Below are positions 1 to 64,000 of a stretch of 64,000 bases of DNA, in pieces. The notes beneath the pieces were generated by a model. It saw only the letters and a list, made by a program, of their open reading frames with translations, made no database searches and had not been told where the DNA came from. The position numbers and the translations under genes were made by a program. This DNA is from Macrostomum lignano. Lineage: Eukaryota. Positions within the stretch are counted from its first letter, which is position 1, and each line of letters starts with the position of its first letter. The stretch spans positions 248,001 through 312,000 of the forward strand of contig NIVC01000874.1 of the NCBI GenBank assembly GCA_002269645.1, read 5' to 3'.

Positions 1-160
1 ATTGGCTCAAGAAGGTGTGAGATTGGCTCAAGAAGGTGTGGGATTGGCTCAGTGAAGGGTGTGGGATTGGCTCAAGGTGTGGGATTGGCTCACTGAAGGG
101 TGTGGTATTAACTCACTGAAGGGTGTGGTATTGGCTCAGTGAAGGTGTGGGATGGCTCAA
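1..160. repeat. Degenerate ~21-bp tandem repeat (GGATTGGCTCAAGAAGGTGTG-like)
   Basis: Motif ggattggctca...gaaggtgtg recurs about 6 times at the window start. Confidence 0.7.
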
Positions 161-247
161 CTCTGCGAAATGGCGTGTGTGGAGACTTAGAACAAGTGTG
201 GGACGGTTAGAAAAGGTGTGGGAAGGCTCAACAATACCGTGACTCAC

Positions 248-340
248 CAGCGTAGATGAAGCTGTCCGCAGGTACCAGATGTTCGCCTTTAGGTTTCTTT
301 CTTGGTAGTAAAAGCAGAGACACGCGTTTTCTGAGACAGC
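248..340 (-). CDS. dlg1: Probable dlg internal exon (93 bp, phase 1-1; GCLRKRVSLLLLPRKKPKGEHLVPADSFIYA)
   Basis: Acceptor ttttgctttcag and donor GTGAGT on the minus strand; open in the frame handed on by the phase-1 donor at 2902. No recognisable domain, so assignment rests on phase and strand only. Confidence 0.5.
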
Positions 341-515
341 CTGAAAGCAAAACGAGTTGCAGCCTGAAGACTTTCGGTTCTTATGGGGCCAGAGCGAGAG
401 AAAAGGTATTAAAATAATAAAAGCTGACAACATAAAAGTAGACAAACAGATAAACAAAGGGGAACTTTTATAAACACTTGCATGTCAATCTTTAATTAGA
501 GGGCAAAGACGAAGA

Positions 516-880
516 CCAGTGTACAGTGTACACACGGGAGGGGGTAGAGGGCAGCGAGGAACACGGCTAGCCAGTGTACACACGGGCGGGGGTAGAGGGC
601 AGGGAGGAACACGGCTAGCCAGTGTACACACGGGCGGGGGTAGAGGGCAGGGAGGAACACGGCTAGTCAGTGTACACACGGGCGGGGGTAGAGGGCAGCG
701 AGGAACACGGCTAGCCAGTGTACACACGGGCGGGGGTAGAGGGCAGCGAGGAACACGGCTAGCCAGTGTACACACGGGCGGGGGTAGAGGGCAGGGAGGA
801 ACACGGCTAGCCAGTGTACACACGGGCGGGGGTAGAGGGCAGCGAGGAACACGGCTAGCCAGTGTACACACGGGCGGGGT
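516..880. repeat. 48-bp minisatellite (~7.5 copies)
   Basis: Unit ccagtgtacacacgggcgggggtagagggcag(c/g)gaggaacacggctag; explains the spurious 16-aa-repeat ORFs. Confidence 0.95.
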
Positions 881-1621
881 TATCAAACAAGATCATGAAA
901 AGATAATAAAATGCATAGAAATTAAAATTTAGTAAAACATGGCAGCATGACAGACTTGATACTGCAATATAAATGGACTACTTTGCATTTAGCTACTGAA
1001 CATGTACAATATCAATTGCGCACGCCAAAAGGAGGCATTTAGTTTCCGCAGACACCGAAAGCTGGAAAATATCCGGTTGAAAGCTATCGGAAATTTTTAA
1101 TAGGCAGACAAAATGGGCAACAGGCGATCGGGCCCGCGCGCACAACTCTAATTATCTGCTGCGCCCGGGAGTTCCCGACAGGCAGAACTTTCCCGAAATG
1201 GCCCACTAGAGGCTTGAATTTGAGAGCTCCCCGGGGGAGGGCAGGGGTAGCGTGATGGTTGAGCTGAGAAACCCGATACTGTGAGCACCGAGATGCCGCC
1301 CCCTTCCACTACCCCGAGCAAGCGGGTTGGCACCGGATCTGCGTGTTCCACGGTTCCACGAGTTTCAACCCGCGCCAGGCCATCTCGAATGCCGAAATTG
1401 GTCGAAGCTCGAAGTTTGCATCGGACTGGGGCATCCAGTTTCAATGGGGTGGAGCGGCAACTGCGGATACACAGCAAAATATTCGCTGAGGGGGGAGGTT
1501 AATATTTTGGGTAGGGCTTGGTGATCGTTCTGATTCTGAAGCCCTGAAGGCCCTGACGCCAAGAATTTTAAAGCCTAATAAGAAACGTCTAAAAGACAGG
1601 AATGTAGGATGCCTGAAGTAT

Positions 1622-2325
1622 GAGGCCCTGAAGGTCCTGAGGCCCTGAAGGTCCTGAGGCCCTGAAGGTCCTGAGGCCCTGAAGGTCCTGAGGCCCTGAA
1701 GGTCCTGAGGCCCTGAAGGTCCTGAGGCCCTGAAGGTCCTGAGGCCCTGAGGCCCTGAAGGTCCTGAGGCCCTGAAGGTCCTGAGGCCCTGAAGGTCCTG
1801 AGGCCCTGAAGGTCCTGAAGCCCTGAAGGTCCTGAGGCCCTGAAGGTCCTGAGGCCCTGAAGGTCCTGAGGCCCTGAAGGTCCTGAGGCCCTGAAGGTCC
1901 TGAGGCCCTGAAGGTCCTGAGGCCCTGAAGGTCCTGAGGCCCTGAAGGTCCTGAGGCCCTGAAGGTCCTGAGGCCCTGAAGGTCCTGAGGCCCTGAAGGT
2001 CCTGAGGCCCTGAAGGTCCTGAGGCCCTGAAGGTCCTGAGGCCCTGAAGGTCCTGAGGCCCTGAAGGTCCTGAGGCCCTGAAGGTCCTGAGGCCCTGAAG
2101 GTCCTGAGGCCCTGAAGGTCCTGAGGCCCTGAAGGTCCTGAGGCCCTGAAGGTCCTGAGGCCCTGAAGGTCCTGAGGCCCTGAAGGTCCTGAGGCCCTGA
2201 AGGTCCTGAGGCCCTGAAGGTCCTGAGGCCCTGAAGGTCCTGAGGCCCTGAAGGTCCTGAGGCCCTGAAGGTCCTGAGGCCCTGAAGGTCCTGAGGCCCT
2301 GAAGGTCCTGAGGCCCTGAAGGTCC
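1622..2325. repeat. 17-bp minisatellite (GAGGCCCTGAAGGTCCT)n, ~40 copies
   Basis: Near-perfect tandem array with degenerate copies on both flanks. Confidence 0.97.
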
Positions 2326-2841
2326 TACTGAAGGAGAAACTGAGGTCTTGGAGTTTTGAGGCCCTGAAGGTTTTGAGGGTACTGATGCCCGTGAAAGTCT
2401 TGAGGCACTGAGGGTCCTGAGGTCATGAAGGTATTTCAGCGAGGCTTTAAGCTAAAGCACAGAAAGCTACAAAGCTACACAATATTGCATAAAAACGCAA
2501 AAAGTCCCGATAGTCACGAGTTAATAACATAAAAAAGCATTTAACACACAGACAGGCCATGCAGAAATAAAGAATACAGTACTCAAATGGCTAACGCTGG
2601 GGCTAACTGAACTCAACAAGGAAAAATATGTAACACAATATGCGCGGCGATTTTTTATCAGGGCAGCAAAAACTCTCACTGCCCTATGACTACTGTGCTT
2701 ACCTTTCAGGCTGGCGCGATGGGACAGCAGAGGCGCACACCGGCTTGGGAACACTCCGGGCCTACTCAAGCGGCTGTGACTTTGCAGTGTATGCGTAACC
2801 CACAGATACACCACCCGCGAGCCTTATACACTCTGCTGCCT

Positions 2842-2842
<1 letters not shown>

Positions 2843-2902
<60 letters not shown>
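2843..2902. repeat. (CA)n microsatellite
   Basis: Direct reading; on the minus strand it begins with the GT of the donor of exon 2903-2987. Confidence 0.97.
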
Positions 2903-2904
<2 letters not shown>

Positions 2905-2987
2905 GCAGACTGATCATTCGGACTCTCACCAGGTGCAAATTCTAATGCCGCAGTGTCGGTGGGCAAGAGCTGCTGCTGCTGCTGCTG
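2903..2987 (-). CDS. dlg1: dlg exon segment 3' of the LINE insertion (QQQQQQLLPTDTAALEFAPGESPNDQSA)
   Basis: CAG tract continues in frame with the CAG/CAA tract at 5059-5076 on the other side of the LINE; ends at donor G|GTGTGT. Confidence 0.65.
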
Positions 2988-2990
2988 CTG

Positions 2991-5058
2991 TGTGTGTCTT
3001 CGGCTGGGCGGGTTCCCTCATTGCACCCACTCAGGGTGCGTGCACTTCAGGAACCCTAGCACCTTCGCTTCATCTCCCAGATCCTCCAGACCTTGAATAC
3101 CAAAACGCGCCCTCTCCTTATGCCACCTGTCGCACCACACCCAGTGGTCCTTGTCCTCTTCCTCACCGCAGTCCTGACAACTCGCCTTTGCCTCAGCACC
3201 GATTTTTTGTCGCCAGTAGGCCGTCTTCTTGCATTGACCACATCTGAGTTGGGCGAGTGTGGTCTCCGTGCTACGATTTTCAGCGCATTTGTTAGTTTTG
3301 TGCTTGTAGACCCTACGGAGACGCTCATCAGAGGGCGGGGGCGCCGGCTCCTTCCTGATGGCCGCCTTTACACAGTTCCACATGACGGGGACGTCGTCCT
3401 GCGGTAGAGCCGCTGCTTCCTTAGCCTCCTGGTCGACATCCTCGTTGCCCGCGACACCAACATGACCGGGTACCCACTGCAGCACCACTCTGGTAACTTG
3501 GCTAATCTCACGGAGTCTACTGATCAGGCGGTACGACGTGGTATCCTGGGTAGCTTTCTCGCTGCTGAGCTTGAGGAGGGCCGATTTACAGTCCGTCAGG
3601 ATGATGGCATTTCGCGGCTTGGCCTCCGCAATGGTATCCAGTGCCAGCTCCAGGGCTCGCTCCTCCGCAACCAGGGAGCTGCACCACTCCCCGGCCGCCG
3701 CTTTCTTGACGCGTCTCTCCGTGTCAAAGTACACGACACAAGCTGCACCACCCTTACGCTGCCCTTCTCCAACAGACCCATCCGTGTAGATTGACAAATC
3801 GAATTCGCCCCAGGCGTTAATGGTGTCGATCGTCTCTGTGGCGAGGTTGCTGTCACCCTTCTTTCCTCCGCGAATAAGCTCCGTAGCGATCACGACGCCG
3901 TCCATATGTAGCCGTCTCCACGGCGGGTGTCTCTTTCTGGTGAAGCCCTCTCTGGGGTGGGTCGACCTCCTCAGGCATTCCTCTCTGGCCTGATCCCTCC
4001 ACCCTTTGTTCGCCTGAAGTCTGCGGTTTCCGGTTCTTTCACTACACTCCCTGAGCGGGTCTCCCTCTGGGGCTCTGGTGGCCTTTTCCCAGGCCAGCAT
4101 CGCCCTTTTGCGCGCTTGATAACGGATCGGCTCGATATTAGTCTCCACGTACACCGCTTCAATGGGGTGGAACGCACCAGTCCCGCAGCTAGACGGAGAC
4201 ATTCTCTCTGAGCACGTTCGAGTTTTTCAAAGCTAGTGCTGGACAGCCAGGGGAGCCACGCTGGGGCGCAGTACCAGATACAACTCTCAACAATACTTTT
4301 GTAGATCAACAGGAGTTCCTCGGTCCTCCAGCCCCAGCTGGTATTAGCCAGGACACGGATAGCTCTAACTCTGCGTTTCATTTTGTTTAGCACGGCCTCC
4401 GTATGAGCCGCGAACGTTAAGCCGCCATCGATGGTGATACCCAGGTATTTAAGTTTCCTCACAGTGGCGATAGTGCGGCCGGCGATCGTGAGTCCCGTGA
4501 CAGCAGACTTGTCCTTAGGAGATCTACTAAAAATACAACATTCGCATTTGGTTGGATTTAGCTCTATCTTCAGCACTTTGGCCCACCTCTCGATCTTAAT
4601 CAGCGCTCTCTGGATGGTATCTCTGACCTCCGAGTACACGGTACCAGAGGCCCAGATGGCGAGGTCGTCGGCGAAGCCGCCATATTCCACGCCCTGCTCG
4701 GTGAGGCCGTTCCAGCCGTTAGCGTAAAGGAGGAATAACGCTGGGGAGCTCACCGCTCCTTGCGGCAGTCCCTCCTGGAAGCGTCTGAATTTGCTGGTCT
4801 CATCGCCCACGCGCACTCTGCCTTTGCGGTCCTCCAGGAAGCTGGCGAACCACTTAACGAGGTGCGCTGGGACTTTTTCTTCCAGCATTCTATCCATCAA
4901 TTTGACCCGCCACACTCTCTCGTATGCTTTGGAGCAGTCCAGGGTGACGGCAACGGTCTTGAGCGGGCGGCGCTCCTCCCAGCCATCCTGGATGGATTGC
5001 ACTAACCGGATCACTTGCTCTTCAGTGCTGCGGCCTCTTTGGAAGCCCGCCTGCCAAC
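2991..5058 (-). mobile_element. 5'-truncated non-LTR retrotransposon (RT + RNase H + C-terminal Cys/His motif; I-group-like)
   Basis: RT motifs WQAGFQRGRST, LDCSKAYE, GLPQGAVSSP, FADD, YLG; RNase H motifs IYTDGS, LTDCKS, WVPGH; CQDC...H..WC. One frameshift near 4160 in a C-run. 12-bp direct repeat ACAGCAGCAGCA (minus strand) at both ends; short (AC)n tail. Confidence 0.93.
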
Positions 5059-5390
5059 TTGCTGCTGCTGTTGCTGATAGCGCTCTGAGGACTCCGCAGC
5101 AGCCTCCGCAGCAGCCGCCGCGGCAGCCTCCTCGGCCTCCTCCTCCATGCCGATGAGCACCGCCAGCTGCTCGGGGCTGGGCTTCACCACAGACAGCAGG
5201 ACCTCCTGGCCGGTGCGCTTCAGTGCCGCTACCGCCTCCTCGTGGGTGACGCCGCGCAGGGAGGCGCCGTTCACCGACACAAGGCGGTCGCCGACAGCGA
5301 TTCGGCCGTCCAGTTGTGCGGCGCCGCCTTCGATCAGCTTCGTGATGAAGATGCCGCTGTCGCCTGGCAGGTGCTCGTTGTGCATTCCGC
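5059..5390 (-). CDS. dlg1: dlg exon encoding most of PDZ2
   Basis: GGMHNEHLPGDSGIFITKLIEGGAAQLDGRIAVGDRLVSVNG...VTHEEAVAALK matches Dlg PDZ2; acceptor tccctcag is phase 1, joining FSIA-G of the previous exon. Confidence 0.92.
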
Positions 5391-5404
5391 CTGAGGGACG
5401 ATTG

Positions 5405-5900
5405 AGTGGGTCAGCGACTGGTTAATGTGGATCAGCGACTGGTTAATGTGGGTCAGCGACTGGTTGATGTGGGTCAGCGACTGGTTGATGTGGGTCAGCG
5501 ACTGGTTAATGTGGGTCAGCGACTGGTTGATGTGGGTCAGCGACTGGTTGATTTGGGTCAGCGACTGGTTGATGTGGGTCAGCGACTGGTTGATTTGGGT
5601 CAGCGACTGGTTAATTTGGGTCAGCGACTGGTTAATGTGGTTCAGCGACTGTGTGATGTGGGTCAGCGACTGGTTAATGTGGTTCAGCGACTGTGTGATG
5701 TGGGTCAGCGACTGGTTAACGTGGGTCAGCGACTGGTTGATGTGGGTCAGCGATTGGTTAATGTGGGTCAGCGACTGGTTAATGTGGGTCAGCAAATGGG
5801 TGATGTGGGTCAGCGACTGAGTGATGTGGGTCAGCGACTTGGTGATGTGGGTCAGCGACTGAGTGATGTGGGTCAGCGACTGGTTGATGTGGGTGAGCGA
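5405..5900. repeat. 21-bp intronic minisatellite (GTGGGTCAGCGACTGGTTRAT)n
   Basis: About 23 copies filling the 5391-6083 dlg intron. Confidence 0.95.
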
Positions 5901-6083
5901 CGGGGTCAGGTGACTCAGTCAGGTAGGTCAGAGACTAGGTCTAGTGAGTCAGAAATGGGTCAGGACCTGAATGGAGTGGGTCATGGTACTAAAGGCAATA
6001 CTACAGAAACAAGCAGAGACGGCATGTGTGCCACCCATTTTTGGCATTTAATGGAGCAAGCATTAAGGGCGGCAGCCCCTCAC

Positions 6084-6697
6084 CGGCAATGCTGAAGCCG
6101 AGGCCCCTGGCCGTCTTGTTCAGCAGCACGCGAGTCTCCTGCTGATGCTCGCCGAAGATCGCCGAGGCGGCAGCGCCCAGGACGGCGCCAGCGGCCGGCA
6201 GCGGCGGGGTTGGCGCGGGTCCCCGCAGCACCAGGAGGCGCAGGCGGCTGCCCGCCAGCTTCAGCGCCTCCACAGCCTCTGCGTGGGTGACACAAGAGAC
6301 GTCGACGCCGTTGACCCGAAGCAGCGCGTCGCCAACAGCCAGGCGGCCTTCGGCGGCTCCGCCGGGCACCAAGCGGGTGACGCGGATCCGTGGGTCCTCG
6401 GCGGCCGCCGCCGGCGCCGGGGCGTCCGAGCCGCCGGCGATGCTGAAGCCGAAGCCGAGGCCTGACCGCTCGAGCGTCACCTCGAAGGTGGACGCCGGCT
6501 GCGTCAGCGACGAGGCCGACGGCGAGGCGGCGTCTTCGCTCGGTGGCAGCGGCGGAGGCGGCGTGGGCGGAGCCGGCCGCTGCAGATGTTCGCCGCCGTT
6601 GTTGCGGCCGCCGCTGAAGTCCGCCAGCTGGTCAAAGTCGCGCTCGGAGGTCGGCGCGGCGAACTGATGATTTTGCTGCTGCGGGCGACGGTGACAG
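6084..6697 (-). CDS. dlg1: dlg exon encoding PDZ1 and the start of PDZ2
   Basis: FEVTLERSGLGFGFSIAGG...IRVTRLVPGGAAEGRLAVGDALLRVNGVDV...THAEAVEALK, then LNKTARGLGFSIAG; donor G|GTGAGG at 6083. The 5' acceptor position is tentative. Confidence 0.9.
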
Positions 6698-7134
6698 CTG
6701 ACTGACTGACTGACTGACTGACTGCCTGACTGACTGACTGACTGACTGACTGACTGACTGACTGACTGACTGACTGACTGCCTGCCTGACTGCCTGACTG
6801 ACTGCCTGACTGACTGACTGACTGACTGACTGACTGACTGACTGACTGACTGACTGACTGACTGACTGACTGACTGACTGACTGACTGACTGACTGACTG
6901 ACTGACTGACTGACTGACTGACTGACTGACTGACTGACTGACTGACTGACTGACTGACTGACTGACTGACTGACTGACTGACTGACTGACTGACTGACTG
7001 ACTGCCTGACTGACTGACTGACTGACTGACTGACTGACTGACTGACTGACTGACTGACTGACTGACTGACTGACTGACTGACTGACTGACTGACTGACTG
7101 ACTGACTGACTGACTGACTGACTGACTGACTGAC
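6698..7134. repeat. (CTGA)n tetranucleotide microsatellite, ~105 copies
   Basis: Direct reading, with occasional CTGC variants. Confidence 0.97.
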
Positions 7135-7349
7135 TATAAAGATCTCCCAGCAGAATTTACCAGAGCCAGCCAAGCCGCCTGCTTCGCTAGCAGTGACCCA
7201 CCCCTGTCCTCCCCGCCAGCGCAAATTGGCCGTGAACCCCCCCCCCCCACCCCAGGGGCCTCATTAAACAGGCGGTCAGGGTGTGGGCTGGGGTTGGGCA
7301 ATAAAAGGCTGTGGGATTCGCCGGAATCGCCGCCGGCAGCCGGGATTTA

Positions 7350-7420
7350 GCGGCGGCACCGAGCTGAGCACCTGGAATCGAACCCGGGACCTCCAGATAT
7401 TATCTCAATGCTCTATCGGT
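7350..7420 (-). other. tRNA-like T-arm/B-box sequence (possible SINE remnant)
   Basis: Minus strand reads GGAGGTCCCGGGTTCGATTCC; no complete cloverleaf found. A similar GGGTTCGATTCC occurs at ~63841 on the plus strand. Confidence 0.35.
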
Positions 7421-8594
7421 ATTCGGGCGCTGAGCTTTGCGACTTTAGCGGACACAGGGGGGGGGCAATAATTTGAGCTTGCGGGCAGCCACGCCAGCTC
7501 GGGACGCGCGGATGGGTAGAAATCCCACTTCTTAGCTGCCCCTCCAGTGGGAATTGAGCCATCAGAGCGGCCACCAGAGCTGCTCATCCTCTCTCGTCTC
7601 TGCACACGCTCGGCCATCAAGACCGAAGCCGGCCCGACACCCCCCGGGTCCCAGACACGCAGGGCAGCGGGCAGACGCACTTTACAACCGCGCCAGGCCC
7701 AGCCACACGAACTGTTGGCTGACTAAATTTTTATACATCTGTGCCCGAGCGGCGTCCCCCCAACCTAGACAGCGGGACGGAGATGAGGCCCAGCGGAGGC
7801 TGGAGAATGCTCTCCCGCGGGCTAGTCGATAGGCTTGGCCGGTTGGATAAGAGGGCCGAAAAAAGCTAAATTGACCCGCCGGTTGAAGCCGCTGCTGGCC
7901 GGAGAAACTTCGGTGGGGGGGGGGCACTGCCCAGCTCCATCCTGCCCAGCTCCATCCTACCCGGCTTCATCCTGCCCAGTCTCCGGGCAATGAAATTAAC
8001 GACCAAGCCAGCAGCCTCAGTAAGTGTGTTAGCATTAGCACAGCTGATAAAATATTAGGCCTGCAATGAAAATTTAAATTGCCTCACAGATTTTTGTGCT
8101 CAAGAAGAAAAAAATACTTCCCCAAGCACTTGGCCGCCCACTTGACCTGCAGAAGAATAATGGCTCCATCATGAGATCTGTGAACTAGTCAGTGCAGCAT
8201 TAGGCCCTGCCGAACTCGGAGACAGGCAGACAGAGTTGCTGCTCTATCTGCCTCATCCCAAGCCAACTCGGAAAACTGTGCGGATATGAATGCGTGCCAC
8301 AGCCTGCGGGATCCCCTGCGACTTTCTCCCCAGTTCCCTCGCCAGCCTGCCGGCTTATCAATAATGAAACAGCTTTCCCGCTCTCTGCAACATCCAGCAG
8401 CAGCAGCAATAAGCTGCTTGTACCGCAGTCCTGCCCAACTACAAGCCCGCCAGTCACGCGAAACCGCCGAACCCTCAGCTGACCCCCCCCCCCTGGCAAC
8501 TTTGCTTCGCTAAGCATAGGCACAGAACTAGAAAGACTGTCCTTCTGAGCTGACCTCCCTGACAGCTCAGCTTCATATATTGGATACAAAATAA

Positions 8595-9790
8595 CCCCTC
8601 AGCTGACCCCCCTGACAGCTCAGCTTCATTTATCATAGGCATAAGTTTGACTCCCTCAGCTGACCCCCCCCTGACAGCTCAGCTTCATTTATCATAGGCA
8701 TAAGTTTGACTCCCTCAGCTGACCCCCCTGACAGCTCAGCTTCATTTATCATAGGCATAAGTTTGACTCCCTCAGCTGACCCCCCTGACAGCTCAGCTTC
8801 ATTTATCACAGGCATAAGTTTGACTCCCTCAGCTGACCCCCCTGACAGCTCAGCTTCATTTATCATAGGCATAAGTTTGACTCCCTCAGCTGACCCCCCT
8901 GACAGCTCAGCTTCATTTATCATAGGCATAAGTTTGACTCCCTCAGCTGACCCCCCTGACAGCTCAGCTTCATTTATCATAGGCATAAGTTTGACTCCCT
9001 CAGCTGACCCCCCCCCCTGACAGCTCAGCTACATTTATCATAGGCATAAGTTTGACTCCTTCAGCTGACCCCCCCTGACAGCTCAGCTTCATTTATCACA
9101 GGCATAAGTTTGACTCCCTCAGCTGACCCCCCCCTGACAGCTCAGCTACATTTATCATAGGCATAAGTTTGACTCCCTCAGCTGACCCCCCTGACAGCTC
9201 AGCTACATTTATCACAGGCATAAGTTTGACTCCCTCAGCTGACCCCCCCTGACAGCTCAGCTTCATTTATCACAGGCATAAGTTTGACTCCTTCAGCTGA
9301 CCCCCCCCTGACAGCTCAGCTACGTCGTAGGCATAAGTTTGACTCCCTCAGCTGACCCCCCCTGACAGCTCAGCTACATTTATCACAGGCATAAGTTTGA
9401 ATCCCTCAGCTGACCCCCCCCTGACAGCTCAGCTACATTTATCACAGGCATAAGTTTGACTCCCTCAGCTGACCCCCCCTGACAGCTCAGCTTCATTTAT
9501 CACAGGCATAAGTTTGACTCCCTCAGCTGACCCCCCCCCTGACAGCTCAGCTACGTCGTAGGCATAAGTTTGACTCCCTCAGCTGACCCCCCCTGACAGC
9601 TCAGCTACATTTATCACAGGCATAAGTTTGACTCCCTCAGCGGACCCCCCCTGACAGCTCAGCTACATTTATCACAGGCATAAGTTTGACTCCCTCAGCG
9701 GACCCCCCTGACAGCTCAGCTACATTTATCACAGGCATAAGTTTGAATCCCTCAGCTGACCGCCCTGACAGCTCATCTACATTTATCACA
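8595..9790. repeat. ~57-bp minisatellite with variable C-run, ~20 copies
   Basis: Unit ctcagctgac(c)n tgacagctcagct(t/a)catttatca(t/c)aggcataagtttgactcc. Confidence 0.95.
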
Positions 9791-10499
9791 GGCACAAAAC
9801 TCTCAACTGCCCCCCCCCCCCTGACAGCTCAGCCTCACTACTCAGAGGCACTGGACTAGAACAGGCAGTCCCCCTATAGAACTGATAAGTATGAAAAGCC
9901 AGTCTATTAATATCGGTAATTAAGTCGGGAAGCCATGTACATGCAAGCGAGGCCATACCGAAGCCCGCCATCCATCACCCAGCGGCCGATCGCCCATTCC
10001 CCCATCCGACCTCGGCTGGAGGAACTTTGCTTTCGCCGCCACGTCGAGTCTGTTAATCAACTGGGACAAGAGAGTGGAGAGGGGACAGGATGGGAAAATG
10101 GGATCGCTGGGATGCAGCTGGGATTATATTGAATACCCCCGGCCTGCTCAGACAGCAGGCTCCTCAGCGCTAATCATAATTAACATTCCAGCCGGCATCT
10201 CCCACTCAATCAATCCCCGATCCCCGGGATGCCGCGGACGAAACCGAGATTGCATTAAAGACACGGCGCGCACGCGCCACCAGATTACATTACAGACTGC
10301 GGAAACAATGCCGGGAAGGCCGTCCCGATCCCCATAGCAACCAACTCAAAATGGCTTGGACTTGACCCTGCCAATCACTGCAATGCCATGCCATATTTAT
10401 CCAGTTTTGAGTCGTTCCTGCCCCCACTAAAAAATCCCATTTTCATTAATCTGGCTGGGCAAACTTGCTCGGGTCCGCCCTGCCTATCTTGCCATCCCC

Positions 10500-11480
<981 letters not shown>

Positions 11481-12029
11481 TCTACCCGATTACAGAGCCA
11501 AGTTTCGGCGCAAATTTCATAGTAGCCCTGAGGAAGAACATAAAATATTCCAAATATCGGCACTTGCTTCGCTTAAGCATCTGCGTTACCGCGTCAGTGT
11601 TTTGGGGTTTTGAGGACTCTTCCTTCTCCCCCCTCCATCTGCCCGATTTCAGTTTTGGGGCAAAGTGCAGCCCGGCAGAGGCTGAGCGAACACAACTGCA
11701 CTGCCTCCTGGCTAAGCGGTCAGTAATAAGCGGGGCCACAGTGGCTCTCTGACCCCCTGTGCCCCACGCCTCTCTCTGGGCTAATTTATTCAGCCATGAT
11801 TTGCCACCACAGTCGGCACTTGCGGAATCTTTTCAGCTGCTCCTTCTAGAGCCAATTTTTTTGGGGGGGGGGCTAGAAATATGGAATAATAAATGAGATA
11901 TGGTTAATCACAGATGCGAAACATCGATAATCACGGGGTGAAATATTGATTGACACATGAGAAATTAATAATCACACATGGGATATTGAAACACGAGATA
12001 ATCGCACGTGAGGTCCGGATAATCACATA

Positions 12030-12700
12030 CAAGATATGGATAATCACATGAGATATGGATAATCACATGAGATATGGATAATCACATGAGATATGGATAA
12101 TCACATGAGATATGGATAATCACATGAGATATGGATAATCACATGAGATATGGATAATCACATGAGATATGGATAATCACATGAGATATGGATAATCACA
12201 TGAGATATGGATAATCACATGAGATATGGATAATCACATGAGATATGGATAATCACATGAGATATGGATAATCACATGAGATAGATAATCACATGAGATA
12301 GATAATCACATGAGATATGGATAATCACATGAGATATGGATAATCACGAGATAGATAATCACATGAGATATGGATAATCACATGAGATATGGATAATCAC
12401 ATGAGATATGGATAATCACATGAGATATGGATAATCACATGAGATATGGATAATCACATGAGATATGGATAATCACATGAGATATGGATAATCACATGAG
12501 ATATGGATAATCACATGAGATATGGATAATCACATGAGATATGGATAATCACATGAGATAGATAATCACATGAGATAGATAATCACATGAGATATGGATA
12601 ATCACATGAGATATGGATAATCACATGAGATATGGATAATCACATGAGATATGAATAATCACATGAGATATGGATAATCACATGAGATATGGATAATCTC
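12030..12700. repeat. 19-bp minisatellite (GATAATCACATGAGATATG)n, ~35 copies
   Basis: Direct reading. Confidence 0.96.
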
Positions 12701-12721
12701 ACGTCAGACATAAACAATCAC

Positions 12722-12885
12722 CTGCAACTGAGCCAGCCTGGCCAGGGAGGCAGCGGCGAGGCCGCCGGGCCCCGCCAGACCCTGAGAGTTGGACCAGCGC
12801 TCGGCGACCTTCATTGTCTCCAGCGTCTTCTGCTCTGTGCTCTTGCTGTCGTCCAGCAGAGTGGCTTCGTAGAATTCTTGAATCT
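12722..12885 (-). CDS. dlg1: dlg exon, second half of the L27 domain
   Basis: EIQEFYEATLLDDSKSTEQKTLETMKVAERW resembles Dlg1 DIQEFYEVTLLD; acceptor cgcgcag (phase 1), donor CAG|GTGATT (phase 0). Confidence 0.9.
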
Positions 12886-12934
12886 CTGCGCGGAATGGGA
12901 AATCAGGCATTGCGCTTTCACACCATGCAGTGAA

Positions 12935-13120
12935 ATCCTGCCAATACCATTCAGTGAACCCCTGCTGCCCCTGCCAATACCATTCAGTGAACCCCTACCA
13001 ATACCATTCAGTGAACTCCTGCCAATACCATTCAGTGAACCCCTGCCAATACCATTCAGTGAACCCCTGCCAATACCATTCACTGAACCCCTGCCAATAC
13101 CATTCAGTGAACCCCTGCTA
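12935..13120. repeat. 24-bp intronic minisatellite (ctgccaataccattcagtgaaccc)n
   Basis: About 7 copies within the 12886-13187 intron. Confidence 0.93.
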
Positions 13121-13187
13121 GCTCCAATCTTTCACCCAAACAGAGCTCAAGAACAAAAAGTACTTAAAACGCGATGAAAGTACAAAC

Positions 13188-13319
13188 CAAGAAGAGCATT
13201 GAAGAGCTTGGATTTGAATATTTTGATGACCCGCTCAATTGCACTGCGCAGTTGAATATCAGCAGGGGAGTTGAGCTGCCTGTGATACTCCTCCAGCAGC
13301 TCCAGGGCGCGGGTGGCGT
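13188..13319 (-). CDS. dlg1: dlg exon, first half of the L27 domain
   Basis: DATRALELLEEYHRQLNSPADIQLRSAIERVIKIFKSKLFNALL resembles Dlg1 DTQRALHLLEEY...[22 protein letters not shown]; acceptor aaacgcag, donor G|GTTTGT, both phase 1. The first (ATG) exon was not identified. Confidence 0.92.
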
Positions 13320-13539
13320 CTGCGTTTGGGAAAGACAATCAACTTAAGATAATTAATTTTGGGAGATAAAAAGTCAAAGTAGCAATCAGCGCCAAAAGAA
13401 AGGCGAGGGAGACAACAAAAGAAAGGTGTAATTTTTCTAATAAACAATTCGGGTCTATGAGAATGTCCCGCCGGAGGTTTACCCGAAAGCTTTTTCCTGT
13501 CGGACTTTCAAGTCAAATCCAATCGGATTTGAAATCTAG

Positions 13540-14437
13540 TCTAGTCTAGTTCTAATCTAGTCTCACTTTTAAATCTAGTTAATGTCTAGTCTAGCCTAAA
13601 CTAGTCTAATCTAGTCTTAGTCTAATCTAGTCTAGGCTAGTTCTAATCTAGTCTAGGCTAGTTCTAATCTAATCTAGTCTAGTCTAATCTAGTCTAGGCT
13701 AGTTCTAATCTAGTCCAGTCTAATCTAGTCTAGGCTAGTTCTAATCTAGTCCAGTCTAATCTAGTCTAGGCTAGTTCTAATCTAGTCCAGTCTAATCTAG
13801 TCTAGGCTAGTTCTAATCTAGTCCAGTCTAATCTAGTCTAGGCTAGTTCTAATCTAGTCCAGTCTAATCTAGTCTAGGCTAGTTCTAATCTAGTCCAGTC
13901 TAATCTAGTCTAGGCTAGTTCTAATCCAGTCCAGTCTAATCTAGTCTAGGCTAGTTCTAATCCAGTCTAGTCTAATCTAGTCTAGGCTAGTTCTAATCCA
14001 GTCTAGTCTAATCTAGTCTAGGCTAGTTCTAATCCAGTCCAGTCTAATCTAGTCTAGGCTAGTTCTAATCCAGTCTAGTCTAATCTAGTCTAGGCTAGTT
14101 CTAATCCAGTCCAGTCTAATCTAGTCTAGGCTAGTTCTAATCTAGTCCAGTCTAATCTAGTCTAGGCTAGTTCTAATCTAGTCCAGTCTAATCTAGTCTA
14201 GGCTAGTTCTAATCTAGTCCAGTCTAATCTAGTCTAGGCTAGTTCTAATCCAGTCCAGTCTAATCTAGTCTAGGCTAGTTCTAATCCAGTCCAGTCTAAT
14301 CTAGTCTAGGCTAGTTCTAATCCAGTCTAGTCTAATCTAGTCTAGGCTAGTTCTAATCTAGTCCAGTCTAATCTAGTCTAGGCTAGTTCTAATCTAGTCT
14401 AGTCTAATCTAGTCTAGGCTAGTTCTAATCTAGTCTA
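13540..14437. repeat. 36-bp minisatellite built from CTAG/TCTA sub-motifs
   Basis: Unit tctagtctaggctagttctaatc(t/c)agtc(c/t)agtctaa, ~23 copies. Confidence 0.95.
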
Positions 14438-14694
14438 GCATTGCCTATAGACTGTATTTTACTTGAAATTCCGACTGGAAACCCTGCCGGAAAACCTCGG
14501 CGGGAAAACCACAGCGGGAAAACTTCCTGAGGGAAAACCTTGTGCTCCCAAACAATACAATGTATAAAGCATTACAGTTAGTATTGGCAATTTTTTGAAG
14601 AAGAATGTTCAACGCAAATAGCATCAGTCCTAAAAGCCAACTATCTAGCCTAAGATATTAGCATCCGCCTTAAGTCTTAAATGTACCCCATCTT

Positions 14695-14830
14695 TGATTG
14701 AGCATTGGCATCTCATTGATTCCCCCTTGAGCATTGGCATCTCATTGATTCCCCCTTGAGGATTGGCATCTCACTGATTCCCCTTGAGCATTGGCATCTC
14801 ACTGATTCCCCCTTGAGCATTGGCATCTCA
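14695..14830. repeat. ~29-bp tandem repeat, 4-5 copies
   Basis: Unit ttgagcattggcatctca(t/c)tgattccccc. Confidence 0.85.
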
Positions 14831-15022
14831 GCAATCTCTGTTTTAATTTAGAAATCTTGTTTAGTACTAAACTTTAGAAAGTAATATTTAGAAAGTAATA
14901 TTAGTATATTTTATCCTTGATTTGTTACAATTCAATCACAAAAAATAATCAATATTACCTTTGAATGTTTGAATATAAATTCAAACACATGCACAGCTTC
15001 CAGAATTTTACCCGGCTAGTGT

Positions 15023-15633
15023 CCCTATAGGAAAAAGTTGTAAATCCGCGGACGGCGTCCGGCGCACTTTTGAAATTTTTCTAAAGCGCGGCGCGCGCAC
15101 AGGCGCGCAGCGCCTGCGCGGTGTGCGCGCGCTGCCTTTTCTTGCTGGCTGCTGCTCTAGCAAATACATATGCATGGAAAGGGGTCATCTAATACCTCTG
15201 TGGAAGGGGCCTATACACTTATAATTTATAAAGCTTAGAGATGTTCCGAAATTTCAATTTGAATTTTCCAAAATTAGAATTTTTATTAAGAGCAAATTTC
15301 AATTTCGAATAAAATTAGAAGTCAAAATTTGGAAGCTAAAATCGAAAAGTCAAAAATCGCTAAAAAAGCAGTAATTTCTGCTACATCTACGTGTATTTCA
15401 TTTTGCATAAGCAGTAAATCGAATGTAAAAAGTGAGTATTGGTCATACTAAACTTTGTTTTTCTGCGTTTTGATTTCGGAAAATTTCAATTTTGAGTTTG
15501 GAAAGTTAACAAATTTTGATTTCGAGGAAACTGCTCTTTCGGGACATCTCTAATTATCCTAAAGCGCGGGAAAATAATTTGACTCTATTCTAAAGCGCGC
15601 GTCCGCGGGTTTTCAACATTTATTCCAATAGGG
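15023..15633. mobile_element. Non-autonomous DNA transposon (MITE) with 8-bp TSD, hAT-like
   Basis: Imperfect ~30-bp TIRs CCCTAT(A/T)GGAA..GTTG.AAA.CCGCGGACG; identical 8-bp direct repeat GCTAGTGT at 15015-15022 and 15634-15641. Confidence 0.8.
15235..15553. mobile_element. Nested MITE with 16-bp TIRs (TTAGAGATGTYCCGAA)
   Basis: 15235-15250 and 15538-15553 are inverted with one mismatch; TA is the only matching TSD candidate. Confidence 0.65.
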
Positions 15634-17989
15634 GCTAGTGTAGCCTAATTTTTCACAAAAATGTGATATACCTACCAAGAGCCTTTTGCAGCATATCTTT
15701 GATTTGCATGTACTGTAATTTAAATTTATCTCTCTTTTGCTTAAACTCTTAAATGTTTTATCCATCTTTAGACTTTTTTCTAACTACAAAAAAGTTTTTT
15801 TTTATTCTATTTTCTATTTTTTCTTTTGTTAAAAGCACTTTATTTTGTAAATTTTTTAATTTTAACATTTAAAAACCTCTTGGCTAAAATTTAAAATATA
15901 GAAATAGCAAACAATACTATTTGGCAAATCTAAAAATGTGTGGATAAATTTGAAAAAGGTATACTGATTTATCTTGATTATTTTTCTTGAAAATTATTTT
16001 AAGCATACTTTAACATCCACTTCTTAAAATTGCATACTTTAGTCTAGAATCTAGATCATATAATAATGCATACTATTTTTAAAGAATAAAAATCTTATCT
16101 TAGCTGAATATATACCAATATATACCAAAAATAGAAAAAGCCTCAACTTGACATTTCTTTTGAAAAATTAATTACCAAAATATACAATAAAGATAATTAG
16201 AAGATTTATTTAACTAAAAAAGTAAAAATCTTTAAATACAAATTGTAATATTAAATAAGATTAGTAGTGATACTTTATCATTTTTATATAAAATATTAAT
16301 ATAAATAACATAAAATTTATATAAAAGCCAAAATTCAAATGAAGGCTTTTTGAATGCCAATTTTTTTAAAACAAAAAGCTAGTCTAATTTGGTATATCAA
16401 TATATATATATTCCAACATTAGTATATAATAAGTAATAACAAACCATAATAGTTAGTAATATTTATAATACATAAAAGATTAAAAAAACAAGCTCCAATC
16501 ACCGCTAAAGGTAAATTTTTGAAAAAAAAATTCTTATCATTTTGGACACTTAAAGTGTCAAATAAAAATTCAAAAAAGGAACATTGGATGCACTTTTATA
16601 TACTTACAGTTCAAAAAGTTCTATATATTAGGTGTCACCAAATTTGTCAACATCTTTACCTTAATTTTATCTTCATCATGGTTTACCTTACCATGCATTA
16701 TTGACAAATTTAGTCACTTGACAATACACTGTTGATTAGTTTTTATTTTTTACTATACACTAAAAATTGAAAGGCAAAGCCTACTGAAAAGATACATGTA
16801 AGATAAAAAAGGTGAATGGTTTTAGTTGATATTTATTTTTACAAGCTATTAAAAGCTAGAGATTTTAAACCTGTTGATTTTTTATACATTTTTAAATCTA
16901 AAGTCATACTCAAACAAAACCAAGTGTTAATGGTTAAGGTGATAAACAAAACTAAGATTAAATTTGCATTAAAGTGATCTGCTTCATTTGAGATTAGATT
17001 CAATAAAGCTTAATATTTGTAAAGCATATGCAGCATACAAACTATTATACCTGATACCCCAATAGCTCTTGATATACTTTTGTATCTGGATACTCAACTA
17101 TGTACAATGTGGTATTATTGTATATACTAGCATTGTAGCATTTTATATATAGCATTGATTGCCCAATTTGTTAGATTTTAAGTCATGTATGCACAAAAGC
17201 ATTTGGCATGTATATTCATGAAGTCATATTGAAGTCTAGCAATATTTTGCACATTTAATTAGTTATAAATATTTATGTATTGCATTATGGATGGAACAAC
17301 TTTAGATAAGTCTGTCTTGTTGACAAATTTGCTTAGCTTATTTTAACTGCTTATAAACTGATAAATTTCTTCCAATTTCCTAAATTTTAGGCCTGCTAAC
17401 AAATTAGATGTCAGATGAATTTGGTATAAGCCATTTATATTTGTAAAAAGGTTTTAGGAAAATCTAATCTAAGTCTAGCAAGGTAGATTTTGTGCTTAAC
17501 CAATTTCTATGCTATTACATTTTTAGCTTTTTTATATCTATATAAAAATATTTTGCACAAATAGAATAGACAAAACCTTTGCAATAATATCTAAAAAACA
17601 CAAAGTCAATCCAGATCTAAAAATAAAAGTATTTGAGATTCAGGATAATAATTGCTATAGACAATGTTTCCTAAATCTTTTTAGACATTCTAATTCAATA
17701 TTTTAAAAGTTGTTCCTTAATTGAAGATAACAAAGCAAACCTGCAAAAAATAAAAAAATAAAGAGTAAAGAAAAGTCTTTGGACTATATACAAAAAAAGC
17801 AAATAGCAAGTTCAGACAAATAAAAATCATTTAATAAAATTTTTTTTAAAAATCTTATTACATAGATACAAGCCCTTATTTACTGTTATAAAATCATTAT
17901 CTCTTTCTTAAATAGGCTTTTGGCAAAAAATACTAGGCCTAGCCTAGCCATAATATCCTTTACTAAAATTAAAGGAAATGCGTATCCCC

Positions 17990-18833
17990 ATGGTCCCATG
18001 CCAATAATTCCAATTTTATCCATATGGCCATCCTCAATGCCCGACTTTCTCGAATCACCTGGAGTTCAACCCAACTGGCAGCCACCTGAAACTGCCAATG
18101 GAAACGAGTCAGCCTTCCTCAAGCTTTACCTGCCGGACGATATGTTTGAAAATCTATGCAGATGGACCAATAGCAAGGCATGGAAGAGATATGAAGAGTG
18201 CAAGGCCATCGAGGCTGTTCCCAAAATTATCATGAGCTGGAAAGACTGCATGACTGATGAGATTCGCAAGGTGATCGGCATTATGCTTTTGATGGGTGTT
18301 GACAAGAAGCCAGAGTTGGCCCACTACTGGTCAAGTGATTCCATGTACTACTGCAACTTTCTGGCGCAACCATTCTCTCTTTTTTCAGGATAATGTGCAT
18401 AGCTTATATTATGGTTTGCGGGTTGTTTTTATAGTTGTTATTTCTTTCATTAGTTTCACACACTTTATTGCATTCTTTTGAACTCTCAAACAGTAATACT
18501 GTTACAACACCGGTATATCAGGTCCATCAACACACGTTCACATCAGTCCACATGTTCTTTTTATCAAATATATACACAATTCCCAATAATTTTCTGCAAA
18601 CAAAAGCCATGGCACGAAAACGGTCCATATTAGTCTGCAATGGCTGTGCTATCTATGCGAAAGGTGATGCAAACATAAACTAAATAATCGTCAGTTGGGT
18701 GCGGTTTTGCTGGCTTGGCATGAAACCATGCCATCAGTCTCGTCGTGGAGCGCAAAAATGCCTATGGCACAATTTTGGTCCAAGCCATTGGGAACGGATA
18801 TGTTGGCATAGTAGACTAGTCAAGAAAAGGTTA
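17990..18833 (+). mobile_element. Decayed, internally deleted piggyBac transposase
   Basis: FLKLYLPDDMFENLCRWTN...WKDCMTDEIRKVIGIMLLMGVDKKPELAHYWS matches the piggyBac (DDE_Tnp_1_7) N-terminal region; Cys-rich tail remnant at ~18600-18740; possible right end AAGG-TTAA at ~18833. Confidence 0.8.
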
Positions 18834-19671
18834 AACAAACTTAAATTCAACCTGCAGAAAAAAATGCAAAATTTACATTCTTAGCAATAATTTACACAAG
18901 TTTTATTCATTGTTAATTTTTAAAAAGCAAAAAGTTTATCATTGACTTTCTAGACTATACAAATTTTCCTTCATTTTACCTAAAAACTAAAAAGGGTTAA
19001 TTTATATTACAATTTTTATACACGGCATGAATTTATTCACCAAAATTGGTATGCCAAAAATTTCTTGAGCTCAAAGTGGTACGCCAAAGTGGTACACCAA
19101 AATAGCCAAACTTTTCAATGGTACACCAGAAAATTCCAGCTTACTTTCCTGAGTGTGGCTTAATTACCTTCCTGAGTGTGGGAATAAGCTGCCATGGGGA
19201 TAAGCTAGAAATTATTGACATGAATCTGTGGATGAAATAGGAATTATTGGCATGGGACCATGGGGATAAACACTTCCAAAATTAAATGTCTATAAGGCAA
19301 TGTTCTAGTTTCCTGCATTAAATTATTTTGACACCAAATTTTAAACAAATGAACCAAAACATGTTTACTAAAGTATACTTAAGATGTATGCAAGTCTTTA
19401 AACTGTGGAGGCCTTAAAAGCAGCATTACACAGTGTATTAATGGAGCAATGGTTCACCTAGTATAGGAAGTTGCTGAAGCAACTTATAATAGTCTCTTAT
19501 AATAGTCAGCTCTAGAGATGGGACTTAAAAAGCCAAAAAGGTCATCACTAGTACTATTTATAACTTTAGATGTAAAATTTATTAGTCAACTTAAACTTTA
19601 AGCATAAAGCTATAATTTTACTAATGTATACTTTAGTAAACGCATTTTGGTTTGTTTTGTTTAAAATTCAA

Positions 19672-20859
19672 TGAGCCTCTTCATATCGCCGGTTCAAAAA
19701 ATGGAACTGGTTCCAAACTGGTTCGACACTCTTCATATTGATGGTTTGAAAAACAGAATCAGTTCCGGAACATGGTTCTGGTTCTAGAATATGGTTTGAG
19801 AAATTTTCTCGAACTGTTGTCATGTTTACACTTTAACAGTAAAATATATTTGAAATCGTCAATTTTTTATTATTGTTATATAATTATTCCTTTTTTTTGT
19901 CATATCCAAGAGGAAACAAAGTCAAAGAACGACAAAATTAAATTGTAAAGACTGTCAAACATAAAATGGGTTCAAAGCTCCTGGCTCATTCCATATAAGC
20001 ATGGTCGTAACATGACAGGCTATTTTTACTTATAAAATGAAATCTAATAATAGAATATACTAAACCAATATTTTAAATGAAAGATTATTTTGTCTAGAAT
20101 ATATTTATAGAGTTTCATATAGATATCATCATTAGTATAGAAGTATAGATGCTATTAAACCTTAAATGACACTTATGGTCGTAACGACAGGATTTTTGAC
20201 ATATAGAAAGTAAAAGGTAAAAGTCTTATAACATTTTTCATTTTTGATATTTTGCAATACATTTTTTAAATTTGACTAAGAACATCTTTAGAAATCATAC
20301 TCTTTTATTAGAATATATAAACTCAAAAGGCAACAAAGATACAAAAGAAAAGGCAGCCTTATGGTTGTAACATTATGGTCGTAACATATTTTTTTCTGTT
20401 AATTCAGTAACTTTGAGGTACTAATACATTAAAAATATAATAGATTATTTGGTCACCAATGCTTTTATCTGATGATGCAAGTACTATATTTTCATCTATA
20501 GTTCGTTTCAACCTTCAAAAGCTTTCTATTTGTTTTTAAAAGGTACAAAATCTTAATGATGTCTTTTGCTTCGAAAAATGTCCAAATTTTTACAAAAATG
20601 ACTTTTTGCCAATTGATAACATACTAATCCAACATTTTATCATTTATTTATTCTTAGATTGTATATATTGTACATAAAAAACATTTGGTAAAAAAATAGG
20701 CTAATAAGGCAATGGCAAGCAAAAATATTGACTTTTTTTCTATTTTCCAAATATGTCCATCTTATATGGAATGAGCCTCCTCATTTCACACGTCACTGGT
20801 TCTGGTTCTAGAACTCGAATTAATTCTGGTTCTAGAACCGATTGCCGTGAAGAGGCTCA
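19672..20859. mobile_element. Probable MITE with 12-bp TIRs (TGAGCCTCTTCA)
   Basis: Perfect inverted 12-mer at 19672-19683 and 20848-20859, with GGTTCT(AG)AA subterminal motifs; TSD unclear. Confidence 0.55.
19983..20777. mobile_element. Nested MITE with 17-bp TIRs (GGCTCATTCCATATAAG) and 4-bp TSD TCCT
   Basis: Perfect inverted 17-mers at both ends; TCCT at 19979-19982 and 20778-20781. Confidence 0.8.
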
Positions 20860-21517
20860 GTGTCAAAGCCAAAACCAAAGATAAATACAAAAATGTAAAG
20901 CAACCAAAATTCTAGCTTATACCAGTGGAACTAAAATAGTTGGGGTAAAACTGTGCTTGTTCTTAATGATATAACTATAACAAGGTAGCTCACCTTGTTT
21001 TTTAATAGGCATCACGTCCTCTTGCTTCACATTATTTCGATGTGTAATGAATTACGAAAAAACTATGAAAAAATGCATGCAAAAAGTCAGGAAAGTTAGG
21101 ACCTAAAGCTACACATCTATAGACGTGCTAACTGTACATTTATTTACTTAGTCTTTATTTGGTCTATTCTTTTTACAGGTATCTCACGTGCTGACGTGTT
21201 TATTTTATAAGCTAACAGTTAATATTAAATTTTTTTAGTAGTAGTAAGAGAATTTGGCTCAGGCAATTAGCCTGTTTGGCCAATATATTATAGAGCTATG
21301 TATTTGGAATTTTCGAATATAGAAGTTTATAAAGACGATTTGACGACGATTTGCTGAGTTATTGTAAAAGATAAAGTATTTGAAAGCGCGCCAGAATTTT
21401 TACGGTATTTTTAGACGAAAAGTGACGACTAACAACTAACGAGTATAAATATTAATACAAAAATGAGTACAAATTACGAGGTATAGCTTTAATTGCGAGA
21501 TTACTTTGGTAAGCGAG

Positions 21518-21549
<32 letters not shown>

Positions 21550-21744
21550 GATGTAGTATTTTTGAAAGCGCGTGATATTTCAAAGCGTGAAAAACGAACA
21601 TAAACAATACTTCGAAAGAATTTTACTTTTAACGAATAACGACGATTTAAATATAGGAAATTAAAAAAGACAGTAAATGAATAAACAACTGAAAAGCGGA
21701 TTTGTTACACTGCTGATGTATCTGATTCAGTTTGTTTAACTGTT

Positions 21745-24700
21745 TTAGCTATTCATGACTTCATATATTTTAGCTACACCAGTGAGCTCTTTTCTGACTC
21801 TTTTTTCATTTGTAGCATATCCTATCTTGTGTATTTGATTGCTATTTAAGAGGTATTGACAGAAGTATTTTTTCCTGATCTCTTCAGTTTGTGGACATTC
21901 GGTCAAGTAGTGTAGAATGTCAGAACCATTTCGCGCTCCACACATTTTACATGGTTCTTGAGAAAAAAAGTTGGGTGTAATCTCGCATTTCAGTTTTAGG
22001 AGGGTTGTTAAGAATTTTTTGTTTCTAAATGTACATGGAAAGAAATCTGAAAGGTCGGGCCTGCAGATTTTTTTGTAGAGATAGGCGTTTTTGTAGAGTT
22101 TAATATGTTGCTGATTCTCTAGCTTTTGGCTAAGTTCTCTTTCTCTGTGTATCTTGAGGTGCTTTTTCACTAGGTATTTCTCGCTATTAAAGCTTTGGGA
22201 AAGTTTATCTTCAGTTAGTGCTTTTAGGTCTATACTTTCTAGTTTCTTTAGTACATTCATTTTCCATGGATTTTTTTGGCCGGTGTTTGAGTAGAAAATT
22301 TCTAGAGTCGTTTGGCAGAGTTTTTTGTGTCTAATCTTCAGCCAGTAGATGAGGTAGGTTTTAGCGATTCGTTGAGAGATTGGAGTAAGCTCAAGTTCTG
22401 ATGATACCACACTGTTGCTAGCAAATTTTGGTAGATTGAGGAGATATTTGTAGAATTTCAGCTGAATATTATCAATAGCTTTTGTATCAGACATGGTAGC
22501 CAGAGGGCCCCAGAGCTCACAACCGTAAGTGATAACGGGGGTAACAAGCGCGTCAAATAGTCTGCGAATGAGTGTGATGTCTAGGGACGTATTCTTTACC
22601 CTATGGAGTAGGGAAAACATGGCTGTATATCCCTGCTTAGTTTGGTGTTCAATACATTTTTTAAAGCTGTTTTTTGGTTCAAAAATAATTCCCAGGTATT
22701 TAAATTCATTTACTTCCTCTATTTCTTGGTTGTCGTAGTATATTTTTGTAGCAATGCTTTCTGTGTCGTTTTTTTGTCTGGTATTGCCCTGCATGAACTT
22801 TGTTTTGCTTGCGTTTACTTTCAAGTAATTTTGTTTGCAGTAATTTTCCATAGTCGTAAATGTGTCTTGAAGTTCGTCTTTGTTTTTAGCTAGAATGGCT
22901 TGATCGTCTGCAAAGAGTAGGATGAGTGGGAAAGCAGATCTCGTAAGAGAGCGCCTAGCGCTAGAGAGTTCAAGATATTCAACAATGTCGTCAATATATA
23001 GTTCAAAAAGGATGGTAGAGAGAGGGTTGCCTTGAAGAACACCTTTAGATATTGGGATTGGCTGGGTTTCATCATCATCATCATCATTTTTTAGAATGAA
23101 GCAGGCATTTTTATGCATGTTCTTGATAAGTTCCGTCATTTGACCTTTAATACCCTGGTTATCCGTTTTGTGCCAAAGGGTTGGTTGATTTAAGCTATCG
23201 AAGGCTTTTTCATAGTCAACAAATCCAATAAAGAGTTCTTCTTTGTTGTAGATGGATTGGTTTATAATGTTGTAAAGATTAAAACATTGGTCGATTGTGC
23301 TGTGATTGGGCTTGAAACCGTATTGGTATTTTGATATAAGATTGTTTGCGTATGCTAGGTTTTCGAGTCTGGATTTAATAATTTGGCAAAAGAGCTTGCC
23401 AAGAATTGGTTGAATGCAGATTCCTCTGTAATTGTTGGGGTCGGCACTGCTGCCTTTGTTTTTATAAATCGGATGAAGTGTATTTGTTATCCAACTAGTT
23501 GGGAAGGTTCCTTGTTTGAGTGCTTCGTTGAAAAGTGAGCATAGGAGGTCAGCAAGTTCGTTCTCGAGGTATTTGAGTGTTTCTACATATACTTTATCGT
23601 GCCCAGGTGCTTTGTCGGTTTTGAGCTTTTTAATATGTTTTATAACTTCTTCTTTGGTGAATGGGGCATTGAAATCCTCTAAATCAGCCAGAATAGGGTT
23701 GTCAAGGTGAAGATTGTATGATAGTCTAATGCTGCTGTCTTGTTCAGTTACAAGATTTTGAAAGTGTATGATAAATTTTTCATCAATTGTTACTCTGTTG
23801 TTTGAGGGATTTGGTGTTTTTAATAAGTTCCAAAGTTGTTTTGTATCGTTTTGAATAAAGGCTTGGTTGATCATGTTGTCTGCACAGAGAGTTGTTTCAA
23901 ATTTCCATGAAGTGAGCTTTTTTTCGTATGCTTTTTTGAGTTGTACTTTGCTTGAGAGGTTGTTGGGAGTAGGGAAGGTTTTATATCTTCTGCAGGCATG
24001 TCTAGCAGCGTTTCTTAAATCTTTAAGGAAGCGAGGCAGTGTTGAGCATAGTGGGTTCTTTATCTCTACTGTGATGTTGTTTTGAATTTGTCTAACTTTT
24101 CTACTTAATTCATTTATAAAAGCTGGGTTTTGTATGTCTAGATTTGTGATTTTGTCATTCATGTTTTTCAGGTCATTTGCGAAGTTATTGATATGTTTTT
24201 CTTGTTGCAGGTTGGGTTTATGTGACTTTTTTAGGACTCTATATCTCGTTTTCGAGTTATTGGTTGCTTGTTTAGTTTCTGTGATTTCCTCTGTGAATTC
24301 ACTTGATAGGGAGAGCACTATTTGGTTGTGGTCGCTAAAGTAGGTGTGGTTCTTTACTTTAAAGTCTTCGAGGTGTTGGAGTAAGCTGGTAGAGACGAAA
24401 CAGAGATCTATAACAGAGGAACCAGATTTTGAGAGAAAGGTGAATTCACCATTTGTGTCTGATAATGATCTACCATTGATTAGATGCAGGTTGTATGAGT
24501 CAGTAATCTGGTTAAGTAGTCTACCATTTTTGCAGGTTTTCTTGTCTTGGCTTTGTCTAGTAAGTGAGATGTTTTTTGCTCTGGTGGTATATATTGAATT
24601 TAAATCTATGTATGAGGTATTGTTTATATGAGCATTGAAGTCTCCAATAAGGAAGATGTTTTCTTCGGAGTGGTAAGCATCCAGGAGAATTGTTAACTGT

Positions 24701-25347
24701 TCCCAATTTTCTTCTTCATAATATTTTGAAGACAGTGGGGGTATATAGGAGTTTATTAAGGTAAAGCTTTTGTTTTTATCCTTTTTGTGTTTAAAATTTA
24801 GTGTCAAGAAGTTTTTATAATGTTTGAATGATTCTGTAACATTGTATTGTGTATCTAGTGACTTTTTGTAAGCTGTTAATAATCCACCAGAAGCTCTGCC
24901 AATGAATTTACAGCCTTTTTTGTTTGCAGGCTTTTGGTATGTCATGTAGTTTTCAGACAGGTTGTTGATTTTGAGTCGCTTGTTTTCATTTTTTGTGTCT
25001 ATTATCCAAGTTTCTTGAAGGCAGAGAATATTATTCTTAAAAATTGATTCAGTTTCCAGTAGTTCAAGTTTGGGAATCATCACAGAGTCTTTTATTGTGT
25101 AAAGTCCATTGATATTCCAGCTGCTAATAGTAAATTTTTCTTTATCAATTTTTTGGATAATATTAAATTCAAGGAGTTTTGATTTGATATTGTAAGGAAT
25201 TTTTTTGATCTTTTGAGCATTGTTATTTCTAATAGAAATGAGGTACTCTCTAGTGTATTGTATCCGCTTTTCATTTGCCTGGATAATATTTTGACTATTT
25301 TGACCATTAAGTGTTGGGGTATTTAAGTCACAGTTTACAGAGGAAGT
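21745..25347 (-). CDS. LINE ORF2: APE endonuclease + reverse transcriptase + C-terminal Cys/His motif (uninterrupted)
   Basis: ISSWNINGL, LCLQETW, LIGDFNAH, SVIDLCF, SDHNQI (APE); NYRGI, QYGF, VDYEKAFDS, GVLQGNPLS, LFADD, YLGIIF (RT); CKMC...HYLTEC. The frame is open for 88 codons upstream of the ORF-track start at 25083. Confidence 0.93.
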   Translation of the reverse strand, partial: TSSVNCDLNTPTLNGQNSQNIIQANEKRIQYTREYLISIRNNNAQKIKKIPYNIKSKLLEFNIIQKIDKEKFTISSWNINGLYTIKDSVMIPKLELLETESIFKNNILCLQETWIIDTKNENKRLKINNLSENYMTYQKPANKKGCKFIGRASGGLLTAYKKSLDTQYNVTESFKHYKNFLTLNFKHKKDKNKSFTLINSYIPPLSSKYYEEENWEQLTILLDAYHSEENIFLIGDFNAHINNTSYIDLNSIYTTRAKNISLTRQSQDKKTCKNGRLLNQITDSYNLHLINGRSLSDTNGEFTFLSKSGSSVIDLCFVSTSLLQHLEDFKVKNHTYFSDHNQIVLSLSSEFTEEITETKQATNNSKTRYRVLKKSHKPNLQQEKHINNFANDLKNMNDKITNLDIQNPAFINELSRKVRQIQNNITVEIKNPLCSTLPRFLKDLRNAARHACRRYKTFPTPNNLSSKVQLKKAYEKKLTSWKFETTLCADNMINQAFIQNDTKQLWNLLKTPNPSNNRVTIDEKFIIHFQNLVTEQDSSIRLSYNLHLDNPILADLEDFNAPFTKEEVIKHIKKLKTDKAPGHDKVYVETLKYLENELADLLCSLFNEALKQGTFPTSWITNTLHPIYKNKGSSADPNNYRGICIQPILGKLFCQIIKSRLENLAYANNLISKYQYGFKPNHSTIDQCFNLYNIINQSIYNKEELFIGFVDYEKAFDSLNQPTLWHKTDNQGIKGQMTELIKNMHKNACFILKNDDDDDETQPIPISKGVLQGNPLSTILFELYIDDIVEYLELSSARRSLTRSAFPLILLFADDQAILAKNKDELQDTFTTMENYCKQNYLKVNASKTKFMQGNTRQKNDTESIATKIYYDNQEIEEVNEFKYLGIIFEPKNSFKKCIEHQTKQGYTAMFSLLHRVKNTSLDITLIRRLFDALVTPVITYGCELWGPLATMSDTKAIDNIQLKFYKYLLNLPKFASNSVVSSELELTPISQRIAKTYLIYWLKIRHKKLCQTTLEIFYSNTGQKNPWKMNVLKKLESIDLKALTEDKLSQSFNSEKYLVKKHLKIHRERELSQKLENQQHIKLYKNAYLYKKICRPDLSDFFPCTFRNKKFLTTLLKLKCEITPNFFSQEPCKMCGARNGSDILHYLTECPQTEEIRKKYFCQYLLNSNQIHKIGYATNEKRVRKELTGVAKIYEVMNS

Positions 25348-25710
25348 TCAGTAGGTTTTAATGAAGGGAACTCCCCTCTTATAGCCAATTCGGATGTTTT
25401 TCTCACCATTTTCTTGACGAGTCTTAAGCTCTTTAACAATCTTCTGCTTAAATGCCCGTTCCTTTTCTGTTAAGTCGTTCTCGATCCGAATACGGGAGTA
25501 GGCAGAGCCAGTTTCGCGCAGGTTTCTCAGATTACCGAAGAAGGCCGCTTTGTCGCTATCGTTGACCAGCCGAACAACGAGGGGCCTTGGTCGATTGCTG
25601 AGAGGTTGTTCGCGACCGATCCGCCTGGTGGCGACAATTGGGACAGTTGCGGGGGACACTTTGAGCCCATCCTGCATAAAGTCCTCGAGCTTAGCGTCTT
25701 CTTGGAGTCT
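25348..25710 (-). CDS. LINE ORF1, C-terminal part (element 5'-truncated within ORF1)
   Basis: RIGREQPLSNRPRPLVVRL...SRIRIENDLTEKER is typical of CR1/L2/RTEX-group ORF1; its stop TGA (25350-25348) is in frame with ORF2. Confidence 0.8.
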   Translation of the reverse strand, partial: RLQEDAKLEDFMQDGLKVSPATVPIVATRRIGREQPLSNRPRPLVVRLVNDSDKAAFFGNLRNLRETGSAYSRIRIENDLTEKERAFKQKIVKELKTRQENGEKNIRIGYKRGVPFIKTY

Positions 25711-28700
25711 GCTACTGCTACTGCTAATCTGCTAATTTGATCTGCTACTTTGGTTTTTCAAATTAATGCCTTTCTAAGAAATCAATTTTGAGTCAACTGG
25801 AGAACCTTTTTTGAAGCTAGCCTATTTAATTTATTTGACACGTAACAATTAGGTGTTTAATACTTCCAGTTATTGCAGAAACGATAAAATATCGACATCT
25901 TAAATTTAAAATTTGTTTAAAAATATACATAAGCGTAAGTTCTTATTGTTCTTAAACTGCATTTTCTAATTAGTGAATTTAAGTCACTAACTAACTCACT
26001 AACTAAGACAAAATAAATATTTCTGTTGTCTATCTATAGAAAATTTGAAGGTAGACCTATTTGATATCATATAAGTAGAATATTATAGTGCAATAATTTC
26101 TGACTTCTACTTTCTAGACTTGCCTAGATTTGGCCTAGTATAGTTTGTGTCTAATTTAATCATGGCAAAAGATTAGTTAACTTGTATTGGCTTTCTTGAT
26201 TAGACTTTTATTTGCTATCTTGTCAATTTGTCTGCTGCCAATTCATCTGCTATCATTTTGTCTGTGAAATAGCTCGATGAGCATTTTGTCTGCTGTGCTG
26301 CATGCCTGCATTTTCTTTCATCTGATCTTAATTTACAGTTAGGCCTATAAGAGTAAGACAGCTTAACAACTTTTTCTAATTGCATTGGCAATTAGGGTTT
26401 ATGATTTAATATTTTAATTGTTTTAATGTTTTTATTTATTTGTTTTAATGTTTTAAGATGTTTTAATTGCCAATTGGTACAGTGCCATACCTTTGCTTTT
26501 CTTTTGGGGTTATTACCCTAGCATTACAGATGAAATGGGCCATTGTCTAGATTTTACTGAGTGCAATTGCAACAATAAATTACCTTTTCTGTTGTCAAAA
26601 GATACCCATGCCAATAAAAGAAGATATATCAAAAAATGGTTCTTAGCCTAGTGGCCACCCATAGGCCCTATGTACCTATACTCTCAAATATATTGCACAA
26701 TACCCTGGAAAAAATGACCCCCTATGCCATAGATTCAAGTTTATGGCAGTAAAAAATAAAGCACATTATATATATACCAAAACAATATTGCAATGTTATG
26801 CCAAATTTAAACTTAAATTAGGTCTATTTTTTAATTTTTTAAGGGAATAAATCATAATTGTTATGTAATGTTTCTTGTTTTTTATTTTGTTTTATCATTT
26901 TTTATTAAAAGTTTTTTTTTATATTATTATATTATTATATTATTAATAATATTATATTATTTATATTTATATTTATTTATATATTATAATATAATATAAT
27001 TATTATAATTCACACATTTGAATTATGAAAATTTTAGTATTTTTAAAAAATATAAAAAAAAATTTTGTAGTGTTAAGTCATGAGTATATAGTTAAACTAT
27101 TATTTTTTAAATACATTATAAATTCATTAAAGATAACAGCTTTACCAAAAAAGCTTCATAAAATTGTTTTCTATGTAAATTTTTATATTGATGCTATACT
27201 AGAGTAAGCTAGGGACTAGGAGATTGAAGATTAGCCTTTAGTCTAGAAGTGCATTTTTCCTAGTATACCTGGTATACAAATGAAAATAAATCTTATACCT
27301 TGCAATTAAGCTTTAGTCTTGGATATAATTTTTTTTCCTTAGTACTAGTGAAAAACCTAGGTGGCACAGTATATGCCAGAATAATTTTTGTTATTTGTGT
27401 GATATTTCTATGCATTGTTTCCATACCTTAACTTATAGAAACTATATAAAATGTATATAGAAATAAATAAAAATGCAAGTTAGCTAGATAAATTATTGTT
27501 TTAAAACATTCTATAAAAGGTTATATATGGGGCCTACCCTATGCATTAAACCACTAGGGACCCCTTATATATACAAGAATTTTCAATAGAAAAGAATACT
27601 TTTTTGAATACAGCTCAAAGTTGCAATCTATTAAGTTAAGATAAATATAGTCTAGCTAGTTAAAAAAGCCCATGAAAATACATGGCTTTCTCATTTTGCT
27701 ATTGAGACACAGTATTTATCAATTAATACCCATTAGGTCTAGACTAAACTATTCACAAATTTATATAAGGGTGTCATTAAACCATAAATAAATAATGATC
27801 ATGATAAAAAACTATTGCCATTGGATTTAATGTCATTCAAAGTTATAGGAAATTAATTAGTTATTGATATACAAATAAATATGGATAGGCTATTAGAAAA
27901 AAACATACTTATGGGATGGGTAGCATAGCTTAAAAACAATTTCTTTAGATCCCATTGTATTTTTTATATAGTCTTTCTAAATTTCATTCTTTATTATTCA
28001 GCTAAATGTATTTAATCAAATTATACCAATCATTAATCAGTAGTCCTTTATAATATTAGTTCTTAGCTAATAAAATAGGCCTTTTAAATTTGATTAACAA
28101 CTTAGCCCTATTCTTCCATTTCCAAGCAATTCTTTTGGCTAAAAACTTGCAAGTAAACAACTTTGATTGACCTTTAAGAGCTAAGATCCAGATTTTCCCA
28201 TTTGATTTTTTAATCTTAGGGAGGACAAAACGCAAGATCCAAATTTTAATACATGTATCTATTACATGCAGAAAAAGCCTAGTTGTTAATATAGTCTTCC
28301 CAGTGTCCCTATTTAATAAAGTTTTACATCATAGAAAAATAGAAAATAAAATTTTATTCCTCTATCTAATAGTAATAGCATATTAGGTTTAACTCTCCTT
28401 TGTCATTTGACCTCTCTCCTCACTGCTCTCTCATTGGCTAAGCTAGATTAGGCCTGCCCCCTAGGCTGAGTTTTGTCTCTGGCATTAACTTGTGTACATT
28501 GAGTTGAATTATTGCTGTTCATTCTTAACCCCATAGGCCATATGCTCTTGAGGCTGCGAATTCTTAAAAAGAAAAGTACAAGTAAATTTTAGCTGCCACA
28601 TTAAATTAAGGTGACACAGTGCAGACAAACTACTGAAAAAGAATAGTTGTTTTAATTTGTCACAATATTAATTGCAAGTGACATCTTGTTCTGGTATCTG

Positions 28701-28832
28701 TGGTCAGCTGCACTGTCTCGCCAATTATTTTGAATGGCATCTGTTTAAATTCTCGACTGCCTACTAACAGTAGGCAAATAAATTATTCTTTAATTTAGTC
28801 ATTGTCTATTGCAAACCCCGCAGCAGCCGCCA

Positions 28833-30821
28833 ATGCTGGCAAACGACGCAGTGGAGGAAGGCGAAATTGTCGACTCCGACGTCGACGACGGGCTGCCGCC
28901 ACCGCCGCCGCCCCAGCCGCAGAAGCAGACGGTGGCGGCCGCCCAAAAGTCAAACAGCGGCGCGAGCTACCCGCAGCCGCCGAAGATGACACCAGAGTTT
29001 GTCGACAGCGCGGCTGCTGCGGCGGCTGCGGCAGCGGCGGCGGCTGCATCGGTACCAGACGAGTACCGCTGCGCCTGTTGCCAGGAGCCGATCCGCTGGC
29101 CAATCCGCCTGCCGTGCGGTGACGTCATCGACCGGGACTGCGCCGAGGCGCGCGCCTTCTACTGCAGCGACGAGGAGCCGGACTCAGACGGTGAGCCGGG
29201 CGGGCGCAAGAAGACCTCGGCGATGGTGGAGTGCCCCGTGTGCCAGCGGCGCCACCCGTGCAACACCGTGGACGACTTCGACACGGACGACGAGCTGCTG
29301 GAGCGGATGCCAGACCCGCCGGGCCTGGCCGAGGCGGACGACAAGGCCGTCAAGAAGCTGCGCAAGCGCCGCAATCGGCTCAAGCGGGAGCGGCGCCGTC
29401 GGCAGCGGCGGGCCCAGCAGCAGCAGGCGGCTGAGGAGGCCGAGGAAGCCCAACCGTCTGATGGCCCGTTGCCTAGCAACGGCATCGGCATCGACGCCGC
29501 GCTGCACCAGCTGCGCCAGCACTCGCAGCAGGCCGCCGCCTCGCCAACAGCTGAGGAGCTGCAGCAGCAGCAGGCCATGCTGCAGGAGGCGGAGGCGCAG
29601 CGGAACTACAGCAAGGCCAACATCCCGGCCGTTATGGAGGGCCTCATGGCCTCGCTAGAGCGAATCCAGCGCGCGCCTGGCGCCAATCACTCTCTGGCGC
29701 TGGCCGCCATGCAGGAGACGCTGAGCCGCCTGCTGGCCATGACGCTGCCGCCCGAGACCCGCCTGCAGTTGGAGTCCATGGCCCACATGGTCGGCCAGCT
29801 GTTGCGGGAGCAGCAGTCGCGTCCGCGCAAAACTCTGCTGCCCAACCCGCCCACCCTGGCCGCGCACGCTGGCGCCAAGTCGCTCGGCCTTCTCGGTCCT
29901 GGCGCCGGCATGGCGGCCGTCTCCTCGCCTCACGTTGCCGCTGAGCTCTCGCCTGCCTGCGCCGCTGCCACCGTCGCTGCCGCACCGCCGACCTCCGCCG
30001 TATCATCGGGCCTTGGCCTCTTATCGGCGCCGTCCAGCTTGGCGCCACAGCAGCCCGCGGTCCCAGAAGCCGCCGCCCAGCCCAGCGACCCGGCCGCGGT
30101 GTACCAGTTGGCCTGCCAGCTCTACGCCAAGGCCGCCGCTGGAGCCGCCACGCCGGCTGAGCTGGCCCAGCTGAGCGGCCTGTACACCCAGCTGTATCAG
30201 GTGCAGCAGACCCCCGCTGCGGCCCAGTACCAGTACGCTGCCGCCGCCGCTGCTGCCTCCGCCGCTGCCGCAGCTGCCGTCTCGGCGAATTCTGCCACCA
30301 CGGCCACCACCGCCGCCGCGGCCAAGACGCAGCCGTTCGTCTTTCCCACTCTCGGCGTCAACGTGCCGACCTCGCAGCAGCAGCCGCCACCGCCGCCGCC
30401 GCCTCCCGAGTCTCCGCCGCCGCCGCCTCCTCCGCCGCCTCCGCCCGAGGCCGGCGAGACTGCAGCAAAGCGGCCGCCGCCGCCCTCCGACGACCCGGGC
30501 GATGGCGCCGACGTGAAGCGGATTCGAACTCAGGCCGCCGACTCAACTGAAGCAGCGGCGGCTGCGGGGTCAGAAGGCGGCCAGGCGGAGACGTGGCACC
30601 TGTGGATCGCCGGCCTACCGCCGGGCACGAAGGCCACGGACGCAAAGGAGCTGTGCTCAGCCTATGGCCGGGTTGTCAACGTCAAGATCGTTGGCAGCAA
30701 GAAGTCGGAGGTGCCGGCCATCTTTGCATTCGTCACAATGGACTCGGCGGCCAACGCGGCGAAAGCCCTGCAGGCCCTGGACACGTCCCGGTACCGGAGC
30801 GCCGAGCTGCGGGTTCGACTG
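28833..30821 (+). CDS. Large exon encoding RING-like finger, basic/Gln/Ala/Pro low-complexity region and a SAFB/SLTM-like RRM
   Basis: CACC..PIRLPCGDVIDRDC...VECPVC; RRM WHLWIAGLPPGTKATDAKELCSAYGRVVNVKIV...FAFVTMDS; acceptor-like cccgcag just before the ATG at 28833; donor CTG|GTGAGT at 30822. Confidence 0.85.
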
Positions 30822-32084
30822 GTGAGTTGGGCTCGGATTCTTTAAGTGAGACATGATGAAGCTGGGTGGTGGGATGATGAAGTTGGTTTTGGGGGTTGAT
30901 AAAGTTGGTGGGGTGATGAAGCTGGGTGGGAATAATAAGGCTGGGTGAGGTGAGGGATTGAGAGAGAGCCAATTTTGAATTCCCAGCAGTTTCCAGGTAT
31001 TCATGGTTCTCTATTTTTTGTTTGCGCTTCTTTACCCCCGCCCCTCATTTTAGTATAAATAGAAGTGAATCTAGCGCCCAAAGAGGCAACCTTCTCTTTT
31101 GGTTCGAACAATGGTTTTTTACCCCCAATTAGTACCCCATGGGATATTAGCCAACTGATTTGGGGTACTGTTTTGCCCATTGATACCCCAGAATGGGTAT
31201 TAAGCTTTTCTTTTCTGAAATTAGCATTTGATTAAATGCTAATCAGTGAATCGGGATCCTGCCTAGGCTGGGCATGGGGCTTTCTACATCCACTCATGGG
31301 GTTGAGCCAGACTACTCGTAAAGGGGAGGAGTCGCTTTCACAAGACGGGAATAGACCGAACTTCACACCATAGAAAACTTGATTTAGCAAGGACCATGCC
31401 GAATTTTTAACTTTGTGAAATTCCCGTCTCATGAAGTTTTGGTCTTGTGAAGCCCCACCAGAGAGAGGGTTGGAATTGTGAAGCTCCCAAACTTTATGGA
31501 CGCTTTCATAAAACCTAAATTTCATATCGCCTAAATTTGACACCTAAAACTGAATGGGAAGGAGCGTGCAAATATTTTGGGCGTTGTGACATTTAGGCGG
31601 TATGAAATTTAGGCGAAGTGAAGTCATGTGCTTTAAGGCGGTGGCCAGATTCACATTTTTTTACAAGAATTCAACTATTTGGAATGCCATGGGGTATTAC
31701 TCCTCCAAAATGGGGTACTACTCAGAGACTTGATACCCCAATTCGGGTACCAATCAACAGCGAAAAAATAGCCGAAGTAGCCCGTTTCGAAAAAGAAACT
31801 GAATAAGCGGAATTTGCTGGTCATTCCTTATTTGCTAGAAACTAAGAGCGAATGCTCATTGGACAGGTAGAATCACCTAGTGAACAAGACGAATAGTCTA
31901 AGCCAATAGCGAAAAGCAAAAAGAAGAGGCGTTATTTGCCAAGACAAAGGGAGATATAACCCAATTAAACTTCTCGAACTGAGCCCACCAATGAAGAGTC
32001 GTAATTAGACACAAGCCAACCCGAACAAGGAAAGAGAAATCCACCGGGCAACCTGGATCCATTGGGGATGCCACTATAAGACAT

Positions 32085-32360
32085 CCATATTTATCCTACT
32101 GTCAGTAGCCAGTATGTGCATTTATCCTACTGCCAGTAGCCAGTATGCGCATTTATCCTACTGTCAGTAGCCAGTATGCGCATTTATCCTACTGTCAGTA
32201 GCCAGTATGTACATTTATCCTACTGCCAGTAGCCAGTATGCGCATTTATCCTACTGTCAGTAGCCAGTATGCGCATTTATCCTACTGTCAGTAGCCAGTA
32301 TGCGCATTTATCCTACTGCCAGTAGCCAGTATGCGCATTTATCCTACTGCCAGTAGCCAG
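32085..32360. repeat. 31-bp minisatellite with internal hairpin CTACTG(T/C)CAGTAG
   Basis: About 9 copies of catttatcctactg(t/c)cagtagccagtatg(c/t)g. Confidence 0.93.
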
Positions 32361-32396
32361 TTCTGCAGCCGCCCCACCCGTTGCCCAACTCCGCAG

Positions 32397-32438
32397 ATGG
32401 ACTCGAACCCTCTGGCCAAGTCGGCAGCGGCCGTCTGA
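32397..32438 (+). CDS. Candidate terminal exon of the RING-RRM gene (MDSNPLAKSAAAV*)
   Basis: Acceptor caactccgcag, phase 0 and compatible with the donor at 30822; no homology support. Confidence 0.35.
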   Translation: MDSNPLAKSAAAV

Positions 32439-32927
32439 GCAGCCATTCAGTCACTGAACTCGCGAATCATTCTTTGCTGGCAACGTCAGGATGCTGATTA
32501 AAACAAAGCATAGCTTTTTCCGGCTTTAATTAACCCAAGGAATGCCGAGCTCTCAGTGCCCTGACGCAAGCATTTACCCTGCCAGCTGCATCTGCAATTC
32601 CTTACTGTACCGCAGCTCAGCCACAGTGCATGCAGTACTTTATGCTGAGATCTGCACTGTTCTCCAGTTATGTAAATTGCCGTTAAATTGTGTTAAGTCT
32701 CCCCTGCCCAGTTTCTGCTGGGCGGTGGGGATGCTGCTAGCTATTTTTTACTGTCTGACACGAGAGCAAGTGTACTAATTACTATATAATATAAGCAATT
32801 GCTGGTGTAGTTAACTGGCACTTCGCTGTCGCTGCTACATTCTAGTGTCATTTTCGTCTGTGGACTTTAATTAATTTTATCTACCTGAGTTGTCTGGGTT
32901 GCTTCTTTGTTTGAATTGTTCAGCACT

Positions 32928-34270
32928 GAGTCTTGTCTACCTGAGCACTTACACTGGTGTCTTGTCTACCTGAGCACTTACACTGGTGTCTTGTCTACCT
33001 GAGCACTTACACTGGTGTCTTGTCTACCTGAGCACTTACACTGGTCTCTTGTCTACCTGAGCACTTACACTGGTGTCTTGTCTACCTGAGCACTTACACT
33101 GGTGTCTTGTCTACCTGAGCACTTACACTGGTCTCTTGTCTACCTGAGCACTTACACTGGTCTCTTGTCTACCTGAGCACTTACACTGGTGTCTTGTCTA
33201 CCTGAGCACTTACACTGGTCTCTTGTCTACCTGAGCACTTACACTGGTGTCTTGTCTACCTGAGCACTTACACTGGTGTCTTGTCTACCTGAGCACTTAC
33301 ACTGGTGTCTTGTCTACCTGAGCACTTACACTGGTGTCTTGTCTACCTGAGCACTTACACTGGTGTCTTGTCTACCTGAGCACTTACACTGGTGTCTTGT
33401 CTACCTGAGCACTTACACTGGTGTCTTGTCTACCTGAGCACTTACACTGGTGTCTTGTCTACCTGAGCACTTACACTGGTCTCTTGTCTACCTGAGCACT
33501 TACACTGGTGTCTTGTCTACCTGAGCACTTACACTGGTGTCTTGTCTACCTGAGCACTTACACTGGTGTCTTGTCTACCTGAGCACTTACACTGGTGTCT
33601 TGTCTACCTGAGCACTTACACTGGTCTCTTGTCTACCTGAGCACTGGGGTCTTGTCTACCTGAGCACTTACACTGGTGTCTTGTCTACCTGAGCACTTAC
33701 ACTGGTGTCTTGTCTACCTGAGCACTGGTCTCTTGTCTACCTGAGCACTTACACTGGTGTCTTGTCTACCTGAGCACTTACACTGGTGCCTTGTCTACCT
33801 GAGCACTGGGGTCTTGTCTACCTGAGCACTTACACTGGTGTCTTGTCTACCTGAGCACTTACACTGGTCTCTTGTCTACCTGAGCACTTACACTGGTCTC
33901 TTGTCTAACTGAGCACTTACACTGGTGTCTTGTCTACCTGAGCACTGGGGTCTTGTCTACCCGAGCACTTACACTGGGGTCTTGTCTACCTGAGCACTGG
34001 TGTCTTGTCTACCTGAGCACTGGTGTCTTGTCTACCTGAGCACTTACACTGGTCTCTTATCTACCTGAGCACTTACACTGGTCTCTTGTCTACCTGAGCA
34101 CTTACACTGGTGTCTTGTCTACCTGAGCACTTACACTGGTGTCTTGTCTACCTGAGCACTTACACTGGTGTCTTGTCTACCTGAGCACTTACACTGGTGT
34201 CTTGTCTACCTGAGCACTTACACTGGTGTCTTGTCTACCTGAGCACTTACACTGGTGTCTTGTCTACCTA
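32928..34270. repeat. 29-bp minisatellite (TCTTGTCTACCTGAGCACTTACACTGGTG)n, ~46 copies, with shorter variants
   Basis: Direct reading. Confidence 0.96.
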
Positions 34271-35924
34271 AACACTTTACCTTGGGCCATATAAAAAAGT
34301 AGACAAAATATGTTCAGTCAAATCGAGCTGATTGCAATAAAATTGAATCCATGGCGCAAAAATATTCCTATCTTTAGAAGACCAAAACATTAAACTCTGC
34401 AGTCCAAAGAAAACGAAGAAAAAGATCTCAGCCATGGAGAATACACATGAAGCTGTTGTGATTCCCATCATTCCTGATGGTTTTAATGGCGACAAAAGTG
34501 ATGCTTATTGTGCACACATTCAGCACATTGTATAAGAATGGAACATACTAATATGGGATGTGTACATCAAAAAAAAATTCGGTTTAATAGCCCCCCAATA
34601 CTGTACGTTCTGACCTCTCACCCTTGAGATATTACAGAAGCTACAGTCCCAGCAACAGCTAAACCCCCCTACCCCTGGCGCAGCTTGCTGGGTGCCACGG
34701 CCGGCTCAGCAGAGTTGCGTAACAGCTACTGCGTCTCAGCAGCAGGCTGCAGCAGTAAAGTGCATCGTAATCGCACAAAAGTGCACATGCATGCAGACAG
34801 TCTCTCGCTAGAAGTCAGTAGCGCGTGTTCGCCTCGATTAAGCAGGGTAGCAACTTGCCGTGGCATGCTGAGCGCGAGTCTGTTGATGCGGTCCTGTGGC
34901 AGCTGCTGCCAAGTCGGCCAGAGTTGCCATGGCAACTGTGCTGGCGCGTTGCCACTTGACCAGCAGCAAGGACTACTTAAGTACGTTACTTAAATATACG
35001 TTATACTTTACTTTACTTTAAATACTTTACTTTGATATACTTTAAATATACATTACTTTTACTTTAGTCGTCCTTGACCAGCAGCTGCCCGGATCGTCTT
35101 CGGCGCGCGCCCGAAGTGACGCGCAAATCGGCGCAATCGCCTTGCAAGAAGTGCCAGCTTCAGCCATTCCGACAGCTCGCAGCTTCATGCAGCGTCTTAA
35201 AACTGAAAATTCCAGTTGGTTCCTACGAAATGCGATAAGAAGCAATGCAAAAAAACTTCCAATTCCAGGTTATAGCTAGCTTTCACCGGAAGTAGCTCAA
35301 CTCCGAAAATCACAAATCCGAAATATCATAATTCCGAAAACAAAACTAGAAACGCCGAGCGCTAGAACTTTCGGCGAGTCATGATATTTCGGGTTTGTGA
35401 TTTTTCGGTTTTATGATATTTCAGGTTTATAATATTTCGGGATTATATTTCAGGTTTATGATGGGAATTAAGCGCTTTTCGTAATTGCGATAATTGGGGT
35501 TTGTGATGCCCCCAGTGCCTTCCCTGCCTCCGCTCTTCATTGCCGGCCTCCGGCGGAGTTTGACGTCTCTATTGTTCCCGCCGACTAACTGCTTTGCTCT
35601 GGCCCATCGTTGTCGAGAGTCTGATAACTTGGGAAGCCGTGCGTGCCCAGGACTCTGTCTCTCAATTATTCAGGTAGCTGCTCTACAGTTATCCTGCGCA
35701 AACTCAGTACACAGAAGAAAGTTGAATAAAGGCTTATTCACACTGCTATCAAATGGACCATCGAATTACACGGTCAAATGTACAAATCAAATTTAATGTA
35801 AAAGTTGTGGTCCTCACACGACCTTTTTGATGGCAGTGTGAAAAAAAACATTTTTAAGTGGCCCAATCAAAAATCGCAAGTAAAAAAACGCGCGCAAGCC
35901 AGCAAACCGAGAAAAAAGGCCCCC

Positions 35925-36405
35925 ACTGACACCCACCAACCGCCCAAGGCCGCTGCGCAACCCATCCCCCCTCAGACAGATACCACGCGGGACCCCCACT
36001 GACACCCACCCCCGCCCAAGGCCGAGGTGCACCCACCCCCCTCAGACAGACGCACGCGGGACCCCCACTGACACCCACCCCCGTCCAAGGCCGAGGCGCA
36101 CCCACCCCCCTCAGACAGACGCACGCGGGACCCCCACTGACACCCACCACCGTCCAAGGCCGAGGCGCACCTACCCCCTCAGACAGACGCACGCGGGACC
36201 CCCACTGACACCCACCCCCGCCCAAGGCCGAGGCGCACCCACCCCCTCAGACAGACGCACGCGGGACCCCCACTGACACCCACCACCGTCCAAGGCCGAG
36301 GCGCACCCACCCCCTCAGACAGACGCACGCGGGACCCCACTGACACCCACCCCCGCCCAAGGCCGAGGCGCACCCACCCCCCTCAGACAGACGCACGCGG
36401 GACCA
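35925..36405. repeat. ~62-bp C-rich minisatellite, ~8 copies
   Basis: Unit ccccctcagacagacgcacgcgggacccccactgacacccacc(c/a)ccg(c/t)ccaaggccgaggcgcaccca. Confidence 0.92.
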
Positions 36406-36820
36406 ACCCCAAACACAGGCGCGGCGGCAAACACCCTCTGCCCCGATAACAGCGATTGGCTAGCCAATCTACACTTTGAGACTATATTTCCGATTCAATC
36501 AATTATCCAATCAAGCACCGTGATCTCTCGCAACGATCCAGCGTACTTTTCTCTGAAAACTTAAGACGTTTAAATATTACAGGAGAAAAATGTCCCATAA
36601 TTATTCCACCTCTAGTGCCCTGCGCCGACTGATTGCAGATTGCAAACTCCGCTGCAAAAGAGCTGACACTGCGTTGGCTTGAGGCTGCCTTGGACGGACC
36701 TAGTTCCAGCGAATCAGGGAAATGCGATAAAAAGCAACTAAAACTTAACCTTAACTGAAGAGTCCAATGTGGCCCCAAAGCTTAATTTGTTAGTTTTTTA
36801 AATCGTTTCAAGCAAACGCA

Positions 36821-37036
36821 ATGCCCGAACCCCCTGCTACATGTTCGTGTGCAAGACGGTTCTCGAGCAACCGCAGGCCGCTGCTGCAGGTGCAGGTGTT
36901 GCTGCTTTTGTCCGGGATGCTTGTTGCCTACGTCTGTCTGCAGAGCTCAAGCGTCATCTATTCGGGTTTGAGCACGCGATACTCAGCTAGAAGCTTCCCC
37001 GACACGGATGACGACTTCGCCCACTTCGTATACTAA
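36821..37036 (+). pseudogene. Truncated inverted paralog of the glycosyltransferase N-terminus (TM anchor + stem, 71 aa)
   Basis: Hydrophobic segment followed by SFPDTDDDF, versus TFPVFNTDDDF in the minus-strand gene; identical 17-mer ACACGGATGACGACTTC at 37002-37018 (+) and 38052-38068 (-). Confidence 0.6.
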
Positions 37037-38216
37037 CGCTCGTATCCGCGCGCTTGCTTGCCTGCCGAGGGGATTCGGCGGAATGGGCAGCAATGGGTCT
37101 CGTCAGCTGCATGCCCAGGTCCAGGTAGTTCTCCATCAGCTGTCTGGCCAGCGTCAGGTGCTCGCAGACGGTCTCACCTCGGGCCGGTCCGTACTCGAGC
37201 TTCTGTTCGGCCAGGTGGCTCAGTCGGTAGGCGGTGAAGGCCTGGAAGCAGCCGGCCACCTTCACGGGCGGCAGGCCGGGCGGCTGAGCCGTCGTGTTGA
37301 AATCGGAGACGATCGTCGATTCGCGGCTGACCTGGGAGAACAGCCTGGTGCGCTGGAACACCAGGGTGCAGTTGTCGTAGATGACGTCACGAGACCTGGT
37401 GTGGGCGCACAGGGACTGCAGCTCCGGCCTGTCCCGGAAGTAGTACAGGCCCTGCAAGATGGCGTCCAGGTCCCACGGCTTGAAGCTGAGATCGGGATCC
37501 ACAACGATGAGCAGGGAGTCGCGGTCGGGTCTGTAGAGCTGCCGGTAGATGTGGCGCAGGTAGATGTTCCTCAGGGCGGACATCACGATGCCGCGCTCGC
37601 GGTTCTCGACTTGGTTGCGCGGCAGCGACCAGCCCTGGCGGTGGGCGCGGCCGGAGGAGTAGCTGATGTTCATGCGGCACGCGGCGTCGGCGCCCCCGCA
37701 ACCCAGCAGGCGCACACGGGGGTCTCGCCGGCGCCAGTCGGTCAGGAAGCGCCTCGTATCGTCCGCGCTGTCGTTCTCCACGAAGACGAAGGCGGCGCTG
37801 CGGAAGCTGTCGGCGAGGCGCCGCATCTGCTGGGCGGTGCCGGGCAGTCCGCGCATGGCGTTGCGCACCGAGGCGGCAAACACTACGTCGACAGACGAGC
37901 GCAGCCAGGCCGCGGCGGCCCGGGTTCGAATCTTCGGGTCCAGCTCGGCTGGTGAGTCGAGTCGCAGCAGTGGCAGCTTCAGGCTGGAGTTGAACTCGTG
38001 AAGGCAGCGGCCCGACTGCTGACGCTGCAGCACTCGGGCGAAGGAGGCGTTGAAGTCGTCATCCGTGTTGAAGACCGGGAAGGTGATTTGGTAGCTGCTG
38101 AGCTTCGGGGCGTAGGAGCTCAGGCAGAGGAAGACGACAAGCAGGACAAACAGCAGCAGCAATGGCAGCAGGCAGGTGCTTTTTGCCTGTATGTGCCGGA
38201 TTTACTTTAGTCTGCA
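36987..38216 (-). CDS. Type II membrane GT-A-fold glycosyltransferase, CAP59/GT69-like
   Basis: N-terminal TM; motifs VVFAASVRN, FVENDSADDT, SALRN, LLIVVDPDL (DxD), VAGCFQAFTAY, CEH. No intron evident in the catalytic region. No in-frame ATG: needs an upstream exon (acceptor catacag) or loss of one A in an A5 run to join ATG at ~38216. Confidence 0.75.
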
Positions 38217-38556
38217 TTTAGTGCTGGTTTGCTGGACAATGCAGTGATTCCATTCATTCAGCCTTGCTATGCAGGTTAGACACTGTTGCCCGGAAAGAGC
38301 TGCACGAGTCTAACATTGGTTCAGTCCAGTGGGTACCAGCATGCAAGCCAATGTACATTGAAATCGTCCCCCGAAAAAAACCTAATCGCTTTGTACACTG
38401 CAGGACAGATTGGTCGTTCCAATTGTACGGTACGCGCGAGGAGTGAAATTCCCGCGGTGGGGTGGGGTGGCGCGGTCTGGACTGCGCGTGCGTCTAAGAT
38501 AGGGAGAAATCGGGGGGGGGGGAGGAAAGCGAAGTTTCCTGGCTAATACAGACCAA

Positions 38557-38678
<122 letters not shown>

Positions 38679-40832
38679 CTAGAAACTTGCGGAAATAAAA
38701 GACTGGGTTAAACTTACAAGGTAACCACTGAAATAGGCTAAACTGCAGGTTAGAAAATACCGCCATTCATAGAAGCTTTTGCCTCTTCCCTGATTTCATT
38801 CGGTTCCGCATGCAGAGCAGCGCCATGATGCGAATCAAATGCAGCTTATTGTAGGATTCACTGCCAATGCTGGCAGTCGCGCAATGCAATTCAAGTTCCG
38901 GAAATGCGTCAACTGACATGCGCAGCGTCTTCTGGACAGCCACATTGCTAGAAAATTTGCTGTTATAATTTGAACGTCGAATGAAATTGTTTCTGCATGA
39001 AGCAGAACTCGCAGGACGTTGCTGCTTGGAAAAATCAACCCCTCATCCCTTCTTTATTCAGCACATTTTTCATGGTGACAAAGAGAGCAGAGCAACGGCG
39101 CGTAAAGCCGCTGACATATCAGTGCTGGAATTGAGTACTGATCTGCGGGGGGCGCATTCAATTAATTTAAGCATTAATTTATTAAAATTCTTCGCATTTT
39201 AATGCTCTCACACAATGTTGAATGGAATTAAGACTAAAATCCAAAGTGTTCTACTTCTGGGCGCTTATCTTCTTCTGGGCGCTTATCTGCTTCCATTAAG
39301 GCTTTCCTGCCTATGTTGATGGTGACGAAGACAGACAACATACTCGTAGTGACTGAAACTGAATAGTTGTAATCCCGTTGCTTAACATTGGGACTAGTCG
39401 ATTGGAGAAATTCGATTGGAGCTGGATTGTGATTCCAGCCGTTTCGAAGTCTGGCTGAATTATGCTTGCTCAGTCTATATACTTCTTGGTCTGTGCTGGC
39501 TAAGTTAGAACAGGCCATGCAAGGAGACCGCGGACCGCAACAAGCCAACCAAAACCACAATGACCACAACAAGAGACAAAGCGAAATTGCAGACGCTTAA
39601 AGAACCGGCCTTCAAATATTTTTTTCCAACGACTTGCAAGTTGTCATTCAACTAACTCTATTTGTCCTTGTCTCGAACCTTCCACGATCTCTAAAGTACA
39701 GTTCTAAGGTTCGAAACTTCGCAAGCTCGAAACTTAAAAATTCAAAACATCTCAGAAGCTCGAAATTGTTTACCAAAAGAAATATAATTTGTTTTATAAC
39801 CATTTCTTGTAAAATTTCAAATCAAATCTACCTTCTATAACCTTGTACAACTATCCTGTTGCCGATAATTAAAATGATCATAATTGCGTTCATAAGGCGC
39901 TCTACATGGCCGCAGTACCGTGCCGCATGGCTGGATCACTCGATTCTACTGGCCGCGTTAGGCGTCAGAAAGTGGCCTGCAAACTTCCGATCGTTGATTA
40001 ATGGTTGTTGTCTGCCAGTCTCCTGAGTGACGGCACCTGGCTTTTGTGGGACAACTCTCTACGGTCAATGTTCTCAATAAACTTCACCAACTCCTTGTCC
40101 GCCATCAGCAGGTTGTTGTCATGGAAACGCCCGCAGGTTTTGCGGCGCTCGGACTCGAACAGGCTAGCAGACACTGCAGCACAGCAGTTGGCATATGAAT
40201 ACACGCTGTGTGTGTCTGTTGTAGGTCAGTGCACGCTGCGAATACAGGACACCAAGATCGCGATAGAAATGGTCCAGTGTACTTTGCGTGGTACATAGTC
40301 TACGCTCGCATGTTCGCGCGCCTGTAGCTGAGCCAGAGCAGCGCGTAATTGTGTTACACGACTATTACTACATGTAATTGTAACCTGTTTCCACCAGACT
40401 CGTGTTGTCCGTTTAGCTCAAATTATGACCCCCTGAAACTTCCTTAACTTCCATTGTCAGTCGGAATATTCAAATTTCGACGAAAACAAAGCAAACAGTT
40501 GAAGTACCGCAATACATATGGCACAAGTGCACTTTTATTTGTGACTGCGCAATCAAACCGGCAAAACCTACCAGCAGGACAGTTTAGGCAGGACATTCGG
40601 GAAGCAGGGATATGGATAGGGTGGAACATTCCTGGTGAGGAAGCAGTAGATATTTGTGCGATTTATTTTCTACTTTAACTACTTTGATACACTACTGCTC
40701 ACACTCACTACGGATCCCTCTACAGACGAAAGCTGCTAATACAAAAGCCTGGTACCCAGGTGCCCTTAATGACCGATATTACAGCCGTAGTTCTATCCAT
40801 ATGTTCAGAGATATTCAGATATCTCCCAATAT

Positions 40833-43754
40833 TTTCGGCTCAGCACAGAATCAAAGCACAAAACACAACAATGGCGTCGCAGTCACTTGGCGAACTGCCG
40901 CTGGAGAAGCCCGATCGAGCTCAAACCTGGATGACTGCCTTCCAAGCGCTGGCCCGAGCAAGGGACTGGACTGATAGTGATGGAAAGAAGACCATCGCAG
41001 ACAACTTTTTGGCGCACTGCGGGCTCACAGCCTTGGAGAAGATACAAAGCATAATCGCCCCCAAATCCGTGACCGACCTGACTTTTGATGAAATCAACAC
41101 TGCCGTGCAAGCGTACCTAAAGCCAAAGGAAAAGCTGGTCATCGCTGGACGCGTTCGTTTCTTCGCCATGCGGCAAGCACCAAATGAATCAGTTTCTGAC
41201 TTCGTTAGCCGACTTCGTCGTGCCGCTAAGGACTGTAAGTTTGATGATTTGAAGACATCCACCAGTCCTCTCGAGGAATTGCTCCAAATGGCGCTAATTT
41301 CTGGGCTCAGCAATGTAAACCAACAACAACGCGTTCTGGAAGCCACTCAGATCAAATCATTCAAGTCGGTTCCCGAAATTGTCGACTTTATTCGCGACCT
41401 AGAGCAGGTGACAGCTTTTGTGTCCATAAAATCAAGCGACTTTCAAGCGACTTTGACTCAGCCAGCTCCTTCAGTCCAAACACACGAAGCCTCTGTGCAT
41501 TACTCGCAGCGACATAATGGACATCGGAGTGTCAAGGACTGTCGTTACTGCGGCAAAGCACATTCGGAAGGAAAATGCCGGCTTTTGGCAAGCTCTGTTC
41601 AAAATGTGGTAAGAAAAATCACTTAACCAGTGTATGTCGCTCATCATCTGCACGGCCTGTGCACCAAGTCACTGACCCATCAGCTCATGAAATAGACAAT
41701 GAGCCACGTGAGAAGACTTCTCTGATGCATCTCAGCGACGTAGGCACCGTCCACGCTGTCAACGTGGCCACCGAGCCACTTATTATCGATGGCAAGACCG
41801 TCGACATGCAGATCGATACAGGCGCCTCCGTCTCCGTGCTCTCCAGTTCGCAATGGGAACGACTGGGTCGACCCTCGCTGCAGAAGTGTTTTCGGCGGCT
41901 AGAAGCCTTTGATGGTCACGTGATGAAATCACTCGGGAAGCTGGCATCGCCTTTTCCGCGGTGGCATCCCTCTGAACACATCGGCGAGAATCGGGCTCTG
42001 GGCTATGCATCTCATGCAATTTGACTTCAACATCGAGTACGTGCGAGGCCGCGACATTCCACACGCTGACGCTTTATCTCGGCTCCGCTGACGCTTTATC
42101 ACCCTTCAGCAGATGACAAGGAAACGTTTGATGCTATCAACGTCGTGGTATTTGAATCGCCGGTGATCGAGGCCGGAAGAATTTTGGCAGAAATGGACGC
42201 AGACCCGTTCACCCAGAAGATTTTAATGAGAGTACGCGATGGAAATTGGCAAGGGTGCTCGCAGGCAGAGTCAAGCTTCAAAGCCGTTTCCGAAAAGCTA
42301 ACGCTGGAAAACGGACTTCTTTACATGCAGAGGAGGGTTTACATCCCCCCACGGTTGCGCCGGGCTGCCTTTGACGCGATCCATGACACCCACTCTGGAA
42401 TTCAGGCCTCATACAACCTGCTTTCAGCGTCTTGCTGGTGGCCTGGGATGCAACAGGATGTGTCACGATTTGTCCAACGCTGCCCGGTCTGCAGCCGCCT
42501 ACGACCGCGTGTCGGCCACGACAGGGATCGATGGCCCGCCCCGGACTATCCATTCCAACGCATTCACATGGACTGGGCGCATGTAAGAGGAGCTGGCGAC
42601 ATACTGATTATCGTTGACGCTCATTCTGGCTGGATAGAAGCGTTTCCCTGCCAAAACAGAGTGGCCAGCACTGTCCAGCGGTGCCTCTGCGCCATCTTTG
42701 CACGCTTTGGTATGCCGGAGCTGGTTGTGTCAGACAACGCACCCGAATTTGTGGCCGATAGCCTTAACGCATGGCTGCGCGCACTTGGAGTGAAGAAAAT
42801 GGAGTCACCCGCCTATTATGCTCAGGCAAACGGCCTCGCAGAAAGGGCAGTGCAGACCGTTAAATCTGAGCTGCGTGCATGGTCGGAGAGAATAACTCAC
42901 ATGGATTTCCCATTCTACCTGCAAAAAGTGCTCATGCACCATCGCAACTCCTCAAGAAGCCGCGGCCAGTGCCCAGCCGAGTTGGTGCTTGGTAGACGCC
43001 TTCGTGTACCGGTCGTCTCACAGTTCGAGCAAGGAGACAACGTCATCTACCAGCCGCAGAAATCAACTCAGGGAAGCCAGGCTACATTTCTAATGACTGC
43101 TGGACACAATACGGCATGGATTTTAGAAGATGAGAGCCTGAAGCTGGCCAGCACCAATCAGTTGGCCCCACCAATGCCACAGCAGGACGCCCTTACAGCG
43201 GACGAAGAGGAAGCGAATGACAATCTGCCTGTGCAACAGCCCCCGATGCAAATGGCGGCCGGAGAAGAGCAGGCACCAACGACCCATGAGCAGGATGCCC
43301 CAGAGCAACCGAATGACAACCCGATGCGCCGAAGCTCGCGAAATCGTCGGGCCCCTGATCGATTTGTGCCGTTATTGCTGAACAGTATAGACGCTGATTA
43401 AATTCCAAACTTTCAACGAATTCGCCGTTACTTTGTTAAGCACCAAGCTCCCTAAGCTCACCCGTTCATACTCAAACCCACTAATCAATAACCACCAACG
43501 CTTTTCCGTTGCAGTTCTCATTCCCTCGAAGGGGGACATGTTGTATACCGATCCGAATCCAATGTACTTTTATTTTCAGTCGTTGCCCCAGCGTTAATTT
43601 ATTTGTCTGTGTCCCAAACAGCTACCGACTGACTCTGACTCTATAAAGGCTTGCCGTTACTTATATCGTTTAGCAAAATATACATTCAACTTAAGCTACG
43701 CTCTTGTTGTAACAGCTTTCGGCTCAGCACAGAATCAAAGCACAAAACACAACA
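40833..43754 (+). mobile_element. Ty3/Gypsy LTR retrotransposon, internally deleted (no RT), 5' LTR reduced to 38 bp
   Basis: gag from ATG 40871 with two Cys motifs (CRYCGKAH..C, CSKCGKKNH...C); protease DTGAS; RNase H tail IEYVRGRDIPHADALSR; integrase (H..H...C..C, HMD, SDN, NGLAERAVQT); PPT GAAGGGGGAC; 3' LTR TGT...ACA at 43539-43754. Confidence 0.92.
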
Positions 43755-44702
43755 ATATTCTTACACATACACATGTAATTAAGAGAAATGAAACACACAA
43801 TACATATGCAATACAGCTCACAAAATTGTATAAATCCAAGGACTACTTAGGTAGTTTATATAAATTACTTCAGTTGTCCTAGTATAAATATTTTACTGTA
43901 TCAACGCTACACACTATTTACTTGTTATATCGTGCTATAATTTTCGAACTATGGCACCTGGGTTTTCCTGCATGATATTTCTTCTTAAAAAACATCAAAA
44001 CCATTACCGGCCTGTGTGGCGTTGGATGTGCACATGAATAATTATTGCCCATTGGGTTACCTGCTCATTTATTGAGACAAGAGCAACATCTATTGCATGG
44101 TACTACTGTCTACTGGTTCCTACGCTCGTATCACATATCTGATATTATACTGATTAGATTACATAAGTATTATTGTTGACGATTGCTATATGGCTGAAAT
44201 CAATAGTACGTACACTGCCAACAGATTTAACTGCTCTGGTAGTGCTGAGAAAAGTATGAGCTAAAATAAGGTAGGAAACTTCTAAGAGACATTCCTCTAC
44301 GATCAGTTTTATACCTGAGACAATTGGAAATATTCCTGACACAGTTGCTGAAAGTTTGGCTTTCAAATTTTCTTAACTGTGCCAAGTCTGCCAAATAAAT
44401 TAGTTTGACACAGTTTTGCATAGTTGTGGTACAATTGGCAGAATTGAAGATTTTGCTAGGACAATGACTTTCCCGTTGGCTCATGAGCAAGCAGACAGAG
44501 TCAGGTGAAAATCAGTAGTCTCTGGGGTCACAGTTATGAGGGAGCTAGCAGGGGTCAAGCGAACACGTAGTTACTGAAGGCCACAGTTATGAGGGAGCAG
44601 ACGGGGTCAAGTGAACATTAAGTAGTCAACATCGATTAACAAGAACGTAACAGTAACACATGAGCATCAAATTTAAAATTACAGGCTTTACTCTGAAGTT
44701 TT

Positions 44703-45176
44703 TCAATGAGAACCCAAGCTGAACAGCTGCAGACTCCGTGAGCGCTTCTGAGCTTTGCTCGGATCAAAGGAGACCTGCCGAGCGAGCTGTGACACGGTCT
44801 GAGCAACGCAATAGTACTTTATAATTTCGCCTCTCTCATTTCTGAACTCGTACGGCTTCTCCGCCATGTGCCGCCTCACGAGAATCATGATGTCCTCCAG
44901 GTGCTTCTCCATGTAAAATGGCTCGATGTAGTCGCACAGGGTCTGCACGAAGACGCTGCCAGTCTGAGGGTCGCGGTAGGACACCTGACCCTCTGTGGTA
45001 GGGAAGCAGAACAGGAAGTCACTCTCTGGCGGGTACAGGGCCGGGTTCTGCGCGAACTCTGGGGGCAGCTGGTCGACTGCCAGTCCCCTGTGCGTCACTT
45101 CGTCTGTGCCACTGCCGCGGCAGGCCTGGACAAAGAAGATCTTCGGCTTGCCCGCCAGGTCGGGTCAGACGGAGGC
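44703..45176 (-). pseudogene. ANK-caspase copy A, exon 3 (QACRG + p10) with premature TGA at 45167-45165
   Basis: Acceptor cctcctccag; GCC TCC GTC TGA where copy B has TGC; downstream KPKIFFVQACRG...SDFLFCF..SYRD..GSVFVQTLC is intact. Confidence 0.85.
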
Positions 45177-45261
45177 CTGGAGGAGGGTTGGGAAATGTGT
45201 AGAAATTTGTAGAGCTGCAATGCTTTGCATCATATGCACAGATGAGCCAGACCAGACCCAC

Positions 45262-45619
45262 CTTGAACTTGGCTGCGAGCTCCAGAACCGGACTCTGCAC
45301 TCCATGGCCATCGATAATGCAGTCCCTTCTCTGTGCGTCCTTGCGGCCGTGGGCCATCAGGAAGCAGACAAAACTGCCGTGCTTGGCGAGCTCCTTGGAC
45401 TTCTTTGTCTCATTGAGGAAGTCATCGATCTCTGCAGTTGTGGGATTTTGCACCTCCTTGATGGTGAAACTCAGCTTCCTGAAAAGCTTCCTCACTCGGT
45501 CCACATCCCGCTCCGAGCCTTTGCGCTCCTCTTCGCCGCTGCCAGTTGAGTACGTGTTGATGTTGATGATGAGGCAGAATCCCTGCGGGTTCGTCACCTG
45601 GTAGAAATCCTCATGGAGT
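45262..45619 (-). CDS. ANK-caspase copy A, exon 2 (caspase p20 N-part, catalytic His in FLMAHG)
   Basis: PQGFCLIININ...RKGSERDV...FVCFLMAHG; acceptor gcattccag (phase 2), donor AAG|GTGGGT (phase 0); 85-bp intron follows. Confidence 0.9.
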
Positions 45620-46014
45620 CTGGAATGCAGCAGGGTGATCGGGGTGTGAAGCAATGAGTGCAGAACAAGAATCTCCGGAGACCTTTGCCTGATTCTGTGG
45701 GAAGTTTTGCCCGAGAATGCTATGGGATGCCGTGGAATGCTGTGGGCACACTGTATTATATATAATCTCTTCCTTACTAAACCTAAACTGATCATTGTTA
45801 TATCTCTGAAGAAAATAAAAATTAAGAACCAATCGAAGCAAATCATATTCTATGAGCGTTGCATGCAGCCCACAAAAAAGCTTTGACTTCATTTAAAAAT
45901 CTTTTTTTTCTTCAAAATTTAATGCTATTAATTAGCTCGTAAATCCAGCATTCAATTTTTAATGTCACTGTAAGAGACGTGCCAATATATCCGCTTTTTT
46001 CATACAAAACTTAC

Positions 46015-47339
46015 GGTACTGTCGGCGTCTTCTCAGACTGGGACCTCTGCTGGTCCCGCCGCTCAGCGATCCACCGCGTCAACTGAGACCCGTGCTGAGA
46101 GTTCAGCTTCGCGTAGTCAGCAACAGACTTTCGCTTCCATGGAAGAAAGTGCGAAGCATCCCTTAGATCAAGGACAGAGACACCCAGTAAGTCAACGATG
46201 AAGCTGAGCGTTTCGACATCTTGATATTGAGCAGCCACATGAGCCGCTGTAATCCCGTTAAAACCTCTTTTCAAAAGGCATGACCGGCCGAGTTGCTGAA
46301 CCAGCCACTTGAGACAGGAGTTAGTAGCTTCATTCCTAGCGGCCCAGTGAATGGCAGTGCGTTGGAGTCGGCCAGGCTGATGAAAGCAGTCGGATCCGAG
46401 GACTGATTTGAAGAACTGCATGGAATCGGCGCCCTGCTTCCAAGCAGCGAGATGGACGGGAGTGTTTCCTTGTTGGTCTCGAACGGAGAGACAGTCGGTT
46501 CCGCACTCGTTCACCAGCCACTTGAGACAGGAGTTAGTAGCTTCATTCGTAGCGGCATGGTGAATGGCAGTGCGTTGGCAATTGCCAGGCTGATGGAAGC
46601 AGTCGGATCCGAGGACTGATTTGAAGAACTGCATGGAATCGGCGCCCTGCTTCCAAGCAGCGAGATGGACGGGAGTGTTTCCTCGTTGGTCTCGAACGGA
46701 GAGACAGTCGGTTCCGCACTCGTTCACCAGCCACTTGAGACAGGAGTTAGTAGCTTCATTCGTAGCGGCATGGTGAATGGCAGTGCGTTGGCAATTGCCA
46801 GGCTGATGGAAGCAGTCGGATCCGAGGACTGATTTGAAGAACTGCATGGAATCGGCGCCCTGACACAAAGCAGCGAGATGGACGGGAGTGTCTCCTTCTT
46901 GGTCTCGAACGGAGAGACAGTCGGTTCCGCACTCGTTCACCAGCCACTTGAGACAGGAGTTAGTTTTTTCATTCGTAGCGGCACAGTGAATGGCAGTGCG
47001 TTTTATGTAGCCAGGCTGCTGGAAGCAGTCGCATCCGAGGTTTCGGTGAATGAGCTCCATCCATGACTCATCTAGATACAAGGCAGCCAGGTGCACTGGA
47101 GTGTTCATCTTCTCGTTGGTGCAGGTGAGGCATTTGGTTCCGAGTTTCTGAATGAGAGCCTCCATGCAGCTTAGACCGTCGGGAAGGCAGGCCACGTGGT
47201 GAGCAATGGACTGCTCCAACTGGTTGACGCTGACGGTATGGTTGGTGTCGAGCTGCCAGCAGAGATCGAGGAGGCTGTCTAGGTCCTTGGCAGCGAGTGC
47301 TGCAGCTACCAATGCGCGTATTGAGGCTTGCGGCTCCAT
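46015..47339 (-). CDS. ANK-caspase copy A, exon 1 (ankyrin array: N-cap, three 71-aa double-ANK units, C-cap)
   Basis: TPVHLAA / TAIHxAA ankyrin motifs; ends GTA CC|GTAAGT (phase 2), matching the phase-2 acceptor of the caspase exon. Confidence 0.9.
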
Positions 47340-48365
47340 GTGAGACAGGGCTGGGTGAGTCAGTGGCGGAGAGAGTGGGTGAGCGGACGATTAAATCTTG
47401 GCATTCAATGGCGGAGAGGATGTGCAGAGGCTGTTGCTGGGTAATGAGATCAAATACTGATTCGTTCAGCCTTGCGTTGCAGGGTTAGATACTGTAGCCT
47501 GGAAAGAGCCTCGCATGAGTCAAACATTAGTTAAATGGTTCTAGTCTTCAAGCCAATGTACGTTGAAATCTTTCCTCCAAGAAAGACTATCGCTATGTAC
47601 ACTGCGGCACTGATTCGTCTTCTTATCGCGGCCGTTTCAAGTGAAATTCTCCAGCAGTCTTTTGGGGGAGGGGGCAGGTGGGTGTTTTAATAGTTTATGT
47701 TTGGCATAACGTTTGGCATGTACGCAAGTGTATGTACATTTGCTCGCTGTACAATGCAAGCGTGTCAGAATACAAGCGAGTGCCTTGGCGGCAGTCAAGT
47801 GTCGGTCTACGCCTTAAGCCACTTTCTCGTCTCGGCTTATTCTATGACTAAAGGCTCGTCCACACCGCCATCAAATGAAGCCAATTTTGAAGTGATCACA
47901 CTAAATTTGAGTTGATTATTAACGAATCCTTGACAATCACCTCAGTTTTTCACGCCATCAACTGACTTTTTACGAGTGATCGCAAGCGGTCACACTGCAA
48001 TCAACCGACTGATACTGAGGAGAATGACTGCCCTGTGGATAATTGGGACGTTTCTTCGGCAGCATTTTTTGCTGGAAACGGACTAAAGCAGACAGAAATT
48101 CTGTGGTCTCCGCAGTGCTAGAGGAAACTGCTTAATTCGGCAGTTTCGTCACGCTAAATGTGCGGAAACGAAGAAAGAAACGAATTAAAATATTGAGTCG
48201 TTTCCTACGCAGTTTTCAACCAAAGGATCGTCCTTTTTCCTGTTATTTCGATTGTCAGGGTGCCGAAGGTAGTATAGAACAGGATTTTCTTGCACCTTCT
48301 TTACCAGGGGTTTCAGTGGCAACCAACGGGCGCTGTTTTTTCACGCTTGCTCATTTCGCTTATGT

Positions 48366-48719
48366 CAGGGGTCGGCAAACTTTTTTACCTCAACGGCCAG
48401 ATAGAGGACCTAGAGCATGACTCCGGAGGAAGGAGAAGATGAGAGGTAATAAAAAAGAAAGAAGGGAGATAGGAGAGGCGAGGGAATGGAGCAAAGAGGA
48501 GACGAGAGGAGACGAGAGATGAATTAGGTTAGGAGAGTAGAAAAGAGGAGAGAGAGGGAGAGGAGGAAGGAGAGAGGAGAGGAGAGGAGAGAAGAGCGCT
48601 GAGAAGAGACAAACATTAAGGGCCGGATTGCTATTGTGGAGTTTCAAAGGACGGCGAAGGCCGGATAGAGAGGCTTTGCAGACCGCATGTGGCCTGCGGG
48701 CCGAAGTTGCCGACCCGGG
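48366..48719. mobile_element. hAT (Charlie-like) MITE with an AG-rich interior
   Basis: Left end CAGGGGTCGGCAAAC, right end GTTGCCGACCC; flanking 8-mers GCTTATGT and GCTCATGT (one mismatch). Confidence 0.8.
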
Positions 48720-49029
48720 GCTCATGTGATGCAGAATAATAAAATAGTTAAAAACCTGACTGGTGTGATGACCAATCAATTGTGAAGCGACAGTCAGACT
48801 AGACGGAGGGTTGTTGAAATAGAGTGGCTTGAGTTGAGTTTTGTGTGTTGTGCAACTTGGGGTGCTGTGTAAGACGCAAGCAACCAATGTACAGCGTTTT
48901 AGTTGATCAACTGGCACTCGCTTTATTAACATTTGTCGCTGAATTTGAAAATTTGCAGTGTGAATGAGCCTTAATGAAAATGAAGGCAGCTCAAGTGCAG
49001 AGAGCTGCAGTAGCAGTAGCCCAGCCCCA

Positions 49030-50200
49030 AGCTAGTTTTGTCAACATGTTTTAGCGGCCGCCTCAATACCAGCTGGACAGGACTTTGAGCGTTGGCTGGC
49101 CAGATTCAACAATTTTGCATCTTCCTGTGGATCTGCGCAAGAATGTGCTGCTGTCATTCCTCGACGATAAATCATATCAAGCGGCCAGCATTTTAGATGC
49201 TTCCCGAGTCCCAGGACGGCTTTGAGAAGGCTCTGAAAAATCGATTTCGGCCATCGACATCATCTGCAGGCGCAGTTCTTCAATCTCACTCAAAAGGACG
49301 GTCAGTCGGTTGCAGACTATTCCGATGCTTTGATTGTTGCGGCAAAGCGCGCTTTCCCGAGTTGGTGGAGACGAAAGCAGGAGACGTCAGTGACAGCGAA
49401 GGATGAGCTGCTCAAAGGTCGGTTTCTATCCGGATTGAGGGACCCAGCTGTGCGAATGCAGATGCAGATGCAGCCAAAGGCGAAATTCGCTGATGCGGTG
49501 GAAACAGCGCGATTCGTGGAATCTATACAGTCGCAAGGAGCCGCAGCTACGGATCTAGCTGCTGAGGTTCCCGAAGCCTTTGCATTCGAAATTCAACGGT
49601 CTCTGCAGGAGCTGTCCAACAAGCTCAATCGCTGGGAGACAAAGGACCAGGATCATCGAGAGAGTGGCGACAGACGCAGAGTTGTGACATGCTGGAAGTG
49701 CGGTAGGCCGGGCCATGTTCAAAGATTTTGCACTCAGAAATCAGGAAACTTCGGTGGAGCGGCGACCGCCGGGGTGCCGTTCCTCAAGTGAAAATCTCAG
49801 TGCACCCAGTGGTGGAGGTGTCCTGCTCAGCCACTGGTGCTAACGTGCTGGTGAACTGTAGCATCCTGCCAATGTGTTTCCCTTCGGAGTCCCGTAGTCG
49901 GTGCACACCGACCAGGCTCGGAACTGGGAGTCGCAGCTGTTTCAAGAGACGATGCGGCTGCTGAAAATCGACAAGACTCGGACGACAGGCTACCACCCTG
50001 AAGGAGACGGCGGTTGCGAATGGATGAACCGGACGCTGGTGCAGCTGTTGCGAGCATGAGTAAACGAGAATCAGCGAGACTCGGATCTTTATCTGCAGAT
50101 TGCACTGATGGGCTACCGCACTTCAGTCCACAAGTCTATTGGTCAGACACCTTCGGCGATGCATTTCGGCGAGAACTGCGGGGCGCACATGCAACACAAC
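49030..50200 (+). mobile_element. Decayed Gypsy remnant (gag with CCHC knuckle; integrase fragment)
   Basis: RFLSGL...CWKCGRPGHVQRFC; then KTRTTGYHPEGDG..ERMNRTL...YRTSVH..IGQTP; pol largely deleted. A ~54-bp segment is shared by 47794-47842 and 50262-50310. Confidence 0.75.
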
Positions 50201-50319
50201 AGTCAAGTGTCAAGTCAAGTGAAGTGTCAGTCAAGTGTCAATCAGTGTCGGTCAATCACAGTCAAGTGTCGGTCTACGCCTTAAGCCACTTTCTCGTCTC
50301 GGCTTATTCTTACACTGCT

Positions 50320-51200
50320 GTGAAAGGCAACATCCGACGCAACTCTCGACCATCCATCAGAAAGCTCGCCACAGAGCACGAATTGGCCGGCAACAATGTC
50401 CATGCAGCGTGTCTAATTGCTACGAGCGTAGTAGTACAAATAATCCAACACGGAACTGAAGGACTGACACATATAAGAGCAGCAGAGGCTAAAATTAGCA
50501 GCAAAGTTTTAACAGTTGGAAGATGGTTTCTTGAGGCGAGGGCGAGGCTATGTTTAGAAGCCCTATTTGCGAAAACGTTCTGCGCACACACGCACAACGA
50601 TAAAACGGCCCAATTAGGGGCAAATACACGAAAAAACGATAATTGTCAGTTTTCATGCATAAATCTGACGCAGCGACCGATGAAGAACGACCTGCATCTG
50701 CGCTCGATAGTTCGCCATTTGCTACTGAGACGCAGAAGGCAAAGCAGGGATCGCGCGATCTGCTGCTGATATGGATGAAGAGCCGGAGACGCTGGTCGCA
50801 CGATCGTCTTCGCGCGGACGAGAAACTGTTCTACTGTTGACCCTGTGCGCAACCGCTGCAACAACCGAGATTTCCTGCATCACCGCCGCAAAGCTTCTGG
50901 CGGCCATCGTCGGAGTCGTCTTCACTGACGGTCGGAAGGCGCCGGCGATCTTTGTGCCGTTCAGCCGGAAGGGGTTGCAGTGTACCAGCAGCTGCTGCAG
51001 GCTCCTGGATGGCAACTATGTGTGACAGCAGGATGGAGCTCCATAACGACGAGGCGTTTCCTCGACGGGGCGATGACCGACTACTGGCCTCCCAGCATGT
51101 GGCCGCCGTCAACTTCGGACCTTTAATCCCTTGGATTAGGGCATCTGAGCGCACGTGTAGTCCAAGGCCAGCGTTTATTGTCACACGAAATTTTTTCATC
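50320..51200 (+). mobile_element. Decayed Tc1/mariner transposase pseudogene
   Basis: KGNIRRNSRPSIRKLA (HTH); DGRKAPAIFV; YV*QQDGAP; WPPSMWPPSTSDL-NPLD*GI*; several stops and frameshifts. Confidence 0.7.
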
Positions 51201-51739
51201 GTCCCTGCGACAAAAATGTCCGAGGACTTCATTGTTCAGATGAAGCATACCGAGCTTTCCCACAGCAGGTTGTGGACAGTGGGGGGGGGGTGATGGCTTG
51301 AGGATGTTGCTGATGACTTGCGCGTGAAGTTGCATGCCGACTAAAAGTGTTGCTTTTTCGCGAAGTTGCTGCGAGGTGTAGCGAGGCCAGCCTCAAGAGA
51401 CATGAAACTCGTGACTTTTTCGATATTGCAGCTGATGAATTTATGAGCTTGTAATATTTGAAGTTGCGAAACACGCCCCTCTCGAGTCAGGGGGGGTCTA
51501 TTCACCTTCTAATGTCGTTTTAGGTTTCTTGCAAGCAGTGTAAGATTAATATAGGCCAGTTTTATTAGTTCTAAAGTTTCCAGACGATTTCTGTTTAAAA
51601 AATTACAATTTTTCTAGATGGATCTGCTTGATAAGGCTCCCCTTATTCACATTGTCGCGCGAGTGAATCAGTAATTTCATACAATTTATCCATTCTCACA
51701 CAGACATTCTTTACAAACACTCACACGGTATCGCAGTCT

Positions 51740-52150
51740 CACAGACAGTCATCACACATTTGTCACAGAGTCTCGCACAGTATCACACAGTATCACAGAG
51801 TCATACACAGTCTTACACAGTATCTCACAGTATCACACAGTCTCACAAAGTATCACAAAGTCTCACACAGTATCACACAGTATCACACAGTATCACACAG
51901 TCTCACACAGTCTCACACAGTATCACAAAGTATCACACAGTATCACACAGTATCACACAGTCTCACACAGTATCACACAGTATCACACAGTCTCACAAAG
52001 TATCACAAAGTCTCACACAGTATCACACAGTATCACACAGTATCACACAGTCTCACACAGTCTCACACAGTATCACACAGTATCACACAGTATCACACAG
52101 TCTCACACAGTCTCACACAGTATCACAAAGTATCACACAGTATCACGCAG
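51740..52150. repeat. 10-bp minisatellite AGT(A/C)TCAC(A/C)C
   Basis: Direct reading. Confidence 0.93.
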
Positions 52151-52849
52151 ATTCACAGACTTCTGAAGTACACTCACAGTGTCAGATTTCTTACACATCT
52201 GCCTGCTGCTTGCATTTCAGGAGCATGTGAAATGCTTTAAAGTTACTTTCAGTAGCCATAAGCGGAAAAGTTACTTTAAATTTCCTGAAAAAATCTTCTA
52301 AATCTCAGCATCGGAGTTAGGAGTGCGTCACGCGTCATTGCCGTTCTCGGTCTGGGCTGGGGCTCAGCTTCACAGACACTCGAATGCTCATTTTCTTTTC
52401 ACTGAGTTGAGAACAGTCAACCAACCTCACCGCCCCTGCAGGCTTTGAGCACAGAGGCAGCTGAGCAGCAGAAAAAGCTTCGGACGGTAGGGGGTGGCTT
52501 CGGGTTGTATGACAGAGATGCAGCTTCGTTTCTAAGAAAACAGACCCCAAGCCCTCTGTTTTTAGCAACCGACCGCCCGCCCCCCTTCCAGAGCATTTTA
52601 CTGCGGCAGTCCTGGCCACTTGAATAAACTGCAATGAGGGGTGGGGGGTCAAAGCCCTCGCTTGACAACAAAAATATCATTATTTTGGATTCGTTTCAAC
52701 TCAAATGCTTTTGCAGGGTGTCTTCTCTGCATCTGCGTCTCAACTTTACTCGCCTCCAGTTTCACCGCTCTTTCTCAGCTCTGCTTCAAAGGGCTTGAGC
52801 AAGTTTTAGGACAGTATACTCGTATAGTGACTTCCAGTGCATCAGTTCA

Positions 52850-53525
52850 CCTGACTCTCATTCCCGATCTCTCTAACTCTCAATGCCAATCCTCTCTGAC
52901 TCTCATTCCCGATCTCTCTAACTCTCAATGCCAATCCTCTCTGACTCTCATTCCCGATCTCTCTAACTCTCAATGCCAATCCTCTCTAACTCTCAATGCC
53001 AATCCTCTCTGACTCTCAATGCCAATCCTCTCTAACTCTCAATGCCAATCCTCTCTGACTCTCATTCCCGATCTCTCTAACTCTCAATGCCAATCCTCTC
53101 TAACTCTCAATGCCAATCCTCTCTGACTCTCAATGCCAATCCTCTCTGACTCTCAATGCCAATCCTCTCTGACTCTCAATGCCAATCCCTCTGACTCTCA
53201 TTCCCGATCTCTCTGACTCTCAATGCCAATCCCTCTGACTCTCATTCCCGATCTCTCTGACTCTCAATGCCAATCCCTCTGACTCTCATTCCCGATCTCT
53301 CTGACTCTCAATGCCAATCCCTCTGACTCTCATTCCCGATCTCTCTGACTCTCAATGCCAATCCCTCTGACTCTCATTCCCGATCTCTCTGACTCTCAAT
53401 GCCAATCCCTCTGACTCTCATTCCCGATCTCTCTGACTCTCAATGCCAATCCCTCTGACTCTCATTCCCGATCCCTCTGACTCTAAATGTTAATCCCTCT
53501 GACTCTCAATGCCAATCCCTCTGAC
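52850..53525. repeat. Minisatellite of alternating 21/22-bp units (ctctgactctcattcccgatct / ctctgactctcaatgccaatc)
   Basis: Direct reading. Confidence 0.92.
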
Positions 53526-53619
53526 TTTCATTGCTAATTCTAAAGCAATGAGGGCAAGGAGCATTGCTAATTCTTCTTTTCTCCACTGCAGAAAAAACCC
53601 TGTCAAATGTCAAGTTAGA

Positions 53620-54013
53620 AGACAGAAAGAGAGAGGAGAGAAGGAGAGAGACAGGGAGAGAGAGGAGAGAAGGAGCGAGACAGAAAGAGAGGGGAGAGAA
53701 GGAGAGATACAGGGAGAGAGAGGAGAGAAGGAGAGGGACAGAGAGAGAGGAGAGAAGGAGCGAGACAGAAAGAGAGAGGAGAGAAGGAGAGAGACAGAGA
53801 GAGAGAGGAGAGAAGGAGAGAGACAGAAAGAGAGAGGAGAGAAGAAGAGAGACAGAGAGAGAGAGGAGAGAAGGAGCGAGACAGAAAGAGAGAGGAGAGA
53901 AGGAGAGAGACAGAGAGAGAGAGGAGAGAAGGAGCGAGACAGAAAGAGAGAGGAGAGAAGGAGAGAGACAGACAGAGAGAGGAGAGAAGGAGAGAGACAG
54001 AGAGAGAGGAGAG

Positions 54014-54053
<40 letters not shown>

Positions 54054-54112
54054 GGAGAGAGACAGAGAGAGAGAGGAGAGAAGGAGAGAGACAGAGAGAG
54101 AGAAAAAGAGAC
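53620..54112. repeat. Purine-rich (GA) compound repeat
   Basis: Direct reading. Confidence 0.92.
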
Positions 54113-54606
54113 AAAAGCGTCTCGCACGGCTTCCATGCTTGAGTTGAGCTGCAATCGAGTCGCATAGGCAGCCACTGCGACTCAGCCCTGGCCTGTTTAG
54201 ATGCCTTTTTATCATTGTTGCCTCTGCTGCAGCCAGCGAGAGAAGATACTCAGCCTTTCACCCCGCACCGAATCTCTGAGCACAGCCGCACCCTGTGCTC
54301 TCAAGCCGCAATTGTCTCTCTGCGCCTCCCTCCCTAGACTCGAACCCGTTTTCATTTCGGCGGTCTCTGAGTGAAGCTGGCAGCATCCATGTTTCTAAGA
54401 AAACAGCTCTCAGTTTTGTTGGTAGCGACGGCAAAGTCTGCTCTAATTTGTGTATTTGGAGTTGGTCTTGCGCTGAGAATGAGACTTGCAATTGGAATTG
54501 AAAATGTAACTTAGGCACAGTGAGCAGATGAAAACTTGAATAGATGCGGTAGCAACACTACATAATATGTACCATCAGCTGAAAAACTAAAGGTAGATGA
54601 AAAAAA

Positions 54607-55760
54607 TCAAGTAGTCTCTGGGTTCACAGTTATGAGAGAGTAGGCAGAGTCAAGTAAGCATCAAGTAGTCACTGAGGTCACAGTTATAAGAGAGCAGGCA
54701 GAGTCAAGTAAGCATCAAGTAGTCTCTGGGGTCACAGTTATGAGAGAGCAGGCAGAGCCAAGTAAGCATCAAGTAGTCTCTGGGGTCACAGTTATAAGAG
54801 AGCAGGCAGAGTCAAGTAAGCATCAAGTAGTCACTGGGGTCACAGTTATAAGAGAGCAGGCAGAGTCAAGTAAGCATCAAGTAGTCTCTGGGTCACAGTT
54901 ATAAGAGAGCAGGCAGAGTCAAGTAAGCATCAAGTAGTCACTGGGGTCACAGTTATGAGAGAGCAGGCAGAGTCAAGTAAGCATCAAGTAGTCACTGGGG
55001 GTCACAGTTATGAGAGAGTAGGCAGAGTCAAGTAAGCATCAAGTAGTCACTGGGGGTCACAGTTATGAGAGAGTAGGCAGAGTCAAGTAAGCATCAAGTA
55101 GTCACTGGGGTCACAGTTATGAGAGAGTAGGCAGAGTCAAGTAAGCATCAAGTAGTCTCTGGGGTCACAGTTATAAGAGAGCAGGCAGAGTCAAGTAAGC
55201 ATCAAGTAGTCACTGGGGGTCACAGTTATGAGAGAGTAGGCAGAGTCAAGTAAGCATCAAGTAGTCACTGGGGTCACAGTTATGAGAGAGTAGGCAGAGT
55301 CAAGTAAGCATCAAGTAGTCACTGGGGGTCACAGTTATGAGAGAGTAGGCAGAGTCAAGTAAGCATCAAGTAGTCACTGGGGTCACAGTTATGAGAGAGT
55401 AGGCAGAGTCAAGTAAGCATCAAGTAGTCACTGGGGTCACAGTTATGAGAGAGTAGGCAGAGTCAAGTAAGCATCAAGTAGTCACTGGGGTCACAGTTAT
55501 GAGAGAGTAGGCAGAGTCAAGTAAGCATCAAGTAGTCACTGGGGGTCACAGTTATGAGAGAGCAGGCAGAGTCAAGTAAGCATCAAGTAGTCACTGGGGG
55601 TCACAGTTATGAGAGAGTAGGCAGAGTCAAGTAAGCATCAAGTAGTCACTGGGGTCACAGTTATGAGAGAGTAGGCAGAGTCAAGTAAGCATCAAGTAGT
55701 CACTGGGGGTCACAGTTATGAGAGAGTAGGCAGAGTCAAGTAAGCATCAAGTAGTCAACA
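54607..55760. repeat. 54/55-bp minisatellite downstream of ANK-caspase copy B, ~21 copies
   Basis: Unit caagtagtcactggggtcacagttatgagagagtaggcagagtcaagtaagcat. Confidence 0.96.
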
Positions 55761-55841
55761 TCAAACGACAAGAACTTAACAAGTGGCTAATAAGCATCAA
55801 ATATAACATGACAGACTTCACTCTGATTCTGCAACATGTTT

Positions 55842-56315
55842 TCAACGAGAACCCAAGCTGAACAGCTGCAGACTCCGTGAGCGCTTCTGAGCTTTGCTCG
55901 GATCAAAGGAGACCTGCCGAGCGAGCTGTGACACGGTCTGAGCAACGCAATAGTACTTTATAAGTTCGCCTCTCTCGTTTCTGAACTCGCACGGCTTCTC
56001 CGCCATGTGCCGCTTCACGAGAATCATGATGTCCTCCAGGTGCTTCTCTGTGTAAAATTGCTCGATGTAGTCGCACAGGGTCTGCACGAAGACGCTGCCA
56101 GTCTGAGGGTCGCGGTAGGACACCTGACCCTCTGTGGTAGGGAAGCAGAACAGGAAGTCACTCTCTGGCGGGTACAGGGCCGGGTTCTGCGCGAACTCTG
56201 GGGGCAGCTGGTCGACTGCCAGTCCCCTGTGCGTCACTTCGTCTGTGCCACTGCCGCGGCAGGCCTGGACAAAGAAGATCTTCGGCTTGCCCGCCAGGTC
56301 GGGGCAGACGGAGGC
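55842..56315 (-). CDS. ANK-caspase copy B, exon 3 (intact QACRG + p10)
   Basis: ASVCPDLAGKPKIFFVQACRGSGTDEVTH...SYRDPQTGSVFVQTLC...GSR*; 474 bp, open. Confidence 0.93.
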   Translation of the reverse strand, partial: ASVCPDLAGKPKIFFVQACRGSGTDEVTHRGLAVDQLPPEFAQNPALYPPESDFLFCFPTTEGQVSYRDPQTGSVFVQTLCDYIEQFYTEKHLEDIMILVKRHMAEKPCEFRNERGELIKYYCVAQTVSQLARQVSFDPSKAQKRSRSLQLFSLGSR

Positions 56316-56400
56316 CTGGAGGAGGGTTGGGAAATGTGTAGAAATTTGTAGAGCTGCAATGCTTTGCATCATATGCACAGATGAGCCAGACCAGACCCAC

Positions 56401-56758
56401 CTTGAACTTGGCTGCGAGCTCCAGAACCGGACTCTGCACTCCATGGCCATCGATAATGCAGTCCCTTCCCTGTGGGTCCTTGCGGCCGTGGGCCATCAGG
56501 AAGCAGACAAAACTGCCGTGCTTGGCGAGCTCCTTGGACTTCTTTGTCCCATTGAGGAAGTCATCGATCTCTGCAGTTGTGGGATTTTGCACCTCCTTGA
56601 TGGTGAAACTCAGCTTCCTGAAAAGCTTCCTCACTCGGTCCACATCCCGCTCCGAGCCTTTGCGCTCCTCTTCGCCGCTGCCAGTTGAGTACGTGTTGAT
56701 GTTGATGATGAGGCAGAATCCCTGCGGGTTCGTCACCTGGTAGAAATCCTCATGGAGT
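56401..56758 (-). CDS. ANK-caspase copy B, exon 2 (p20 N-part, AHG)
   Basis: 358 bp with the same splice sites and phases as copy A; three substitutions seen relative to A. Confidence 0.92.
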
Positions 56759-57150
56759 CTGGAATGCAGCAGGGTGATCGGGGTGTGAAGCAATGAGTGC
56801 AGAACAAGAATCTCCGGAGACCTTTGCCTGATTCTGTGGGAAGTTTTGCCCGAGAATGCTATGGGATGCCGTGGAATGCTGTGGGCACACTGTATTATAT
56901 ATAATCTCTTCCTTACTAAACCTAAACTGATCATTGTTATATCTCTGAAGAAAAAAGACCTAAAAACCAATCGAAGCAAATCATATTCTATGAGCGTTGC
57001 ATGCAGCCCACAAAAAAGATTTGACTTCGTTCAAAAAAGTTTTTTTTTCAAAATGTAATGCTATTAATTAGCTCGTAAATCCAGCATTCAATTTTTAATG
57101 TCACTATAAGAGACGTGCCAATATATCCGCTTTTTTCATACAAAACTTAC

Positions 57151-59568
57151 GGTACTGTCGGCGTCTTCTCAGACTGGGACCTCTGCTGGTGCCGCCGCTC
57201 AGCGATCCACCGCGTCAACTGAGACCCGTGCCGAGAGTTCAGCTTCGCGTAGTCAGCAACAGACTTTCGCTTCCATGGAAGAAAGTGCGAGGCATCCCGT
57301 AGGTCAAGGACAGAGACACCCAGTAAGTCAACGATGAAGCTGAGCGTTTCGACATCTTGATATTGAGCAGCCAGATGAGCCGCTGTAATCCCGTTAAAAC
57401 CTCGTTTCAAAAGACATGACCGGCCGAGTTGCTGAACCAGCCACTTGAGACAGGAGTTAGTAGCTTCATTCCTAGCGGCCCAGTGAATGGCAGTGCGTTG
57501 GAGTCGGCCAGGCTGATGGAAGCAGTCGGATCCGAGGACTGATTTGAAGAACTGCATGGAATCGGCGCCCTGCTTCCAAGCAGCGAGATGGACGGGAGTG
57601 TCTCCTTGTTGGTCTCGAACGGAGAGACAGTCGGTTCCGCACTCGTTCACCAGCCACTTGAGACAGGAGTTAGTCTCATTCATAGCGGCCAAGTGAATGG
57701 CAGTTTCTTGTAAGTAGCCAGGCTGATGGAAGCAGTCGGATCCGAGGACTGATTTGAAGAACTGCATGGAATCGGCGCCCTGCTTCCAAGCAGCGAGATG
57801 GACGGGAGTGTTTCCTTGTTGGTCTCGAACGGAGAGACAGTCGGTTCCGCACTCGTTCACCAGCCACTTGAGACAGGAGTTAGTAGCTTCATTCTCAGCG
57901 GCACAGTGAATGGCAGTGCGTTGGAATCGGCCAGGCTGATGGAAGCAGTCGGATCCGAGGACTGATTTGAAGAACTGCATGGAATCGGCGCCCTGCTTCC
58001 AAGCAGCGAGATGGACGGGAGTGTTTCCTCGTTGGTCTCGAACGGAGAGACAGTCGGTTCCGCACTCGTTCACCAGCCACTTGAGACAGGAGTTAGTAGC
58101 TTCATTCACAGCGGCCCAGTGAATGGCAGTGCGTTGTACGCAGCCTGGCTGATGAAAGCAGTCGGATCCGAGGACTGATTTGAAGAACTGCATGGAATCG
58201 GCGCCCTGCTTCCAAGCAGCGAGATGGACGGGAGTGTTTCCTTGTTGGTCTCGAACGGAGAGACAGTCGGTTCCGCACTCGTTCACCAGCCACTTGAGAC
58301 AGGAGTTAGTCTCATTCATAGCGGCCAAGTGAATGGCAGTTTCTTGTAAGTAGCCAGGCTGATGGAAGCAGTCGGATCCGAGCACTGATTTGAAGAACTG
58401 CATGGAATCGGCGCCCTGCTTCCAAGCAGCGAGATGGACTGGAGTCTTTCCTCGTTGGTCTCGAACGAGAGACAGTCGGTTCCGCACTCGTTCACCAGCC
58501 ACTTGAGACAGGAGTTAGTCTCATTCATAGCGGCCTGGTGAATGGCAGTGCGTTGGAATCGGCCAGGCTGATGAAAGCAGTCGGATCCGAGGACTGATTT
58601 GAAGAACTGCATGGAATCGGCGCCCTGACAGAAAGCAGCGAGATGGACGGGAGTGTCTCCTTCTTGGTCTCGAACGGAGAGACAGTCGGTTCCGCACTCG
58701 TTCACCAGCCACTTGAGACAGGAGTTAGTAGCTTCATTCTCAGCGGCACAGTGAATGGCAGTGCGTTGGAATCGGCCAGGCTGATGGAAGCAGTCGGATC
58801 CGAGGACTGATTTGAAGAACTGCATGGAATCGGCGCCCTGAAACAAAGCAGCGAGATGGACGGGAGTGTTTCCTTGTTGGTCTCGAACGGAGAGACAGTC
58901 GGTTCCGCACTCGTTCACCAGCCACTTGAGACAGGAGTTAGTAGCTTCCCTAGCGGCCAGTGAATGGCAGTGCGTTGTACGCAGCCTGGCTGATGAAGCA
59001 GTCGGATCCGAGGACTGATTTGAAGAACTGCATGGAATCGGCGCCCTGACAGAAAGCAGCGAGATGGACGGGAGTGTTTCCTTGTTGTCTCGAACGGAGA
59101 GACAGTCGGTTCCGCACTCGTTCACCAGACTTGAGACAGAGTTAGTAGCTTCATTCTCAGCGGCACAGTGAATGGCAGTGCGTTGGAATCGGCCAGGCTG
59201 ATGGAAGCAGTCGGATCCGAGGACTGATTTGAAGAACTGCATGGAATCGGCGCCCTGCTTCCAAGCAGCGAGATGGACGGAGTGTCTCCTTGTTGGTCTC
59301 GAACGGAGAGACAGTCGGTTCCGCACTCGTTCACCAGCCACTTGAGACAGGAGTTAGTCTATTCATAGCGGCCAAGTGAATGGCAGTTTCTTGTAAGTAG
59401 CCAGGCTGATGGAAGCAGTCGGATCCGAGGACTGATTTGAGAACTGCATGGAATCGGCGCCCTGCTTCCAAGCAGCGAGATGGACGGGAGTTTTCCTTGT
59501 TGGTCTCGAACGGAGAGACAGTCGGTTCCGCACTCGTTCACCAGCCACTTGAGACAGGAGTTAGTAGC
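57151..59568 (-). CDS. ANK-caspase copy B, exon 1 (at least 10 double-ANK units + C-cap; 5' end lost in the gap)
   Basis: About 213-bp tandem units; donor CC|GTAAGT at 57150. Scattered 1-bp deletions above ~58430 are probably low-quality sequence near the gap. Confidence 0.85.
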
Positions 59569-59722
59569 NNNNNNNNNNNNNNNNNNNNNNNNNNNNNNNN
59601 NNNNNNNNNNNNNNNNNNNNNNNNNNNNNNNNNNNNNNNNNNNNNNNNNNNNNNNNNNNNNNNNNNNNNNNNNNNNNNNNNNNNNNNNNNNNNNNNNNNN
59701 NNNNNNNNNNNNNNNNNNNNNN
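59569..59722. other. Assembly gap (154 N)
   Basis: Run of N; true size unknown. Confidence 0.99.
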
Positions 59723-59745
59723 AAAATGAGTTTCACTGTACGTAC

Positions 59746-60627
59746 CAGTTCTCCACTGACTGCCGCTTGTTCTGCGACTCTCTGTGGCTGTTCGTTCTGC
59801 TCCTGCTCCTGGGTCTCTCTCCTGCTCCTGGTCTTCTGCTGCCTGCCCTGGTCTTCTGCTCCTGCCCTGGTCTTCTGCTCCTGTCCTTTTCTTCTGCTCC
59901 TGCTCCTGAGTCTTCTGCTCCTGCCCTGGTCTTCTGCTCTGCTCCTGGTCTTCTGCTCCTGTCCTGGATCTCCTGCTCCTGGATCTTCTGCTCCTGGTCC
60001 TTCTCTTCCCATTAGGCGCCCTCCCAGCTCGGCGACAAACTTCAGCAGCCGAGATCCGTGCTGAACGTTCTGCTCCATGTAGTCGGCCACCGAATTCCCG
60101 TCAGCGTCGAGAAGGTCGAACGCGGAAACGCCCAGCGAGTCCACGACGAGGCGAAACGAGTCCAGGTCTTGGTTCTGAGCAGCCAGGTGAGCAGGCGTAG
60201 CTCCATCCGAGTCTCTGTCCAGCAGGCAGGCTGGGCCGAGCTTTTCGACAAGAAACCTCAACGAGCTGCTGCTGGCTTCGTTCATGGCGGCCCAGTGAGC
60301 GGCGGTGCGCTTGAGCTGGCCGGGCTGCTTGAAGCATCGGGTCCGAGGGTTCGGAATGAGCCTCCAGCCATGACTCATCCTGGTGCATGGCGGCCAGGTG
60401 CACCGGAGTGTTTTGGTATTCGTTAACGCAGGTGAGGCAGTCGGTCCGAACTTCTCAATGAGAGCTCCAGACAGCAGAGTCCGCCAGGCAGCTGAGCGAC
60501 GTGGTGAGCCACCGTCTGCTTGCGATTGCGCACGGTGAGCTGCAGCATCGAGTCCATGTTGCAGCAGAGGGGAGCAGCCGGTCCGGCTCCCTGACATGGA
60601 GAGCGATGGAGACCGACAGAGCTCCAT
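59746..60627 (-). CDS. Third, divergent ankyrin paralog (copy C): N-cap + core + C-cap without the expanded units, then an E/Q/D-rich linker; frameshifted
   Basis: Across frames: TVAHHVAQLPGGLCCL, NTPVHLAAMHQDESWL, CFKQPGQLKRTAAHWAAMNE, GATPAHLAAQNQD, SVADYMEQNVQHGSRL, each matching copy A caps; candidate donor CTG|GTACGT at 59745. Confidence 0.7.
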
Positions 60628-60994
60628 GAGCTCTGTTTTCTTCTTTTGCATGCCGGTAGAAGCAAGCATTTTGGAGCAGGTAAGGCGAGTAGCAGAGTAG
60701 AGCTGTGCTCAGTTGAGCGAGTGTACGAAGTATTTATACCGACAGTGCGCTCTCAACTCTCAAGTCGGCCTGCAGCCAGCTGTCTACTAGCAGTAGGCAG
60801 TCTGCATTTTTGGCTCCTGCCTAAATACTTGAAGTAAGAGACCCGAGGCTGCTGATTTAAGCAAAATATACAATACCTTCACAGCAGTGCTAGCAAAATT
60901 GTCTCCATGGCAACTGTCTCTATGATGTATTTCAATATCCATGGTGCACTGTGTTCATAGTGAACTGTCTCCAGTCTCCTGTACAGACCATATC

Positions 60995-61815
60995 TCCCAA
61001 TCCGCCCCACCACCGAATCTGCCCCACCACCGAATCCGCCCTCCACCCAATCTGCCCCTCCACCCAATCTGCCCCTCCACCCAATCTGCCCCTCCACCCA
61101 ATCCGCCCCACCACCCAATCTGCCCCTCCACCCAATCTGCCCCTCCACCCAATCTGCCCCTCCACCCAATCCGCCCCACCACCCAATCTGCCCCACCACC
61201 CAATCCGCCCTCCACCCAATCCGCCCCTCCACCCAATCCGCCCACCTACCAATCCGCCCCTCCACCCAATCCGCCCTCCACCCAATCCGCCCACCACCCA
61301 ATCTGCCCCTCCACCCAATCCGCCCCACCTACCAATCCGCCCTCCACCCAATCCGCCCCTCCACCCAATCTGCCCCACCACCCAATCTGCCCCACCACCC
61401 AATCTGCCCCTCCACCCAATCCGCCCTCCACCCAATCCGCCCCACCTACCAATCCGCCCACCACCCAATCCGCCCCTCCACCCAATCCGCCCCTCCACCC
61501 AATCCGCCCCTCCACCCAATCCGCCCCACCACCCAATCCGCCCCACCACCCAATCCGCCCCACCACCCAATCCGCCCTCCACCCAATCCGCCCCACCACC
61601 CAATCCGCCCCACCACCCAATCCGCCCACCACCCAATCCGCCCGTCCACCCAATTTGCCCCACCACCCAATCCGCCCCACCACCCAATCCGCCCCTCCAC
61701 CCAATCCGCTCCACCACTCAATCTGCCCCACCATCCACCAACAAATCCTCCTCTTCACCCAATCCGCCGCTCCACTCAATCCGCCCCTCCACCCAATCCG
61801 CCTCACCCAATCCGC
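60995..61815. repeat. ~18-bp C-rich minisatellite (CC(T/A)CCACCCAATC(C/T)GCCC)
   Basis: Direct reading; G-rich on the minus strand. Confidence 0.93.
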
Positions 61816-62184
61816 CCCTGCACAACTCAAATCCTATAGAATCAAAGCCATAGCATTTGTTGGGATAATTATCCCCATATACGAGTAAATCACCCGTATA
61901 TTCAGAAGCAGAGTTGCGGAAGGATTTGCAGAACTTCTCGGGAGTTTTGCTCATCAAAGACTCAATAAAATTCGACTAAGGTGTTCGCTCCCGGACTGGG
62001 AAGGGGTTGAAAAAATTGCAAATAATTTTATAAACAGCGAATGCAAAAGCAGCAACGGAAGGCAGACGCAATTTCTAAGAGTGAAATCAGATGCAACCGA
62101 ATAATGTGGCGGGACAGAAATGGATTTGGGATTTTGGGAAAATTCGGACAGGGGCAGGTAAACTTGACGCTGGATTTTTTCTGC

Positions 62185-62345
62185 GGTGTGGGAATCGGTG
62201 GGAATCGGGTGGGAATCGGTGTGGGAATCGGTGTGGGAATCTGTGTGTGGGAATCGGTGTGGGAATCGGTGTCGGAATCGGTGTGGGAATGGATGTGGGA
62301 ATCGGTGTGGGAATCGGTGTGGGAATCGGTGTGGGAATCGGTGTG
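62185..62345. repeat. 12-bp repeat (GGAATCGGTGTG)n
   Basis: Direct reading. Confidence 0.92.
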
Positions 62346-62393
62346 TAACAGGGTGGGACATGAAGTCGAGCAGCCGATAAAAAGTCAGTCTGG

Positions 62394-63712
62394 TCAGGTG
62401 CTGTAAAACGACCTCTCAGGCAGGTACATCAGGTTTTCGTGGTTGTCAAGGGTGTCAAAAGTCCGCCAGTCCGGCCGCTGCTCCACCACCAGCGCGCTGT
62501 CTCTGAGCTGCGCCATCCGCAGCCCGATGAGGCAGCCGTAGAACCTGGCGCTGGCTGCGCCGTCCGACTTGAAGGTGACGGTGGCGCGGCCCAACCTCCG
62601 CTCCGACTGCCAGGAGCTCTTCAGCGTGATGGTCTCTGTACCGACGTCCGAGCCGTTGTCCAGGCTGACGATGAGCAGCGGATATGACTCATAGTTCCGC
62701 CTCTTCAACCGGATCGTCAGCGAGTTGCGGTCTTGTCGAGAGCTCTTGAAGTCCTTGACGATGGACCGCGGACGCTTCACGAAGGTCGGGTAGCGCTGCA
62801 GCTCGACCGTCACCGAGTCCAGGCCGGAGTTCGGGTCCTGCTGCAGGAAGACTCGCAGCTCGAAATCGGTGGCCGCGCCGGAGTCGCTGCCGAGGCTGAA
62901 CTGCACCGCCGCCAGGTCGATGAACTGCGAGCCGTAGCGGCCGGCGTCCTTCTCGGACACCTTGTACTCCAGACTGATGACCAGCTCGTCGTGAGGGACG
63001 CCGGGATTGGAGGCGAGCAGCAGGCGGCCGAGCAGGCCAGACGATGCGGCCTCGAAGTCGGCGGCGCTGATGCAGGCGGCGGGCAGCAGGCGGCTCCGGC
63101 AGGGGCACTGCCGCCCGATGGACTGCCGCAGCGGCCCCGTGTCCAGAGGAGCTCCGTTGATGCGCACGGCGGACAGGCAGCCGGTCCAGTTGGCGAAGGT
63201 CACCACCGTGAGGCGCGGCAGGCGCACCGGTAGCAGCAACTCCCGGCCGTCCAGCGTCAGCTTCAGATGCTCGTAGGGCTTCTTGTCGAACCGCTGCGGC
63301 TCCAGGCTGAATCGGTGCCACTTCGAGTCCTGCAGGTCCATCGGGGCAAAGTTTGAGCTGCCACGCTCGCTGCCGCCGAGTTCCAAGTTGATGCGCACCT
63401 GCCGGCCGCTGGTGAGCAGCAGCTCCACGAATTTGGACCCGTCATCGGAGCTCAGGCGCATCAGCCTGGAGTCTCCGGCGCCGGGGTCGCCATGGCGCGC
63501 AGGTAGGCGGACACCGAGTCCACCGACCGGGACTCCCTGCGGCTTAGTAGCTCCGCTCCGTTGGCGAAGGCGCGGACCGCCCCGCTGCCCGCTTCGCCGT
63601 CGCAGCTGTCAGCCTCCGACCTGGCGACGGGCCCGCGCAGGGCAGCCTGCTTGAAGAACTCATTAATCGGCGCCTTCTGGTCCGCGGCCTGCGCGCCGAG
63701 CCTCTCCAGTAG
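62394..63712 (-). CDS. Exon encoding two laminin-G-like domains (extracellular protein; family not assigned)
   Basis: LQDSKWHRFSL...LKLTLDG...WTGCLSAVRING, short Cys linker, second repeat ending FYGCLIGLRM; acceptor cattttccccag at 63713; one frameshift at ~63500 in a GCGC run. Confidence 0.65.
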
Positions 63713-64000
63713 CTGGGGAAAATGAGGAGGTTTTGATAAGTTCGTCAGCTGAGCATCTCTGCTGAGGAATCTACCCAGCGGGACTGTTATTCCTGGGGGA
63801 GGGGGAGGGTAAAAAGGCACTGCGCAGTACTAAGGTTTCTGGGTTCGATTCCGCAGCAAGGCCACGCACTGGGAAGTTTCTGGGACTGTCGAGGTTGGCT
63901 CCTGTGAGGTGTAATCAGTGTGGAAACGGGACAGAGGAATGAGCATTCGCAAACCTGCAGCAAGTCCGTCTCGTTCTGCCTGCCGGAGAAGCGGCACTCC

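Follow-up and report, generated by a model that had tools for sequence, protein, structure and literature searches.

The dlg copy of Macrostomum lignano described here carries a non-LTR retrotransposon (LINE) in its fifth exon and is very probably a LINE-truncated homeolog that is tolerated through redundancy. A 5'-truncated LINE was retrotransposed in the sense orientation into a run of Gln codons in the PDZ2–PDZ3 linker of one of the paralogous, probably homeologous, dlg copies. Transcripts of the LINE-bearing copy would run from exon 5 into the element, and translation would end 16 codons into the LINE to generate a 429-aa L27-PDZ1-PDZ2 protein that could not be joined to the PDZ3-SH3-GUK part. 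The disrupted copy would be tolerated since the genome retains at least one uninterrupted copy as well as a more distant dlg paralog. In this reading, the GT dinucleotide at the 5' end of the LINE and the AG dinucleotides beyond its 3' end reflect a coincidence of the truncation point and the host CAG repeat, and they do not function in splicing. We infer read-through as the main RNA fate of the LINE-bearing copy and redundancy as the reason why its disruption is tolerated.

Insertion site and its empty counterpart

The window, which is the whole 64-kb stretch of DNA that was analysed, is 100% identical to contig NIVC01000874.1 of the Mlig_3_7 assembly (GCA_002269645.1) of the inbred line DV1, and the host gene is located on its minus strand. 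Positions are given in window coordinates. A position at the NIVC01000874.1 locus (L002) equals 31013 minus the window position; for example, L002 position 26002 is window position 5011. The following host features surround the insertion:

6084-6678 (L002 24335-24929), minus strand: host exon 4, which encodes a linker, PDZ1 and the first part of PDZ2
5059-5390, minus strand: upstream part of host exon 5, which encodes the second half of PDZ2 (Pfam PDZ, E 7e-17), an Ala/Glu-rich linker and Tyr-Gln6
2930-2990, minus strand: downstream part of host exon 5, which encodes Gln7 LLPTDTAALEFAP G and ends at the good donor CTG/GTGAGA (GT at 2929-2928)
248-340 (L002 30673-30765), minus strand: host exon 6 of the short-isoform model, mapped from PAA77185.1 on the NIVC01000759.1 locus (L001)

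Exon 5 starts at the acceptor ccctcag/GCGGAATG (5391/5390), and its upstream part is identical to the corresponding residues of PAA75578.1. Ahead of the insertion, the minus strand reads GAG CGC TAT CAG CAA CAG CAG CAG CAA at 5079-5059. Directly after the last CAA codon, the insert begins with GTTGGCAGG at 5058 and reads GTTGGCAGGCGGGCTTCC onward. The insert ends with GCCGAAGACACACA at 2991 and is followed by a host-type (CAG)7 run at 2990-2970, after which the exon continues with CTC TTG CCC ACC GAC ACT GCG GCA TTA GAA TTT GCA CCT G to its end at 2930. A preliminary description of this DNA had let the insert start with GT right after a complete CAA codon at 5059/5058, and direct reading confirms this junction. 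The same description placed the 3' end of the LINE at 2988. A host CAG run does follow the element, but that boundary assigned the first host-type CAG to the LINE.

Is the insertion real? It is, and the proof is the empty paralogous site in NIVC01000759.1. This contig contains the same dlg gene with 1-4% mismatches in unique flanking DNA, and its exon 5 is uninterrupted. The empty site reads GAG CGC CAT CAG CAA CAG CAG GAG (CAG)5 CTC TTG in a single exon, which continues with CCC ACC GAC ACT ACG GCA TTA GAA TTT GCA CCT G to the donor GTGAGA. The second dlg copy, with which the preliminary description had proposed a comparison, thus carries the exon uninterrupted, and the earlier view that the exon is continuous without the LINE holds true. 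The L001 and L002 flanks are collinear over kilobases on each side of the LINE, and the LINE junctions are base-precise relative to the empty paralog, with a direct repeat at both sides. The exons of the two loci share 91-100% identity (full identity for exons 2 and 3, 97.5% for exon 4 and 95-97% for exon 5). The LINE-bearing copy is distinguished from the intact copy by T versus C at 5079, by C at 5134, by G versus A at 2951 and by a 12-bp Ala-tract insertion at ~5110-5121. Because precise excision is not a property of LINEs, the empty L001 site represents the ancestral state, and the insertion is later than the divergence of the two dlg copies.

What is the relationship between these two copies? 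The M. lignano genome is neopolyploid and comprises three paralogous subgenomes (S, L1 and L2), which exhibit an SNP divergence of 1.9-2.4% and differ mostly by indels (PMC10733133), and the Mlig_3_7 assembly contains 180-312 Mb of duplicated sequence (PMC5730564). The mismatch level between the two dlg copies agrees with the published subgenome SNP divergence and is in line with the reading that they are homeologs. In addition to these copies, a more distant dlg paralog is annotated with L27-PDZ1-PDZ2 only and has no PDZ3-SH3-GUK gene within 10 kb. The PDZ3-SH3 exon was also used as a query for a further or third-subgenome dlg copy, and zero M. lignano proteins were returned. The protein collection contains no transcript-derived proteins for this dlg beyond two 90% clusters, and a literature search found no paper on M. 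lignano dlg.

The direct repeat that flanks the LINE can be read as a possible target-site duplication (TSD):

5060-5070, minus strand: possible TSD, upstream copy CAGCAGCAGCA, by direct reading; its length is ambiguous within the repeat
2980-2990, minus strand: possible TSD, downstream copy CAGCAGCAGCA, which lies within the (CAG)7 run at 2970-2990

A direct repeat is thus present as described earlier, but not at the 12-bp length that was assigned to it, given that 11 bases match exactly and the 12th base is mismatched. Exact-match repeat lengths of 2 mod 3, up to 11, fit the junctions. The empty copy has 10 codons between His and Leu, and 6 + 7 Gln codons surround the LINE. The true duplication is probably ~9 bp, with 8 to 12 bp being compatible; its length cannot be fixed because the repeat sits inside a trinucleotide run. 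The TSD was also considered as an independent proof of insertion and was dropped, since any two (CAG)n stretches match each other.

A 5'-truncated LINE in the sense orientation

The element consists of the following features:

2991-5058 (2.07 kb), minus strand: 5'-truncated non-LTR retrotransposon (LINE), sense to the host gene, with ends good to ~3 nt
4430-4972, minus strand: reverse transcriptase (RT) domain with a FADD motif (PF00078 RVT_1, E 2.6e-23; residues 15-195 of the ORF at 3971-5014)
4164-4167, minus strand: C-run with the sole frameshift of the LINE, a 1-nt deletion; relatives read STPxE(A/I)(V/I)Y here
3411-3797, minus strand: RNase H domain (PF00075, E 1.4e-14; residues 136-264 of the ORF at 3018-4202)
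3132-3179, minus strand: C-terminal Cys/His (CCHC) motif of ORF2, CQDCGEEEDKDHWVWC, which aligns with CEDCNDIEQKDHWMVC of the relative P0121
3018-3020, minus strand: native ORF2 stop TGA, followed by a ~27-nt 3' UTR that ends with ACACACA at 2997-2991

The RT domain with its FADD motif, the RNase H domain, the Cys/His motif and the truncation, together with the empty site, identify the element as a non-LTR retrotransposon. A poly(A) tail is absent at its 3' end. The addition of one C at 4164-4167 restores a single 679-codon ORF that begins with the first complete codon and runs to the native stop, and the 1-nt deletion at this position could be either a genuine mutation or an assembly error in the homopolymer. 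Given that the ORF is intact save for this deletion, the insertion looks young.

Homology to the relatives begins exactly at the conserved WQAGFQRGRSTEEQ motif of the RT domain, with TGG at 5056-5054, and the residue that precedes the W of WQAGFQRGRSTEEQ differs among the relatives. Based on this variable residue and the start of homology, the 5' end of the LINE falls within 5056-5060, and thus the GT at 5058-5057 belongs to the element or was added without a template. Approximately 640 ORF2 residues, which cover the APE endonuclease and the N-terminal part of the RT, are missing, as is any ORF1. The APE domain (PF03372/PF14529), which is carried by the full-length relatives P0125, P0129, P0130 and P0134, was lost here by 5' truncation, and the LINE copy was dead on arrival.

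Searches of the 64-kb window with blastn and tblastn returned the LINE itself as a self-match and no second copy. The protein collection contains no LINE relative that is more than 55% identical, with the closest ones at 46-55%, and the exact products of both window ORFs, which are 394 aa and 124 aa long, have no database record. None of the hexamers AATAAA, ATTAAA, AGTAAA and TATAAA occurs on the LINE sense strand. Premature polyadenylation inside the LINE was considered as a candidate event and is not predicted, since the sense strand lacks AATAAA-type signals.

Predicted truncation of the dlg product

The public annotation splits dlg in two at both loci, with one L27-PDZ1-PDZ2 part and one PDZ3-SH3-GUK part. 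The upstream model contains L27_1 and two PDZ domains, and the next gene on the same strand contains PDZ, SH3_1 and Guanylate_kin domains, at both loci. A conceptual repaired protein, which comprises PDZ1, PDZ2, the linker, the Gln run and LLPTDTAALEFAPG, matches two M. lignano clusters at 96% identity, whose members are PAA75578.1 (BOX15_Mlig020722g1, 429 aa) and PAA77185.1 (BOX15_Mlig000031g2, 527 aa; intact copy). The repaired protein shares ~50% identity with vertebrate DLG1-4 over PDZ1-2, and DLG1-4 are its best named matches.

How does the upstream part connect to the downstream part? In the short model of the intact copy, exon 5 leads to two small exons and a stop. The separate 532-aa PDZ3-SH3-GUK model begins ~1.2 kb beyond the short model, and its CDS has no start codon and begins two bases after an AG (L001 30039, L002 34004). 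Exon 5 ends in the phase in which the PDZ3 model starts, so that the joined exons would read in frame as LEFAPGYFDDTIDC. This arrangement suggests that dlg may produce short and long isoforms or may have a trans-spliced downstream part. In either case, the LINE precedes both routes, and therefore the product would be cut to L27-PDZ1-PDZ2 plus 16 junk residues. These 16 LINE-derived residues represent an out-of-frame reading of the RT sequence. Exons 6 and 7 of the LINE-bearing copy are still open with intact splice sites, which is expected from a young insertion and equally from continued use.

The public gene models are consistent with read-through into the element, which reaches a stop shortly after the junction:

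5011-5013, minus strand: first in-frame host stop TGA inside the LINE, 16 codons past the junction (after VGRRASKEAAALKSK), and the end of the PAA75578.1 CDS

PAA75578.1 ends with ERYQQQQQQVGRRASKEAAALKSK before the stop at window position 5011 and is the longest recorded product of the LINE-bearing locus. The UniProt entry A0A1I8GZG2 ends with the same VGRRASKEAAALKSK and exhibits one substitution elsewhere relative to PAA75578.1. The LINE is spliced out in neither of these two public models of the locus; a LINE-spliced isoform would exceed the read-through protein by ~100 residues. The GenBank models were built with RNA-seq guidance using STAR, StringTie, TACO, TBONE and TransDecoder, and the pipeline allowed multimapping reads and kept an isoform only if it reached at least 75% of the major one (PMC5730564). 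As a result of this cut-off, a minor spliced isoform would be absent from the models. Reads from the intact paralog, when placed on the LINE-bearing locus, would mimic canonical GT-AG spliced reads. Because the intact-copy mRNA is continuous across the Gln run, only reads that contain variants of the LINE-bearing copy are informative. The case is useful mainly for annotation, in that PAA75578.1 terminates within a LINE.

These observations refine the earlier suggestion of a null allele or paralog. A disrupted paralog is supported by the insertion-free copy, the neopolyploid genome and the read-through models, but the term null goes too far, given that the truncated product keeps L27, PDZ1 and PDZ2.

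Alternative fates of the LINE-bearing copy

The truncated product may be useful in its own right as a dedicated short L27-PDZ1-PDZ2 isoform with a LINE-supplied C-terminus, which would represent subfunctionalisation rather than loss. We regard this as unlikely. In its favor, the annotation of the intact copy includes a short isoform as well, which runs through exons 6 and 7 and terminates after PDZ2, the distant dlg paralog is annotated with the same L27-PDZ1-PDZ2 content, and the annotated domains of the short form are all located upstream of the LINE. However, the C-terminus that the LINE supplies is out-of-frame RT sequence, the sense strand of the element offers no AATAAA or ATTAAA to end the transcript, and the LINE-bearing copy displays no sign of selection.

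Alternatively, the LINE could be a nascent intron that the spliceosome removes from at least part of the transcripts, from the GT at 5058 to a CAG acceptor. Such an event is very unlikely. If it occurs, splicing would be inefficient at CAA/GT to the CAG acceptors and would produce full-length Dlg with a variable Gln count, a specific outcome that is, if anything, less likely still. The in-frame GT-AG reading that the preliminary description pointed out is literally there: the GT at 5058-5057 directly follows a complete CAA codon, and each of seven in-frame CAG codons downstream contains an AG. The open exons 6 and 7 and their intact splice sites are also in line with splicing. Moreover, TE-derived introns are known, and ~5% of them derive from non-LTR elements (PMC12130899); one exonic LTR-retrotransposon insertion was observed to be spliced out whole in Arabidopsis (PMC12112155).

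However, the GT/AG coincidence comes at little cost. At 5.7% of the possible truncation points, the LINE would begin with GT, and multiplication by 1/3 for the codon phase gives 1.9%. When every in-frame GT ahead of the first in-frame stop is accepted, 67% of the combinations of truncation point and phase qualify. Every candidate acceptor AG belongs to the host CAG repeat and none comes from the LINE, and thus any sense insertion at this place obtains frame-preserving AGs downstream.

The candidate splice sites were compared with those of the six introns of the insertion-free dlg model (L001), which constitute a small sample. The real donors are TAG/GTAAAC, TTG/GTTTGT, CAG/GTGATT, CCG/GTGAGG, CTG/GTGAGA and CTG/GTGAGT, and all six have G at position -1. 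The candidate donor CAA/GTTGGC has A at this position and shares 5 of 9 bases with the consensus. A GTT donor is in use elsewhere in dlg, given that the real donor TTG/GTTTGT likewise matches the consensus at 5/9. All six real acceptors are CAG, and the stretch from -33 to -4 contains 4-14 T at a pyrimidine fraction of 0.53-0.67. The seven candidate acceptors exhibit a pyrimidine fraction of 0.33-0.43 with 0-1 T in the same positions, in agreement with the earlier remark that the acceptor lacks a pyrimidine tract, and they are indistinguishable from random AGs of the locus (n=1,042; mean pyrimidine fraction 0.40). The real dlg acceptors are C-rich, not U-rich. The candidate donor is thus at or below the weak end of the real donors of the gene, and the acceptor is at background. 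The motifs by themselves do not forbid splicing, and the donor alone is not disqualifying.

The intron gain that the preliminary description had considered is therefore disfavored by the acceptor at the level of random AGs, the weak donor and the cheap coincidence, together with the two public models, both of which read through and neither of which splices, and by the longest recorded product, which is the read-through one. No further LINE copy is found in the window, and none is seen to act as an intron.

An assembly artefact, in which a chimeric read or misassembly joined the LINE into the exon and only the uninterrupted copies are real, is conceivable for Mlig_3_7, a polyploid PacBio assembly rich in repeats for which chimeric scaffolds and collapsed or expanded paralogs are known (PMC10733133), but it is highly implausible in view of the base-precise junctions, the flanking direct repeat, the kilobase collinearity on both sides, the location of the LINE 5' end inside a conserved RT motif as predicted by 5' truncation, and the occurrence of the same read-through peptide in UniProt A0A1I8GZG2.

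Comparison with known systems

Removal of a transposon from an exon by splicing has classical precedents in maize, where Ds and dSpm insertions are spliced out of exons. The dlg LINE also resembles introners (PMC12130899, PMC11282704) in that an exonic mobile element starts with GT, has AG at or beyond its opposite end and could be removed in frame. However, introners form multi-copy, demonstrably spliced families with splice sites that are located in the element or co-opted via the TSD, whereas the dlg LINE is single in the window. Unlike introners, the dlg LINE has an acceptor AG that is pure host repeat without a pyrimidine tract, and the public models read through it. Among the classified introners, TIR DNA transposons account for ~82% and non-LTR elements for ~5% (PMC12130899). 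In Arabidopsis, an exonic insertion of the ONSEN retrotransposon is intronized whole, as evidenced by cDNA (PMC12112155). The concept is the same, but ONSEN intronization is based on cDNA, whereas the dlg LINE is known from sequence and its splice signals are poor. Intron gain by the dlg LINE is thus not a far-fetched idea, although it gains no support here. If the LINE were spliced after all, it would be a rare animal LINE-derived intron at birth. A coding trinucleotide repeat would then act as a ready-made array of frame-preserving acceptors, and the damage to this dlg copy would be lessened.

The host gene is organized like a Dlg/SAP97-type MAGUK, with L27, PDZ1 and PDZ2 upstream, followed on the same strand by PDZ3, SH3 and guanylate kinase. 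It is unlike this type in that the annotation splits the gene in two in both M. lignano copies.

The insertion in dlg is a further instance of the well-known exonic LINE insertion. As in ordinary insertions by target-primed reverse transcription, the element is truncated within the RT, is flanked by a direct repeat, retains ORF remnants in the sense orientation, has an empty counterpart site and introduces a premature stop. It differs from an ordinary LINE insertion in its target, which is a coding trinucleotide repeat, and in its 3' tail, which is ACACACA and not poly(A). The dlg case also resembles TE-driven homeolog fractionation, given that one duplicate is disrupted in a documented neopolyploid whose paralogs differ mainly by indels. 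The LINE-truncated dlg homeolog would illustrate the erosion of duplicate genes by transposon insertions shortly after the whole-genome duplication of M. lignano.

Organization and annotation of dlg

In both the LINE-bearing locus (L002, NIVC01000874.1) and its paralog that carries exon 5 without the LINE (L001, NIVC01000759.1), the public annotation divides dlg in two: one gene covers L27-PDZ1-PDZ2, and a second, with a 532-aa product, covers PDZ3-SH3-GUK and is located as follows:

L001 30039-37845, PDZ3-SH3-GUK gene
L002 from 34004, beyond the window start, PDZ3-SH3-GUK gene

At both paralogous loci, the PDZ3-SH3-GUK coding sequence has no start codon, and its first base lies 2 nt past an AG. 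This acceptor matches exon 5 in phase at the exon's end (window position 2930), and a full-length Dlg can therefore be read across the two annotated genes (...LEFAPGYFDDTIDC...). dlg could be a single gene that uses alternative 3' ends; equally, the division could arise from SL trans-splicing. A more distant dlg paralog, BOX15_Mlig020975g2 (NIVC01002173.1, 10001-20021), shares ~51% identity over PDZ1-2. No PDZ3-SH3-GUK gene is annotated within 10 kb downstream of it, and its own annotated domains are L27-PDZ1-PDZ2 only.

Intron composition

The G+C content is 25-40% at window positions of about 12000-28000 and 50-62% elsewhere. Much of this AT-rich block is intron 1, given the mapped positions of the dlg 5' exons:

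12722-12885, minus strand, dlg 5' exon
13188-13319, minus strand, dlg 5' exon
21012, minus strand, dlg 5' exon

Long tandem arrays crowd the dlg introns in the window, and several of them give rise to spurious long ORFs in the six-frame listing:

524-879, 48-bp x7 array
1621-2326, 17-bp x42 array
2843-2902, (AC)30, beginning 28 nt past the exon-5 donor
5402-5901, 21-bp x24 array
6698-7135, (CTGA)110, reaching ~20 nt short of the exon-4 acceptor
8596-9794, 57-bp x21 array
10499-11483, CT-rich array of 1 kb

Differences among dlg copies

Exon 6 of the window copy (window 248-340; L002 30673-30765) is distinguished from that of L001 (27495-27581) by +1 and +5 indels, which jointly preserve the overall frame and shift the ~22 codons in between, so that the stretch reads NACLCFYYQERSLKANIWYL in L001 and KRVSLLLLPRKKPKGEHLVPAD in the window copy. 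This indel pair would represent either a compensated frameshift or an A-run assembly error.

The M. lignano protein model A0A1I8GZG2 (UniProt) contains a LINE read-through identical to that of the window copy. However, in exon 4 it carries Ala instead of the window Thr (SSLAQPAST versus SSLTQPAST), a residue also present in the insertion-free copy, and it exhibits a short PDZ1 deletion relative to the window. These substitution and deletion patterns may reflect assembly noise, or A0A1I8GZG2 may derive from a copy in the third subgenome, likewise carrying the LINE.

Follow-up and report, generated by a model that had tools for sequence, protein, structure and literature searches.

Two tandem ankyrin-caspase genes of the free-living flatworm Macrostomum lignano

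Gene copies at the locus

The Macrostomum lignano scaffold NIVC01000874.1 carries, in the window analysed here (the whole stretch of 64,000 nucleotides), two tandem ankyrin-caspase genes on the minus strand, 11.1 kb apart (Table 1). In each copy, a single large ankyrin exon is followed by a phase 2 GTAAGT...CAG intron (395 nt in copy A, 392 nt in copy B) and then by two exons that together encode a complete caspase domain. Both copies share the join ...EKTPTVP/LHEDFYQVTNPQGFCLIININ between exons 1 and 2 and the join AKFK/ASVCPDLAGKPKIFFVQACRG between exons 2 and 3, where a slash marks the junction. The acceptor of intron 1 of copy A, at 45619, reads ...CATTCCAG/A CTC CAT GAG. Gene structure, coordinates, the phase 2 join and the 85-nt second intron are exactly as first noted from the DNA letters, and they match the public gene models.

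Table 1. Features of the two ankyrin-caspase genes and of the neighbouring third module (window positions)
Feature	Coordinates	Strand	Content
Copy A exon 3	44703..45176	-	Remaining p20 (QACRG), intersubunit linker, p10, stop codon
Copy A in-frame TGA	45165..45167	-	TGC (Cys) in copy B and P0001; 15 codons upstream of the catalytic Cys
Copy A intron 2	45177..45261	-	85 nt, GTGGGT...CCTCCAG; identical to copy B intron 2
Copy A exon 2	45262..45619	-	N-terminal part of caspase p20 (LHEDFYQVTNPQGFCLIININ ... AHG ... AKFK)
Copy A intron 1	45620..46014	-	395 nt, GTAAGT...CATTCCAG
Copy A exon 1	46015..47339	-	ATG at 47339; 442-aa ankyrin array; ends CC/GTAAGT, phase 2
Copy B exon 3	55842..56315	-	Catalytic Cys 56261-56259, linker Asp residues, S1 Arg 56114-56112, stop codon
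Copy B intron 2	56316..56400	-	85 nt
Copy B exon 2	56401..56758	-	S1 Arg 56664-56662, catalytic His 56490-56488
Copy B intron 1	56759..57150	-	392 nt
Copy B ankyrin ORF	57151..58502	-	In frame with caspase exons; ends CC/GTAAGT; donor at 57151
Copy B upstream array	58503..59568	-	213-nt ankyrin units, frame broken by 1-nt deletions; adjoins gap
Scaffold gap	59569..59722		154 N; conceals copy B 5' end and/or gene C 3' part
Gene C	59723..60669	-	Third, more divergent ankyrin-module 5' exon

The ankyrin exon of copy A consists of a unique N-terminus, three full 71-aa double-ankyrin units, and unique C-terminal repeats with a linker. The public protein P0002 (BOX15_Mlig020959g1) equals copy A to the residue: its residues 1-442 are identical to exon 1, and the annotated protein ends at the in-frame TGA, downstream of which QACRG is still encoded. 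A copy-A-like protein, P0001, is 98% identical across the ankyrin-caspase junction and has an intact Cys codon at this place, and the TGA could therefore belong to one allele only, or be erroneous.

In copy B, the in-frame ORF lacks a native start. Its first ATG (58403-58401) is consistent with an annotated 694-aa Ank+C14 product that ends at window position 55842, and length, end coordinate and Pfam content together suggest that this protein is the spliced product of copy B. The array itself runs on upstream to 59568, where a gap of 154 N follows, and comprises at least 10 ankyrin units in all; its frame is broken by several single-base deletions, mostly in short homopolymers. The catalytic domain (277 aa, two exons) is fully open and holds all key residues. 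Neither copy is thus a clean full-length ORF in the window, copy A because of the TGA and copy B because of the 5' frameshifts and the gap. Beyond the gap lies gene C, the C-terminal part of which shows 51% identity to its counterpart in copy A; its reading frame is shifted, a low-complexity stretch forms its tail, GTACGT near 59746 may be a donor, and the gap takes away what lies further downstream.

An ankyrin array joined to a complete caspase domain

CARD and DED domains are the normal prodomains at this position of a caspase. That an ankyrin array stands here instead, as the earlier note had claimed, is correct and matches RNA-seq-derived public models. The spliced ORF is continuous across the ankyrin-caspase join in both copies (in copy A, up to the TGA in exon 3), and Pfam finds in the spliced product both Ank_2 (E 6e-42) and Peptidase_C14 (E 1e-41, covering 213 of the 233 profile positions), together with Ank, Ank_3, Ank_4 and Ank_5. 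The identical join is present in the public proteins P0001 and P0002, and both window genes are already annotated in GenBank/UniProt as Ank+Peptidase_C14 entries. The annotation of M. lignano was guided by RNA-seq, using StringTie and TACO (PMC5730564). The ankyrin-caspase fusion is real, with indirect support at the mRNA level through the published RNA-seq-derived gene models. A search for the window gene ID in a full-text library and in the supplements of two M. lignano transcriptome papers returned no match and no expression data.

The window genes have the caspase/hemoglobinase fold with contiguous p20 and p10 and belong to family C14A; their caspase domain is of the caspase-3/7/8 type. 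The best PDB sequence matches, caspase-3/7 (E 5e-31), line up with it at the R, H, QACRG and R positions. In copy B, the earlier note had read a His in AHG, a Cys in QACRG and two S1 arginines, and all of these are borne out by the spliced sequence and the alignment: the arginines lie in ERKGSERD and SYRD, and align with those of RNGTD and SWRN in zebrafish caspase-3 (PDB 5jft). Judged from these residues, copy B keeps the catalytic His-Cys dyad (xHG ... QACxG), and the two arginines together with the Gln of QACRG would form the S1 pocket for Asp. The intersubunit linker of copy B contains Asp residues in SGTD (56243-56241) and LAVD (56213-56211), and both positions are conserved across the ankyrin-bearing paralogues. 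In the AlphaFold model of P0001, the caspase core reaches a pLDDT above 90, whereas residues 277-295, which form the intersubunit linker, come out as disordered; Foldseek gives TM-scores of about 0.9 to caspase-3/7/8/9. The ankyrin tail of the same model has a pLDDT of only 36-69, which makes it uninformative on contacts between the ankyrin and caspase parts.

The effector caspases-3 and -7 share the active-site residues and are the closest solved structures by both sequence and fold. However, their pro-domains are short, in contrast with the long ankyrin array of the window genes, and the executioner group in the tree described below holds the M. lignano proteins P0040 and P0056 but excludes the window genes. 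The DED caspases (caspase-8 and -10) likewise have a long non-catalytic pro-domain ahead of p20/p10 and Asp in the intersubunit linker, and the Asp at which the caspase-8 pro-domain is cleaved (QISD/KVY) aligns near an acidic residue of the window genes (LHED/FYQ). They carry a death-fold domain, whereas upstream of the caspase domain of the window genes only Pfam Ank families are found. The conserved active site and the conserved Asp sites would be compatible with an initiator-type zymogen.

Among the best 60 of 83 PDB matches of the ankyrin array (E up to 0.001), the nearest are NOMPC, TRPA1, latrotoxin (latrocrustotoxin) and ankyrin-1. RNase L, an ankyrin sensor fused to an effector and activated by ligand-induced dimerisation, is absent from these 60, and the PDB search with the ankyrin array gives no support for a relationship to its 2-5A-binding repeats, which was rejected. 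The likeness does not go beyond the concept of a single chain in which an effector follows an ankyrin array; the effector of the window genes is a protease and there is no specific sequence relationship. The one-chain sensor for innate immunity that the earlier note had proposed likewise finds no specific support.

The same ankyrin module turns up elsewhere in M. lignano, fused to a kinase (P0015) or standing alone (P0012, P0230-P0233). The module of P0015 shows 44% identity, the same N-terminus and the same 'VADYA...H...WI.E.R.QQ' tail, and the gene has the same plan of a single 5' module exon, an intron and then the effector. The partner domain, in this case, is a kinase, and intron phases and positions are not identical, the phase being 2 in the window genes and apparently 0 in P0015. 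Exon shuffling through a common intron phase is unsupported for the ankyrin-caspase and ankyrin-kinase genes, with the intron lying 20 versus 37 residues past a conserved Trp.

Two ankyrin-caspase clades in flatworms

Caspases with ankyrin pro-domains, or ANK caspases, are known in platyhelminths (Lee 2014, cited in PMC11463336). A phylum-wide analysis of 2024 (Genome Biol Evol, PMC11463336) states that they are restricted to parasitic flatworms, and its tree places them next to the DED caspases. The novelty of the architecture that the earlier note had implied therefore fails, all the more as the window genes were already in the databases. The same note had named an architecture already widespread and characterised as grounds for giving up its claim; described it is, but rare and without functional characterisation. 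In a phmmer screen with a consensus ankyrin sequence, only 4 of 146 caspase-8-like representatives carry ankyrin repeats. To our knowledge, ANK caspases have no reported ligand, partner, substrate or phenotype.

The published ANK caspases, which include the Schistosoma 'caspase-8'-like protein with an ankyrin pro-domain, come from the same phylum and follow the same plan, in which an ankyrin array and then a long linker precede a complete QACRG caspase domain, as in S. japonicum TNN08539.1, Taenia solium KAL5963490.1 and Cichlidogyrus KAL3319427.1. They are, however, only 29-32% identical to the window genes and fall in a separate clade, their hosts are parasitic whereas M. lignano is free-living, and the array of the window genes is a lineage-specific 71-aa double-repeat.

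Relationships were examined with a neighbor-joining (NJ) tree of 245 columns and 500 bootstraps, run with and without sponge sequences; it is a distance method only, and its deep nodes are weak. One clade unites the M. lignano protein P0043 with the neodermatan sequences (84-90% bootstrap), and free-living M. lignano thus holds an orthologue of the parasite ANK caspase. The window genes fall instead in a Macrostomum-only caspase clade (94%). Together with P0003, they joined the P0043/Neodermata clade in 0 of the 500 bootstraps, and a union of that clade with the window clade appeared in 0.2-2.4% of them. Two sponge caspases, 528-539 aa long, together form the sister group of the window clade (84%). 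Orthology of the window genes to the published ANK-caspase clade is unsupported by the tree and its bootstraps, both with and without the sponge sequences. Gene structure is not common to the two either: P0043 has five exons, with the ankyrin region spread over three of them, no intron at the boundary between pro-domain and caspase, and an intron inside FFIQ/ACRG, whereas the three exons of the window genes are separated by one intron at that boundary and another at AKFK/ASV. Novelty is limited to the lineage, a second, Macrostomum-only caspase clade, and to the free-living host.

The N-terminal modules of the Macrostomum-only clade are of three kinds of ankyrin array or, in P0014 and P0021, an LRAT domain; these LRAT-caspases lie inside the window caspase clade (94%) and differ from the window genes in having LRAT rather than an ankyrin array as the partner domain. 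The 'Ank-(D/E)FYPVTNPQG' arrangement, the residues of the active site and two Asp positions that align in the linker are kept even in paralogues of only 36-49% identity. Some paralogues are without the catalytic Cys, namely P0011 (QAGRG) and P0021 (QTSQK).

Possible mechanism and meaning

The two window genes are probably recent tandem duplicates of an M. lignano caspase gene whose pro-domain is an ankyrin array rather than CARD or DED, and whose product, to go by its conserved residues, would be an initiator-type zymogen. In such a protein, the ankyrin solenoid may serve as a platform for protein-protein (or ligand) binding that gathers molecules together. The caspase domains would then dimerise by proximity and process themselves at the Asp residues of the intersubunit linker (QACRGxxxD, xxxD; SGTD, LAVD), with a further cut possible at the conserved acidic residue of the pro-domain boundary (LHED/FYQV). 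The Asp-specific protease released in this way may act in cell death or in a stress or immune response.

A very improbable alternative makes the ankyrin ORF one gene and the caspase exons another within a single transcription unit: the ankyrin protein would stop at the TAA within the GTAAGT donor, and spliced-leader trans-splicing at the CAG acceptor would give rise to the caspase mRNA. M. lignano does trans-splice many mRNAs, about 7% of its assembled transcripts being polycistronic precursors (PMC5730564), and reading through the donor does lead immediately to a TAA stop. However, the first in-frame ATG past the acceptor is the Met of FLMAHG, and a start there would lose the first beta-strands and the S1 Arg; this lack of a usable start codon of their own counts against the caspase exons as a separate gene. 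The reading frames agree across the intron in both copies, an annotation pipeline that cuts at trans-splice sites retained one gene, and divergent paralogues and neodermatan orthologues are likewise single Ank+caspase proteins. Trans-spliced separate genes were rejected on the missing ATG and on the fusion being kept in divergent paralogues. It is also unlikely, though less so, that both copies are decaying duplicates, perhaps transcribed but yielding no active protease, with the functional members elsewhere in the genome. The copy A TGA at which the annotated product stops short of QACRG, the broken and startless array of copy B, the loss of the catalytic Cys in P0011 and P0021, and the high redundancy of the DV1 genome (PMC5730564) all speak for it. 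Between the copies, the caspase part differs by 10 non-synonymous changes and 1 synonymous change (pN/pS 0.64 over 395 codons) and the introns are as conserved as the exons, so that purifying selection after the duplication is not evident; yet twelve differences in the caspase part are too few for a selection test. The open catalytic domain of copy B with its intact key residues, and the Cys codon of P0001, weigh on the other side, as do the deletions in copy B, which sit in short homopolymers no further than about 1.1 kb from the gap and, in an assembly based on PacBio data, look typical of consensus errors.

A competing reading with a real but minority chance accepts the fusion and takes the ankyrin array for a constitutive tether or autoinhibitory module, anchoring the protein for instance to the cytoskeleton or a membrane, rather than for a danger or ligand sensor, with truncated or dead members acting as cFLIP-like regulators of the active ones. 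The closest solved arrays scaffold or tether (NOMPC, TRPA1 and ankyrin-1, among the best 60 of 83 PDB matches), dead or truncated members occur naturally in the family (P0011, P0021 and the annotated form of copy A), and the ankyrin-only paralogues could associate heterotypically. On the other hand, the unit number varies (3 versus at least 10) and the same module sits on a caspase, on a kinase or on nothing, and such variable units and swapped partners fit a rapidly evolving family of recognition proteins better than a housekeeping tether. A broader proposal would make the window genes part of a second, independently assembled ankyrin-caspase lineage, in which a fast-evolving Macrostomum family plugs one lineage-specific ankyrin recognition module, whose 71-aa units vary in number, onto a caspase, a kinase or no effector, and the neighbouring caspase clade swaps heads such as LRAT. 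Innate immunity or regulated cell death might then be served by a modular system that combines sensor and effector in one chain, with a logic like that of NLRs or RNase L; this is a speculative suggestion and quite unlikely to hold.

The immediate value of the window genes lies in comparison and annotation rather than in mechanism. ANK caspases also occur outside the parasitic flatworms, since free-living M. lignano has the orthologue P0043, and the record is corrected in this respect. The presence of P0043 also weakens the view that a transition to parasitism selected for the ankyrin pro-domain. The window genes themselves belong to another M. lignano clade, separate and expanded, of ankyrin-caspases and LRAT-caspases. 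ANK caspases have been discussed as drug targets in schistosomes, and M. lignano, a laboratory model that is harmless, supports both RNAi and transgenesis; ANK-caspase activation could therefore be studied in this worm.

Architecture of the tandem genes

Copies A and B, the two tandem ankyrin-caspase genes, share the same three-exon plan on the minus strand when read from the window's sequence. In both, exon 1 closes with GTA CC/GTAAGT and the acceptor of intron 1 reads ...CATTCCAG/A CTC CAT GAG, so that the phase-2 join of exons 1 and 2 yields ...EKTPTVP/LHEDFYQVTNPQGFCLIININ; that of exons 2 and 3 yields AKFK/ASVCPDLAGKPKIFFVQACRG. A sequence check of both copies bore out every coordinate, splice site and residue of the earlier note.

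Features of the window and the related locus L003
Feature	Position or length	Strand	Basis or remark
Copy A exon 1 (ankyrin)	47339..46015	-	ATG start, 442 aa
Copy A intron 1	395 nt	-	splice sites
Copy A exon 2	45619..45262	-	splice sites
Copy A intron 2	85 nt	-	splice sites
Copy A exon 3	45176..44703	-	splice sites
Copy B exon 1 (ankyrin)	58502..57151	-	in-frame ORF
Copy B intron 1	392 nt	-	splice sites
Copy B exon 2	56758..56401	-	splice sites
Copy B intron 2	85 nt	-	splice sites
Copy B exon 3	56315..55842	-	splice sites
Ankyrin arrays	46300-47040 (copy A), 57436-59568 (copy B)	-	213-nt units (71 aa, two ankyrin repeats)
Gene C, third ankyrin-module 5' exon, more divergent	60669..59723	-	sequence comparison
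Gag-like zinc-knuckle ORF and integrase fragment	49197-50100	+	copy A/B spacer (47400-55800)
10-bp microsatellite	51745-52150		copy A/B spacer
22-bp repeat	52851-53538		copy A/B spacer
AG-rich 29-bp repeat	53620-54103		copy A/B spacer
54-bp satellite, 21 copies	54606-55757		copy A/B spacer
Non-LTR RT/RNase H retroelement ORF	3018-5014	-	
LINE-like endonuclease/RT ORF, 1112 aa	21745-25083	-	inside AT-rich block
LTR-type gag and integrase ORFs	40760-43401	+	
Host-gene-like ORF, Cys-rich (RING-like) and C-terminal RRM-like regions	28809-30845	+	
Host-gene-like ORF, possible type II membrane or glycosyltransferase-like protein	36987-38162	-	
Host-gene-like ORF, PDZ-like exon	6001-7224	-	
P0043, M. 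lignano Ank+caspase, 599 aa	L003 3001-6919		neighbour-joining tree, gene structure

Repetitive sequence fills the spacer that separates copies A and B. A markedly AT-rich block at about 12-28 kb has a GC content of 25-40%, against about 50% elsewhere in the window.

In Pfam, the product of spliced copy B hits Ank_2 (6e-42), further Ank families and Peptidase_C14 (1e-41). The best solved relatives of the caspase part are zebrafish caspase-3 and human caspase-7/-3 (E 5e-31 and weaker), and in the alignment the S1 arginine (ERKGSERD), the His (AHG), QACRG and the second S1 arginine (SYRD) all match caspase-3/-7 positions. The AlphaFold model of P0001, a public copy-A-like M. lignano protein spanning the junction, has a pLDDT above 90 across the caspase core, a disordered intersubunit linker and a TM-score of about 0.9 against caspases-3/7/8/9; its ankyrin tail is of low confidence, and interdomain contacts are not readable from it. 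For the ankyrin array, the best 60 of 83 solved-structure matches (E up to 0.001) are led by NOMPC, TRPA1, latrocrustotoxin and ankyrin-1, and RNase L is absent among them.

The close protein matches are all from M. lignano. P0002 (GenBank BOX15_Mlig020959g1, 564 aa; NIVC01000874.1, assembly GCA_002269645.1, Mlig_3_7) is identical to copy A residue for residue, and is spliced as the earlier note had proposed. The adjoining annotated gene encodes a 694-aa Ank+Peptidase_C14 product ending at window position 55842, and the in-frame copy B ORF from its first ATG (58403-58401) also has 694 aa; from end coordinate and length, we infer that this product is copy B. The gene models of Mlig_3_7 come from a genome-guided transcriptome, assembled from RNA-seq with StringTie and TACO; the pipeline divides transcripts wherever a trans-splice or poly(A) site occurs (PMC5730564). 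Since these models derive from RNA-seq, the ankyrin-caspase junction has indirect transcript support.

Integrity and predicted mode of action

Spliced-leader trans-splicing and polycistronic precursors both occur in M. lignano (PMC5730564), and read-through of the exon 1 donor meets an immediate TAA, as would suit ankyrin and caspase parts made as separate proteins. However, there is no usable in-frame ATG between the acceptor and the Met of FLMAHG, the reading frames agree across the intron in both copies, and paralogues at only 36-49% identity are likewise single ankyrin-caspase proteins, sharing the boundary motif (D/E)FYPVTNPQG. On these grounds the two-protein reading was rejected as very improbable.

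At 45167-45165 copy A has an in-frame TGA in place of the TGC of copy B and P0001. This stop, 15 codons upstream of the catalytic Cys, is where the annotated protein ends. The catalytic domain of copy B is intact in sequence. Its array extends upstream from 58502 to 59568 as more 213-nt units, of which B1-B3 and B6 hold single-base deletions, mostly within short homopolymers, and a 154-N gap adjoins its upstream end. The clustering of these deletions beside a gap in a PacBio-derived assembly suggests consensus error, real decay being the alternative. Exons and introns alike are 97-99% identical between the copies. Over 395 comparable codons they differ at 6 synonymous and 13 non-synonymous positions (1 and 10 in the caspase part); therefore, in these small counts, no purifying selection since the duplication is visible. 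Both copies could alternatively be simple pseudogenes.

The length of the pro-domain suggests a zymogen of the initiator type, and the intact active site, the disordered linker, its Asp pair and an acidic residue at the pro-domain boundary fit this reading. The two Asp positions (QACRGxxxD and xxxD) are conserved throughout the ankyrin-bearing paralogues, and the boundary acidic residue, also conserved, lies in the alignment near the point where the caspase-8 pro-domain is cleaved off. The predicted zymogen would be switched on by ankyrin-mediated clustering, which autoprocessing would accompany; its output may be apoptosis, some other form of cell death, or signalling. Alternatively, the array may be a constitutive tether or an autoinhibitory module, and family members that are dead or truncated may serve as regulators.

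The ankyrin module

The array units are 92-94% identical, numbering 3.5 in copy A (three full 71-aa units) and about 10 in copy B (at least ten), and a recurrent in-frame 3-nt variant replaces NEATNS by NETNS. The C-terminal part of gene C is 51% identical to its copy A counterpart. Gene C contains about three frame shifts and a candidate GTACGT donor near 59746, and its low-complexity, Q/E/K/R-rich tail consists of a 19-nt repeat (59795-59981). The N gap hides the exons that would follow.

Among 5.8 billion proteins searched, eight of the nine module matches at E 1e-8 or better come from M. lignano, the ninth (P0234, from a sequencing-run assembly) being weak, at 31% identity. By these matches, the module is lineage-specific. 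It occurs alone in the proteins P0012 and P0230-P0233, and is joined to a protein kinase domain in P0015 (locus L002 3001-5200; 44% identity), which keeps the N-terminus and the 'VADYA...WI.E.R.QQ' tail of the module and carries its ankyrin part on one 5' exon, with a 75-nt intron after it. P0015 may be related to the M. lignano caspase with a 'kinase-like pro-domain' of PMC11463336.

Relation to published ANK caspases

The ankyrin-caspase fusion proposed in the earlier note stands, but the novelty it implied for the architecture does not, as ANK caspases appear in Genome Biol Evol 2024 (PMC11463336). That paper traces them to 2014 work on platyhelminths, adds one annelid case, describes their clade as confined to parasitic flatworms, and for M. 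lignano reports only the caspase with the kinase-like pro-domain. A full-text literature search found no functional study of ANK caspases. The combination is rare overall as judged from sequence: among 146 caspase-8-like representatives, only 4 have ankyrin repeats, three of them from Neodermata and one a jellyfish model. A jellyfish gene model, P0250 (Sanderia malayensis, 1127 aa), ordered Ank-caspase-Ank-caspase, may represent two merged tandem ankyrin-caspase genes, and suggests that the architecture occurs independently in Cnidaria as well. Another protein, P0114 (ENA assembly, 630 aa), joins a STING/TMEM173 domain (PF15009) to a caspase domain.

Neodermatan sequences were gathered by exhaustive HMMER search with the schistosome homologue P0054, followed by Pfam and name look-ups, which recovered ankyrin-caspases from S. 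japonicum (TNN08539.1), the monogenean Cichlidogyrus (KAL3319427.1) and Taenia solium (KAL5963490.1). A neighbour-joining tree built on 245 columns from 36 caspase domains, distance-based and weak at its deep nodes, clusters P0043 with them at 84-90% bootstrap. The 'parasite' ANK caspase therefore does have an orthologue in free-living M. lignano, and P0043, placed by this tree, contradicts the published restriction to parasites (PMC11463336).

The window genes belong instead to a separate Macrostomum-only clade (94% bootstrap), together with ankyrin-caspases of two further kinds (P0008/P0009 and P0006/P0011) and the LRAT-caspases P0014 and P0021. They fell inside the P0043 clade in 0 of 500 bootstraps; the two clades were united in 0.2-2.4% of replicates, or 28% without sponge sequences and with P0024. 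Unlike the window genes, P0043 has five exons, an intron within FFIQ/ACRG and none at the pro-domain boundary. Because tree and gene structures both differ, the window genes are, within the limits of weak deep neighbour-joining nodes, not orthologous to the ANK caspases already published.

Fusions of LRAT (PF04970) to a caspase in the Macrostomum-only clade comprise P0014 (locus L004), P0019 and P0021, the last having lost QACRG and the S1 Arg. LRAT is a further unusual pro-domain for a caspase, and no mention of it was found in PMC11463336.

What is new is modest: an ANK caspase in a free-living flatworm, and the placement of the window genes in a second, domain-swapping caspase clade.

Follow-up and report, generated by a model that had tools for sequence, protein, structure and literature searches.

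Hypervariable predicted binding-face residues on a uniform ankyrin framework in the prodomain of a Macrostomum lignano ANK-caspase

The 64,000-nucleotide stretch of Macrostomum lignano DNA analysed here (the window) contains an array of nearly identical 213-bp ankyrin units that behaves as a coding minisatellite within one large 5' exon and constitutes the N-terminal prodomain of a cytosolic ANK-caspase. We consider it probable, if not firmly so, that this is a recombining ankyrin array under diversifying selection on its concave groove, and that it serves as a ligand-binding prodomain that triggers the caspase. The gene bearing the larger array (gene B), a sister gene with a shorter array (gene A) and their surroundings comprise the following features, in positions of the window.

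44703..45619, minus strand: caspase exons of gene A (45262-45619 + 44703-45176)
46015..47339, minus strand: ANK exon of sister gene A, complete, 442 codons (P0001 / PAA75580.1)
46326-46964, minus strand: three-unit sister array, within the ANK exon of gene A
55842..56315, minus strand: caspase exon 3 of gene B, with the QACRG active site, the small subunit and the stop codon (55842-55844)
56401..56758, minus strand: caspase exon 2 of gene B, p20 part, with the catalytic His in FLMAHG
56759..57150, minus strand: intron 1 of gene B, with the GTAAGT donor at 57150-57145 and the CATTCCAG acceptor ending at 56759
57151..57461, minus strand: terminal diverged ANK unit and C-terminal tail of the ANK exon (TNSCLKWLVQQLGRSCLL...SEKTPTV, then two bases of a Pro codon)
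57462..59565, minus strand: ten tandem 213-bp units, B1 adjoining the gap and B10 last
58312..59565, minus strand: gap-side part of the array, units B1-B6, of which B4 and B5 are clean
59569..59722: run of 154 N, scaffold gap
59740..60669, minus strand: ANK exon at the 5' end of the ANK-kinase gene that immediately precedes gene B (same family, homeolog of P0022)

The ANK exon of gene B ends in phase 2 at 57151, which is the last exon base before the splice donor and not the end of the protein, and the donor, the acceptor and the reading phase fit an in-frame splice of this exon to the caspase exons. The junction that joins TPTVP to LHEDFYQ is also used in the public model P0002, and ANK is joined to Peptidase_C14 in the public models P0001, P0002 and P0140. 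Peptidase_C14 matches are present in genes A and B, and P0140 gives such a match at E = 6.5e-42. The caspase domain matches caspase-3/7 with E of about 1e-31 to 1e-27, and the AHG and QACRG motifs are conserved both in gene B and at a second M. lignano locus, where the ANK exon is intact, with 797 codons and eight units (array H). By these matches the gene product is a caspase (Peptidase C14A), and from the splice signals and the public models a single polypeptide is predicted in which the ANK prodomain precedes the caspase domain. The ANK-caspase protein has no signal peptide and no membrane segment. When the whole 1073-aa protein and the exons of the window were scanned with Pfam, only Ank, Peptidase_C14 and chance-level matches emerged, with no NACHT/NB-ARC, and membership in the NLR (STAND) class was rejected because these scans did not find a NOD domain.

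In a search of the protein collection, all close homologues came from M. lignano, to which the family is essentially confined there; the nearest non-Macrostomum matches to the caspase domain are caspase-3/7-like, with about 33% identity. ANK caspases have been called specific to parasitic flatworms (Lee et al. 2014; PMC11463336), and M. lignano is listed in that study with a kinase-prodomain caspase only (PMC11463336). The parasite proteins resemble gene B in having an ankyrin prodomain N-terminal to a caspase in a flatworm, whereas near-identical hypervariable repeats are absent from the published account (PMC11463336). Among 105 caspase-domain relatives, there was neither a parasitic ANK caspase nor an ANK-bearing caspase outside M. 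lignano, and the Schistosoma matches in this set are CARD caspases. A literature search with the gene identifiers and with Macrostomum ankyrin repeats found no description of this gene family.

Tandem Repeats Finder detected a 213-bp period with 10.1 copies at 57436-59568 (92% matches, 2% indels) and a second array of 3.5 copies at 46300-47040, and reported a 423-bp period too. One 213-bp unit encodes 71 aa and corresponds to two non-equivalent ankyrin repeats of 35 and 36 aa, the minus-strand consensus being TNSCLKWLVNECGTDCLSVRDQxGxTPVHLAAxxQGADSMQFFKSVLGSDCFHQPGxxQxTAIHxAAxNE(A). Units of 210 bp, in which codon 71 is absent, are those carrying the YLQE..L..M cassette and unit B5. In gene A, the ANK exon consists of an N-terminal cap, one diverged unit, the three near-identical units and a terminal unit. 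The array units are Pfam Ank / Ank_2 ankyrin repeats (Ank_2, E = 3e-32; Ank, E = 1e-26). The AlphaFold2 model of the ankyrin domain (pLDDT 95) has paired helices in each repeat and was matched by Foldseek to espin, ankyrin-B, NOMPC and DARPins, with a probability of 1.0 for espin, ankyrin-B and DARPins. The ANK, TPR and WD repeats of fungal NLRs show high internal conservation (>85% identical), a variable number, shuffling and concerted evolution (Paoletti 2007; Dyrka et al. 2014, PMC4986451), and repeats of such high internal conservation are very rare in metazoans (0.8%; PMC4986451). Among the units studied here, nine or fewer of the 71 residues differ, in arrays of 213-710 aa, which places them within the limits of the fungal type (at least 85% identity over at least 100 aa). 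Repeat finding and unit alignment thus bore out the first-pass annotation, which had described an array of near-identical 213-bp units differing at clustered codons.

The differences between units are sharply localised. In the 13 window units (ten in gene B and three in gene A), amino-acid differences occur only at unit codons 23, 25, 33, 34, 57, 58, 60, 65 and 68, and an in-frame 3-bp indel is found at codon 71. Within the nine codons 23 of the 27 bases vary, compared with 4 of 186 elsewhere, and the four variable framework bases are all silent (codons 27, 46, 52 and 55). When the eight units of the second locus, which have other residues at the same hypervariable positions, were included to give 21 units, the counts were 26/27 and 9/186, respectively. 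Many of the changes are multi-base, as had been claimed from the sequence: one set of variants consists of TGGAAG, TTGTGT, TTCTGT and TTGTTT, and another of AATTGC, CGACTC, TACTTA and TGCGTA. The LC, NC, H and T variants that the first list assigned to 57151-59568 occur only at 46326-46964, outside that interval, and its entry for codon 25 missed the Lys of unit B6. Several cassettes occur more than once in identical form in a single array (YL-E-L-M and RF-R-C-E, three times each), which looks like recent amplification and not like selection for maximal diversity.

The variable residues were placed on the ankyrin fold through a HMMER alignment to the DARPin chain 5leb; their assignment to a face is one by alignment and secondary structure. 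They occupy canonical ANK positions 3, 5, 13 and 14 of the first repeat and 2, 3, 5, 10 and 13 of the second. Eight of the nine coincide with DARPin-randomised positions, of which there are twelve per unit (Fisher p = 4e-7). The ninth, position 10 of the second repeat, is not randomised in DARPins; lying 3-4 residues before positions 13/14, it should share the same face of the inner helix. In the AlphaFold2 model, each variable residue belongs either to an inner helix, to the turn that leads into it, or to the stretch at or directly after the helix's C-terminus; the outer helices contain none. Alignment and model together support the earlier proposal that variable sites are enriched at DARPin-type binding-face positions, and with it the view that these residues make up the predicted ligand-binding (concave) face. 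The DARPin library framework with its paratope positions is said to have been described by Binz et al. in 2003. These positions are 2, 3, 5, 13, 14 and 33 on a quasi-identical framework (PMC8683736), so that the positions varying in nature are nearly the same as those that engineers chose. The array differs from DARPins in being natural, in having 35/36-aa repeats with an extra short helix, and in using a few discrete cassettes instead of full randomisation; in addition, position 33, position 14 of the second repeat and position 2 of the first are fixed, while position 10 of the second repeat varies.

Substitution rates were obtained as NG86 pairwise counts, which take account neither of recombination nor of the ancestry that the units have in common. 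Across the 21 units, dN at the a-priori DARPin positions was 0.375, compared with a dS of 0.027 and a dN of 0.015 in the framework, consistent with the expectation of the first-pass annotation that dN/dS at the variable sites would exceed that of the framework. The ratio of dN at the a-priori positions to framework dS was 14.7 (bootstrap 5.1-92, never <=1), and the framework itself is under purifying selection (dN/dS about 0.15-0.5). Similarly, 13 units from five genes of the ANK-kinase subfamily exhibited a dN of 0.44 versus a dS of 0.13 at the a-priori positions, a 3.4-fold excess. Since these units show no sign of homogenisation, the selection signal is independent of a deflated dS.

These rates bear on a neutral origin of the pattern, in which a recently amplified array would vary at unconstrained surface positions without positive selection. 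The hypervariable positions are indeed the most variable ones in ankyrin repeats generally and are of high entropy also in the old, diverged members of the ankyrin family studied here. However, dN should then equal the silent rate and is about 15 times higher, the ANK-kinase units show their excess where dS is not deflated, and the framework shows purifying selection. Neutral relaxation was rejected because dN lies far above dS, and we regard such an origin as very improbable. Positive selection instead appears, from the sequences and the model, to be confined to binding-face codons, as in the fungal type of array. Within the hypervariable codons, the synonymous divergence given by NG86 (0.18-0.33) stems largely from path averaging over multi-base changes and was for this reason not taken as a sign that the cassettes are ancient. 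The sole case of one residue encoded by different codons is Leu at codon 58 (TTA versus CTC), and each of the two codons is one step from Phe TTC.

Three paralogous arrays have 3, 8 and at least 10 units at a flank divergence of about 3-5%. Their cassettes are mostly different, and those in common (such as NC-R-H-T, LF, YL and WK) indicate that distinct cassettes predate the gene split. Pairs of multi-base cassettes violate the four-gamete test, as do TGGAAG/TTCTGT and TGCGTA/CGATTC, and the occurrence of all four cassette combinations between unit halves indicates that units exchange parts. A two-unit duplication is visible in the second-locus array (H4-H5 to H6-H7). The unequal exchange postulated at first is thereby supported by the unit numbers at this flank divergence and by the four-gamete violations. 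Repeat-number variation with shuffling, as in the fungal type, thus appears to be present among the paralogs of the M. lignano assembly, in which the 'repertoire' so far amounts to a handful of germline genes. Framework dS is 0.014-0.025 within arrays and 0.015-0.034 between arrays, the latter compared with 0.055-0.098 in the non-repeat exon sequence next to the array, a contrast of 4-7 silent differences, and with 2.8-5.0% in intron 1; these values suggest that conversion may homogenise the framework.

The same silent-site values can be read in another way, as those of young duplicates that all stem from one very recent unit, share their framework simply through youth and were shaped by recurrent positive selection through point mutation, without conversion or homogenisation. 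Framework dS within arrays is of a similar order to the dS of the caspase exons between paralogs (0.008-0.039) and to the divergence of intron 1 between paralogs (2.8-5.0%), and the ANK-kinase subfamily, with a selection signal and no homogenisation, fits this reading. Nevertheless, cassettes are shared across paralogs, yet the divergence between frameworks with unlike cassettes does not exceed that of the genes. Four-gamete violations that involve cassettes differing at several bases need exchange, and point mutation alone could hardly produce a 15- to 28-fold excess over the silent rate in which 4-5 of 6 bases have changed and intermediates are few. We therefore hold point mutation in young duplicates to be an unlikely source of the pattern. 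The caspase dN/dS among paralogs is high (0.5-1.9, from small counts), which would also fit partial gene decay.

That the variation is extremely localised and comes in discrete cassettes could also point to programmed diversification by a dedicated mutagenic or cassette-copying mechanism, in the germline or in somatic cells. However, the hypervariable sites use all four bases with no base-specific signature, and base-specific mutagenesis of the DGR or deaminase type was rejected on this basis. The window contains no donor cassette bank and no template repeat, its reverse transcriptases are ordinary LINE/LTR ones, and identical cassettes are stably inherited across paralogs. The array is thus not a target of a diversity-generating retroelement, given its four-base variation and the LINE/LTR affiliation of these enzymes, and programmed diversification of any kind is extremely improbable. 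Two known repeat systems are of interest in this respect. TALE repeats, which are near-identical and differ at two specificity residues, read DNA bases, and lamprey VLRs are solenoids with a diversified concave face that are assembled somatically from cassettes. The array genes give no indication of either DNA-base reading or somatic assembly, and the germline ANK exons of A and H are complete reading frames.

Part of the array lies in DNA of reduced assembly quality. Array B abuts the N gap, and its count of at least ten units is thus a lower bound; comparison with the second locus suggests that the gap conceals the 5' end of gene B, the upstream gene's kinase exons and intergenic DNA of about 4.6 kb. 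Units B1-B3 and B6 together are short of 14 bases through about 11 small frame-breaking deletions, the open frame of array B in the assembly spans only 57147-58502, and about half of the array is not open. Beyond the gap, 9 substitutions and 36 indels separate 59878-64000 from the second locus, the indels being mostly single-base deletions and densest by the gap, and the ANK-kinase exon is likewise frameshifted by single-base deletions. In gene A, a TGA replaces the conserved Cys codon (45165-45167, 11 codons before QACRG). The missing bases, the gap with its flanking indels and this TGA would be expected if the pattern resulted from misassembly or if array B belonged to a decaying pseudogene. 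In contrast, units B4, B5 and B7-B10 are clean, and an A-like protein in an older assembly (P0021) has the Cys intact. Because the errors are all deletions clustered at contig ends, the deletions in B1-B3 and B6 are probably consensus errors of the assembly and not signs of decay. An assembly artefact as the source of the pattern was rejected, since the same cassettes turn up in several units and across three arrays, of which A (442 codons) and H (797 codons) are intact open reading frames. Taken together, an artefact or a dead gene is quite improbable. A counterpart of gene A was not found within 10 kb downstream of the second locus, where only a 3.3-kb minisatellite and LINE copies are present.

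In the recombining array that we favour, unequal crossing-over and short conversions would duplicate, delete and re-assort cassettes while keeping the framework uniform, and selection would favour new residue combinations on the concave groove, which is predicted to bind a ligand. Owing to the rigid solenoid framework, unit number and cassette order would set the length and the chemistry of the binding surface. Ligand binding may then draw the caspase domains together and lead to proximity activation, by analogy with initiator caspases, and the sister genes would couple the same sensor module to a STE20/MAP3K-like kinase. More speculatively, the ligands may be non-self or otherwise fast-evolving, and the family would be a germline-encoded, NOD-less sensor-effector system. 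That this family, as a lineage-specific one of M. lignano, acts in the manner of NLRs, its rapidly re-assorting groove recognising non-self (pathogen, symbiont or allogeneic) and directly triggering the fused caspase or STE20/MAP3K-like kinase, is a tentative and rather doubtful proposal.

The same regime could be directed at an endogenous partner, the groove co-evolving with a fast-changing self molecule (a protein of reproduction, a product of a transposon or another member of the family, for instance); the protein would then control cell death during tissue turnover or in germ cells and would not sense non-self. Reproduction-related genes of M. lignano evolve rapidly, the array genes have no sequence mark of an immune role, and the protein has no signal peptide or membrane segment and is encoded in transposon-rich DNA, all of which would agree with such a partner; we think it a real possibility, albeit on the unlikely side. 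No observation speaks directly against it, but a hypervariable solenoid coupled to death or kinase effectors is the architecture of fungal NLR non-self sensors (PMC4986451).

Compared with the fungal NLR repeats, the array shares near-identical repeats, a variable repeat number and the coupling to cell-death or enzymatic effectors; it differs in being from an animal, in lacking NACHT/NB-ARC, in having an N-terminal solenoid that is fused directly to a caspase or kinase and in a repeat unit made of two unlike ANK repeats. PRDM9/KRAB zinc-finger arrays are likewise coding minisatellites, with units homogenised at silent sites, a few selected contact codons and a rapid turnover of unit number and order by unequal exchange (PMC8925151), but their units are 84-bp C2H2 fingers that bind DNA, whereas those described here are 213-bp ANK pairs that are presumably protein-binding and fused to a protease. 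The likeness of the array to variable immune receptors is drawn by analogy only, and the pattern, described for fungal immune receptors, has so far not been described for animal caspases. The regime of a uniform framework with hypervariable contacts would hereby extend from fungal NLRs and vertebrate zinc fingers to animal ankyrin solenoids. Flatworms lack several canonical death-receptor components, and the loss of FADD and DED caspases is reported (PMC11463336). Their innate recognition machinery is poorly known, and a caspase and a kinase with a recognition-like sensor module are candidates for a recognition-to-death pathway. RNAi and transgenesis are available in M. lignano, a laboratory model, and the idea of such a pathway is therefore testable. 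If the proposal of non-self recognition is true, the family would add a novel class to the innate-immune or allorecognition receptors of animals and would be nature's equivalent of the DARPin libraries.

Several further features of the locus were observed. The ANK-kinase gene just upstream has the same ANK module as gene B. The surrounding locus is rich in transposons, the reverse transcriptases of the window being those of LINE and LTR elements. In the annotation, one unit is spliced out in a sister gene, and the model of the array gene is truncated at a frameshift; as such arrays are prone to mis-assembly and mis-annotation, they are likely under-counted in animal genomes.

The array is a coding minisatellite of ankyrin (ANK) pairs, in which one 213-bp unit, read on the minus strand, encodes 71 residues that make up a pair of ankyrin repeats (35 + 36 residues). 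Tandem Repeats Finder placed 10.1 copies of this period at 57436–59568, in the ANK-caspase gene B (at least ten units, B1 beside an N gap to B10), and a further 3.5 copies at 46300–47040, in the sister gene A (regular units A1–A3). When the 13 window units of both arrays were set in codon register, amino-acid differences were found only at unit codons 23, 25, 33, 34, 57, 58, 60, 65 and 68, with codon 71 lost in frame in units carrying Met at position 68. Variable bases occupied 23/27 positions in these nine codons vs 4/186 elsewhere, all four silent. The hypervariable array described in the first-pass annotation, with near-identical DNA except at clustered positions and with many multi-base amino-acid changes, is thereby confirmed. 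The variants LC, NC, H and T that it quoted for 57151–59568 are present only in the other array, and it overlooked small deletions breaking the frame in B1–B3 and B6.

The DARPin positions said to have been randomised by Binz and colleagues in 2003 are 2, 3, 5, 13, 14 and 33. Two units were aligned to DARPin chain 5leb with HMMER, which anchored D21-x-x-G-x-TPVHLAA-x-x of the unit on D-x-x-G-x-TPLHLAA-x-x of the DARPin; the variable residues therefore correspond to canonical positions 3, 5, 13 and 14 of the first repeat and 2, 3, 5, 10 and 13 of the second. Against 12 DARPin positions per unit chosen beforehand, 8/9 variable residues coincided (Fisher p = 4e-7). Position 10 of the second repeat precedes 13/14 by three to four residues on the shared inner helix, and its side chain should therefore face the same side. 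AlphaFold2 modelled the ANK exon of gene A confidently (pLDDT 95, pTM 0.88), with the variable residues in the turn preceding each inner helix, inside that helix, or level with or slightly past its C-terminal end; outer helices contained none. Foldseek matched espin, ankyrin-B, NOMPC/TRPA1 and DARPin solenoids. Alignment and secondary structure thus agree with the proposed placement on a DARPin-type binding face, the DARPin paratope being formed by randomised surface positions of internal repeats (PMC8683736).

Paratope-type positions carry a strong excess of amino-acid change, and the framework (the remaining codons) is under purifying selection. Nei–Gojobori counts for the 13 window units gave dN of 0.63 at the nine codons vs framework dS of 0.023 and dN of 0.002. 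Because codons picked by variability would make the comparison circular, we used the a-priori DARPin set and enlarged the sample to 21 units with eight from a second M. lignano locus (array H, H1–H8), whose residues at the hypervariable positions differ (E, S, G, K, F, L). The a-priori positions showed dN of 0.375 vs dS of 0.027 and dN of 0.015 at the other 59 codons, a dN/dS ratio of 14.7 (codon bootstrap 5.1–92; no replicate ≤1), as the annotation had anticipated. As an independent control, 13 units of five ANK-kinase genes on other scaffolds gave a framework dS of 0.13, equal to the non-repeat dS of the respective exons (0.11–0.125), and dN of 0.44 at the a-priori positions (ratio ~3.4). 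Diversifying selection on this surface is thus a family property, independent of deflated dS. Protein entropy was highest at positions 22, 23, 25, 33, 57, 58 and 68 across 21 units from ten ANK-kinase genes.

Unit number and cassette (the residue combination at a unit's hypervariable codons) change rapidly. The three ANK-caspase paralogs differ by 2.8–5.0% in intron 1 and by 0.026–0.056 in non-repeat coding dS; their arrays comprise 3, 8 and at least 10 units, and most cassettes differ between them. Those common to several arrays are NC-R-H-T (A1, A2, H8), LF (B4, H3) and RL-R-W-R (A3, B10). H4–H5 were recently duplicated as a block into H6–H7, and a 423-bp period from Tandem Repeats Finder is a further sign of recent block duplication. 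Many marker pairs among units failed the four-gamete test, some of them pairing multi-base cassettes (TGGAAG/TTCTGT with TGCGTA/CGATTC), for which recurrent mutation cannot account. Framework dS was 0.014–0.025 within and 0.015–0.034 between arrays; in the same exon outside the units, dS was 0.055–0.098 (terminal ANK/tail segment) and 0.055 (N-terminal segment), the direction that concerted evolution predicts. Of the proposed conversion or unequal exchange, unit numbers and four-gamete failures support exchange, while homogenisation is graded suggestive because silent differences are few.

The repeat solenoid is fused in frame to a caspase that appears active; in sister genes the fusion partner is a kinase. 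The seeming stop past EKTPTVP in gene B is a GTAAGT intron donor (57150–57145, minus strand); the ANK exon ends at 57151 in phase 2 and joins in frame at 56758 to the caspase exons:

56401–56758, minus strand, gene B caspase exon
55842–56315, minus strand, gene B caspase exon

The same junction is used by the public models P0002 for gene B (694 aa, cut off at the frameshifts of the array), P0001 for gene A and P0140 for the second locus (1073 aa). The caspase domain matches Peptidase_C14, aligns with caspase-3/7 (E about 1e-31 to 1e-27) and retains the AHG histidine and QACRG. In gene A, an 11.1-kb tandem duplicate (44483–47040 corresponds to 55609–58173), a TGA at 45165–45167 (minus strand) replaces a Cys codon conserved in genes B and H (ASV*PDLAGKPKIFFVQACRG), preceding QACRG; P0001 stops there. 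The Cys is intact in P0021, an A-like protein of an older assembly; polymorphism, error or a shortened decoy form could each account for the TGA. M. lignano has another type of ANK-caspase outside the window (P0042/P0141), in which the ankyrin repeats are of the ordinary, diverged sort and QACRG is replaced by QAGRG; it is likely catalytically dead.

Units B1–B3 and B6 lack 14 bases, spread over about 11 small deletions, so only 57147–58502 is open in the present assembly. The B1–B3 side of the array adjoins the gap:

59569–59722, N gap, 154 N

Beyond it, 59878–64000 differs from the second locus (L007, NIVC01000759.1) by 9 substitutions and 36 indels over 4.1 kb; 28/36 are 1–2-base deletions on the window side, densest beside the gap. 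Both gap-facing contig ends therefore carry deletion-type consensus errors, probably of the kind expected from poorly covered long-read sequence. At the second locus the equivalent ANK exon stays open over 797 codons and contains eight regular units. Copy B may be truly decaying, but its frameshifts are probably not real. Gene models at 59723–64000 and 58312–59565 are truncated or frameshifted owing to assembly quality. Substitution identity to L007 is 99.8% for 59878–64000, and divergence is 2.75% for 55742–57462 on the other side of the gap; sequences from different homeologs or haplotypes may have been joined in this scaffold.

Immediately upstream of gene B lies an ANK-kinase gene:

59740–60669, minus strand, ANK exon of the ANK-kinase gene

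Its intact homeolog P0022 has a C-terminal STE20/MAP3K-like kinase, and at the second locus an ANK-kinase (L007 10001–12569) likewise stands immediately upstream of the ANK-caspase, a tandem of a common sensor module with different effectors. The wider family joins one 71-residue bi-repeat module to either a caspase or a STE20/MAP3K-like kinase; in the database searched it occurs in M. lignano only, and all its public proteins are named 'hypothetical'. For the ANK-kinase gene P0015 (L005 1001–2353), the genomic ANK exon is an open frame with one unit more than the annotated protein, and the model seems to treat one repeat unit as a spliced-out intron.

The evolutionary regime matches that of fungal NLR 'high internal conservation' repeats, which include ANK repeats with positively selected sites on the concave face and are very rare in metazoans (PMC4986451), and parallels that of PRDM9 and KRAB zinc-finger minisatellites (PMC8925151). 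No NOD domain was found in the ANK-caspases, which rules out NLR identity; this is an animal, NOD-less ANK-caspase/ANK-kinase family with hypervariable repeats resembling the fungal NLR type. Flatworms are known to have ANK-prodomain caspases, held by a 2024 survey to be specific to parasitic species; its only M. lignano entry, a kinase-prodomain caspase (PMC11463336), could be explained by a gene model fusing the ANK-kinase and ANK-caspase genes across the gap. The nearest relatives of the caspase domain are short-prodomain M. lignano caspases and caspase-3/7, with no parasite ANK caspase among them. Our literature searches returned no paper on this family or its hypervariability.

Those parts of the earlier interpretation that could be tested are supported. 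Unequal crossing-over and short conversion would hold the framework uniform while selection prefers novel groove surfaces; the groove would bind a ligand, and ligand-driven clustering would activate the caspase by proximity. That the ligands are non-self is speculative, and an endogenous, fast-evolving partner is equally possible. Caution about this mechanism is warranted because identical cassettes are repeated inside one array, gene A has a premature stop, and caspase dN/dS among paralogs is fairly high (0.5–1.9, small counts).

Translated window ORFs equal BOX15_Mlig proteins at 100% identity, and scaffold NIVC01000874.1 (assembly GCA_002269645.1) belongs to the free-living flatworm Macrostomum lignano. 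The DNA is typical of a repeat-rich animal genome, with host genes encoding PDZ, RRM and laminin-G domains, LINE, LTR and piggyBac-type elements, and minisatellites by the dozen (Tandem Repeats Finder). An AT-rich island spans 14000–28000 (GC 0.25–0.37 vs 0.45–0.63 in the surroundings).

3018–5014, minus strand, RT and RNase H transposon remains beside PDZ exons (5011–7224)
17920–18393, piggyBac-like transposase fragment inside the AT-rich island
21745–25083, minus strand, full-length non-LTR retrotransposon ORF (endonuclease and RT, 1112 aa) inside the island
36987–38162, minus strand, GC-rich ORF of 391 aa (hydrophobic anchor at the N-terminus, long antisense ORF, no Pfam match)
40760–43401, plus strand, LTR element gag, aspartic protease and integrase
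49330–49791, plus strand, zinc-knuckle gag fragment between both ANK-caspase genes
524–879, 1621–2326, 5402–5901, 8596–9794, 12017–12698, 13533–14438, non-coding minisatellites
32930–34277, 35920–36404, 51745–52150, 52851–54104, 54606–55757, 60996–61818, non-coding minisatellites

Non-coding minisatellite density is very high (periods 10–72 bp, up to 48 copies), and the minisatellite at 53617–54104 has grown to ~3.3 kb at the second locus (L008 14266–17662).
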